Made by a program: the position numbers and the translations under genes
Assembly: GCF_000300075.1 (NCBI RefSeq)
Contig: NC_018677.1
Location: forward strand, 30,001-62,000
Reading direction: 5' to 3'
Source: Candidatus Saccharimonadota bacterium
Lineage (GTDB): Bacteria > Pseudomonadota > Gammaproteobacteria > Johnevansiales > Johnevansiaceae
DNA length: 32,000 nucleotides
In this document: positions 1 to 32,000 of the stretch, piece after piece
Layout: every line of letters begins with the position of its first letter
Position numbering within the stretch: position 1 is the first letter of the stretch
The notes under the pieces: model-generated
Told to the model about the DNA's origin: nothing
Seen by the model: only the letters and a program-made list of their open reading frames with translations
Database searches by the model: none

Positions 1-37
1 AATTGTGGTTAGGGGTTGTATAAAGTTTTTTTTATAG

Positions 38-155
38 GAAAAAGGGTGTGTATAATTATGGTTTTATGAGGTGTTTGTAAGAAGTAATATAAGAAAGGTA
101 AAGAGAAAAAAAGAAATGTAGTATAAAAGAAAAAAGGGTTTGTATAATAATGGTT
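38..155 (+). repeat. Imperfect direct repeat pair of about 26 nt (38-63 and 129-155)
   Basis: The two copies are gaaaaagggtgtgtataattatggtt and gaaaaaagggtttgtataataatggtt, spaced 91 bp apart. Confidence 0.6.
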
Positions 156-599
156 AAATGCTGTGTTAGGTAAAAGAGAGATATTTGTTTTTGGTAGAGT
201 GATGAGAAGGTTAGTTAAAATGTATTAGATGTTGTTTTGTTTAACATTTGTGGTAAAAAATAGATGAGTAGTTAAAAGATAACTGATAGATGTGGTATAT
301 ATATGAATTGTTTTAAAGTTAAGTACATAAAATTATTAATTGTTAATGGTATTAGGGGTATGCGTTTTGTTGAATATGTCTTATTAACTTAATTAAAGGT
401 TAAATTTTAGCTTAGATGTTTTATTTGTCTATTATTTAGCGATAACAGGCATTATTGAGTTATTTTCGGTATAGGTAAAGTAAATGTATAATCATATTAA
501 AAATATAAATTAGATGTTATGATTAATAGTTGATTAAATAGAATATAGATAGAGTGGTGTTATTGGTATTAATGGAATAATAGTAAGATTAGTATACAG

Positions 600-708
600 G
601 TTATATGTAAAAATGGAAGAGTCGGATAGGTTGTCAAAAAAAATAAGAGAAGTTATATAAAAATGGAAGAGTCGGATAAGTTGTCAAGAATATAAGAGAT
701 ATTATATG
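600..708 (+). repeat. Tandem duplication with a unit of about 50 bp, roughly 2 copies
   Basis: The sequence taaaaatggaagagtcggata[g/a]gttgtcaa occurs at 608-637 and 658-687 (29/30 identical). The downstream halves have diverged and carry a 1-nt indel. Confidence 0.8.
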
Positions 709-822
709 AAAAAAAGTAAAGATATTCGGCAATATAAGTTTAAAAAAACAAGTAAAGTCGTACAGTTTTACTAATAGAATAAAATTAAAATCATAAAATA
801 AACAAAAAAAAAAGAAATAAAT

Positions 823-2394
823 ATGAATAACAGTGAATATAAAAGATATAACTTCATAGTAGAGAATTATGTAAAAAAAATACTTAAAGCAAAAGTGTAT
901 GAACTTGCTAAAGAAACACCTTTAGCTTGTACGCCGTTACTTTCTACTTATTTAAAAAACAACATATTTATAAAGCGTGAAGATTTACAACTAAACTTTT
1001 CGTTTAAAGTTAGAGGCGCTTATAACTGTATGAGAAACTTATTAAAAAATAAGAATATTCAATGCGTAATTACAGCTTCAGCTGGAAACCATGCACAAGG
1101 AGTTGCTTTAGCGGCAAAAAAATTGGGTATAAAATCAATTATTATTATGCCAAAAGTTACACCTGAAATTAAGGTTTTATCTGTACAATCGATTGGATGT
1201 GAAGTTTTAATAAAAGGTGATAATTTTAATTCGTCTTTAAAGTATGCGTTAAGTTTAGTAAAGAATTATGGTTATACTTACATACCTCCTTTTGATGACA
1301 CAGAAGTTATTGCAGGTCAAGGCACTTTAGCGATGGAAGTATTAAAACAATATAAAAATAAAATACATGCAATATTTGTTCCAGTTGGCGGAGGAGGATT
1401 AATTGCAGGTATTACAGCGTATCTAAAATATTTACGTCCTAAAATAAAGATCGTTGGTGTAGAGCCAGAAGATTCTGCTTGTTTAAAAGAAGCAATTAAA
1501 TATGGTTATCCAATAACATTAAATACTATAGACATGTTTGCAGAAGGAGTAGCAGTATCACGGGTTGGAAAGAAGCCTTTAAAGTTAATAAAAAATATAT
1601 TAGACGATCTAATAACTGTTAATATAGATGAAATGTGTAGTGCAGTAAAAGATATATTTGAAAATACAAGAGCATTGGCAGAAGTTTCAGGAGCTTTATC
1701 TTTAGCTGGTTTAAAAAAATATATAATAAAACAAAACATTACAAATAAAAATTTAATTTGTGTTAATACTGGAGCAAATATTAATTTTGACAAATTACAA
1801 TATATAGCACATAGAACAGCACTAGGGGAAAACAAAGAATTAATATTAGCTATAAAATTACCTGAATCTATAGGGAGTTTAAAAAGTCTATGTAATATAA
1901 TAGGAAACAAGAAAAGGTTTACTGAATTAAATTATCGGTTTTTAAATAAAAAAAAAGCAAATATATTGATAGGTTTAAAAATAATTCCAGGGAATGAAGA
2001 TAAAAAATTAGTAATTAATAATATACGTAAGGCTAAGTTTTTAGTTAAAGATATGAGTTCAAATGAATTAATAAAAATACATATTCGTCATTTAATTGGA
2101 GGACAAGTAAATAAATTTACAAATAAAAAAAATTATAAAGAAGAATTATATTGTTTTGAATTTCCAGAAAAAACAGGAGCATTAATAAAATTTTTAAATA
2201 GTTTACCAGAAATATTTAATATTTCTTTATTTCATTATAGAAATTATGGCTATGCCTATGGTCGTGTTTTAATAGCTATTCAATTATATAAAAATAAAAA
2301 ACAACAAGTAGAAAGTAATTTAGATAAGTTAGGTTATAGATATTGGAACGAAAGCAAAAATGTTGCTTATAAAATGTTTTTAAATCAAAATTGA
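823..2394 (+). CDS. ilvA: Biosynthetic threonine dehydratase (threonine ammonia-lyase) with a C-terminal regulatory domain
   Basis: The protein is 523 aa. It has the PLP-lysine motif FSFKVRGAYN and the glycine loop PVGGGGLIAG. A C-terminal extension of about 190 aa matches the double ACT-like regulatory region of IlvA. The stop codon is TGA. Confidence 0.95.
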   Translation: MNNSEYKRYNFIVENYVKKILKAKVYELAKETPLACTPLLSTYLKNNIFIKREDLQLNFSFKVRGAYNCMRNLLKNKNIQCVITASAGNHAQGVALAAKKLGIKSIIIMPKVTPEIKVLSVQSIGCEVLIKGDNFNSSLKYALSLVKNYGYTYIPPFDDTEVIAGQGTLAMEVLKQYKNKIHAIFVPVGGGGLIAGITAYLKYLRPKIKIVGVEPEDSACLKEAIKYGYPITLNTIDMFAEGVAVSRVGKKPLKLIKNILDDLITVNIDEMCSAVKDIFENTRALAEVSGALSLAGLKKYIIKQNITNKNLICVNTGANINFDKLQYIAHRTALGENKELILAIKLPESIGSLKSLCNIIGNKKRFTELNYRFLNKKKANILIGLKIIPGNEDKKLVINNIRKAKFLVKDMSSNELIKIHIRHLIGGQVNKFTNKKNYKEELYCFEFPEKTGALIKFLNSLPEIFNISLFHYRNYGYAYGRVLIAIQLYKNKKQQVESNLDKLGYRYWNESKNVAYKMFLNQN

Positions 2395-2409
2395 AAATAA
2401 TTATGTAAT

Positions 2410-2414
2410 GGAGA
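2410..2414 (+). promoter_or_regulatory. Shine-Dalgarno-like GGAGA, 6 nt upstream of the TTG start of fpr
   Basis: The sequence ggaga lies at 2410-2414 and the TTG start at 2421. Confidence 0.55.
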
Positions 2415-2420
2415 ATTTGA

Positions 2421-3194
2421 TTGAAAAGTTTTTGTCTTGAAAAAATTTTAAACGTTGTTCATTGGAATCATAATTTATTTAGTTTTTTTATTACCAAACA
2501 TAAAACTTTTCGTTTTAATAATGGGCAATTTATACTTATTGGTTTAAATAATAATAAATACTATAAATTAATAATAAGAGCTTATTCTATCGTTACCCCC
2601 AATTATGCAAATCATATTGAATTTCTTTCAATAACAATAAAAAACGGAAAATTTACATCATTATTAAAAAATATAAAAATTGGTGATTATATACTAATAA
2701 GTACAAAATCTTCTGGAAGTTTAATACTTGATAATATTCGAATTGGTAAAATTTTATATCTTTTATCTACTGGAACTGGTTTAGCACCATTTATAAGTTT
2801 AATACAAGATCCACTGATATATAACAGGTTTGACAAAATTATTTTAATACATGGAGTAAGTTATATAAAAAATATAGCATATAAAACTTTTGTTAATAAA
2901 AACATTTTTTATAGGTATATTGTTAACATAAAAACAAAGTTAATTTATTATCCAACAATTTCTAGGGAAATTTATATAAATAAAGGTAGAATAACAGAGC
3001 TTCTTATTAAAGGAACCTTATTGAAATGTTTAAAGTTACCTTTTCTTAATTTTCATTATGATAAGTTAATGTTATGCGGTAATAGAGCTATGTTACAAGA
3101 ACTTATATATTATTTAACTAAGTTATCTTTTAGATTTTCAATAATAAATAATCCAAATGATTTTGTATTTGAATATTCTTTTATAAGCAACTAA
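2421..3194 (+). CDS. fpr: Ferredoxin/flavodoxin-NADP+ reductase
   Basis: The protein is 257 aa. It has the FAD-binding RAYSIV motif, the NADP-binding LLSTGTGLAPF motif and MLCGNRAM near the C-terminus. It is collinear with E. coli Fpr. The start codon is TTG. Confidence 0.9.
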   Translation: MKSFCLEKILNVVHWNHNLFSFFITKHKTFRFNNGQFILIGLNNNKYYKLIIRAYSIVTPNYANHIEFLSITIKNGKFTSLLKNIKIGDYILISTKSSGSLILDNIRIGKILYLLSTGTGLAPFISLIQDPLIYNRFDKIILIHGVSYIKNIAYKTFVNKNIFYRYIVNIKTKLIYYPTISREIYINKGRITELLIKGTLLKCLKLPFLNFHYDKLMLCGNRAMLQELIYYLTKLSFRFSIINNPNDFVFEYSFISN

Positions 3195-5340
<2,146 letters not shown>

Positions 5341-5344
5341 TTAA

Positions 5345-5602
<258 letters not shown>

Positions 5603-5630
5603 AAGGAATCACTTACATTAAGTTAAAACG

Positions 5631-5648
5631 TTAAGGTTAAGGTTAAGG
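5631..5648 (+). repeat. Hexanucleotide repeat (TTAAGG)x3 immediately upstream of the atpF GTG start
   Basis: The sequence ttaaggttaaggttaagg was read directly. Each unit carries an SD-like AAGG. Confidence 0.85.
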
Positions 5649-5656
5649 TAATCTTT

Positions 5657-6127
5657 GTGAATATTAATTTAACTATTTTATGTGAAGTTATAAACTTTTC
5701 TATTTTAATATGGTGTTGTAAAAATTTCATTTGGCCGCCAATAAAAAAAAATATATTAGATAGAGAAAAAACAATAAATAATGCTTTAACAGCTGCTAAT
5801 ATAGCAAAAAAAGAATTATATAAAGCAAAAAAAGAATCAAAATATATTTTATGTATAGCAAAGAAAGAAGCAGATTTAATATTAGAAAAAGCACGATTAC
5901 ATCACAATGTAATACTTGAAAAAGCAAGAAATATATCGAAAAAAGAAAGTGATATTGAATTAAAAAACAGGAAAAAGTTATTTGAAGAGCATTTGGCAAT
6001 TAGAAAAAAAGATTTGCATGAAAAACTAATAAAAGTATCTTTAATCGGTTTAGAAAAATTATTAGAAAGTTCAATAAATATAAACATAAATAAAGAAATT
6101 TTTAAAAAGTTAGTAAACAAAATATGA
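5657..6127 (+). CDS. atpF: F0F1 ATP synthase subunit b
   Basis: The protein is 156 aa with a GTG start. The N-terminus MNINLTIL...FIWPPI aligns with E. coli MNLNATIL...YVWPPL. A long charged helix follows. Confidence 0.9.
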   Translation: MNINLTILCEVINFSILIWCCKNFIWPPIKKNILDREKTINNALTAANIAKKELYKAKKESKYILCIAKKEADLILEKARLHHNVILEKARNISKKESDIELKNRKKLFEEHLAIRKKDLHEKLIKVSLIGLEKLLESSINININKEIFKKLVNKI

Positions 6128-6645
6128 AAATATCTGTAAAATTAAAAAAAAACAACCCATATTTAAAAGCATTATGGACAGTATCAGTTTTATCAAAAGA
6201 TTTAGATAAATGGAAAAATAGAATAAAAATTGTTGAGTTTATTTTAAATTATTATAAAAAAAATAATGTATGTAAAAGTTTTTGGGTTAAGACACAATTA
6301 AAAAGGGTTTTAGATACAGACAGTTTAAAAGTAATAAAGTTATTATTAATAGCTAATCAAAATAAGAAAACAAAATATATTTTATTGTATTATGAAAATA
6401 AGATACTACAACAATATAAGATTATGAGTATAGAAATACTTAGTGCTTTTATAATGAACAAAAAGCAAAAACAACAAATAACAAACAAAATAAGTTTAAA
6501 ATTAAAAAAAAAAATTTTTATAATAAAGATCAAAATAAAAAAAAAGATAATGGGTGGCTTTATTATAAAGCTTAAAAATATAAATATAGATTGTTCAATA
6601 ATCGGTAGATTAAATAAATTAAAAAATAATATATTAGGGTATTAG
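6124..6645 (+). CDS. atpH: F0F1 ATP synthase subunit delta
   Basis: The protein is 173 aa and overlaps atpF through ATGA. The N-terminal PYLKAL...W and the C-terminal GGFIIKLKNINIDCSIIGRLNKL align with E. coli AtpH ([23 protein letters not shown]). It is highly diverged and Lys-rich. Confidence 0.85.
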   Translation: MKISVKLKKNNPYLKALWTVSVLSKDLDKWKNRIKIVEFILNYYKKNNVCKSFWVKTQLKRVLDTDSLKVIKLLLIANQNKKTKYILLYYENKILQQYKIMSIEILSAFIMNKKQKQQITNKISLKLKKKIFIIKIKIKKKIMGGFIIKLKNINIDCSIIGRLNKLKNNILGY

Positions 6646-6656
6646 GATGATGAATT

Positions 6657-8189
6657 ATGAAACAATTAAAGTTTTCTGAACTTAGTAATATAATCAAAAA
6701 AGAACTTACAAATATTAAGTTTCAATTAGATTTGAAAAATGAAGGAATCATTATAAATGTATTTGATGGAATCGTTCGAATGTATGGATTATATGATGCT
6801 ATGTATGGTGAAATAATAGAATTTGTGGACAATATTTTTGGTTTAGTCTTTAATATTGAACGCACGAATGTAGGTATAGTGATCTTAGGCGATTATAAGA
6901 ATCTTTCAGAAGGAATGAAAGGTAAATGCACAGGTAACTTATTAAAAGTACCTGTCGGTTTAGAACTAATTGGTAGAGTTGTAGACACATTAGGAATTGC
7001 TATAGATGGTAAAGGAACAATAAAAACAAAAAAAAAAGATTTAATTGAAAAAATAGCGCCAGGTGTTATCTGCAGAAAAACTGTAAATCAACCATTAAAC
7101 ACAGGTATAAAAGCAATAGATTCAATGATTCCAATAGGTTTAGGGCAAAGGGAATTAATTATTGGTGATAGAAATGTTGGAAAAACATCGCTATGCTTGG
7201 ATGTAATTTTAAATCAAAAAAATAAAGATATAACTTGTATATATGTTGCTATCGGGCAAAAAAAATCTAATGTTGTAAAAATTGTAAATGTTTTTGAGAA
7301 ATATGGAGCTATGAATTATACAATAGTAGTTGTTGCTTCGGCATCAGACCCGGCTATAATGCAATATTTAGCCCCTTATACAGGTTGTACGATGGGTGAA
7401 TATTTTCGTGATAGAGGAAAAAATGCAGTAATTGTATATGATGATTTAACAAAACAAGCTTGGGCATATAGACAAATATCATTGTTGTTAAAAAGACCAC
7501 CAGGAAGAGAAGCTTATCCGGGGGATATTTTTTATATCCATTCAAAATTATTAGAAAGAGCTTGCAGGGTTAATAAGAAGTTTGTTGGTAATCAGACAAA
7601 AGGAAGAAGAAATACAACGGGGTCATTAACAGCTTTACCAATTATAGAAACAAAAGGTGGAGATGTATCAGAGTTTATTCCTACAAATGTAATTTCTATA
7701 ACCGATGGGCAAATTTTTTTAGAAACAAATTTATTTAATAATGGCATAAGACCTGCAATAAATGTAGGTTTATCAGTGTCAAGAGTAGGTGGTTCTGCAC
7801 AGACTAAAATTATAAAAAAATTAGGATCAGGTATTCGTTTATCTTTGGCTAAATATAGAGAGTTAGAATCTTTTGCACAATTTAGTTCAGAATTGGATAA
7901 AATAACTAAAAAACAAATTATTAAAGGAAGAAATATAACAGAATTAATGAAACAAAAGCAACTAAACAAAAGGAGCGTAGCTGAATTAGCAATTTTATTG
8001 TATGCTGCAAATAAAGATTATTTAAACGATGTAGATATAAAAAAAATAGCTTTTTTTGAAAACGAACTAATAAAATATTTAAATATAAAATATAAAAAAA
8101 TAAGAAATTTGATAAATAAAAAAGGTAAAGAAGAGTATATAGAGCAATTAAAACAAATATTAGAAAAATTTAAAGAAAATCATAGGTAA
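6657..8189 (+). CDS. atpA: F0F1 ATP synthase subunit alpha
   Basis: The protein is 510 aa. It has the Walker A motif GDRNVGKTS and strong full-length conservation, for example [27 protein letters not shown]. Confidence 0.97.
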
Positions 8190-8193
8190 AAAA

Positions 8194-10454
<2,261 letters not shown>

Positions 10455-10674
10455 TCACAATAAAAACATCTTACCATTAACACCTCTTTAAACATCAACA
10501 CCTCATAATATAATAACAGTTTGTACCTACATAACGAAATAAAAGATCATACAGCATAATTAAAGTAAGCTAAAAAGTCTCATAAAAATAGGCAAAAAAT
10601 ATAACACAGAAAAAAAACAAAAAAATATAGTAATAAAAAACATAAATATAAAAGAGAGTAGACTTGGAATTCAT
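10455..10674. other. 220-bp A/C-rich spacer inserted between atpD and atpC inside the atp operon
   Basis: The spacer has no ORF. It shows the same two-part composition as the large spacers (A/C/T-rich, then A-rich). Confidence 0.8.
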
Positions 10675-11103
10675 ATGAACAGTATTCAATGTGATATTAT
10701 GAGTATAGACTGTTTAATCTTTTCAAAAAAAATAAAACAAATAACAGCAATTGGTACGGAAGGGGAATTAGGCGTTTTATCAGGACATACCCCATTTATA
10801 ACACAATTAAATTCAGGTCCTTTAATAATTACACATATTAATAATAAGAAAGAAATTTTTTATTTAGATGGTGGTTTAATTGAAGTTGAATCAAATATGA
10901 TTTCATGTTTATCTTATTCTATTATTAAAGCTAATGAGATTAATGAATATGAACTAACTAAAAATATTAATGAAGCTAAAGTTTTAATTAAAGAAAAATC
11001 ATCAACAATAAATTATACACGCGCAATTGCAGATATATCTTTAGCACATTCTCGCTTACGTACTTTAAAACAATTTAAAACTACATTAACTAACAATGCT
11101 TAA
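10675..11103 (+). CDS. atpC: F0F1 ATP synthase subunit epsilon
   Basis: The protein is 142 aa. GTEGELGVLSGHTPFIT and YLDGGLIEV align with E. coli AtpC (GSEGELGIYPGHAPLLT, YLSGGILEV). Confidence 0.92.
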   Translation: MNSIQCDIMSIDCLIFSKKIKQITAIGTEGELGVLSGHTPFITQLNSGPLIITHINNKKEIFYLDGGLIEVESNMISCLSYSIIKANEINEYELTKNINEAKVLIKEKSSTINYTRAIADISLAHSRLRTLKQFKTTLTNNA

Positions 11104-11160
11104 CATAAACTAAAATATATACAAAAAATGAAAGACTAAACCGTGTAAGGAAAAAAGTAA

Positions 11161-12180
11161 ATGAATTTACGTAATAGGAATCTTTTAAGCTTAATGAATC
11201 ATACTAAAGAAGAAATCAATTATTTATTAAATCTAGCAAGTTATTTAAAAAAGTCAAAATATATAGGTAATGAATATCCTAGATTAAAAGGTAAAAATTT
11301 AGCTTTGCTTTTTGAAAAACCATCAACTAGGACTCGGTGTGCTTTTGAAATTGCAGCTAAGGATCAAGGTGCTAATGTAACTTACATTGATTCTAACTCT
11401 TCTCAACTTGGAGCAAAAGAAACTATTAAAGATACAGCAAAAGTATTAGGTCGTATGTTTGATGCAATTCAATATAGAGGTTTTAGCCAAAAAATAATTG
11501 AAGAGTTAGCAAAAAATTCAGGTATCCCGGTTTTAAATGGATTAACAAATGAATTTCATCCAACACAAGTTTTAGCTGATGTATTGACTATGTTAGAGCA
11601 TAGTAACAATAAATCTTTTAATAAAATAAAATATGTTTATTTAGGTGATGCACGTTACAACATTGGAAGATCTTTATTGTTAATTGGTGCAAAACTTGGA
11701 ATGGATGTACGAATTGCTGCTCCTAAACAATTTTGGCCAGAAGAAAAATTTTTTATATTTTGTAACAACATAGCAAAAAAAAACAATTCAAAACTACTTT
11801 TAGTTGAAGATCCTTATCTTGCTGTAAAAAATGTAGATTTTATATACACGGATGTTTGGGTTTCTATGGGAGAAAGCGAAGAGGTATGGTGTGAAAGAAT
11901 TAATTTTCTTTCAAAATATCAAATAAATAACGAACTTATAAAACATACCAATAATTTTAAAGTTAAAGTAATGCATTGTTTACCCTCTTTTCACAATACT
12001 GAACCATTTGTTATAAATAACTTATTTAAAAAACATAAGCTTATAAAAAACAATCAAACTTTATTGAATGGTTTTGAAATTACTGATGATATTTTTGAAT
12101 CTTCATTTAATATTTCTTTTGATCAAGTTGAAAATAGAATACATACAATCAAAGCTATTTTGGTTTCTACGTTGAGTTAA
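11161..12180 (+). CDS. argF: Ornithine carbamoyltransferase
   Basis: The protein is 339 aa. It has the carbamoyl-phosphate motif [13 protein letters not shown], and the HCLPSFHN ornithine-binding motif (E. coli ArgI HCLPAFHD). Confidence 0.93.
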
Positions 12181-12420
12181 CCCCAAACTACTATAACTTT
12201 AATCAATAACTATTTTAACAACCTCTTTTAACACTTCTCTACTTTACAACTACTTTATTATTACCTACAACAACAAACAATTGTCAAATAACATAATAGT
12301 ATAAAAAACAGAAATAGACCTCTAATAATAAAGCCATCCTCTAAAAACAATATAACACATAACAACAACAACTATGCTTAAATACAATAACAAAAATCAT
12401 CTAACAGATAAAAACTCTAA

Positions 12421-12500
12421 CAACAAACCTCACCTCTAAAATCTTAAAAGCAACATCAAACAACATACCTCACCTCTAAAATCTTAAAAGCAACATCAAA
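12421..12500 (+). repeat. 40-bp tandem duplication, 2 copies with 1 mismatch
   Basis: The sequence caaca[a/t]acctcacctctaaaatcttaaaagcaacatcaaa occurs at 12421-12460 and 12461-12500. Confidence 0.9.
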
Positions 12501-12654
12501 TAACTAACAGATAAAAAAAACCATCTTAAAACTTTAAAGCAACTTCTTTTTAAAAACCATCAAACAACAAAAAATAATAACTATCCTCTAAAAAATAATC
12601 AAAAACCTCTACATAACAACAAATAATATATAAAAAACAACATATTACTTCTAA

Positions 12655-12752
12655 CCAACAACCAACAACCAACAACCAACTACCAACTACCAACTACCTA
12701 CTACCTACTACCTACAACCTCTAACCTAACAACTCTAACCTCTAAACTCTAA
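12655..12752 (+). repeat. Heptanucleotide array with stepwise variant blocks
   Basis: Read in 7-nt register, the array is (CCAACAA)3 (CCAACTA)3 (CCTACTA)2 CCTACAA CCTCTAA CCTAACA ACTCTAA CCTCTAA ACTCTAA. Confidence 0.9.
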
Positions 12753-13336
12753 TAACTAAAACTCTAAACAAATAACAATTTTAACATCTAATAAATAAAC
12801 CTACAACCTAAAAATATAACCATTTTATTTTAACATCTAAACTCTTACCTCTTTAACATCTTTAAATAAACATCTACAAAACAACAAATAACCTCTAACG
12901 TTTCTAAAAAACCAATCTCCAATTAACATCAAACAACCTCTTACACAGAAATAAGTAACATCTAACACATAACAACATAAAAAGAAAAAGATCTAGCAAA
13001 TTTATTATAAAAACATAACTAACCCTCTAACAAAAAAAAACATAAATAAATAAACAACAAAACTAATAATCAATAACAACAAACCTCTAACACCTAATTA
13101 TTTAACAATTAACAATATTTAAGCATAAGTTGTATTACATAACAAAAACACAAAACAATATTTAATAAAATTATAACAAATAAGAATTGAAATAATTAAT
13201 AATACAACAAACTTATAAAAAAAGAAGAAGGTAAAACAGCTAACAAATAGTTATAAAAAATAACAACAAACGACTAACAAAAAAAAAGAAATAACAAAGA
13301 ATAAACAAAAAGCAAAAAATAAAGAGGTAGTAACAA

Positions 13337-13448
13337 ACCTAAAACCTAAAACCTAAAACCTCAAACCTAACAACTCAAACCTCAAACCTCAAACCTCAAA
13401 CCTCAAACCTCAAACCTCAAACCTAACAACTCAAACCTAAAACCTAAA
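13337..13448 (+). repeat. Heptanucleotide array of 16 units with a nested, near-symmetric block structure
   Basis: The array reads (ACCTAAA)3 ACCTCAA [ACCTAAC AACTCAA] (ACCTCAA)6 [ACCTAAC AACTCAA] (ACCTAAA)2. Confidence 0.9.
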
Positions 13449-13754
13449 AAACAAACATCTAACATCAAACATCAAACAAATAAACTCTAAATAACAAAAA
13501 AAGAACATAAAAACTAAGAGTAAACACTAACAAAAAAAATATAACGCATAAAAAGAAAACAAAAGCTAAAACAACAGACATCTAATATAAAACATATAAA
13601 GCTAAAGAGAAACAAACGGTTGTATAAAAAGAAAATAAACATAACACATAACAGAAAAAAGTAGTAACGGCGCGGGAAAGTTTGTAAAAAAAAAAACGAA
13701 AAAAAAACACAATAATAAAAATAAGAAAGCAGTTTAAATAGGTATTTTGCTGTA

Positions 13755-13759
13755 GAGGT
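13755..13759 (+). promoter_or_regulatory. Shine-Dalgarno GAGGT, 5 nt upstream of the leuD ATG
   Basis: The sequence gaggt lies at 13755-13759 and the ATG at 13765. Confidence 0.6.
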
Positions 13760-13764
13760 TTAAA

Positions 13765-14391
13765 ATGGAAAAAATTATTAAGCACAAAGGATTAGTTGTA
13801 CCTATAAATAGATCAAACATAGATACTGATTTAATAATTCCTAAGCAATTTTTAAAAGCAATAAATAGTAGTGGATTTGGTTTAAATTTATTTGATGGAT
13901 TGCGGTATATTGATGAAGGTTATCCAGGAAAAAAAAACAGATTAATAAATAAAGATTTTGTTTTAAATAAATCTAGATATAAAGGAGCTAGTATATTATT
14001 AACACGTAAGAATTTTGGATGTGGAAGCTCTAGAGAACATGCAGTTTGGGCACTTAAAGAGTATGGTTTTAAAATAATTATAGCGCAAAGCTTTGCAGAA
14101 ATATTTTATAATAATGCATTAAAAAATGGTATTCTAATTATAACGGTCAAAAAAAATTTGATAAAGGATCTGTTTTTATCTGTTTGCAAAGAAAAAGGTT
14201 ATATGGTAAATATAAATTTACCAAAACAAATATTATATAATAAAAGTGGAAAAAAGTTTAAGTTTACAATAGATCCGTTTAGCAAATACTGCTTAGAAAA
14301 TGGGTTAGATGATATAGGGATTACATTTAAAGAAATAAAACTTATTAAAAAGTTTGAACATATTCATAACAAAAAAAATCCTTGGTTATAA
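13765..14391 (+). CDS. leuD: 3-isopropylmalate dehydratase small subunit
   Basis: The protein is 208 aa. It has NFGCGSSREHAVWAL, the canonical LeuD motif, and N-terminal VVPINRSNIDTDLIIPKQFLK. Confidence 0.95.
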   Translation: MEKIIKHKGLVVPINRSNIDTDLIIPKQFLKAINSSGFGLNLFDGLRYIDEGYPGKKNRLINKDFVLNKSRYKGASILLTRKNFGCGSSREHAVWALKEYGFKIIIAQSFAEIFYNNALKNGILIITVKKNLIKDLFLSVCKEKGYMVNINLPKQILYNKSGKKFKFTIDPFSKYCLENGLDDIGITFKEIKLIKKFEHIHNKKNPWL

Positions 14392-14397
14392 AATAAT

Positions 14398-15483
14398 ATG
14401 AAAAATGAAATTTTGATTTTACCTGGTGATGGTATAGGGCCCGAAGTGATCAATGAAGCAGTTAAAGTAATTAAAGTTTTGCAAAAAAAGAAATTAATTA
14501 ATTCAGTTATTCGTTATGCGAAAATTGGCGGCTATGCAATAGATACAGTTGGTTTACCACTTCCAAATGATACATTAAAAGCAGCAAAAGCATCTCGCTC
14601 AATTTTATTAGGTGCTGTAGGAGGTCATAAGTGGGATAATATAAAAGACTTTAATAAACGCCCGGAATATGGATTGTTAAAATTACGTAAATCATTAAAG
14701 TTTTTTGCTAATTTAAGACATACTTGTTTTAATCCACAAGTATTATCATCAAGCATAAAATCAGAAAAATTATCAAATGTTAATATTTTGCTTGTAAGAG
14801 AATTAAGTCAAGGTATTTATTTTGGTAAGCCAAGAGGTGTTTTATATAATAAATATTTTTTACGACATGGTTATAACACATCAAAGTTAGATGAAAAAGC
14901 AATACGTAGAATTGGTATAATAGCTTTTGAAATTGCTAAAACCCGTAAAAAAAAAATTTGTTCAGTAGATAAAGCTAACGTTCTAGAAGTTTCAAGGTTA
15001 TGGAGAGAAATAATTTCTGATTTAGCCAAGTCATATCCGGAAGTAAAAGTTTCTCATATGTATGTTGATAATGCCGCTATGCAAATTATATTATCACCAA
15101 AAATCTTTGACGTAATTGTTACTGGAAATATGTTTGGAGATATCATCTCTGATGAAGCGGCTAATTTAACGGGATCAATAGGTATGTTGCCTTCAGCTTC
15201 TATAAATTCAATAGGACAATCTTTATTTGAACCTTGTCATGGAAGTGCTCCAGATATTGAAAATAAAGGAATTGCTAATCCTATTGCTACAATTTTATCA
15301 GTTTCAATGATGTTACATTTTTCCTTACAAAAACCTTTATTATCTAAATATTTAAATGCTTCTATAAGTAATGTTTTGAAGAAAGGATTTCGTACAGCAG
15401 ATATAAAATATACTGGAATAAAAATAGTTTCTACAAAACAAATGGGTGATTTAATTATTGAAGAATTTGAAAAATTAATTTAA
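14398..15483 (+). CDS. leuB: 3-isopropylmalate dehydrogenase
   Basis: The protein is 361 aa. It has LPGDGIGPEV, NMFGDIISDEAA and EPCHGSAPDI motifs. Confidence 0.96.
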   Translation: MKNEILILPGDGIGPEVINEAVKVIKVLQKKKLINSVIRYAKIGGYAIDTVGLPLPNDTLKAAKASRSILLGAVGGHKWDNIKDFNKRPEYGLLKLRKSLKFFANLRHTCFNPQVLSSSIKSEKLSNVNILLVRELSQGIYFGKPRGVLYNKYFLRHGYNTSKLDEKAIRRIGIIAFEIAKTRKKKICSVDKANVLEVSRLWREIISDLAKSYPEVKVSHMYVDNAAMQIILSPKIFDVIVTGNMFGDIISDEAANLTGSIGMLPSASINSIGQSLFEPCHGSAPDIENKGIANPIATILSVSMMLHFSLQKPLLSKYLNASISNVLKKGFRTADIKYTGIKIVSTKQMGDLIIEEFEKLI

Positions 15484-15508
15484 ACAAAATTATTAGGAAA
15501 ATCAATTA

Positions 15509-16600
15509 ATGCTTAAAATGGGTTTCGTAGGTTGGAGAGGTATGGTAGGTTCAGTTTTAATTCAACGTATGCTTGAAGAAAATGATTTTAATTATATTGA
15601 ACCTATTTTTTTTTCTACAACTAAATTTGGTAAAACAGGTCCTATTTATGCCACAAAGATACAAAATGCTTATGATTTAAACAAACTAAAAAAATTAAAT
15701 GTCATTATTACTTGTCAAGGAGGGGATTATACAAATCGGATTTATAAGAGTTTACGTAATACTGGTTGGAACGGTTATTGGATTGATTCATCAAGTAAAC
15801 TTAGAATGGATAGTAATTCAATTATTGTTTTAGATCCTATAAATATTAAAATTATAGAACAAAGTTTATATTTAGGCATAAAAAATTTTATTGGAGGAAA
15901 CTGTACAGTCAGTTTAATGTTGTTAAGTTTGGGTGGTTTATTTCAAAATAACCTTATAGAATGGATTACTTCTATGACATATCAAGCAGCTTCAGGAGCT
16001 GGATCAAAGCATATGATTGAGTTATTAAATCAGATGCGTATACTTGGTAATATCGTTAAGAAAAATAACAATGCAAAATCAATTTTAGAAATAGATTCAA
16101 AAATTACTAAGTTTATGGGTAAGCTACCAATAAAAAATTTTGGAGCTCCTATAGCTGGGAGTTTAATGCCTTGGATAGACAAAAAGATGGATAATGGACA
16201 AAGTAAAGAAGAATGGAAAGGAAATGTTGAAACTAATAAAATATTAGGTTGTTCTCCTAATACAATTAAAATAGATGGTATATGTGTGAGAATTGGTGCT
16301 ATGCGTTGTCATTCTCAAGCATTTTTTATTAAGTTGAAAAAAAATATTCCTATAAAGGATATAGAATCAATAATTAAAGAACATAATCCTTGGGTAAAAG
16401 TTATAAAAAATAATAGTACTCAAAGTTTAAAAAAATTAACACCAGCAGCAGTAACAGGTACTATGTCAATACCAATAGGGAGATTACGTAAAGCTAGTAT
16501 AGGAAGCAAATTTATAACTGCATTTACAGTAGGAGATCAACTATTATGGGGGGCAGCAGAACCTATAAGAAGAATGCTAAAAATACTCGTTAATAGATAA
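15509..16600 (+). CDS. asd: Aspartate-semialdehyde dehydrogenase
   Basis: The protein is 363 aa. It has the N-terminal GFVGWRGMVGSVL and the active-site GGNCTVSLML. Confidence 0.96.
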   Translation: MLKMGFVGWRGMVGSVLIQRMLEENDFNYIEPIFFSTTKFGKTGPIYATKIQNAYDLNKLKKLNVIITCQGGDYTNRIYKSLRNTGWNGYWIDSSSKLRMDSNSIIVLDPINIKIIEQSLYLGIKNFIGGNCTVSLMLLSLGGLFQNNLIEWITSMTYQAASGAGSKHMIELLNQMRILGNIVKKNNNAKSILEIDSKITKFMGKLPIKNFGAPIAGSLMPWIDKKMDNGQSKEEWKGNVETNKILGCSPNTIKIDGICVRIGAMRCHSQAFFIKLKKNIPIKDIESIIKEHNPWVKVIKNNSTQSLKKLTPAAVTGTMSIPIGRLRKASIGSKFITAFTVGDQLLWGAAEPIRRMLKILVNR

Positions 16601-16603
16601 CTT

Positions 16604-17428
16604 ATGACTTTGTTTTATAATTTAAATTTTATTTATGGACGTATAGTTTTAGGTGTTGAATATATTGGTTGTGAATATTTTGGTTGGCAACTACTTAAAC
16701 ATTTTAATACAATACAACAACAAATAGAAGAAGCTTTAAAGTATTTTACAGGACATTCAATTACTTTAAAAGCTAGTTCGCGAACAGATTCTGGGGTACA
16801 TGCAATAAAGCAAATAGCGCAGTTTGATACATTTATATGTCGTAGTCAAAAAGCATGGGTATTAGGTCTAAACTCTAAATTACCTAGTGATATACGAATT
16901 CGTTGGGTCGTTAAAGTATCTGATAAGTTTAACTCGCGTAAAGCAATTGCTAGAAGATATAACTATTTAATCTATAACAAGTTTGTACATTCAGCTTTAA
17001 TAAGGAATACTAGGATTTGGCAGAAAAAACCTCTAAATATAAAGAAAATGCATATTGCTGCTCAAAGTTTGGTTGGAAAACATGATTTTACATCTTTTCG
17101 TTCTTCAAGTTGTAAATCTATAAATACAATTAAAATTTTACATTTTATTGAAGTTCGTAGCTATGGTCCAATAGTTATAATTGATATACAAGCAAATTCA
17201 TTTTTACATCATATGGTAAGAAATATTGTTGGAGTATTAGTAGACATAGGTAAGTGTCGTCGTTCAGTAAAATGGTGCAAAAATTTATTATTAAAAAAAA
17301 ATCGCAAAGAAGCAGGTAAAACAGCAACAGCAAAAGGATTATATTTGGTTGATGTTCTATTTAATAAAGAATTACAAGATCAACTACCAACAGAATATAT
17401 AGGTTCACATCAGTTATTTTATATTTAG
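16604..17428 (+). CDS. truA: tRNA pseudouridine(38-40) synthase
   Basis: The protein is 274 aa. It has the catalytic SSRTDSGVHA motif and FLHHMVRNIVG. Confidence 0.93.
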   Translation: MTLFYNLNFIYGRIVLGVEYIGCEYFGWQLLKHFNTIQQQIEEALKYFTGHSITLKASSRTDSGVHAIKQIAQFDTFICRSQKAWVLGLNSKLPSDIRIRWVVKVSDKFNSRKAIARRYNYLIYNKFVHSALIRNTRIWQKKPLNIKKMHIAAQSLVGKHDFTSFRSSSCKSINTIKILHFIEVRSYGPIVIIDIQANSFLHHMVRNIVGVLVDIGKCRRSVKWCKNLLLKKNRKEAGKTATAKGLYLVDVLFNKELQDQLPTEYIGSHQLFYI

Positions 17429-17448
17429 AAAAATGGAGTATATTTAAA

Positions 17449-18084
17449 ATGAAAACTAAACGAGTAAAAGTAAAATATTGTGGAATCACTAATAAAGAAG
17501 ATCTAAAAGATGCTGTAAATTCTGGAGTTGACGCACTAGGTTTTATACTTTGGCCTGGTAGTAAACGTTCTGTTGATATTCATCGGTTAATTCTTTTATC
17601 TACTAAAGTTCCTGTTTTTGTTTGTCGTGTTGGTGTTTTTTTTAATCAAAGCTATGACTTTATATCTTCTTGTACTCCTTTTTTGGATAGTTTACAATTT
17701 CATGGTAATGAACATTCTAAGTTTTGTAATTTATTTAAGAAACCATGGATAAAAGCATTACGTATGTCTCATAATATAGACCTACTGATGGAATCAGAAA
17801 TTTACAGCAAAGCATATGGGTTACTTTTAGATACTTATTGTGCATGTTTACCAGGAGGTACAGGAAAAAGTTTTGATTGGTTTAAAATAAAACAAAACCT
17901 TAACAATAATATAATTTTAGCAGGTGGATTAAATTCTTTAAATGTAAATAAAGCTATAAAAATAGTTTTACCATATGCCGTAGATGTTGCTAAAGGTATT
18001 GAATTATCAGAAGGTATAAAAGATCATTATAAAATGAATGCTTTTGCTATAGCCGTTAACAAAGCTAATATATTGTTTTTTTAG
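17449..18084 (+). CDS. trpF: Monofunctional N-(5-phosphoribosyl)anthranilate isomerase
   Basis: The protein is 211 aa. It has VKYCGIT, LQFHGNE and ILAGGLN motifs. The truA-trpF adjacency matches Pseudomonas. Confidence 0.9.
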   Translation: MKTKRVKVKYCGITNKEDLKDAVNSGVDALGFILWPGSKRSVDIHRLILLSTKVPVFVCRVGVFFNQSYDFISSCTPFLDSLQFHGNEHSKFCNLFKKPWIKALRMSHNIDLLMESEIYSKAYGLLLDTYCACLPGGTGKSFDWFKIKQNLNNNIILAGGLNSLNVNKAIKIVLPYAVDVAKGIELSEGIKDHYKMNAFAIAVNKANILFF

Positions 18085-18119
18085 GCAAACTTTTTATTAA
18101 AAATAATAGGATAGACACA

Positions 18120-18722
18120 ATGGGTTTATTATCTGGATGCAATGGTTTAATATTAGGTGGAGCTTTAATTATAGTTATAGGAGCACAAAATGCATTTGTT
18201 TTAAATCAAGGATTACGTGGTAATTATCCTTGGATGGTTGCATTTATATGTGCATTGTGTGATGTAATATTAACTGCAACCGGTGTTGCAGGACTTTCAG
18301 TTTTTATTCAAAACCATAAAGATTTTATTATTATAGCACGTTGGATAGGTATATTTTTTTTAATATTACAATCTATAAAAGCGTTTGTACGTATGCGTGA
18401 ATCAGAACAACTACAACTTCTAAAAAATTGTTATAAAGGAAGATTAAGTATTTTTTTTTATACCCTTGCTATTACATTACTTAATCCACATGTTTATTTT
18501 GATACTTTATTAATGTTAGGTACTATTGGGGCATCTCAGGCTTGTCCATTTATGTTTGTTTTAGGCGCTGGATTAGCTTCTTTTTTATGGTTTTTTAGTT
18601 TAATTTTTATAGCTAGAACATTTAAATTATTACTAGCGTCTTCTAAAGTATGGAGATTATTGGATTTAATTACGGGAATAATTTTGTTATTTGTCGCTTG
18701 GCAATTACTACTACCTTTTTAA
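18120..18722 (+). CDS. argO: LysE/ArgO-family basic amino acid exporter
   Basis: The protein is 200 aa with about 6 TM segments. GAQNAFVLNQGLRG, LNPHVYFDT and ASFLWFF align with E. coli ArgO (GPQNAFVMNQGIRR, LNPHVYLDT, ASFLWFF). Confidence 0.85.
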   Translation: MGLLSGCNGLILGGALIIVIGAQNAFVLNQGLRGNYPWMVAFICALCDVILTATGVAGLSVFIQNHKDFIIIARWIGIFFLILQSIKAFVRMRESEQLQLLKNCYKGRLSIFFYTLAITLLNPHVYFDTLLMLGTIGASQACPFMFVLGAGLASFLWFFSLIFIARTFKLLLASSKVWRLLDLITGIILLFVAWQLLLPF

Positions 18723-18732
18723 ATAAAAATAT

Positions 18733-19998
18733 ATGTTAGATATTAAATTAATTTGCAACAATTTTAATAATGTTGTTAAAAAATTAGCCAGCCGTGGTTA
18801 TGAATTAGATATTAAAAAAATTAAAACGTTGCTAGAAATACGCAATAAGTTTAAAACTAATACTGAAACTTTACAAAATAAACGCAATATTATATCTAAA
18901 ACTATAGGAAACAACAAGAATTATATATTAAAAGTACAAAAGTTATTTGTAAAAGTAAAAAAAATAAATCATAAACTTCATAAAAATATTTTATGTTTAG
19001 AAGTAACCAACAAAAAAATTTATAATATTTTATTTAAAATACCAAACTTACCACATAATAGTGTACCAATTAAAACCAATATAGAGATAATACGTTGGGG
19101 AGTTCCTAAATCATTTAACTTTTCCATACGTGATCATATTAAGATAGGCTTATTAAATGGTGATATTGATTTTGAATTAGCAACTAAAATAACTGGTTCT
19201 AATTTTACTTTAATACGTGGAAATTTAGCTAAATTACATCGTGCTTTAATACAATTTATGTTAGATAAGCAAATTAATGATCATGGTTATGAAGAAATGT
19301 ATGTGCCATATATAATTAATAGAACTTCTTTAGTAGGTACAGGTCAATTACCTCAATTTAATAAAAATGTTTTTGAACTTGAAGGAGAAAATGAATATTT
19401 TCTTATTCCTACAGCTGAAGTCCCTTTAGTTAATAGTGTCAGTGGTAAACTTTTCAATGTTAATGATTTACCAATTAAATTAACAGCACATTCTCCTTGT
19501 TTTAGAAACGAACCTGTATCTTATGGAACTGATTCTCGTGGTATGTTGAGACAGCTACAGTTTGATAAAATAGAATTAGTTCAAATAGTACATCCTGAAA
19601 AATCTTATGTTGTATTAGAAGATATGACTAACCATGCTGAAGAAATTTTAAAAGCATTAAATTTGCCTTATAGAGTTATAAGTTTATGTAAGGAAGATAT
19701 TAGTTTTTGTGCATCTAAAACTTATGATATAGAAGTTTGGATTCCTAGTCTTGAAACTTATTTAGAGATTTCATCGATATCTAATTGTGAGGATTTTCAA
19801 GCAAGAAGAATTAAAACTAGATTTCGTATTAATAAAGACAAAGCAAAGCCTAAATTTGTACATACACTTAATGGCTCTGGACTAGCTGTTGGTCGTTGTT
19901 TGTTAGCCGTATTGGAATATTATCAAAACGAAGATGGCTCTATTACAGTTCCAGATAGTTTGCGCTCTTATATGTGTGGTATTAACCGTCTTTATTAG
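18733..19998 (+). CDS. serS: Seryl-tRNA synthetase
   Basis: The protein is 421 aa. It has an N-terminal coiled-coil arm and class II motifs (FRNE, RQLQFDKIELV, TLNGSGLAVGR). Confidence 0.96.
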   Translation: MLDIKLICNNFNNVVKKLASRGYELDIKKIKTLLEIRNKFKTNTETLQNKRNIISKTIGNNKNYILKVQKLFVKVKKINHKLHKNILCLEVTNKKIYNILFKIPNLPHNSVPIKTNIEIIRWGVPKSFNFSIRDHIKIGLLNGDIDFELATKITGSNFTLIRGNLAKLHRALIQFMLDKQINDHGYEEMYVPYIINRTSLVGTGQLPQFNKNVFELEGENEYFLIPTAEVPLVNSVSGKLFNVNDLPIKLTAHSPCFRNEPVSYGTDSRGMLRQLQFDKIELVQIVHPEKSYVVLEDMTNHAEEILKALNLPYRVISLCKEDISFCASKTYDIEVWIPSLETYLEISSISNCEDFQARRIKTRFRINKDKAKPKFVHTLNGSGLAVGRCLLAVLEYYQNEDGSITVPDSLRSYMCGINRLY

Positions 19999-20576
19999 TT
20001 CTTTTTTTTTTAGTTTTTGCTGGTTTTTTCTTTTAACCCTTACTACTACATATACCCCTAACATAAAAACACAATTTACCACTTTTTGCTAATAACTACA
20101 CTACTTTTACAAATACATAACTATTTAACAACACCTACTGTTATATTTTTATATTCTTAATAACTTTTAACTATAATTAAACAATAACTAATAGTTAACA
20201 ATATAAGCTATTAATTAACATCACAAAAGCATTAAACCTAAGTGCTAAACACAACTACATAACAAACTTTTTAACACAATATTCCATTTAATAATACAAC
20301 TACAATTCATAATTTTTACAAAACACAAACAATTAAACTGCTAACACATAAACACATAAGCATTTATACTATCAGCTATAAAAAATAAAACAAAACTACA
20401 TAACTTTTAAGAACAAACAAACAAATGATTTTTAAGCTAACAGCTTTTAATCAAATAACAACTTTTTACATAACTAACCCTCTAACAAAAAAAACATAAA
20501 ATATAAGTCATTACAATATTTTGTATATACTACTAAAACATAACAACACAACAAGAACAGCAAAAAAAACAAAAAA
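19999..20576. other. 578-bp non-coding spacer between serS and tRNA-Arg. It begins with a T-rich 40 nt and is then G-poor and A/C/T-rich.
   Basis: The spacer has no ORF. It shares a 33-34-nt module with the argF-leuD spacer (20468-20500 versus 13013-13046). Confidence 0.8.
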
Positions 20577-20650
20577 GCGCCTGTAACTCAATTGGACAGA
20601 GTATTTAACTACGAATTAAAGGGTTGGAGGTTCGATCCCTCTCAGGCGTA
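20577..20650 (+). tRNA. tRNA-Arg, anticodon ACG
   Basis: I folded the cloverleaf by hand. The acceptor stem is gcgcctg/caggcgt (one G-U pair). The D stem is actc/gagt. The anticodon stem is tttaa/ttaaa with loop ctACGaa. The variable loop is 5 nt. The T arm is ggagg-ttcgatc-cctct. The discriminator is A. It is 74 nt long and CCA is not encoded. Confidence 0.92.
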
Positions 20651-20659
20651 TTATAGTTT

Positions 20660-22240
20660 CTAAAAAAAATGAAGTTGTAAAAATAGGTTTGTTATATTGA
20701 GTTTTTGTACAAGAAAATTAAATAAATATCTTTTATAATGATTTGGTAAACTTTGTTTGGTTGTTTGCCCAAAAACAACAATAATTATAGGATTTATATT
20801 TATTTGTTTTGCTAATAATAATTTAAAATTATGCTTGTTTTTAAAGAGGGGTTTTTTTTTTATTGCTAAATTTAGCAAGTTTGTTAAAAATTTAATAGAC
20901 CAAAATTTTGTCTTTAAAAACACAAATAAGTCAAGAGAATTAAAAATGGAAACGAAATTATAAAGATATAAAGCAGAAATAAAATGCATGGTTAAAATTT
21001 TTGTAAATTGATATAACTTAGAATACAACAACTGATGTATAAACATAATTTGTTTGTTATTGATTGCATCACATTTATTAAAAATTAAAAATAAATGTTT
21101 TCCTGAAAATAAAATCTGTTTTAAAAGAAAGATATCTTGTTCGAAAAAGCCCCTAGTTGCATCGATAACATAAAAAACAATATCATAGTGATGTATAAAC
21201 TTACTAAATAGTTTAAGTTGTTTTATAGTGTTAGTTATTCCTTTTGTATCTGTTAACAGAAATAAATGATTTTTATAGAGGATTTTAATCGTTATATTTT
21301 CTCGTGTAGTACCAGGTTGATGATTAATAATTAAACGCGTTTCTTTTACTAAGCTATTTATTAGTGTTGATTTCCCAACATTGGTTTTACCAATAATACA
21401 TATATTTGTAAGATTACTAGTTTTATGATTGTTGTTTTGTTTATGCTTATTTTGGTTAGTTGTTATTTGTTTAAAGGCTTTGAGTTTAATAGGATTTTTA
21501 TTAATAGGTTGTTTTATGGTTGTTATTTGTTTAAAACTTTTGATAATATTTTTATGTTTGCTGTTTATTAATAGATTGTTATTGGTTATTTTATGATGTG
21601 TGTTTTTGATTTTGAGAGTTTTGTTTTGTGTATGCTGGTTAGTTTTTATTATGTTAGTTGTTATTTTAAGATGTGTGTTGTGAAGTAAAAAGGGTTTAAG
21701 TGTTGTGTTTTGTGTTTGATTTATATAATTGGTTTTATTATCATTAGACAAAATACCAGAAATTCTTGTTAACAAATGTTTTATATTAATTTTGTGTAAA
21801 GCAGAAATAAAAAGTGTTTGATCGTCATAATTTAAATAATTAAAAGAACACGGTATCATATAATCAATTTTGTTAATAATAAATATTATTGTTTTATTTT
21901 TTTTTTGTAAAAACTTAATGATTTTTTTGTAAAAAGAATCTAAGTGACTGTAAGCTGTTATTAAAAACAAAATGATATGTGCTTCTTGAATAGCTATTTT
22001 TGTTTGTTTATTTATACAATAGGTTAGATTGTTTGTTTTATAAGAAAAGAAATCAGTAGAAAGTGCAGCTGTATCTATTAAAGTGCAGTTTTTATTATTT
22101 AGTTGTAATATTCCATACTTTCTATCTCTTGTAAAAAAAGGAATATTGTTTGTTATAGAATCTTTATTTTTTGTTAAGCAATTAAACAATGTTGATTTTC
22201 CTACATTGGTTTTACCAATTATTGTAATAATTTGACTCAT
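20660..22240 (-). CDS. der: Ribosome-associated double-GTPase Der (EngA) with an expanded inter-domain linker
   Basis: The protein is 526 aa. GD1 has GKTNVGKS / DTAA / NKID. GD2 has GKTNVGKS / DTKG / NKCD, starting at about aa 281. A KH-like C-terminus follows. The linker between the two domains is about 114 aa of low complexity. Confidence 0.9.
   Translation of the reverse strand: MSQIITIIGKTNVGKSTLFNCLTKNKDSITNNIPFFTRDRKYGILQLNNKNCTLIDTAALSTDFFSYKTNNLTYCINKQTKIAIQEAHIILFLITAYSHLDSFYKKIIKFLQKKNKTIIFIINKIDYMIPCSFNYLNYDDQTLFISALHKINIKHLLTRISGILSNDNKTNYINQTQNTTLKPFLLHNTHLKITTNIIKTNQHTQNKTLKIKNTHHKITNNNLLINSKHKNIIKSFKQITTIKQPINKNPIKLKAFKQITTNQNKHKQNNNHKTSNLTNICIIGKTNVGKSTLINSLVKETRLIINHQPGTTRENITIKILYKNHLFLLTDTKGITNTIKQLKLFSKFIHHYDIVFYVIDATRGFFEQDIFLLKQILFSGKHLFLIFNKCDAINNKQIMFIHQLLYSKLYQFTKILTMHFISALYLYNFVSIFNSLDLFVFLKTKFWSIKFLTNLLNLAIKKKPLFKNKHNFKLLLAKQININPIIIVVFGQTTKQSLPNHYKRYLFNFLVQKLNITNLFLQLHFF
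21404..21745 (-). repeat. In-frame low-complexity linker expansion of der, made of spacer-like A/C/T-only sequence on the sense strand, including a 60-bp tandem duplication
   Basis: The plus strand of 21421-21720 contains only 5 C in 300 nt, so the sense strand has 5 G. The sequence tgttatttgtttaaa recurs at 21461 and 21521, exactly 20 codons apart, and FKQITT recurs at aa 236 and 256. Confidence 0.85.
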
Positions 22241-23516
22241 AATAAAATATTGATTTCAGAGTGTTTATTAACGGTTTTAAAGCTAATAAGTTTTGTGTTT
22301 TTTTATATAAATCTTTTATAGACACTTTATTCTTTTGAACTTCATTCTCTCCATAAATTAAAAGAATATTTATGTTATTTTTCTTTGCTTTATATATATT
22401 TTTTTTAAAAGATGTATCACAAAAAGTGTTTTGTATAATCAAATTAGGTAATTCATTACGAAGAAACTCTAATAGTTTAATTGATTTAATTATAATAGTT
22501 TTTTTATTTGAAATTGTAATAAAACAAACATGACTTTTAATTTTCATATTAGTTGGAAGTTTATTTGTGGTTTTTAATAACAATATTGTTCTTTCTAAGC
22601 CTATAGCACAACCTATAGCTGGAGTTTTTTTACAATTAAAAAATTTTAATAAATAATCATACCTACCACCAGCACATATAGTATTTTGACTACCTAAAGC
22701 TTTCGTTTTCCATTCAAAAACAGTGCGTGAATAATAATCTAAACCTCTTACTAAGTTTTTATTTATTTTGTATTTGATGTTTGTGTAATTTAAAATCTTT
22801 TTTAAATATTCAAAATGTTTAATAGATTTTTGATCTATATAATCTAATATGTTTGGAGTATGTGTTACTATATATGTTATATTCTTTACTTTAGTATCTA
22901 ATAATCTTAAAGGATTTTTATACATCTTATATATTAGATTGCTATCTAAATAATTTTTAAACTTTTTTAAATACTTGAACAATATATTTGTGTATAATCG
23001 TCTTGATGTTTTTGAACCCAAAGAATTTATTTCTAAATGTAAATATTTTTGCACCCCTAATGCCTTGAATATTCTATTTGTCATTATTATTATTTCTGAG
23101 TCCATCTCTGGACCATGTTTATTAAAACTTTCTACTCCAAATTGATGAAATTGCCTAAACCGACCATTTTGAGGATTTTCATATCTAAACATTGGACCAA
23201 CATACCACACTTTTTGTGTTTGATTTGTCATATGATTTTCTAGTATAGATCTAATTATAGAAGTAGTGTTTTCAGGTCTTAATGTTAATTGTTTTTGCTT
23301 TTTATCCTTAAACGTATACATTTCTTTTTTTATTATATCTGTAGTTTGTCCTAAAGAGATGGTAAATAAATTAGTTTGTTCAATAATTGGTGTTCTAATC
23401 TCTAAATATAAATGCTGATATAAAATCATTTTAATTTTATTTTCTATATATTGCCAAATAACAGATTTTTTAGGTAGAATATCATTCATACCTTTAAGAG
23501 ATTTTATTGTTATCAT
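22212..23516 (-). CDS. hisS: Histidyl-tRNA synthetase
   Basis: The protein is 434 aa. It has the N-terminal KGMNDILP, plus FRYENPQNGRFRQFHQFG and GGRYD class II HisRS motifs. Its 3' end overlaps the der start by 29 nt. Confidence 0.95.
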   Translation of the reverse strand: MITIKSLKGMNDILPKKSVIWQYIENKIKMILYQHLYLEIRTPIIEQTNLFTISLGQTTDIIKKEMYTFKDKKQKQLTLRPENTTSIIRSILENHMTNQTQKVWYVGPMFRYENPQNGRFRQFHQFGVESFNKHGPEMDSEIIIMTNRIFKALGVQKYLHLEINSLGSKTSRRLYTNILFKYLKKFKNYLDSNLIYKMYKNPLRLLDTKVKNITYIVTHTPNILDYIDQKSIKHFEYLKKILNYTNIKYKINKNLVRGLDYYSRTVFEWKTKALGSQNTICAGGRYDYLLKFFNCKKTPAIGCAIGLERTILLLKTTNKLPTNMKIKSHVCFITISNKKTIIIKSIKLLEFLRNELPNLIIQNTFCDTSFKKNIYKAKKNNINILLIYGENEVQKNKVSIKDLYKKTQNLLALKPLINTLKSIFYYESNYYNNW

Positions 23517-25451
23517 AAACTATATCTGTTATATTGTTTTGTTTAAACAAAGATTATATTTACTTAAATACTAAATAAGCAATATTAAAACTACATTGCT
23601 AACTAGATTTAAATAATAGAAAATACAATATGTAAAAAAACTCTAATAATAAAACAATTTTTTTAACACACACAAATAATCTACTCAACGCCATTTTACA
23701 ATCTTAATTTAATTCTTTCCTTTCTTATACAAACATAATTCTTTTTAACAAATAACAATTACCACTTCTACATACAATACAATTTTCTTTTCTTTTAACC
23801 AACACCATTAAACCACAACATTTTTATTTAATAACTTTTTAACAACAAAACTTCTACTAATACTACTGTTTAATAAGCCATGATTTTTATTTTCTTTTCT
23901 TTCTTTTTTTATCATTTATCACAAACAACAAATTCTTAACCAAATACATACTTGAGATTGCTAACACATAACATAATTATCATACAAAAAACATCCTTCT
24001 GCTAACATTTGCTAACTTATAACACAAAACACAAACAACAACATGTTACCATCCATTTATTTTTTTTATATAACATATTTTTTTCATTCTACACTTAACC
24101 TTTAAACATAGTTTAGAAAAAATATAACTACACAAGTCTTATATATCAAACTAAACTAATATAATATAACATAACATAACATATAATAAATGAAATACAC
24201 AAACCAAAAATTTAACAAAAATCACTAATACACAATCAAAAAAAAAAACTATATATAATAACAACATACAGCTAAAATATATACAAAACAAAAAAAACAA
24301 GAAAGAATATACACGGTTTAGTAAAAAGCAATAACGATATAAAAATTTAAAGAATAAACAAAAACACTGAACAATAACACAATTTTAAAGATATTTTTTT
24401 TAAGTACAACACAATTTTTAATAAATAATATAAAACTATTAGTTTTACACAACCACTTACAAACTAGTTATAAATTAGTTTTTCAACTTACATCAATACC
24501 AATACAACCATCTCTTTAGCAATACTACATAGTGTTGTATTTATTATTTACATTATTTATAATTAGCATAACAAGTTACGATATTAAGCATTAAACAAAC
24601 AACATCAAAAATAACAACAATCCTAAATTATTAAATATACTTCAAAATTCACAACTCTTTTAAGTACAAAAAATTCTATACATTAATCATAAAACATAAG
24701 ACATAAGAACTATTTAACAACCATAACCACAATTCACAAAACATAAAACATAAGACATAAGAACTATTTAACAACCATAACCACAATTCACAGCAAAACA
24801 AATATTTTTATAATACATATAACTCAAATATGTTAACGAAATTAAGAAAGAACAGATAACACCTAACAACTAAAAAAAGACAAAACAGCAAATAACAAAT
24901 CTAAACGGACATAAAGCATAACATATAACCCAACTTAGCAAAATAAAATACAATAGAGAATAAAAATACAGCAATTAAATAAATTCAGCGTTAATCAAAA
25001 CATAAAAGAAGAACACATACAGCAACTAAATAAAAAGATTAAACTAAAACTCTAACATAAAGCAAACACAAACGCACATACAGATAACACAAATACAAAA
25101 CACATAACAACTAATACAATGAAAATAACAGCTAAAAGTTAACACAAAAACTAAAAAACATAAAATATAAGAACGAAGACATATAAAATAAAAAAGCACA
25201 AAACAAGGAGTAAACAAGCTTATATAACAAAAATATATCCTCTAACACATACCTACAAAACTGCCAACTAACATCAAACATAAACACATAGATCTTAAAA
25301 TAGAATACATATAACTCAAAACAAAAAAAAAACAATAACAAACAGAAAAAAAGTTAAAGCGAAAATATATAAAATCAAAAAAAACAAAAATCAGAAAACT
25401 AAAGAAAACGAATAACACAGAACAAAAACAAAAATATAAAGGACGAAAATA
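23517..25451. other. 1.94-kb non-coding spacer between divergent hisS and lon. The plus strand is G-poor and A/C/T-rich, and becomes A-rich and T-poor from about 24840.
   Basis: There is no plus-strand ORF. The minus-strand track ORF at 25132-25341 is an artefact. The spacer contains repeated gctaaca motifs, an (ATAAC)n tract near 24166 and a perfect 51-bp duplication. Confidence 0.8.
24688..24792 (+). repeat. Perfect 51-bp direct duplication (24688-24738 and 24742-24792) separated by 3 nt
   Basis: The sequence cataaaacataagacataagaactatttaacaaccataaccacaattcaca was read twice with no mismatch. Confidence 0.92.
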
Positions 25452-27776
25452 GTGTCAAATAATCAAATATTGCCAGAAAGTATTTATTTACTGCCCATAA
25501 ATAATAGGCCGTTTTTTCCAGCACAAATACAGCCATTACTAATAGATAAAAATAGATGGGTTGAAACTATAAAAAGAGTGTTTAATACAAAACATGGTTG
25601 TTTAGGCTTAAGTTATGTTGGAAACAATAAGATTGTTGAAGAAAGTCCAAAAATTAAAGAATTTCCTATGATGGGAACAATTGTAAAAATCCATCGTACA
25701 GATGGAGATCAAATTCAATTGATAGCTCAAGGTTTAAGACGTTTTAAAATAATAAATTGGATATCAAATAAAGCTCCATTTTATGTAGAAGTTATATATC
25801 CTAAAGAAAATATAAATAAAGAATCAAATGAGACACGCGCGTATGCAATTGCTATGATAAAAGGAATAAAAGAATTATTACCAAATAATCCATTATATGG
25901 TGAAGAATTAAAAAAATATTTAAATAGATTTAGTCCTAGTGATCCAGGCCCATTAACTGATTTTGCAGCAGCAATTACATCAAATAAAGGTAAAGAGTTA
26001 CAAAATATTTTAGAAACATTATCAATTTTAAAACGTATGCAATTAGTGCTACCTTTGTTAAGAAAAGAAATAGAAATTTCTAATTTATATAATGAAATAT
26101 CACAAAAAGTAAATTTGCAAATGCATGAAAGACAAAGAGATTTTTTTTTAAGAGAGCAATTAAAACTTATACAAAAAGAATTAGATATAAAAAAAGACGA
26201 AAGAAAAACAGATATAAATACATTTAAAAAACGTATAAAAAGGTATAATTTATCAACAAAAGCAAAAAATAAAATAAACGAAGAAATAAATAAATTAAAA
26301 ATATTAGACATAGGATCTCCTGAATATAGTACAACTCGTAATTATTTAGAATGGTTAACAAAAATTCCTTGGGGAATTGTCTCGAAAGATATAATTGACA
26401 TAAAATATGCACGGAAAATATTAAATAACAATCATAATGGTTTAATTGATATAAAAGAAAGAATTATTGAATTTTTAGCTGAATGTACTTTTAAAGGTAC
26501 TGTAGGAGGCTCAATTTTGTTATTACTAGGTCCACCCGGTGTGGGAAAAACATCGATAGGAAAATCTATAGCTAATGCTTTAGGAAGAAAATTTTATAGA
26601 ATATCATTGGGTGGTATACGTGATGAAGCTGAAATAAAAGGACATCGGAGAACTTATGTAAGTTCAATGCCAGGAAAAATAGTTCAAGCATTAAAAGATA
26701 CTCAAGTCTTTAATCCTGTCATTATGTTGGATGAAATAGATAAAATTAGTCAAACATATAATAATGATCCAGCATCGGCTTTGTTAGAGGTATTAGATTC
26801 AGAACAAAACAATGAATTTTTTGATAATTATTTAGATATAAAGGTAGATTTATCTAAAGTAATTTTTATATGTACAGCAAATCAAATAGACACAATTCCC
26901 ATACCTTTATATGACAGAATGGAAGTGATTCGATTGTGTGGTTATATTTATGAAGAAAAATACACTATAGCGAAAAAATATTTATGGCCTAGATTATTAA
27001 AAAAAGATAATTTACCTAAAAAAAGTATAAAAATTACCTCGCCAGCATTAAAACAAGTTATTGAAGGATATGCTAGAGAATCAGGAGTAAGAACTTTAGA
27101 AAAACAATTACATCGTATTATTCGTAAATCAGCAGTGAAATTATTACTAAATAAAAATAAAGTGATCAAAATTTCAAAAAATAATTTAAAAAATTATTTA
27201 GGTTTACCTAAATTTAAAAAAGAACCTTCGTTGAAAGGTATAGGTGTAGTAACAGGATTAGCATGGACGCAACTAGGTGGTGTGACTTTACCAATAGAAG
27301 CTGTTAAAATAAATAATTTAAAAAATGGATTAAAATTAACAGGCAATTTAGGTAGTGTAATGAAAGAGTCAGCCAAAATAGCATACAGCTATATATTAGC
27401 GAATATAAATCATTATAAGATAAATAAAAAGTTTTTTAATAAATATTTTATACATTTACATGTTCCAGAAGGCGCAGTGCAGAAGGATGGCCCTTCTGCA
27501 GGTATTACTATGACAACAGCTTTAATATCTTTAGCTACGTTAAAAAGTATAACAAGAATTATAGCAATGACCGGAGAAATTACGTTAACAGGTAAGGTAT
27601 TAGCAGTAGGAGGAATAAGAGAAAAAATAGTAGCAGCTAGAAGAAGTGAAATATTTGAAATATTACTACCAAAAGGAAATAAAAGTGATTTTGAAAACTT
27701 ACCAAATTATTTAAAAAAAAATATAAAAATTCATTTTGTTAAAGACTATAAAGATGTTGCAAAACTAGTATTTTAA
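25452..27776 (+). CDS. lon: ATP-dependent Lon protease
   Basis: The protein is 774 aa with a GTG start. It has the Walker A motif GPPGVGKTS and the catalytic-Ser motif KDGPSAGITM. An AAGGA lies 9 nt upstream of the start. Confidence 0.96.
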   Translation: MSNNQILPESIYLLPINNRPFFPAQIQPLLIDKNRWVETIKRVFNTKHGCLGLSYVGNNKIVEESPKIKEFPMMGTIVKIHRTDGDQIQLIAQGLRRFKIINWISNKAPFYVEVIYPKENINKESNETRAYAIAMIKGIKELLPNNPLYGEELKKYLNRFSPSDPGPLTDFAAAITSNKGKELQNILETLSILKRMQLVLPLLRKEIEISNLYNEISQKVNLQMHERQRDFFLREQLKLIQKELDIKKDERKTDINTFKKRIKRYNLSTKAKNKINEEINKLKILDIGSPEYSTTRNYLEWLTKIPWGIVSKDIIDIKYARKILNNNHNGLIDIKERIIEFLAECTFKGTVGGSILLLLGPPGVGKTSIGKSIANALGRKFYRISLGGIRDEAEIKGHRRTYVSSMPGKIVQALKDTQVFNPVIMLDEIDKISQTYNNDPASALLEVLDSEQNNEFFDNYLDIKVDLSKVIFICTANQIDTIPIPLYDRMEVIRLCGYIYEEKYTIAKKYLWPRLLKKDNLPKKSIKITSPALKQVIEGYARESGVRTLEKQLHRIIRKSAVKLLLNKNKVIKISKNNLKNYLGLPKFKKEPSLKGIGVVTGLAWTQLGGVTLPIEAVKINNLKNGLKLTGNLGSVMKESAKIAYSYILANINHYKINKKFFNKYFIHLHVPEGAVQKDGPSAGITMTTALISLATLKSITRIIAMTGEITLTGKVLAVGGIREKIVAARRSEIFEILLPKGNKSDFENLPNYLKKNIKIHFVKDYKDVAKLVF

Positions 27777-27818
27777 CATATTGTTGATTCTTTTAGTTAT
27801 TTATTAGGTAAATAAAAC

Positions 27819-29657
27819 ATGAATACTTATAGATCGTATACAACGACAAAAAAAACCATGGTTGGAGCACGAGCTTTATGGCGTGCGACGGGAATGAAAG
27901 ATAATGATTTTTATAAGCCAATAATAGCAATTGCTAATTCTTATACAGATTTTGTGCCTGGTCATATCAATCTAGATAAGGTAGGAACTATTATAAAAAA
28001 GTCAATTATAAAAAATGGAGCTAACGCAAAAGTTTTTAATACTATTGCGATAGATGATGGTATCGCTATGGGTCATAGCGGAATGTTGTACTCGTTGCCT
28101 TCAAGAGAACTTATAGCGGATTCAATAGAATATATGGTAAATGCGCATTGTGCTGATGCTTTGGTTTGTATTTCTAATTGTGATAAAATAACGCCAGGTA
28201 TGTTAATAGCTTGTTTTAGATTAAATGTACCTACAATATTTGTTTCGGGGGGTGCAATGGAAGTAGGTAAGTTAAAAAAGGAAAAAAAAAATATAAATTT
28301 AGTTGATGCAATAATAATAAGTGGATCAAAAGATAAAAAAAAAACAAAAAGATTAGAAATAGAAAAAAATGCATGTCCTACTTGTGGTAGTTGTTCAGGT
28401 ATGTTTACAGCAAATTCTATGAATTGTTTATTAGAAGTGTTAGGTTTGACATTTCCAGGCAATGGGACGTTGTTATCAACTCATAAAAACAGAAAATTAT
28501 TATTTAATAAAGTAGGCAAACGAATTGTAGAATTAACTAACGAATATTATAACAAGAACAAAAAAGTTTTACCTCGTGATATTTGTGTAAAAAATTCGTT
28601 TGAAAATGCGATGATAATGGATATAGCAATGGGTGGATCAACAAATACAATACTTCATTTATTAGCGATTGCTACAGAAGCAAACATAAAGTTTAAATTA
28701 AAACATATAGATATATTATCAAAAAAGGTGCCTCAATTATGTAAATTATCTCCAAATACAAATAAATATTATATTGAAGATTTTCATAGAGCTGGAGGTG
28801 TTTTTGGATTGTTAGGAGAATTAAATAAATTAAATTTATTAAATATTAAGGTATCCACTGTACACAGTAAAACATTAGAAAAAGCTCTATATAAATGGGA
28901 TATTATGTGTTCTAATGATAAAAATATATTAAACTTTTATAAATCAGCTCCTGGGCGTATAATAACAACAAAAGCGTTTTATCAGAACAATCAATGGACT
29001 GCATTAGATAAAGATAGAGTTACTGGTTGTATACGTAATCTAAACAATTGTTACTCCTCAGATGGAGGTCTAGCTATTTTGTTTGGTAATATAGCAGAAA
29101 AGGGATGTGTTGTTAAAACAGCTGGAGTTTATAGAAAAAATTTATTATTTAAAGGAAGGGCTAAAGTTGTATATTCGCAAGAAAAAGCCGTCCAACAAAT
29201 ATTAAAGAATAAAATAAAAAAAGGGGACATTTTAATTATATGTTTTGAAGGACCTAAAGGTGGCCCTGGTATGCAAGAAATGCTATATCCTACCTCTTAT
29301 TTAAAATATAAACATTTAGATAAATATTGTGCTTTATTAACGGATGGAAGATTTTCAGGTGGTACTTCAGGTTTATCCATTGGACATATATCTCCAGAAG
29401 CAGCTGAGTATGGCAATATAGCATTGGTTGAAGATAATGATGTAATAAGTATTAATTTAAAAGAAAGATATTTAAATGTATTGATTAATAAAAAGTTATT
29501 AAATAATCGTAGAAAAATAATGATTAAACTTTATAAAAACAAATGGACGCAAATAACTAACCGTAAGAGAAAAATAACTAACACGTTGAAATTGTATTCA
29601 CATTTTGCTACATCAGCAGATACAGGTGCTACAAGAAAAATAATATGTTATAAATGA
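27819..29657 (+). CDS. ilvD: Dihydroxy-acid dehydratase
   Basis: The protein is 612 aa. It has CDKITPGML, the [17 protein letters not shown] Fe-S cluster motif and [11 protein letters not shown]. Confidence 0.97.
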
Positions 29658-31147
29658 TTTACTTTTTTTTATAAAAAGACTTTACACATTACATTCCAAT
29701 AAATAAAACAAAACAAAACGTAAATAACTATATTTTCATAATTTTTATAAAACAAATCATAACAAAGTTCATAGTTTTTATAAAACAAATCCCAACAAAA
29801 TCCATAGCTTTTTCGTTAGAAAAAAAATTACAAAACAAAGAAATAAATTTTAAATAGAAGAAAAACTTTATATAAACAATTCAACACTTTAAATCTCTTA
29901 ACTAATGATTTTTATCTTATTCAATATAAACATATAAAGATTAAGCTTTATATATAATAGATATATTAACAAACATATTGTTAACCAATATTTAAACTTT
30001 TATTTTTAAACAAAACATCAATTATATATTATTAGTTTAATATATTTTTTTTTGAATTTGATTTGGATTACATAAAGATTTTAACTTGAATAATATCTAC
30101 TAAACTTAAAACTTACTAAACAACAAGTTTTTTATAGACACAACTATTCAAACACTCCATATCTGTTCTATCTTTTCTATTTTTCACATCTAATTTATTT
30201 TTACACAGGAAAATAATAGGCATTTATACTTGTGTACATGTGTTTTTTTTTATCGGTATCGTTAATACGTAATATATGTTTTTAGATATACGTTTAAAAT
30301 AAGTATTTTATATTTTCTTCAAATAACTAATACTAAATATTTTGTTTTTATACAATTAATGTTTTTTTACAAACATATTAATACCTTTTTGTTCAATTTA
30401 TCATTACAAATTCTATTAAATAACAACAAAACCTTATTTTACTTGTATACCGTATGACATATATATTTTTCAAACTATACAATACAAAATACAACTCTTA
30501 TAGTTAGTTAAGTATTAAACAAACAAGTTTAAGCATTTATAATTTTAACAACAAAATTAACTTAACCAATAAATTTAAAAGAAACAACTACTATAAACAA
30601 ACACATTAATCTACTATTTAAACATTACATCCACTACTAACAATTTAACCCTTAACCCTTTTCTACATCTACATTCATTAAACCTACAGCATATTTTACA
30701 TAGTATATACAACCTTCTATATATTAGTAAACTTTACAAGTCTATACAAAAAAGAATAGTTACTATACAGCATACAACTTTAAGCAATAAACAACATACA
30801 GCAGAACCCAATAAATCCATTAACCATACTAATAAAAAAACTGTAATACAAAAGCTAAACAAAAATATCATCTAAAACCATAATAACAAACAAAAAAAAA
30901 TACAACACATAACATAGAAAAAGTAGAAAAAAAAAACAACAAAATAGCATATAGACAAAAAAAAAGAACAGTAAACAGCAAAGAAAAAGAGAAAAATTAT
31001 ACAATACAGAAAAAGATGGTTATATAGTAAAGAAAAAACCATAAAAACACAGAAAGCTAACCATCAAAACTAAACAAAAGACTACGTAGATAAATAGAAA
31101 TATATATAAAAAGTATAAAAAAAATAAGAATATAAGTAAAATTAGAT
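29658..31147. other. 1.49-kb non-coding spacer between ilvD and the miaA pseudogene. It includes an ordinary AT-rich island without skew (about 29900-30480), followed by a G-poor A/C/T part and an A-rich leader.
   Basis: There are no ORFs in the track. Composition changes are visible by eye. Confidence 0.75.
29742..29807 (+). repeat. 33-bp tandem duplication, 2 copies with about 4 mismatches
   Basis: The two copies are tttttataaaacaaatcataacaaagttcatag and tttttataaaacaaatcccaacaaaatccatag. Confidence 0.85.
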
Positions 31148-31949
31148 ATGGGGACCACAGCATCAGGAAAAAAAGTTAGCTATAACTTTAAAAGAATATA
31201 AAATTGTGAGTTAATTAGTGTAGATTCAGCTATGGTTAATAGAAAGATGGATATCGGAACAGCAAAACAAAAATATAGATATCATGAATTAATATATATA
31301 AAAATAATAATGAAAAATATTTAGATTTGGATTTTCGTAAAGAAGCAATAAAAACAATTAGTAAGTTAGGAAAGATTCATATTTTAGTTTGTGGTACAAT
31401 GTTTAATTTAAAAACTTTATTAGAAGGAATAGCAACAATAACTTTTTACAATATTAAATTAAGCAATAAGTATTGTTTATTATTTAATAATAAATTATTT
31501 CATAAAACTGTATTAAAATTATATAATAAAGACATTTATCGAATAAAACGATTATTAGAAGTATATTTAAATACTGATTAATTAATATTGGAAAAACAAT
31601 AATAAAAATTTAAATGAAATGTAATAAAAATTATTATTAAACACAATAACAAGGAAAACTTATATAAAACCGTGTTAATACGTTTAAATATTATTTTTGA
31701 AAAAGCTTTCATCACACAAGTATAAATGTTAACGTTTATGAAAAATATGTATTTAGAATTACCTGAAAATCGAAGTATAGGTTATCGGAAAATTGGTGAC
31801 TTTGTTGATGAAAAATATAATTATTTTATTTTAAAAGATAAGATTTAATCAGCTAATAGAAACTTAGCAAAAAAAAAATTATGGTTACAAAAATATAAAG
31901 ATGCTTTTTTGTTAGATGCTTATAAACATAAAAATAGAAATAGAGATTA
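31148..31949 (+). pseudogene. miaA: tRNA dimethylallyltransferase pseudogene. It is full-length but has several in-frame stops and at least one frameshift.
   Basis: My hand translation is collinear with E. coli MiaA along the whole length. [39 protein letters not shown] matches GPTASGKT...[21 protein letters not shown]. After a frame change, [33 protein letters not shown] matches DFRRDAL...[32 protein letters not shown] follows. Then GYRKIGDFV...KI*SANRNLAKKKLWLQKY matches GYRQ...ATRQLAKRQITWLRGW. Stops lie at 31199, 31579 and 31846, among others. Confidence 0.88.
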
Positions 31950-32000
31950 GGTTGTATAATTAGTTGAAATAAATATTACAGAAGAATGGAAAAAAAAATA

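Follow-up and report, generated by a model that had tools for sequence, protein, structure and literature searches.

The ilvA-fpr locus and its flanking spacers

The analysed DNA (hereafter the window, 32,000 nt) belongs to Candidatus Portiera aleyrodidarum of Bemisia tabaci (MEAM1 type), with CP016304.1 as an exact match. Near its left edge, the genes ilvA and fpr form a pair with opposite spacer polarities on its two sides. To the left of the window lie glyQ and glyS on the minus strand, the start of glyQ being 1,448 nt left of position 1, in agreement with an earlier, sequence-only reading which had suggested a minus-strand gene there. Among ancient symbionts of insects, the Portiera of B. 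tabaci is the classic exception, its genome having re-expanded and been rearranged after the loss of DNA polymerase proofreading. The features of the window considered here are as follows:

1-822, minus strand: right end (822 nt) of the 2,271-nt spacer that separates the divergent genes glyQ (minus) and ilvA
604-713, no strand assigned: 50-bp tandem repeat, 2.2 copies, 86% matches (Tandem Repeats Finder, TRF)
823-2394, plus strand: ilvA, biosynthetic threonine ammonia-lyase (NCBIfam TIGR01124, 667 bits)
2421-3194, plus strand: fpr, ferredoxin-NADP reductase-like (E = 8e-35; family score of 120 bits, below the family's 390-bit cut-off)
3195-4515, plus strand: fpr/atpB spacer, A/C-rich and G-poor (C 240, G 79; skew -0.50)
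3833-4188, plus strand: 349-bp direct repeat as a single copy plus one extra 7-bp ACAAACC unit (coordinates converted by hand from the repeat copies at L391 1996-2344 and 8463-8811)
5341-5656: atpE, a stretch that is not a spacer
10455-10674, plus strand: short atpD/atpC spacer inside the atp operon, weakly C-rich (C 34, G 18; skew -0.31)
12181-13764, plus strand: argF/leuD spacer, A/C-rich (skew -0.64)
19999-20576, plus strand: serS/tRNA-Arg spacer, A/C-rich and G-poor (C 107, G 22; skew -0.66)
23517-25451, plus strand: divergent spacer between hisS (minus) and lon (plus), A/C-rich (C 325, G 100; skew -0.53)
29658-31000, plus strand: spacer downstream of ilvD, A/C-rich

The ilvA protein has an identical copy in five complete Portiera genomes. 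In nt 1-360, 4 C were counted against 88 G, 137 A and 131 T, with the first C at position 161, whereas 42 C would be expected at the window's 11.7% C (binomial P(≤4) = 7e-15), which bears out the earlier description of this stretch as C-poor and G-rich. The C-poor tract extends to ~nt 722 (19 C vs 159 G in 1-722), the plus strand being G/T-rich and nearly C-free and the minus strand A/C-rich and G-poor. The polarity of this spacer is unchanged from window coordinate -1177, and that of the orthologous glyQ/ilvA spacer in a second Bemisia-type lineage (L389 89-1052) is identical. The inverted polarity had been taken as a property of the left edge; a flip is indeed located there, but the G-rich plus-strand polarity covers all three spacers over at least 10 kb further left. 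The 50-bp tandem repeat marks the inner end of the skewed tract, shortly before ilvA.

Downstream of fpr, the mirror-image composition claimed for everything from position 3195 onward was recovered in all five long spacers, in which C far exceeds G on the plus strand (pooled C 1191, G 349, the last spacer being included only to 31000), but not in 31000-32000, where the skew is neutral or G exceeds C and where a remnant of miaA is found. Over 29658-31326 the skew is -0.29, and it is strong only as far as ~31000. The A/C-richness of the plus strand in the hisS/lon spacer extends as far as hisS itself (skew -0.77 in the 400 nt of 23601-24000), and the argF/leuD spacer contains a 360-nt G-less run together with a (CAAACCT)x20 array. 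G-richness returns just past the right edge of the window, in the sufB-sufC spacer (window coordinates 35861-37791). The strand flip of AACATCTAA was reproduced site by site, with plus-strand matches at 3913, 12783, 12832, 12957 and 13454 and minus-strand matches at 225, 412 and 510; these 8 matches compare with 0.93 expected, and 0 of 100 shuffles gave 8. Further words flip likewise, for example TTAGAGGTTA and the 7-mer GAGGTTT/AAACCTC.

Two of the downstream spacers coincide with rearrangements. The fpr/atpB spacer is an inversion endpoint and represents the recombinant remaining after the loss of the 6.1-kb yidC-mnmE-mnmG segment, 754 nt of it being identical to the fpr-yidC spacer of BT-B and 584 nt to the end of the mnmG-atpB spacer. 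In BT-B the yidC-mnmE-mnmG segment is flanked by the 349-bp repeat, as described in the available passages of Sloan and Moran 2013 (PMC3673631). The argF/leuD spacer is a rearrangement junction as well, the ancestral neighbour of argF being secA.

Composition and inheritance of the expanded spacers

The swollen spacers are degenerate 7-bp microsatellites (TRF arrays), that is, cryptic simple sequence, in which one strand consists of A, C and T (~46% A, 20% C, 4% G) and the other of T, G and A, with a skew as extreme as -1.0 over hundreds of bases. Polarity is a property of one spacer or of half a spacer. Expanded, lopsided spacers are common to three Portiera lineages (those of B. tabaci, of a second Bemisia type and of Singhiella), and neither 7-bp arrays nor lopsided cryptic simple-sequence spacers were found in the compact Portiera LN649255, ERR13328196 and SRR12131186. 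Between orthologous spacers of B. tabaci Portiera and the sister Bemisia-type lineage, the polarity is kept. Expanded spacers have been treated by Sloan and Moran 2013 (PMC3673631) and by Santos-Garcia et al. 2015 and 2020 (PMC5322561, PMC7821994); in the retrieved passages of these papers, a strand lacking one base, its polarity, the conservation of that polarity and its link to flanking genes are not described.

Since the spacers derived from pseudogenes (purA, miaA) are neutral in skew, and since short ancestral spacers are C-free rather than G-free on the sense strand, the polarity does not appear to have been inherited from old sequence. At 4-fold sites, plus-strand genes carry 143 G vs 94 C (summed by hand from the per-gene table), and the C content of the spacers (20-28%) lies far above the G+C of ~10-15% at such sites (read from the per-gene table). 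Per-site substitution rates in a pooled tally of polarised counts were 0.44% for T>G vs 0.23% for A>C, and 1.63% for C>A vs 0.88% for G>T. By hand calculation, the skew at equilibrium under these rates would be ~+0.64, the same value as that seen in the spacers; taken alone, the difference in rates between the strands falls short of significance (our own estimate, P ~0.08, from small pooled counts).

Spacer polarity relative to genes

Polarity was mapped over ~85 of the 352 kb and in three other lineages. Along the ~85 kb the plus strand is G-rich in one spacer, C-rich over 0.4 kb, G-rich in three, C-rich in seven, G-rich in one and C-rich again in the last. In the spacer upstream of the ilvA-fpr pair the G-free strand is the minus strand, and in the one downstream it is the plus strand. 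In spacers holding both polarities, the plus strand is C-rich and then G-rich in 3 of 3 cases, the reverse order not being encountered.

When viewed relative to the flanking genes, eight of the nine spacers between genes of the same direction share one orientation, or nine of ten if one extra spacer of the sister lineage is included (binomial P = 0.02-0.04). The sense strand is A/C-rich at rnpA>nuoA (on the minus strand), fpr>yidC, mnmG>atpB, atpD>atpC, argF>leuD, serS>tRNA, ilvD>hisZ and gnd>secE, as well as at abcB>gnd of the sister lineage. The lone exception is sufB>sufC, where the sense strand is G/T-rich and this state is conserved in two lineages; the suggestion that polarity tracks the direction of transcription therefore holds for most same-direction spacers and is broken at this one. 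Eight of the nine agreeing spacers, however, lie on the plus strand in one contiguous region, rnpA>nuoA being the only minus-strand same-direction spacer in the map, so that following the sense strand and belonging to a single chromosomal domain cannot be told apart. Divergent and convergent spacers, nt 1-822 included, are compatible with any polarity. In nt 1-722, glyQS have the G-free strand as their sense strand, but the glyQ/ilvA spacer is flanked by divergent genes, either polarity would fit one neighbour, and the spacer hence provides no test of the gene-relative idea. In Singhiella Portiera, at least 4.4 kb after gnd are G/T-rich, whereas B. tabaci Portiera is A/C-rich there.

The reading towards which we lean, while rating it somewhat below an even chance, is that polarity is set relative to genes, and that same-direction spacers would yield a G-free, C-rich, unstructured, start-codon-free and Rho-loadable RNA. 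The G-free strand would run 5' to 3' out of a gene toward the next gene of the same direction. Replication slippage would create the spacer DNA, and a transcription-linked filter would then fix its polarity, the direction of replication presumably playing no part; the filter may be selection for Rho-dependent termination and against R-loops or spurious translation, or else a bias in transversions that depends on which strand is transcribed. If polarity is tied to genes, it offers a handle on transcription ending and insulation in a genome nearly devoid of regulatory proteins, and it constrains the origin of the spacers to slippage combined with strand-biased, transversion-dominated mutation.

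Predicted properties of RNA from the G-free strand

If the G-free strand leads out of genes, a polymerase reading through would make G-free, C-rich, unstructured RNA nearly devoid of start codons and ribosome-binding sites. Predicted folding energies in the G-free orientation were -0.4 and -5.8 kcal/mol per 360 nt, vs ~-42 for the complement, the minimum of -0.4 kcal/mol over 360 nt belonging to the plus-strand RNA of the argF/leuD spacer. Start codons number 7 per kb in the G-free orientation and 89 per kb in the complement, and for ribosome-binding-like motifs the figures are 0.5 and 8.4 per kb, respectively. Windows of 78 nt with C at least twice G and C of at least 15% make up 77% of the G-free orientation and 0% of both the complement and the gene sense strands. 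The tracts thus have the composition of a rut region, that is, C-rich and G-poor RNA over ~80 nt or more, which is moreover predicted to be unstructured and untranslated. For Rho, ~80 nt of C-rich RNA suffices. Hairpin-terminator-like sites number 1 in 14 kb vs 2.7 expected. The genes nusG and nusA were seen in the examined loci, and rho, nusA and nusG have been reported in B. tabaci Portiera (PMC6699477, available passages).

Selection for kilobase-long G-free tracts in a symbiont with a tiny population is doubtful. It is possible, if rather on the unlikely side, that such tracts constitute a distinct kind of bacterial non-coding DNA, either transcription-read Rho "sinks" that also avoid R-loops or the footprint of an undescribed strand-specific transversion or slippage process. 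In the case of sinks, a polymerase leaving any gene would make untranslatable, unstructured, C-rich RNA, which Rho would remove, and R-loops would be spared in a cell devoid of most genes for the replication and repair of DNA. In the case of a footprint, the tracts could report the direction of transcription or replication in an unculturable symbiont.

Inversion history, replication and neutral growth

A comparison with relatives, as proposed earlier, did reveal an inversion near ilvA-fpr. The gene order of compact Portiera is mnmG<mnmE<yidC<rnpA<rpmH/dnaN>gyrB>glyS<glyQ<ilvA>ruvX>fpr>nuoA>, while that of B. tabaci Portiera is nuoA<rnpA<rpmH/gyrB>glyS<glyQ<ilvA>fpr>yidC>mnmE>mnmG>atpB>. Hence, a single inversion, rnpA..fpr, separates the two, with endpoints at rnpA/nuoA and fpr/yidC (window 3195-4515) and with fpr as the final gene of the inverted, origin-containing segment. 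Relative to the outgroup the gene order is broken with a reversed block: in compact Portiera fpr is followed by nuoA and rnpA by yidC, in B. tabaci fpr by yidC-mnmE-mnmG-atpB and rnpA by nuoA.

A breakpoint at this site, as had been surmised, is therefore real, but by itself it leaves the polarity unexplained. That the polarity was set earlier by any process, and that the flip is the scar of the turning of rnpA..fpr, seems distinctly improbable, even though the gene orders differ by exactly one inversion and the three large spacers inside the segment are all opposite in polarity to the right-hand block. The inversion is common to the sister lineage and is hence old, while the two largest inside spacers, glyQ/ilvA and gyrB/glyS, measure only 66 and 46 bp in the ancestral arrangement, so that the flipping DNA was mostly made after, or independently of, the inversion. 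Nor does polarity change at the two endpoints only, as the rnpA/nuoA spacer shares the plus-strand polarity of the segment, and extra flips occur at rpmH/gyrB and at sufB-sufC, the latter within an intact operon that has undergone no rearrangement. Moreover, as the inverted segment holds the ancestral origin, the assignment of leading and lagging strands would have stayed unchanged. Alternatively, slippage-made spacers might record fork direction, with an A/C-rich leading strand, the reverse of the usual rule, and with ilvA-fpr/yidC as the present origin-like divergence point; the cause could be a bias of the nucleotide pool or of the polymerase, dnaE and dnaB being all that this lineage has left, and, if the asymmetry arose only in newly synthesised repeat DNA, codon positions of genes need not show it. 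Over ~85 kb the spacers are G-rich left of fpr and C-rich right of it on the plus strand with two exceptions (a 0.4-kb stretch beside rpmH, and the spacer between sufB and sufC). Gene orientation diverges here as well: on the left, nuo, rnpA, rpmH and glyQS are minus-strand genes, and on the right nearly all genes are plus-strand ones. The flip adjoins the classic origin-neighbour genes yidC-mnmE-mnmG in a 6.1-kb segment of variable copy number, and the loss of dnaA, dnaN, dnaQ, dnaX, holA, holB and ssb from the B. tabaci Portiera lineage makes unusual replication plausible (both from the available passages of PMC3673631). Even so, this explanation is unlikely. No flip at ilvA-fpr is visible at third-codon and 4-fold sites: G exceeds C in plus-strand genes on both sides, and the plus strand has G>C at the minus-strand genes der and glyS too, though not at hisS and glyQ (few sites). 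By the usual rule der would make the plus strand leading, while the spacers by the same rule say the opposite. The two exceptions are either conserved or have sharp bounds, in Singhiella Portiera the polarity of the glyS-downstream spacer relative to glyS is kept despite a different other neighbour, and the ancestral origin site is rpmH/gyrB (rpmH/dnaN-gyrB), 8-10 kb left of the window, rather than ilvA-fpr. As for a replichore boundary at ilvA-fpr, which the sequence-only reading had considered, it is not supported, since codon third positions are unflipped and polarity flips again inside the rpmH/gyrB spacer, at sufB-sufC and back at gnd-secE: the ~85 kb contain no single persistent sign change, third-codon and 4-fold sites lack a matching asymmetry on each side, and no origin or terminus marker coincides with ilvA-fpr. 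An unconventional, origin-like switch acting on spacer DNA alone may nevertheless exist.

The polarity might also be a frozen accident, each spacer having expanded as its own initial microsatellite seed was duplicated in tandem, in which case the apparent polarity rules would be small-sample coincidences. Such self-copying growth would keep composition without an ongoing force, and it accords with the stable inheritance of polarity between lineages and with spacers that are cryptically simple, built from many different 7-bp units with no discrete dispersed element found; the gene-relative rule, besides, is supported at P ~0.02-0.04 only and is confounded with position. We nonetheless regard this account as improbable, given that all the differing units within a spacer lack the same base and that G stays at 1-5% despite common T>G and A>C transversions, so that some asymmetry or rapid turnover must act. 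The common orientation of 8-9 of the 9-10 informative spacers relative to genes, the invariable order of C-rich first and G-rich second in spacers of both polarities, and the short ancestral spacers, which as would-be seeds are C-free and not G-free on the sense strand, likewise speak against it. Taken together, the data show a genuine flip that is not a simple origin or terminus. A polarity map combined with read depth would make it testable where and how a chromosome without dnaA, dnaN, dnaX, ssb and dnaQ replicates.

Comparison with known systems

As far as the available passages of PMC3673631, PMC5322561 and PMC7821994 go, the published B. tabaci Portiera, which is the same DNA, has the same long spacers, spike of 7-bp repeats, 349-bp repeats, variable 6.1-kb segment, absence of dnaQ and of further replication genes through loss, and inversions vs other Portiera, together with a "loss of a clear GC skew". 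Replication-associated GC and keto skew resembles the present case in its G+T-rich and A+C-rich strands and in the sign changes along the chromosome, one C-to-G switch in Portiera being located at the ancestral origin site rpmH/gyrB. The Portiera asymmetry, however, is confined to spacers, is opposite in sign to local gene 4-fold sites, is far more extreme (to -1.0) and switches several times within 50 kb. The heavy and light strands of vertebrate mitochondrial DNA provide another parallel, with an A/C-rich, G-poor strand facing a G/T-rich one in a genome that is likewise tiny, makes do with minimal replication machinery and encodes no SSB. The mitochondrial bias, though, stems from transitions on the displaced strand and peaks at the 4-fold sites within genes, whereas in Portiera ~85-90% of the changes are transversions and gene sites are free of the bias. 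Finally, the tracts match rut regions in composition, in lacking predicted structure, start codons and ribosome-binding motifs, in lying downstream of genes, and in their genomic setting, where hairpin terminators are scarce and rho, nusA and nusG are present. However, rut sites span ~80 nt and the Portiera tracts 0.4-4 kb, some of the latter lie upstream of genes or, at sufB-sufC, face the wrong way, and any role of theirs in termination is putative.

Genomic context of the window

The window is identical, base for base, to CP016304.1 in reverse orientation, and over its left 12.4 kb it matches the MEAM1 strain BT-B without a difference as well. Exact matches of its ilvA and ilvD proteins occur in complete genomes of Candidatus Portiera aleyrodidarum from Bemisia tabaci. 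Neighbouring DNA was joined on, extending the sequence without a break from window coordinate -9177 to 39657, and spacer polarity was scored over ~85 kb of B. tabaci-type Portiera (left piece CP016343, right piece BT-Q), that is, a quarter of the genome. The window genes are as follows:

Left part: ilvA, fpr, atpBEFHAGDC, argF, leuD, leuB, asd, trpF, serS and tRNA-Arg
Right part: der and hisS (both minus strand), lon, ilvD and a miaA remnant

The tRNA-Arg gene is the only structured RNA gene that Rfam gives in the region. The product of atpE (window 5378-5602), the ATP synthase c subunit of 74 aa, has the same sequence (100% identity) in all Portiera lineages returned by the look-up, including the compact genomes, which are said to have split >100 Myr ago. 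The der ORF (window 20660-22240, minus strand) encodes 526 aa, which is long for Der (profile of 432 positions); C outnumbers G at every codon position of its sense strand (skew -0.34), setting it apart from nearly all other genes.

The CP016304 assembly (352,068 bp) is devoid of the 6.1-kb yidC-mnmE-mnmG segment, and the spacer at window 3195-4515 is exactly what recombination between the two copies of the 349-bp direct repeat in BT-B would leave, with an extra 7-bp unit; the remaining repeat copy lies at about 3833-4188. Variation in the copy number of this segment was demonstrated by Sloan and Moran (PMC3673631). Since a zero-copy chromosome would be without yidC, the absence of the segment may stem from collapse during assembly, or the sequence may represent a minority form.

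Spacer polarity within and beyond the window

Spacer polarity, meaning which strand of a spacer is nearly G-free and A/C-rich (its partner being G/T-rich and nearly C-free), is opposite on the two sides of the ilvA-fpr gene pair, and this flip is a real, highly non-random feature. The base counts of the sequence-only reading were reproduced: nt 1-360 contain 4 C versus 88 G, with the first C at 161 (chance probability ~7e-15), and the plus strand is C-rich and G-poor in five long right-hand spacers (skew -0.29 to -0.66), where G-less runs reach 360 nt. The motif AACATCTAA occurs 8 times versus 0.93 expected, its positions and strands being exactly those read earlier, and other words change strand as well, including the 7-bp units GAGGTTT/AAACCTC. 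The C-free tract ends at a 50-bp tandem repeat (window 604-713; 2.2 copies, 86% matches), which precedes the ilvA start by ~110 nt and may be promoter or regulatory DNA.

The alternative that the flip is a local oddity of the left edge fails, as three spacers to the left of the window share the same G/T-rich, nearly C-free plus strand:

Remainder of the glyQ/ilvA spacer (2,271 nt in all), plus strand G/T-rich
gyrB/glyS spacer, plus strand G/T-rich
1.8 kb upstream of gyrB, plus strand G/T-rich

Rightward, seven spacers are C-rich on the plus strand, followed by the G-rich sufB-sufC spacer (1.9 kb) and by gnd-secE, which is C-rich again. The 3.2-kb rpmH/gyrB spacer (6782-10000 of the fetched locus L256; window coordinates about -10400 to -7155) is the site of the ancestral origin and dnaN, although a dnaN remnant is undetectable in it; its plus strand switches sharply from 0.4 kb of C-rich through ~0.6 kb of T-rich to 1.8 kb of G-rich sequence. 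Two spacers interrupt operons, namely 220 bp in atpD/atpC (window 10455-10674) and 1.9 kb in sufB/sufC (window coordinates 35861-37791), sufB and sufC being direct neighbours in Singhiella and compact Portiera. The argF/leuD spacer (window 12181-13764; ancestral order argF>secA>gyrA) and the gnd/secE spacer (16575-18371 of the fetched locus L258; ancestral order gnd>dnaX>dapA) are also junctions of rearrangement or gene loss.

Other Portiera lineages were compared as follows:

Second Bemisia-type lineage (ENA assemblies): same gene order; polarity matches at every orthologous spacer compared
Singhiella simplex Portiera (CACTJB01 contigs): asymmetry stronger still, with C 26-31% and G 0-3% across most of a 1.3-kb tract
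Compact Portiera (LN649255 and two read-archive assemblies): no spacer asymmetry; long spacers absent from the compact genomes given by two look-ups

The orthologous spacers compared were ilvA upstream and sufB-sufC (G-rich) and fpr-yidC, mnmG-atpB, argF-leuD and gnd-secE (C-rich); the SufD of the second lineage shares 84% identity over a 150-residue query fragment. The Portiera of S. simplex also harbours C-free DNA that extends for at least 4.4 kb after gnd (contig CACTJB010000003.1). The flip is one visible junction of a feature common to Portiera with expanded spacers.

Composition of the spacers and mutation spectrum

The spacers consist of cryptically simple sequence packed with varied 7-bp arrays. 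Their A/C-rich strand contains 20-28% C and 1-5% G, while 4-fold sites of nearby plus-strand genes have a G+C content of roughly 10-15%, with 143 G versus 94 C (summed from per-gene values); the composition of the spacers therefore departs from the neutral composition of the adjoining genes. A shared dispersed repeat or mobile element was rejected as their source, because spacer-versus-spacer BLAST yielded only shifted low-complexity alignments of ~60% identity. Decayed genes were rejected as well, since the genuine remnants (purA, miaA) are neutral in skew, and remnants of dnaN and secA sought in the skewed spacers were undetectable. The purA remnant (tblastn E = 3e-23) is part of the spacer between hisZ and sufB, beyond the window at window coordinates 33199-34435, the gene being still intact in the sister (second Bemisia-type) lineage, and that of miaA is an 84-codon ORF at window 31327-31581.

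Transversions make up about 85-90% of the differences among the MEAM1, MED, Asia II 3 and China 1 strains. In the fetched loci L001-L013, L256 and L399 (spacers and genes, window coordinates -9177 to 39657) these are of the types A<->T, A<->C and G<->T, with few transitions. Such a transversion-dominated spectrum is unusual and is consistent with loss of proofreading. The direction of each substitution was taken from the majority state in three lineages at roughly equal distances, and counts were pooled in the orientation of the G/T strand, which gave per-site rates of 0.44% for T>G versus 0.23% for A>C and of 1.63% for C>A versus 0.88% for G>T. The equilibrium skew predicted from the pooled rates is near +0.64, equal to the observed value, the asymmetry itself coming from few events and falling short of significance (estimated P ~0.08). 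Neutral inheritance of spacer polarity seems unlikely. In compact Portiera it is C rather than G that the sense strand of short spacers lacks, so polarity was not inherited from such ancestral seeds.

Possible origins of the polarity

The sequence-only reading had offered a replication skew switch, an inversion breakpoint or the direction of transcription as explanations. An inversion does end at fpr, as had been suspected: B. tabaci Portiera (nuoA<rnpA<rpmH/gyrB>glyS<glyQ<ilvA>fpr>yidC>mnmE>mnmG>atpB>) differs from compact Portiera (mnmG<mnmE<yidC<rnpA<rpmH/dnaN>gyrB>glyS<glyQ<ilvA>ruvX>fpr>nuoA>) by a single inversion of rnpA..fpr, the right endpoint of which is the spacer at window 3195-4515. 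However, the inverted segment includes the ancestral origin site rpmH/dnaN, polarity is unchanged across the left endpoint, the large spacers inside the segment are just 46-66 bp in the ancestral arrangement, and sufB-sufC changes polarity within an intact operon. The inversion hence fails to explain the polarity, and the flip being its product is the least probable of the readings considered. A replication skew switch in its ordinary form is not supported either, as third codon positions and 4-fold sites keep their sign across ilvA-fpr; by the usual rule, codon sites make the plus strand leading on both sides, while spacers indicate the opposite, and several polarity switches within 50 kb are not what an ordinary origin or terminus would produce. 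An unconventional replication signal, confined to spacers, reversed in sign and diverging at ilvA-fpr, would face just two exceptions in the ~85-kb sample, yet we regard it as improbable, on a par with neutral inheritance.

The suspected minus-strand gene to the left of the window was confirmed, the neighbour being glyQ-glyS. Only spacers between same-direction genes are informative in respect of transcription. In B. tabaci Portiera the sense strand is A/C-rich in 8 of 9 such spacers (P = 0.04), or in 9 of 10 when the sister lineage contributes its abcB>gnd spacer (P = 0.02), both counts being confounded with chromosomal position; rnpA>nuoA, the sole minus-strand pair among the 9, agrees with the rule. 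Furthermore, all three spacers of mixed polarity have a plus strand that is C-rich first and G-rich second. Taken together, this bias and this order imply that the G-free strand, read 5' to 3', leaves the nearest gene and enters the spacer.

RNA of the G-free orientation is predicted to be unstructured: per 360 nt, folding energies are -0.4 and -5.8 kcal/mol, versus about -42 for the complement. Start codons would number 7 per kb (complement 89) and ribosome-binding-like motifs 0.5 per kb (complement 8.4), and 77% of 78-nt windows have C>=2G. In window 1-14000, hairpin terminators are essentially absent (one such site, inside atpE, versus 2.7 expected by chance), and promoter-like matches number 76 versus 102 in shuffled sequence. 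Meanwhile rho, nusA and nusG are reported to be retained in the B. tabaci Portiera genome (PMC6699477). RNA polymerase reading through into a spacer could thus generate an unstructured, C-rich RNA serving as a Rho substrate. On the strength of the orientation rule, the predicted RNA properties, the scarcity of hairpin terminators and the retained factors, we tentatively favour a gene- or transcription-relative rule as that which sets polarity, while granting it somewhat less than an even chance.

Comparison with published Portiera genomes

The open-access Portiera genome papers, as far as their consulted parts extend, cover large spacers, 7-bp repeats, gene losses, inversions and a GC skew termed 'lost' or 'altered'; those parts describe neither the lopsided base content of the spacer strands nor its polarity, the subscription literature lying outside the search. 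The strand-polarised spacers of expanded-spacer Portiera are therefore apparently an undescribed feature of sequences which otherwise belong to the class of microsatellites reported for the same genome by Sloan and Moran (PMC3673631).

Follow-up and report, generated by a model that had tools for sequence, protein, structure and literature searches.

How kilobases of DNA can come to contain almost no G on one strand is the question raised by the spacer that separates argF from leuD in the DNA examined here. The window, that is, the whole stretch of 32,000 nt that was analysed, matches CP016304.1 without a single mismatch in overlaps of 12.4 and 14.2 kb (26.6 kb). It thus belongs to Candidatus Portiera aleyrodidarum, the symbiont of the whitefly Bemisia tabaci, in keeping with its Portiera-like gene set. 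Repeat-rich spacers had been mentioned for the Bemisia Portiera lineage in the original prediction, and they are indeed published (PMC3673631). Intergenic DNA makes up 30-40% of these symbiont genomes (PMC7821994), and the expanded spacers have been described as rich in microsatellites, with a spike of tandem repeats and indels of 7 bp, a low density of coding sequence and an association with rearrangements (PMC3673631, PMC5322561, PMC7821994). The features discussed below are collected in Table 1.

Table 1. Features of the argF-leuD locus and of other filler blocks in the window (positions are those of the window).
Feature	Position	Strand	Basis or remark
Opposite-polarity filler, + strand C 3.3%, G 20%	1..822	-	Right part of the 2.2-kb glyQ(-)/ilvA(+) divergent spacer
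fpr-atpB spacer, G-poor	3195..4515	+	Composition
atpD-atpC spacer, G-poor	10455..10674	+	Base counts
argF (ornithine carbamoyltransferase)	11161..12180	+	NCBIfam TIGR00658, 394.9 bits against a cut-off of 280.85; upstream flank of focal spacer
Three-letter filler, G-poor, about A54 C21 G4 T21, decayed 7-nt tandem repeats	12181..13600	+	Base counts, lag-7 autocorrelation
40-nt unit, 2.2 copies	12419..12508	+	TRF
360-nt run without G	12540..12899	+	Direct count
Heptamer array with drifting unit (AACCAAC, TACCAAC, TACCTAC, AACCTCT, AACTCTA, in order)	12653..12791	+	TRF periods 7, 14 and 21; direct reading
(CAAACCT), about 20 repeats	13334..13477	+	TRF period 7, 20.7 copies
leuD leader, ordinary composition, GAGGT ribosome-binding site, not filler	13655..13764	+	
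leuD	13765..14391	+	NCBIfam match; downstream flank of focal spacer
serS-tRNA-Arg spacer, G 3.8%, C 18.5%	19999..20576	+	
In-frame filler-like insertion in the der linker, G-poor on the der sense strand	21401..21741 (about)	-	
hisS(-)/lon(+) divergent spacer, G-poor throughout	23517..25451	+	
Spacer downstream of ilvD, partly G-poor filler	29658..30900	+	

The scarcity of G that had been claimed for the argF-leuD spacer, with C remaining at a fifth to a quarter of the bases, was reproduced exactly on recounting. Positions 12181-12960 comprise A380 C193 G14 T193, and positions 12540-12899 comprise A175 C95 G0 T90; over the whole spacer (12181-13764, 1584 nt) the counts are A849 C325 G72 T338. 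The strand-polar exclusion of G from this spacer is therefore confirmed. No other G-free run in the window reaches 360 nt, the next being 177, 172, 132 and 126 nt, and stretches of 150 consecutive non-G bases occurred at 273 overlapping positions on the two strands, against 0 in 100 dinucleotide-preserving shuffles. A is about twice as frequent as T in the spacers. The real outlier, however, is C, which reaches 20-25% in the spacers but 5% at the four-fold degenerate sites of neighbouring genes (where G is 7.8%), a level in the filler that is four to five times that of the four-fold sites. When the filler was pooled and oriented its composition was A47 C19 G5 T29, and the youngest blocks approach A50 C25 T22 with G at 0-2.

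The same A/C/T-only composition had been proposed for five other spacers of the window. All five are poor in G, but the proposal was overstated in that none is free of it, the G/C counts being 53/196 at 3195-4190, 5/24 at 10455-10560, 18/101 at 20040-20576, 54/224 at 23517-24840 and 16/70 at 30480-30830. The mirror composition was found at the left edge of the window, where positions 1-822 hold 27 C and 168 G and positions 1-160 are free of C. A filler-like insertion was also present inside a gene, der, where in 100-nt windows the + strand has C of at most 3% and G of 18-26%, with a translation rich in K, N, T, I, Q and H and a lag-7 autocorrelation of 0.44; a relative with 88% LeuD identity has a non-identical insertion at the equivalent place. 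The place of the fpr-atpB spacer is occupied by yidC-mnmE-mnmG in other strains. Beyond the filler downstream of ilvD there is DNA of ordinary composition, with a relic of miaA at 31327-31581 (a weak match to PF01715). Rfam and tRNA scans of the window gave a sole match, the tRNA-Arg at 20577-20650.

Filler polarity proved to be independent of gene direction. The sufB-sufC spacer of B. tabaci Portiera lies between co-directional genes and has the C-poor polarity, opposite to that of the focal spacer; in the argF-leuD and truA-sohB spacers of Singhiella Portiera the G-poor strand is not the sense strand, and among divergent spacers either polarity occurs. Polarity is uniform within each spacer and regionally coherent, with adjacent spacers agreeing in seven cases and differing in two in B. 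tabaci Portiera (three and none, respectively, in Singhiella Portiera), and it flips twice within 48.8 kb in the former. This coherence hints at a regional determinant that lies outside the slippage model presented below.

The spacers are decayed 7-nt tandem repeats written in three letters. The slippage-type repeats that had been suspected were recovered as TRF arrays, as autocorrelation at lag 7 and as unit-sized indels between strains. The lag-7 autocorrelation of the focal filler (12181..13600) was 0.50, against about 0.38 at other lags, and period-7 autocorrelation was found in 9 of the 10 B. tabaci Portiera blocks tested, the der insertion included, the exception being the 220-nt atpD-atpC spacer; in most of these blocks lags 6 and 8 gave a match of 0.35-0.39, compared with 0.39-0.50 at lag 7. 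The filler of Singhiella Portiera has period 5 instead (0.50-0.60 against 0.34-0.35). No dispersed repeat common to the spacers was found, and conserved heptamer cores and k-mers common to spacers were rare.

Alignment of the focal spacer from five strains revealed nine indel blocks, of 7, 7, 7, 7, 13, 24, 40, 56 and 104 nt, over half of which are multiples of 7 nt (the four of 7 nt and the one of 56 nt), and all nine insert G-free sequence. The 40-nt indel falls in the same part of the spacer as the 40-nt repeat unit. Substitutions were confined to 13 alignment columns, several of them adjoining indels, which are too few for a point-mutation spectrum to be drawn from strain differences. A spectrum could be obtained in Singhiella Portiera only, where G was created in 17 of 177 singleton variants in periodic context, compared with the one third expected from equal rates, although this spectrum is confounded by exchange between adjacent units. 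Local periodicity correlated with C (rho 0.35) and inversely with T (-0.39); the correlation with G (-0.13) was not significant. The notion that filler is G-free because it is young was rejected, as periodicity is uncorrelated with G and non-periodic filler still has 5.3% G.

Comparison with compact relatives bore out the idea that the spacers are lineage-specific. In three compact Portiera (L140, L141 and L142) leuC lies 7-11 nt from leuD with no filler, the loci are 3-5% intergenic with symmetric composition, and the longest G-free run is at most 80 nt (measured in L141 and L142); the 1584 nt of the focal spacer are much longer than the corresponding place in these genomes. The adjacency of leuC and leuD is ancestral, and the argF-leuD junction is derived. 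In the three expanded lineages the junction holds 1.3-2.6 kb of filler, which cannot be aligned between lineages even though the leuD DNA is 92% and 87% identical, and the three-letter state must therefore be continually regenerated. The leuD leader (13655..13764) can be aligned to the relative with 88% identical LeuD, but the filler cannot, and at the same argF/leuD junction Singhiella and B. tabaci Portiera have opposite polarity. A gene of the RNase_T family (PF00929), dnaQ-like and of the size and position expected for dnaQ, adjoins sohB in L140 and L141 and occupies the matching position in L142, in which no sohB was called; a dnaQ remnant was not found in the Singhiella locus. The losses of dnaQ, dnaN, dnaX, holA, holB, ssb, mutL and ruvC from the Portiera clade concerned (Aleurolobini) are taken from the literature (PMC3673631, PMC5322561) and not from the window.

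If the filler reflected ordinary replication skew, the four-fold sites of the surrounding genes should be skewed with the same sign and to a similar size, and this was not observed. Their C/G counts in + strand genes were 103/160, compared with 193/14 over the initial 780 nt of this spacer of interest (12181-12960), so that the asymmetry is, as had been claimed, far beyond ordinary GC skew and is also of opposite sign. The four-fold composition was A44 T45 G7 C5 in B. tabaci Portiera and A41 T44 G9 C6 in Singhiella Portiera, and the sites of orthologous genes were alike in the two despite the opposite polarity of the adjacent filler. Ordinary replication skew is rejected by this comparison as an account of the spacers. 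Because polarity ignores the genes and the four-fold sites have no matching skew, neither replication skew nor selection for inert RNA is likely to account for the filler.

Based on these findings, we think it fairly probable that the filler is a product of slippage-made tandem duplication during degenerate replication and not a purpose-built transcript. Repeated tandem duplication, through replication slippage or unequal exchange, would build the non-coding filler from very short units that have C but no G on one strand; the unit is 7 nt long in Bemisia Portiera, whereas that of Singhiella Portiera has 5 nt. The setting would be a clade reported to be without the Pol III proofreading subunit, the clamp, the clamp loader, SSB and MutL. 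As the arrays grow and turn over, existing G-less units would be copied, and substitutions creating G would be the rarest class in an AT-driven genome; together, the copying and the rarity of new G would therefore leave kilobases free of G on one strand, with one polarity per spacer. Repeat origin, turnover driven by indels, lineage specificity, a polarity that does not depend on gene direction and the lack of skew at neutral codon sites were each demonstrated here, and expansion presumably outruns decay, holding C at 20-25% against a mutational equilibrium of about 5%. Several points weigh against the slippage model. Copying alone leaves the constant 2-3 C and zero G per unit without explanation, and neutral DNA is about 88% A+T (from the four-fold counts), such that random seeds would mostly be A/T-only. 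The low creation of G among the Singhiella variants could possibly reflect an extra bias or a purging of G.

As to why three-letter units would prevail, our hypothesis is that neither of their DNA strands can fold, and that in a replisome lacking SSB they would thus be spared deletion through hairpins. Folded as single-stranded DNA, 12540-12899 gave -2.8 and -3.5 kcal/mol for its two strands, whereas a coding stretch of 360 nt gave -31.3 kcal/mol. Residual A-T pairing was not below that of composition-matched shuffles (z about -2), which gives no indication that structure was selected against other than through the three letters. Another possibility is that slippage is sensitive to how the units are oriented with respect to the fork. 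A further reading, which we put forward tentatively and regard as rather doubtful, is that the restriction to three letters reports on replication that lacks SSB, clamp and proofreading: only duplexes in which both strands fail to fold would expand and persist, and the C-containing strand would mark the direction of the fork at the time of expansion. If that were true, the filler would bear the mark of a degenerate replisome in its sequence and would also preserve a fossil record of earlier inversions and of the direction of replication, with one rule operating in steps of 7 nt in Bemisia Portiera and of 5 nt in Singhiella Portiera.

Strand-asymmetric point mutation, in which a strand exposed without SSB is deaminated (C to T, A to G) and becomes rich in G+T while its complement becomes rich in A+C, is in our judgment an unlikely cause. 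The composition of about A50 C25 T22 G2 does resemble the A+C-rich strand of vertebrate mitochondrial DNA, and polarity, though coherent over a region, changes from one part of a contig to another. One such switch in B. tabaci Portiera adjoins gyrB and yidC-mnmE-mnmG-atp, genes that flank oriC in free-living relatives. The reported loss of ssb (PMC3673631, PMC5322561) is also in line with such a process. However, although an A+C-rich and a G+T-rich strand can be told apart as in mitochondria, the asymmetry is absent from synonymous sites: at four-fold sites G is at least as frequent as C and A is close to T, equally in lineages of opposite filler polarity, which speaks against the strongly strand-specific mutational process that the original prediction had offered. 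In addition, a C content four to five times the neutral level is impossible to reach by decay, two polarity switches fall within 49 kb, and strains differ mostly by indels, with far fewer substitutions.

Selection for inert transcribed filler was the other cause offered, on the grounds that an RNA of this strand could neither start translation nor fold; a variant would be that the spacers act as rut-like Rho-loading sites, with read-through transcripts ignored or terminated. Rho binds C-rich, G-poor, unstructured RNA. The + strand RNA of the focal 360-nt run fits this description, with a minimum free energy of -0.4 kcal/mol against -57 kcal/mol for symmetric sequence of the same GC content, and over 1420 nt the focal + strand offers 4 start codons and a single SD-like site, compared with 134 and 26 on the other strand. 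Inertness nevertheless holds for the one strand only, as the opposite A/G/U strand folds at -42 kcal/mol. The absence of intrinsic terminators at gene ends, which had made read-through seem plausible, was upheld by a hairpin scan: there were no terminator-like hairpins in 10400-14500 and three, at chance level, in 14501-32000, none of them in a spacer.

A sense RNA that is C-rich, G-poor, unstructured and free of starts was found for the focal spacer only, and the G-poor strand is not consistently the sense strand between co-directional genes, as sufB-sufC and the Singhiella argF-leuD and truA-sohB spacers show. The sense strand is C-poor and rich in start codons in sufB-sufC (95 per kb) and in the Singhiella argF-leuD spacer (148 per kb), and divergent spacers have either polarity. 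The Portiera literature that was covered gave no information on rho, dnaA or ung. The sole intragenic filler, that of der, is G-poor on the sense strand, as this explanation would have it, but is more simply explained otherwise: an A/C/T strand has TAA as its only stop, and the der filler is G-poor on the sense strand because only that polarity can stay in frame. Selection for an inert or Rho-loading transcript is consequently very unlikely.

That the spacers are pseudogenes decayed after gene loss, with a composition that is a coding relic, is highly improbable. Some spacer parts are of ordinary composition, including the miaA relic, and miaA is listed in the literature among the genes lost in Portiera evolution, yet the focal spacer has period 7 and three letters, its best tblastn match to LeuC was not significant (E = 0.04 over 12 residues), giving no leuC remnant there, and coding DNA has G in excess of C on the sense strand. 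An artefact of assembly or sequencing, to which low-complexity repeats are prone (Sloan and Moran noted that one Portiera genome probably contained homopolymer errors from 454 sequencing), can be dismissed with near certainty, as the spacer and its composition recur in several Logan assemblies and in two complete genomes independent of each other, with unit-sized indels only, and two further lineages of Portiera carry filler too.

The evidence thus points to an expansion process, and not to point mutation or transcript selection. Repeat-rich spacers were already known in Portiera, but their three-letter, strand-polar composition is apparently new: term searches of PMC3673631, PMC5322561, PMC7821994 and the other literature covered found no statement on the three letters per strand, the several-fold enrichment of C over neutral sites, the uniform polarity of spacers and its regional coherence, or the 5-nt period with the same alphabet in Singhiella. 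In those papers this DNA is labelled just as large, repeat-rich intergenic regions, and the three-letter grammar sharpens that label into a mechanistic constraint, common to lineages whose reported divergence exceeds 70 million years and which differ in unit length. In these genomes the filler dominates GC-skew plots as well as the output of gene finders and repeat maskers. Should polarity follow fork direction, the filler could locate the origin and date inversions in genomes reported to be without usable GC skew.

Of the known systems, the expanded Portiera spacers (Sloan & Moran 2013, PMC3673631; Santos-Garcia et al. 2015, PMC5322561; 2020, PMC7821994) are the same object, and the published leuC/leuD breakpoint of Portiera is the site of the focal spacer. 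A scan with a filler-like pattern (AACAA..AACAA..AACA plus 70 non-G) gave at least 120 matches, mostly single tandem arrays in unrelated bacteria, with one Portiera block, from Singhiella, among the matches listed. The STRR heptamers of filamentous cyanobacteria are likewise intergenic, tandem and often G-less on one strand, and loci of the (AACCAAC)n type occur in Potamolinea, Stigonema and Microcoleus, AACCAAC being the unit at 12653-12680 of the window, a likeness that is partly by design since the search pattern forced AAC-type units. The cyanobacterial arrays are 170-300 nt long, with one or two related units, a lag match of 0.85-0.93 and large genomes around them, whereas those of Portiera are decayed, multi-unit and kilobase-long, with a lag-7 match of 0.39-0.50.

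Rut sites and "G-less cassettes" give C-rich, G-poor, unstructured transcripts like the focal + strand RNA, but the polarity rule fails in Portiera and its spacers are 10-20 times longer than rut sites. In animal mitochondrial DNA the A+C strand is nearly without G at neutral sites, an effect ascribed to the long time spent single-stranded in replication; the mitochondrial skew shows at four-fold sites, whereas in Portiera these are unaffected and the filler is derived from repeats. Telomeric repeats such as TTAGG, TTAGGG and TTTAGGG offer an analogy, having units of 5-8 nt and G+T and C+A strands, and the - strand units of Portiera (AGGTTTG, AGAGGTT, GTTGGTT) are telomere-like by analogy only. 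The Portiera tracts differ in that they involve neither telomerase nor a chromosome end, being internal to a published circular chromosome, but both systems form long tracts of one polarity that turn over by the gain and loss of units.

By exact protein matches, the window belongs to Candidatus Portiera aleyrodidarum of Bemisia tabaci, and it is identical to CP016304.1 in reverse (overlaps of 12,394 and 14,182 nt, free of mismatches). It carries ilvA, fpr, the atp operon, argF, leuD, leuB, asd, truA, trpF, a LysE-family gene, serS, tRNA-Arg, der and hisS (both on the minus strand), lon and ilvD. A search of the gene ends found no intrinsic-terminator-like hairpins, and a recount of bases in the argF-leuD spacer gave the same scarcity of G as the original prediction. 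A pattern of 150 consecutive non-G nucleotides matched at 273 overlapping positions in the window and at none in 100 dinucleotide-preserving shuffles. The other spacers said to consist of A, C and T only were G-poor (3.4–5.3% G, 19–23% C) but not G-free, and three features had been missed: filler of mirror composition at the window start, a filler-like linker in der, and the excess of C. Four-fold sites of plus strand genes were 42% A, 45% T, 7.8% G and 5.0% C; the three-letter spacer DNA, which we term filler, has approximately 50% A, 20–25% C, 22–25% T and 0–5% G. Relative to the neutral DNA of this genome, C is four- to five-fold too high, A is twice T, and G is mildly low; C is at least as much an outlier as G.

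Features of the window and of loci from other genomes
Feature	Coordinates	Strand	Description
C-poor start	1-822	+	27 C, 168 G; no C in 1-160
fpr-atpB spacer	3195-4515		
G-poor spacer part	12181-12960	+	A380 C193 G14 T193
G-free run	12540-12899	+	A175 C95 G0 T90; longest in window
Drifting heptamer array	12653-12791		AACCAAC to TACCAAC, TACCTAC, AACCTCT
(CAAACCT)x20	13334-13477		TRF
leuD leader	13655-13764		ordinary composition
der	20660-22240	-	526 residues
der in-frame low-complexity linker	~21401-21741	-	~110 residues, K/N/T/I/Q/H-rich, between two GTPase domains
der start/hisS 3' end overlap	22212-22240	-	29 nt
ORF, probable relic	31327-31581		84 codons; weak IPPT (miaA, PF01715) match
fpr-atpB structural polymorphism, B. 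tabaci Portiera L001, L004, L005	~12373-20199		with yidC-mnmE-mnmG (~6.5 kb)
RNase_T (PF00929), compact Portiera L140	19126-19821		
RNase_T, compact Portiera L141	14785-15465		
RNase_T, compact Portiera L142	14301-14999		
5-nt-unit filler, Singhiella L139	6980-9551, 13236-15310, 17048-20178		units e.g. AACTT, ACATT, CACTA
5-nt-unit filler, Singhiella L074	2200-6400		as L139
G-free stretch, L113 (Pseudomonas laurentiana, 1177-nt contig)	243-1177		935 nt; A448 C187 T300
G-free stretch, L085 (P. putida, 888-nt contig)	from 553		302 nt; A135 C65 T102

The filler consists of short tandem repeats that have decayed. Arrays with periods of 7, 14, 21 and 28 were identified by TRF, and outside the obvious arrays the lag-7 match was 0.39–0.50 in nine of ten blocks of B. 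tabaci filler, among them the der insertion, with lags 6 and 8 mostly at 0.35–0.39; the remaining block, the 220-nt atpD-atpC spacer, had no lag-7 signal. The suggestion that the spacers hold slippage-type repeats was thereby borne out. No dispersed repeats were found between spacers, k-mers of at least 14 recurring almost never, and no LeuC trace was found in the argF-leuD spacer. Turnover of the filler is driven by indels: among five B. tabaci strains the argF-leuD spacer had nine indel blocks (7, 7, 7, 7, 13, 24, 40, 56 and 104 nt) and substitutions in only 13 alignment columns. The inserted DNA was G-free in every case, and spacer length was 1340–1347 nt in four strains versus 1591 nt in the window strain.

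Comparison with Portiera orthologues gathered by LeuD search showed filler to be restricted to rearranged and expanded lineages. In Trialeurodes Portiera (CP004358) and two other compact lineages leuC lies 7–11 nt before leuD, and only 3–5% of the three compact loci is intergenic. Their composition is symmetric, and G-free runs reach at most 80 nt in the two measured (L141 and L142). The argF/leuD junction is common to B. tabaci Portiera, a lineage with 88% identical LeuD (the 88% relative; ENA ERZ27294174) and Singhiella simplex Portiera; it is a derived rearrangement, namely the published leuC/leuD split (PMC7821994). Its spacer measures 1.3–1.6 kb, 1.5 kb and 2.6 kb, respectively. The sense strand of the filler is G-poor in B. 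tabaci (A 54, C 19–21, G 5, T 21–22%) and the 88% relative (A 57, C 17, G 5, T 21%), and the mirror of this in Singhiella (A 25.5, C 3.3, G 23.4, T 47.8%), with a 427-nt C-free run and a period of 5, not 7. A second Singhiella spacer has the longest C-free run there, 755 nt. The filler of the three expanded lineages could not be aligned to one another, though their leuD DNA is 92% and 87% identical. All three compact loci also contain an RNase_T gene of 226–232 residues, which its size and position suggest is dnaQ-like; it adjoins sohB in two of them (L140 and L141), gene calling having given no sohB in L142. In Singhiella, 2.1 kb of three-letter spacer lies on that side of sohB, with no RNase_T/dnaQ remnant detected.

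Polarity was analyzed on a 48.8-kb composite of the window and its joined flanks. The plus strand was C-poor upstream of gyrB and in the gyrB-glyS and glyQ/ilvA spacers, G-poor in fpr-atpB, atpD-atpC, argF-leuD, serS-tRNA, hisS/lon and ilvD-hisZ, and C-poor again in sufB-sufC, a spacer inside an operon whose flanking genes point the same way. Polarity was uniform within a spacer and independent of flanking gene direction, contrary to one possibility raised at the outset. Adjacent spacers tended to share it (seven same and two different in B. tabaci, three and none in Singhiella; one-sided binomial p ~0.02). A 177-kb Singhiella contig had opposite polarity at its two ends, an 8-kb block 150 kb distant being G-poor on the plus strand with G-free runs of up to 287 nt and a period of 5. 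The B. tabaci switch between the glyQ/ilvA and fpr-atpB spacers has gyrB on one side and yidC-mnmE-mnmG-atp on the other, genes that flank oriC in free-living relatives; we regard this as a lead, not as evidence.

The original prediction described the DNA correctly, and each of the two causes it offered is contradicted in simple form. Selection for inert read-through RNA has the physics of the argF-leuD spacer in its favor, as the plus strand RNA has a minimum free energy of −0.4 kcal/mol per 360 nt, where a symmetric sequence matched for GC gives −57, and has four start codons and one SD-like site in 1420 nt. However, the sense strands of B. tabaci sufB-sufC and Singhiella argF-leuD have 95 and 148 potential starts per kb, which indicates that there is no general inert-RNA rule. 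Regional strand-biased point mutation should also mark neutral codon sites, and the filler skew is absent there: four-fold sites of 11 orthologous genes around the junction are alike in B. tabaci (A445 C47 G72 T456) and Singhiella (A401 C54 G88 T431) despite the opposite polarity of adjacent filler, and in B. tabaci the sign of their GC skew is the reverse of that seen in filler. The refutation test set in the original prediction is thereby answered, the asymmetry being no enlargement of third-position skew. That filler is G-free because it is young was rejected, since local periodicity was correlated positively with C, negatively with T (the pattern that C-to-T decay would give) and not significantly with G, and filler without periodicity still has 5.3% G and 17% C.

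We lean towards tandem duplication of very short units lacking G as the process that both makes and replenishes filler, in a Portiera clade reported to be without dnaQ, dnaN, dnaX, holA, holB, ssb, mutL and ruvC through gene loss (PMC3673631, PMC5322561, PMC7821994). Copying of units would propagate both alphabet and polarity, AT-biased mutation would rarely supply G, and expansion would outrun the decay of C. The duplication step is 7 nt in the B. tabaci lineage versus 5 nt in Singhiella. Only 17 of 177 Singhiella variants in periodic context create G, such that an additional bias against G is possible. Duplication does not account for the C-rich, G-less nature of all successful units, as random seeds of this genome are expected to be mostly A/T-only, nor for the difference in step between the lineages or the polarity common to neighboring spacers. 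Two candidate ideas fit: a filter favoring DNA with unfoldable strands under a replisome without SSB, and slippage that varies with orientation relative to the fork. Folded as single-stranded DNA, the two strands of the 360-nt run have almost no structure (−2.8 and −3.5 kcal/mol, versus −31.3 for coding DNA of comparable GC), and composition-matched shuffles of either strand are no more structured than the strand itself.

Not all spacer DNA is filler. The ~110 nt before leuD, with GTAGTAACGG and a GAGGT ribosome-binding site, are conserved in B. tabaci Portiera and the 88% relative as the sole alignable portion of the spacer, which marks them as leader; they are probably a leuD promoter and leader that arose after the leuC/leuD split. 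The 84-codon ORF lies in spacer DNA of ordinary composition and is, by its miaA match, probably a pseudogene relic, so that spacers would mix gene relics and filler. Conversely, the der linker has filler composition, period 7 and little G on the der sense strand, and at this site the 88% relative, with a der of 519 residues, carries another sequence. A simple reading of the der case is that, TAA being the sole stop possible in an A/C/T strand, filler of the other polarity could not stay in frame. The start of der overlaps the end of hisS. Separately, fpr is directly followed by atpB in the window strain and JGI PQ2WF; in CP007563, PBWF and PWF, yidC-mnmE-mnmG lies between them, with ~1.0 and ~3.1 kb of spacer at its sides.

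Large spacers rich in 7-bp microsatellites have been published for B. tabaci Portiera, as the original prediction noted of repeat-rich spacers, together with their association with rearrangement and the losses of genes (PMC3673631, PMC5322561, PMC7821994), as have the lack of a clear GC-skew pattern (PMC5322561) and the expanded Singhiella spacers (PMC7821994). In these papers and in library searches we did not find the three-letter composition, C enrichment, polarity or Singhiella 5-nt period stated; the feature is strong and real and belongs to a known class of DNA, and one aspect of it appears to be undescribed. In a collection scan, G-free runs of 150–300 nt also occurred elsewhere, many as single tandem arrays in other bacteria among the matches listed. 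The non-periodic stretches on two Pseudomonas contigs have the appearance of contamination or of chemical (bisulfite-type) conversion rather than of Pseudomonas DNA. Filamentous cyanobacteria have near-perfect G-less heptamer arrays (L011, L014, L086, L109, L114), and the (AACCAAC)n of Potamolinea is the same unit as at window positions 12653-12680, the search pattern itself having been built on AAC-type units. Among the matches listed, Portiera alone had many (11) in one 8-kb block, and it alone had a G-free state that is kilobase-wide and decayed.

Follow-up and report, generated by a model that had tools for sequence, protein, structure and literature searches.

The analyzed window (32,000 nt of contig NC_018677.1) originates from the genome of Candidatus Portiera aleyrodidarum, the endosymbiont of the whitefly Bemisia tabaci. 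The window contains the gene der (engA), which encodes the ribosome-biogenesis GTPase Der, the adjacent hisS gene and two flanking intergenic spacers (Table 1). The Der product is 100% identical to WP_014894961 (Ca. Portiera aleyrodidarum), and the hisS-der synteny, kept in all Portiera, speaks for orthology. Scanning of the region 19500–24000 against Rfam revealed tRNA-Arg as the sole match and no RNA element in the der linker.

Table 1. Position of der, its domains and linker features, and neighboring elements in the window.
Feature	Position	Strand	Evidence or remarks
Spacer serS to tRNA-Arg	19999..20576	+	G-depleted on + strand; A265 C107 G22 T184
der (engA), ribosome-biogenesis GTPase Der	20660..22240	-	526 aa, expected product about 61 kDa, uninterrupted ORF
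KH-like C-terminal domain, about aa 446–526	20663..20905	-	PF14714; pLDDT about 77–97
GTPase domain 2 (GD2), about aa 281–445	20906..21400	-	Pfam, alignment, AlphaFold2, comparison with 3j8g
Expanded GD1-GD2 linker, aa 164–280, 117 aa	21401..21751	-	Sense composition, alignment, AlphaFold2
Predicted disordered linker core, aa 176–272	21425..21715	-	AlphaFold2 pLDDT
Short direct repeat, copy 1	21459..21483	-	Repeat search; 17 nt exact, 25 nt at 88%; encodes second FKQITT
AAACTC (Lys-Leu) unit	21482..21487	-	+12 nt (+KLKL) in Portiera of B. tabaci Asia II 3; protein and DNA alignments
Short direct repeat, copy 2	21519..21543	-	Repeat search; encodes first FKQITT
GTPase domain 1 (GD1), aa 1–163	21752..22240	-	Pfam 5–124; pLDDT mostly >85; protein alignment
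hisS	22212..23516	-	Overlaps der start by 29 nt; hisS-der pair kept in all Portiera lineages examined
Spacer hisS to lon (divergent genes)	23517..25451	+	G-depleted on + throughout; A987 C325 G100 T523

The Der protein matches TIGR03594 end to end (residues 4–525 against model positions 2–431/432). The score of 289.2 bits is below the curated equivalog cutoff of 306.7, which is compatible with AT-biased divergence together with the insert described below. Two stretches of the protein were matched by Pfam PF01926 (MMR_HSR1, E = 1.4e-42), and PF14714 (KH_dom-like) was found at aa 451–524 with 34.8 bits (cutoff 27.3). The G1 motif is GKTNVGKS in both GTPase domains; the G3 and G4 motifs are DTAA and NKID in GD1, and DTKG and NKCD in GD2. 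In GD1, the G3 motif reads DTAA in all Portiera, including stable lineages, and DTGG or DTAG in other bacteria. The AlphaFold2 model has a pTM of 0.70 with domain pLDDT around 90. According to the analysis in the Foldseek program, its best matches are the YphC/EngA/Der structures 9bsl_W (target-normalised TM-score 0.76), 5dn8, 6xrs, and 3j8g. The first-pass annotation, made from the letters of the sequence, had considered that der might be split or frameshifted here; this is not so, since the ORF is continuous, lacks internal stop codons and encodes all domains. Apart from its linker, Der is intact and probably functional.

Anatomy and reading frame of the linker

The two GTPase domains are connected by a very long linker. 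It had previously been delimited as about 114 aa (aa 166–279) and compared with about 35 aa in E. coli. The latter value agrees with the 3j8g structure, in which GD2 begins near residue 203, while the boundaries of the former were moved slightly (Table 1). The linker contains 20 K+R, 1 D+E and 8 H residues, and N, K, T, I and L together make up 74% of it. The list of encoded residues given earlier (N, K, T, Q, H, I, L, P, F, and S) is not complete, as one A, one Y and one D are also present. AlphaFold2 gives pLDDT values <50 at aa 176–229 and 235–272, with a weak helix predicted at aa 228–238. Structure prediction, proposed earlier as a check, therefore points to a disordered linker.

As for repeats, the hexapeptide FKQITT indeed occurs twice, 20 codons apart, as the first-pass annotation had stated, but the underlying duplication is not an exact 60-bp one. 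Exact repetition extends over 17 nt at most (offset 60), a length reached in 0 of 200 shuffles. A 60-bp tandem duplication as whole units was rejected, because the identity of the units (36/60) is no better than in shuffles. Tandem-repeat periods of 6, 9, 12, 15 and 18 were detected in the linker, and most of its 350 nt has no repeat structure above chance. The coding frame contains no stop codons against 8.5 expected (P = 0.0005), and the two other sense frames contain 10 and 22. The earlier caution that the A/C/T-only orientation might reflect selection on the frame is justified by this deficit. A 3-nt periodicity is present in the linker and absent in the spacers.

Base composition of the linker and the spacers

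On its sense strand, the linker has the composition A55/C20.5/G2.3/T22. Similar values are seen on the G-poor strand of the spacers (A50–54/C17–20/G4–6/T21–32), whereas the coding sense strand is A41/C11/G15/T33. The reported count of 5 G in 300 nt is exact for the best 300-nt window (21449–21748), and the sense strand of 21404–21745 has 7 G in 342 nt. It also proved correct that the A/C/T-rich strand of the linker, while matching the spacers in composition, lies opposite to theirs. Both flanking spacers have a polarity opposite to that of the linker, and the syntenic spacers of L001 (see below) share the polarity of the window spacers; the polarity of A/C/T-only tracts is not set simply by the chromosome strand.

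Several measures distinguish the linker from coding DNA. Codons without G account for 109/117 in the linker versus 318/409 in the rest of der (P = 8e-5), and for 106/112 at aa 169–280 versus 62% in other genes (P = 7e-16). Enrichment of C extends to synonymous sites: the NNC:NNT ratio is 14:25 in the linker versus 186:1458 (P = 7e-5), and C3 is 18.8% versus 9.5% in the rest of der (P = 0.008), with G3 of 2.6% versus 6.6%. Markov log-likelihood ratios are spacer-like (+11 to +20) in the linker blocks only. The amino acid composition of the linker correlates with that of translated spacers at r = 0.90 and with the proteome at r = 0.63. No other stretch >150 nt within any CDS of the window is so depleted in one base; this single case among 22 window genes appears to be rare.

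Low G content alone is not diagnostic, because both the short linkers of other Portiera and the der sense strand are ancestrally G-poor. In the Portiera of P. mori, T. vaporariorum and S. simplex, the linker is already of the G-poor, N/K/H/T/I type, short Portiera linkers contain 1–4 G in 48–75 nt, and G3 of der is 1.4% in P. mori. A threshold of <=3 G per 120 nt inside CDS, tried as a mark of spacer-type sequence, was dropped after the P. mori control, in which many ordinary coding stretches, including der domains, fall under it on the C-rich chromosome strand. The argument therefore rests on the enrichment of C and A, on synonymous sites, and on how the linker differs from the remainder of der. 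The linker is richer in A and C than the ancestral seeds or the der silent sites alone would make it.

Distribution and variation of the linker

Relatives for comparison were drawn from protein clusters and their encoding contigs; a search of genome contigs with the Der protein gave pattern matches and no relative confirmed by tblastn. In the alignment of 91 Der proteins, the distance between the equivalents of L156 and G284 is 127 aa here and 119 aa in L001, a sister Portiera lineage represented by ENA ERZ27294174 and ERZ28624604, versus 26–62 aa in the 89 other proteins. The linker is thus about 100 aa longer than in these 89, which include Portiera of four stable-genome whitefly lineages. 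The long linker is confined to the B. tabaci complex (nine sequences, several independent assemblies) and L001. The linkers are short in Portiera of P. mori, T. vaporariorum, the Aleurodicus type and two other lineages, with 16–25 aa in other Portiera and 18 aa in that of P. mori, and that of S. simplex Portiera is extended by 7–9 aa only. The alignment suggested in the first-pass annotation therefore marks the insert as a lineage-specific one that neither free-living relatives nor the Portiera of stable-genome whiteflies carry. Considering these data, we regard the expansion as probably a lineage-specific, in-frame, low-complexity extension of about 95–100 aa.

The L001 linker is 109 aa long, compared with 117 aa in B. 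tabaci Portiera, and the two Der proteins share 79% identity outside the linker. Their linker DNA shows no homology beyond composition (local z = 0.4, global z = -0.5), and the two linkers could be of either shared or independent origin. When the long linkers were aligned with those of P. mori, T. vaporariorum and S. simplex, no ancestral core was located either (all z <1). The net charge is about +20 in B. tabaci Portiera and +28 in L001, with 0–1 acidic residues, while free-living Der linkers are acidic.

Within the B. tabaci complex, substitutions amount to 4/351 (1.14%) in the linker, versus 13/6126 (0.21%) in CDS and 1.7–2.9% in spacers; the hisS-lon spacer differs by 1.8% from that of the Asia II 3 strain, and divergence of the flanking Der domains is 0.49%. 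All four linker substitutions are non-synonymous, a number too small for a dN/dS test. The amino acid sequence of the linker probably drifts near the neutral rate, about that of the spacers. The anticipated length polymorphism was found as a single 12-nt (AAACTC)2 change, in the Asia II 3 linker (Table 1), and TRF reports 3.5 copies of AAACTC in L006. Length changes in the nearby spacer are 565 and 132 nt.

The insert is restricted to the clade that lacks dnaQ, mutL and other repair genes and has inflated spacers. Loss of dnaQ, mutL, ssb and other genes has been described for B. tabaci Portiera (PMC3673631; PMC7821994). In lineages with a short linker, mutL and mutS lie beside the der locus; neither the window nor L001 has mutL at this place. 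Instability alone seems to be insufficient, because the Portiera of S. simplex has inflated spacers and a dnaQ pseudogene, yet its linker is just slightly longer.

Origin and significance of the linker

Taken with the distribution, composition and frame data, the linker has probably grown in place from the native GD1-GD2 linker by slippage after the loss of proofreading and mismatch repair, under the filter of frame selection. The seed would have been an ancestral Portiera linker of 16–25 aa, N/K/H/T/I-rich and almost G-free in its coding strand. When dnaQ, mutL and other genes were lost in the Bemisia clade, proofreading and mismatch repair would have gone, and the seed may have lengthened in situ via replication slippage and duplication of short repeats. 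The same relaxed-fidelity regime would have inflated the intergenic spacers. Selection would have acted as a filter only, keeping the frame open and holding indel and repeat periods to multiples of 3. In-frame survival would have been limited to the A/C/T-on-sense orientation, in which TAA is the sole possible stop. The product would be a disordered, strongly basic tether; solved Der structures suggest that GD1 needs just a flexible connection to GD2-KH, and a long tether would for this reason be tolerated. The direct traces of slippage are one small recent indel and one 17-nt repeat, and both slippage as the source of the remaining growth and its causal link to the loss of repair genes are inferred. 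An additional bias toward growth of A/C-rich tracts is needed, which the slippage model does not explain, because the A and C richness exceeds that of the ancestral seeds and the der silent sites. The earlier suggestion that the spacer-building process operates in coding DNA holds for the spacer-like composition, synonymous sites included, but the linker has neither homology to the window spacers beyond composition nor their 7-bp arrays. The data fit a relaxed-fidelity slippage regime acting on a native seed, not a spacer sequence expanded into the gene.

Other origins are less probable. Decay of der, with the insert marking a pseudogene, a split gene or an assembly artefact, can be considered effectively refuted and is highly improbable: the ORF is continuous in at least eight independent assemblies and in L001, the flanking domains are conserved, and the three domains are modelled with high confidence and match solved Der structures. 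A truncated database entry (P0124, 475 aa), the TIGR03594 score slightly under the cutoff and the DTAA motif could be taken as signs of decay, but the shortened entry results from a frameshift at an A9C4 homopolymer, at a long distance from the linker, and DTAA is common to stable lineages as well. Capture of an intergenic A/C-rich repeat by illegitimate or repeat-mediated recombination, open in frame by chance, would account for a composition identical to that of the spacers, in a genome that recombines across repeats (PMC3673631), with a 6.5-kb repeat-flanked segment present or absent between assemblies. However, k-mer sharing (k = 7–10) between the linker and 7.5 kb of window spacers gives z of 0.6–1.5 against composition-matched shuffles, and local alignment scores are within the shuffle range, so that capture from the window spacers is unsupported. 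In addition, the 7-bp arrays typical of spacers (up to 20 copies) are absent from the linker, which has trivial two-copy 7-mers only, its 3-nt periodicity is unlike the spacers, and a random insert of such composition would have a stop-free frame with a chance of about 5e-4; capture is therefore very unlikely. A somewhat better case, though still an unlikely one, can be made for an acquired function, in which a K-rich, acid-free disordered segment was recruited, e.g., for rRNA binding or for offsetting lost assembly factors, with its length under selection. The strong positive charge compared with acidic free-living linkers, the similar lengths in two diverged lineages, the near-invariance of the linker in the B. 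tabaci complex (one 12-nt length change versus hundreds of nucleotides in the nearby spacer) and a published analysis that finds der under tighter purifying selection in B. tabaci (omega down from 0.174 to 0.062; PMC13637331) could hint at function. Against it, the linker sequence is not conserved between B. tabaci Portiera and L001, 4/4 substitutions are non-synonymous at a rate close to that of spacers, the composition mirrors untranslated spacers, and 16–25 aa suffice in other Portiera. With G-free codons, D and E are absent as a matter of course, which also counts against an acquired function.

A strand-specific, transcription-linked process could also be imagined, which would purge G from, or build a G-free sense strand in, unconstrained DNA, so that linker polarity would report the direction of transcription. 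It would agree with the observation that, in two lineages, the linker is G-free on the der sense strand and both flanking spacers are so on the other strand, and that 7/7 spacers between co-directional genes (window and L008) are G-poor on the sense strand. However, silent sites are without this pattern: G3 exceeds C3 in plus-strand genes and hisS, and the rest of der differs from the linker in both values. Spacer polarity is arranged block by block, with a switch at window position ~822, gyrB (+) is preceded by a spacer that is C-depleted on the plus strand, and the L001 region 2361–3160 has the "wrong" polarity between two minus-strand genes. Moreover, the orientation of the linker is predicted by frame selection alone. 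We thus consider such a process improbable, and it is equally doubtful that G-free DNA in the unstable Portiera clade is specifically generated or retained on the transcribed-sense strand. Possible reasons would be that G-poor, C-rich transcripts avoid R-loops or load Rho, or that a transcription-coupled mutational process acts in a cell lacking SSB and repair. If this were true, the der linker would be a natural experiment separating transcription from replication direction, and bacterial genomes would in general be able to expand directionally through G-free growth, which could build protein sequence too. No mention of rho, ung, mutY or rnhA was found in PMC5322561.

The proposed growth of the native linker by slippage has counterparts in eukaryotes. 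In-frame low-complexity Asn/Lys-rich inserts expand in the AT-rich genomes of Plasmodium falciparum and Dictyostelium, where they are ascribed to slippage during the replication of AT-rich DNA and are tolerated rather than required. Like these inserts, which lie between conserved domains or in loops, the der linker is lineage-specific, N/K-rich, predicted to be disordered, fast-evolving and length-polymorphic at short repeats. Unlike them, it occurs in a 0.36-Mb reduced bacterial genome, where proteins usually shrink, and it is strictly G-poor and C-enriched (20% C), mirroring the strand-asymmetric spacers of its own genome.

Expanded repetitive intergenic regions are known in B. tabaci Portiera, with repeats concentrated in intergenic regions and pseudogenes and der not mentioned (Sloan & Moran 2013, PMC3673631; Santos-Garcia et al. 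2020, PMC7821994); in the Portiera papers searched, neither the der linker nor an asymmetry between the spacer strands was found to be described. The linker shares with these spacers the genome and clade, the one-strand composition, the presumed cause (loss of dnaQ, mutL and other genes) and a similar substitution rate. The spacers are dominated by 7-bp tandem repeats and have indels of hundreds of bp, whereas the linker has periods in multiples of 3, 12-nt polymorphism only and codon periodicity, and shares no sequence with the spacers examined. Another essential information-processing protein whose length has changed in frame is NusG of B. tabaci Portiera, with an 11-aa loop indel in a variable, surface-exposed region, absent in T. 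vaporariorum and Aleurodicus Portiera (bioRxiv 10.1101/110353); this indel is ten times smaller. The Der proteins of E. coli (3j8g), B. subtilis (YphC, 2hjg/9bsl), T. maritima (1mky) and C. burnetii (5dn8) have a linker of naturally variable length at the same GD1-GD2 position, but the anchor distance in Portiera is twice the longest other one (62), and its linker is basic rather than acidic.

The der linker is a new example of a known phenomenon, mechanistically ordinary, with no new mechanism or element type. It indicates that the mutator-like regime behind the bloated intergenic DNA of Portiera marks an essential gene too, so that about 100 near-neutral codons are carried in frame against the usual shrinkage of proteins in reduced endosymbiont genomes. 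The linker provides a natural marker for timing the onset of instability across Aleurolobini whiteflies and, in comparison with the adjacent spacers, a gauge of slippage with and without frame constraint. It also bears on how much tether length Der tolerates.

Identity and integrity of the der gene

The 526-aa product of the der ORF shows 100% identity with WP_014894961, a GTPase of the Bemisia tabaci endosymbiont Candidatus Portiera aleyrodidarum. The protein matches TIGR03594 (Der equivalog) end to end (residues 4–525 against 2–431 of 432 model positions; 289 bits, slightly below the cutoff of 306.7) and contains two MMR_HSR1 GTPase domains (GD1 and GD2) and a C-terminal KH-like domain (PF14714). 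The AlphaFold2 model, built from a 91-sequence alignment, has a pTM of 0.70 and pLDDT of about 90 in both G domains and the KH domain; among solved structures, it comes closest to Der/EngA/YphC proteins, some of them ribosome-bound. In addition, the hisS–der pair with its 29-nt overlap is kept in every Portiera lineage retrieved. The gene is der, and it is intact.

A pseudogene, split gene or artefact was rejected, since the ORF is continuous, the linker between GD1 and GD2 is stop-free and the domains are modeled confidently. The first-pass annotation had named a split or frameshifted der as evidence against an expanded gene, but nine entries from the B. tabaci complex, covering MEAM1, MED, Asia II 3 and assemblies from SRA data, have an unbroken ORF. 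Forms of 509 aa reflect differing start-codon annotation, and the exceptional 475-aa form (WP_253695140) results from a frameshift at an A9C4 homopolymer far from the linker. This homopolymer, located in the KH-like domain, is either a sequencing error or a genuine slippage-prone site. A 2026 comparative study (PMC13637331) reported stronger purifying selection on der in B. tabaci Portiera, with omega down from 0.174 to 0.062.

Two further features of the locus were noted. The GD1 G3 motif is DTAA, not DxxG, in all Portiera Der proteins, including those of stable lineages; the GTPase chemistry of GD1 may be altered or lost. The tRNA-Arg gene ends 10 nt from the der stop codon, and this convergent arrangement leaves almost no space for terminators.

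Coordinates of the features in the window and in related loci
Feature	Window position	Strand	Position in related locus
der ORF	20660–22240	−	
Linker (aa 164–280)	21401–21751	−	
G-poor stretch annotated initially	21404–21745	−	
G-poorest 300-nt segment	21449–21748	−	
GD1 G3 motif (aa 56–59)	22066–22074		
A9C4 homopolymer (codons ~461–465)	20846–20858		
tRNA-Arg (ACG)	20577–20650	+	
Spacers flanking the locus	19999–20576; 23517–25451	G-depleted on +	
leuD–argF spacer	12181–13764		18489–19374 (Asia II 3, L006)
Spacer downstream of ilvD	29658–32000		2401–4065 (mutL and small ORF, P. mori, L003)
G-free tracts in that spacer	29679–29806; 30304–30739		
~400-nt repeat	3833–4231		12994–13392; 19529–19927 (MED, L008)
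Polarity flip at ilvA start	~822		1–10000 (region compared, MED, L008)
A/C/T-only spacer upstream of hisS			1–288 (S. simplex, L005)

Length and composition of the linker

Linker length was approximated by the distance from the L156 equivalent to the GD2 P-loop glycine in the 91-protein Der alignment. This distance is 26–62 residues in 89 proteins, 127 in the window der and 119 in one relative. The E. coli linker is about 35 aa, as had been stated (GD2 begins near residue 203 in 3j8g). Within Portiera, the linker comprises 18 aa in the symbiont of Pealius mori (LR744089), 16 aa in the Trialeurodes vaporariorum type (L004) and 25 aa in that of Singhiella simplex (CACTJB01), and it is comparably short in three further forms (P0004, P0005, P0008), one of which is of the Aleurodicus type. 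It reaches 117 aa in B. tabaci Portiera and 109 aa in a sister lineage from ENA metagenomes (L001/L002). With the linker set aside, no Der is closer to the B. tabaci protein than that of L001 (79% identity), whose locus is syntenic with the window and has kilobase-sized spacers. Among the Der proteins aligned, the insert is thus derived and confined to the Bemisia-type clade; equally long linkers in free-living relatives, which the first-pass annotation had named as evidence against an expansion, do not occur among them.

The G-poor stretch annotated initially contains 7 G in 342 nt of the sense strand, and its reported 5 G in 300 nt is exact for the G-poorest segment. The linker consists of 55% A, 20.5% C, 2.3% G and 22% T, compared with 50–54% A, 17–20% C, 4–6% G and 21–32% T on the G-poor strand of the spacers and 41% A, 11% C, 15% G and 33% T on coding sense strands. 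Codons without G number 109 out of 117 in the linker and 318 out of 409 elsewhere in der (P = 8e-5); across the window's 22 genes, no other stretch >150 nt is as poor in a single base. The encoded alphabet is mostly as restricted as proposed, although single A, Y and D residues occur; K+R number 20–28 and D+E 0–1 (window and L001). FKQITT does appear twice, 20 codons apart, but the supposed exact 60-bp duplication reduces to a 17-nt exact repeat (25 nt at 88%), as the 60-nt units are identical at 36/60 positions, the chance level. The 17-nt repeat is significant by itself, 0 of 200 dinucleotide shuffles reaching this length.

The likeness to spacers holds for composition beyond amino-acid choice alone. 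The NNC:NNT ratio at N, H, F, Y and I codons is 14:25 in the linker vs 186:1458 in other genes (P = 7e-5), and third-position C is 18.8% vs 9.5% in the rest of der (P = 0.008). Under a third-order Markov classifier, only linker blocks score better with the spacer than with the coding model, by +11 to +20 per 90 nt. Linker amino-acid composition correlates with the conceptually translated G-poor spacer strand (r = 0.90) more strongly than with the window proteome (0.63). Shared sequence is not in evidence: the linker has no more 7- to 10-mers in common with the 7.5 kb of window spacers than do its dinucleotide-matched shuffles (z 0.6–1.5), and local alignments with spacers score like shuffles. 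The 7-bp tandem arrays characteristic of these spacers (Sloan & Moran 2013, PMC3673631) are absent from the linker, whose arrays have periods of 6, 9, 12, 15 and 18; 3-nt periodicity is present in the linker and absent in the spacers.

The short Portiera linkers are already of the same type, with 1–4 G in 48–75 nt and 23% C in the T. vaporariorum symbiont, so that a G-free seed predated any expansion. In P. mori Portiera, hisS, der and mutS, on der's chromosome strand, have C3 > G3 (der G3 = 1.4%), and genes on the other strand have G3 > C3; this silent-site pattern corresponds to a replication-type skew, indicating that low G on the der sense strand is ancestral. A filter allowing no more than 3 G in 120 nt is also passed by ordinary domain-coding stretches of P. 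mori der. By itself, G depletion thus has no diagnostic value, and the real signal is the enrichment in A and C together with the contrast to the rest of B. tabaci der (G3 6.6%, C3 9.5%). The sense strand of hisS shows G3 > C3 in B. tabaci Portiera, unlike in P. mori; the skew no longer depends on gene orientation, in agreement with the reported loss of a clear GC-skew pattern.

Mode of evolution and polarity

The coding frame of the linker contains 0 stops vs 8.5 expected from composition (P = 0.0005), and the other two sense frames contain 10 and 22; L001 behaves alike. Structure prediction places most of the insert in a disordered linker, as had been anticipated, with pLDDT <50 at aa 176–229 and 235–272 between confident domains. 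Compared with the Asia II 3 strain (CP016327, L006), substitutions amount to 1.7–2.9% in three spacers, 0.08–0.24% in hisS, serS and lon, 0.49% in the rest of der and 1.14% (4/351) in the linker. The four linker substitutions, all non-synonymous and within A/C/T, exceed the CDS expectation (~0.7) and are compatible with the spacer expectation (~6.7). One 12-nt insertion, (AAACTC)2, adds KLKL. The B. tabaci linker cannot be aligned with that of L001, which it resembles in composition only, and the ancestral linker core could not be located in either. The picture is of a sequence that drifts almost freely, with frame strictly and length loosely kept.

In the same strain comparison, the leuD–argF spacer carries 565-nt and 132-nt indels while coding genes differ by ~0.2% or less, so spacer length is highly dynamic. 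Substitutions in this and the two flanking spacers are mostly A<->T and G<->T transversions, with very few transitions, an unusual spectrum between MEAM1-type and Asia II 3 that possibly reflects lost repair and proofreading genes. The window also lacks a ~6.5-kb segment with yidC, mnmE and mnmG, which in the MED strain (CP007563, L008) is flanked on both sides by a ~400-nt direct repeat; a single copy is kept in the window. The difference agrees with the structural polymorphism through repeats described by Sloan & Moran 2013 (PMC3673631) and with the size gap between deposited assemblies (~351 kb vs ~357.5 kb).

The G-free strand of the linker is the der sense strand, and that of the two flanking spacers is the other strand, in the window as well as in L001; a chromosome-strand (replication) bias therefore cannot explain both. 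Support is lacking, too, for a general transcription-coupled bias that sets the G-free polarity: the linker/spacer composition is not seen at the silent sites of real genes, hisS and the rest of der among them, spacer polarity is block-wise, the spacer upstream of gyrB (+) is C-poor on the + strand, and one L001 spacer segment lying between two minus-strand genes has the "wrong" polarity. The linker orientation is already predicted by frame selection alone, since A/G/T on the sense strand would allow all three stop codons; like the first-pass annotation, we see in the linker weak support at most for a transcription rule.

Spacers left of the polarity flip, among them the one upstream of gyrB (+), are C-depleted on the + strand and those to the right (3195 onward) G-depleted, in the window and in L008. 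Close to this boundary are gyrB, mnmG and atp genes, located near the origin in many Gammaproteobacteria; the boundary may represent either a landmark of replication or the breakpoint of an inversion. The S. simplex spacer upstream of hisS (1–4 G per 96 nt) is A/C/T-only on the hisS/der sense strand; the equivalent B. tabaci and L001 spacers have the opposite polarity.

Proposed origin of the linker and known systems

It is fairly probable that a native low-complexity linker expanded in situ by slippage and short duplication after loss of proofreading and mismatch repair. Such loss in the Bemisia-type clade would come first; replication slippage and short duplication would then lengthen the linker in place, with purifying selection confined to frame and flanking domains. 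The outcome would be a disordered, strongly basic tether, tolerated rather than required. Beyond the observed anatomy, distribution, composition, frame filter, rate and polymorphism of the linker, we infer slippage as the generator, a causal tie to repair loss, and neutrality. The clade has lost dnaQ, mutL, ssb and other genes (Sloan & Moran 2013, PMC3673631; Santos-Garcia et al. 2020, PMC7821994). In short-linker lineages mutL and mutS adjoin the der locus, and mutL is gone there in the window and L001. The slippage mechanism leaves the growth of A/C-rich tracts in particular unaccounted for, as well as S. simplex Portiera, whose spacers are equally inflated and of the same type yet whose linker has only 25 aa. 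The spacer downstream of ilvD occupies the place of mutL and a small ORF of stable Portiera; its mixed composition would fit the remains of a decayed mutL with G-free tracts in between.

In-frame N/K-rich low-complexity inserts occur in AT-rich genomes such as that of Plasmodium and are the closest known phenomenon. The expanded repetitive spacers of Portiera are well described and stated to be limited to intergenic regions and pseudogenes (PMC7821994). A small precedent in Portiera is the 11-aa indel in a loop of NusG (bioRxiv 10.1101/110353). The Portiera papers searched mention neither the der linker nor one-strand G depletion of spacers. The der linker is a further example of the already known in-frame low-complexity expansion.
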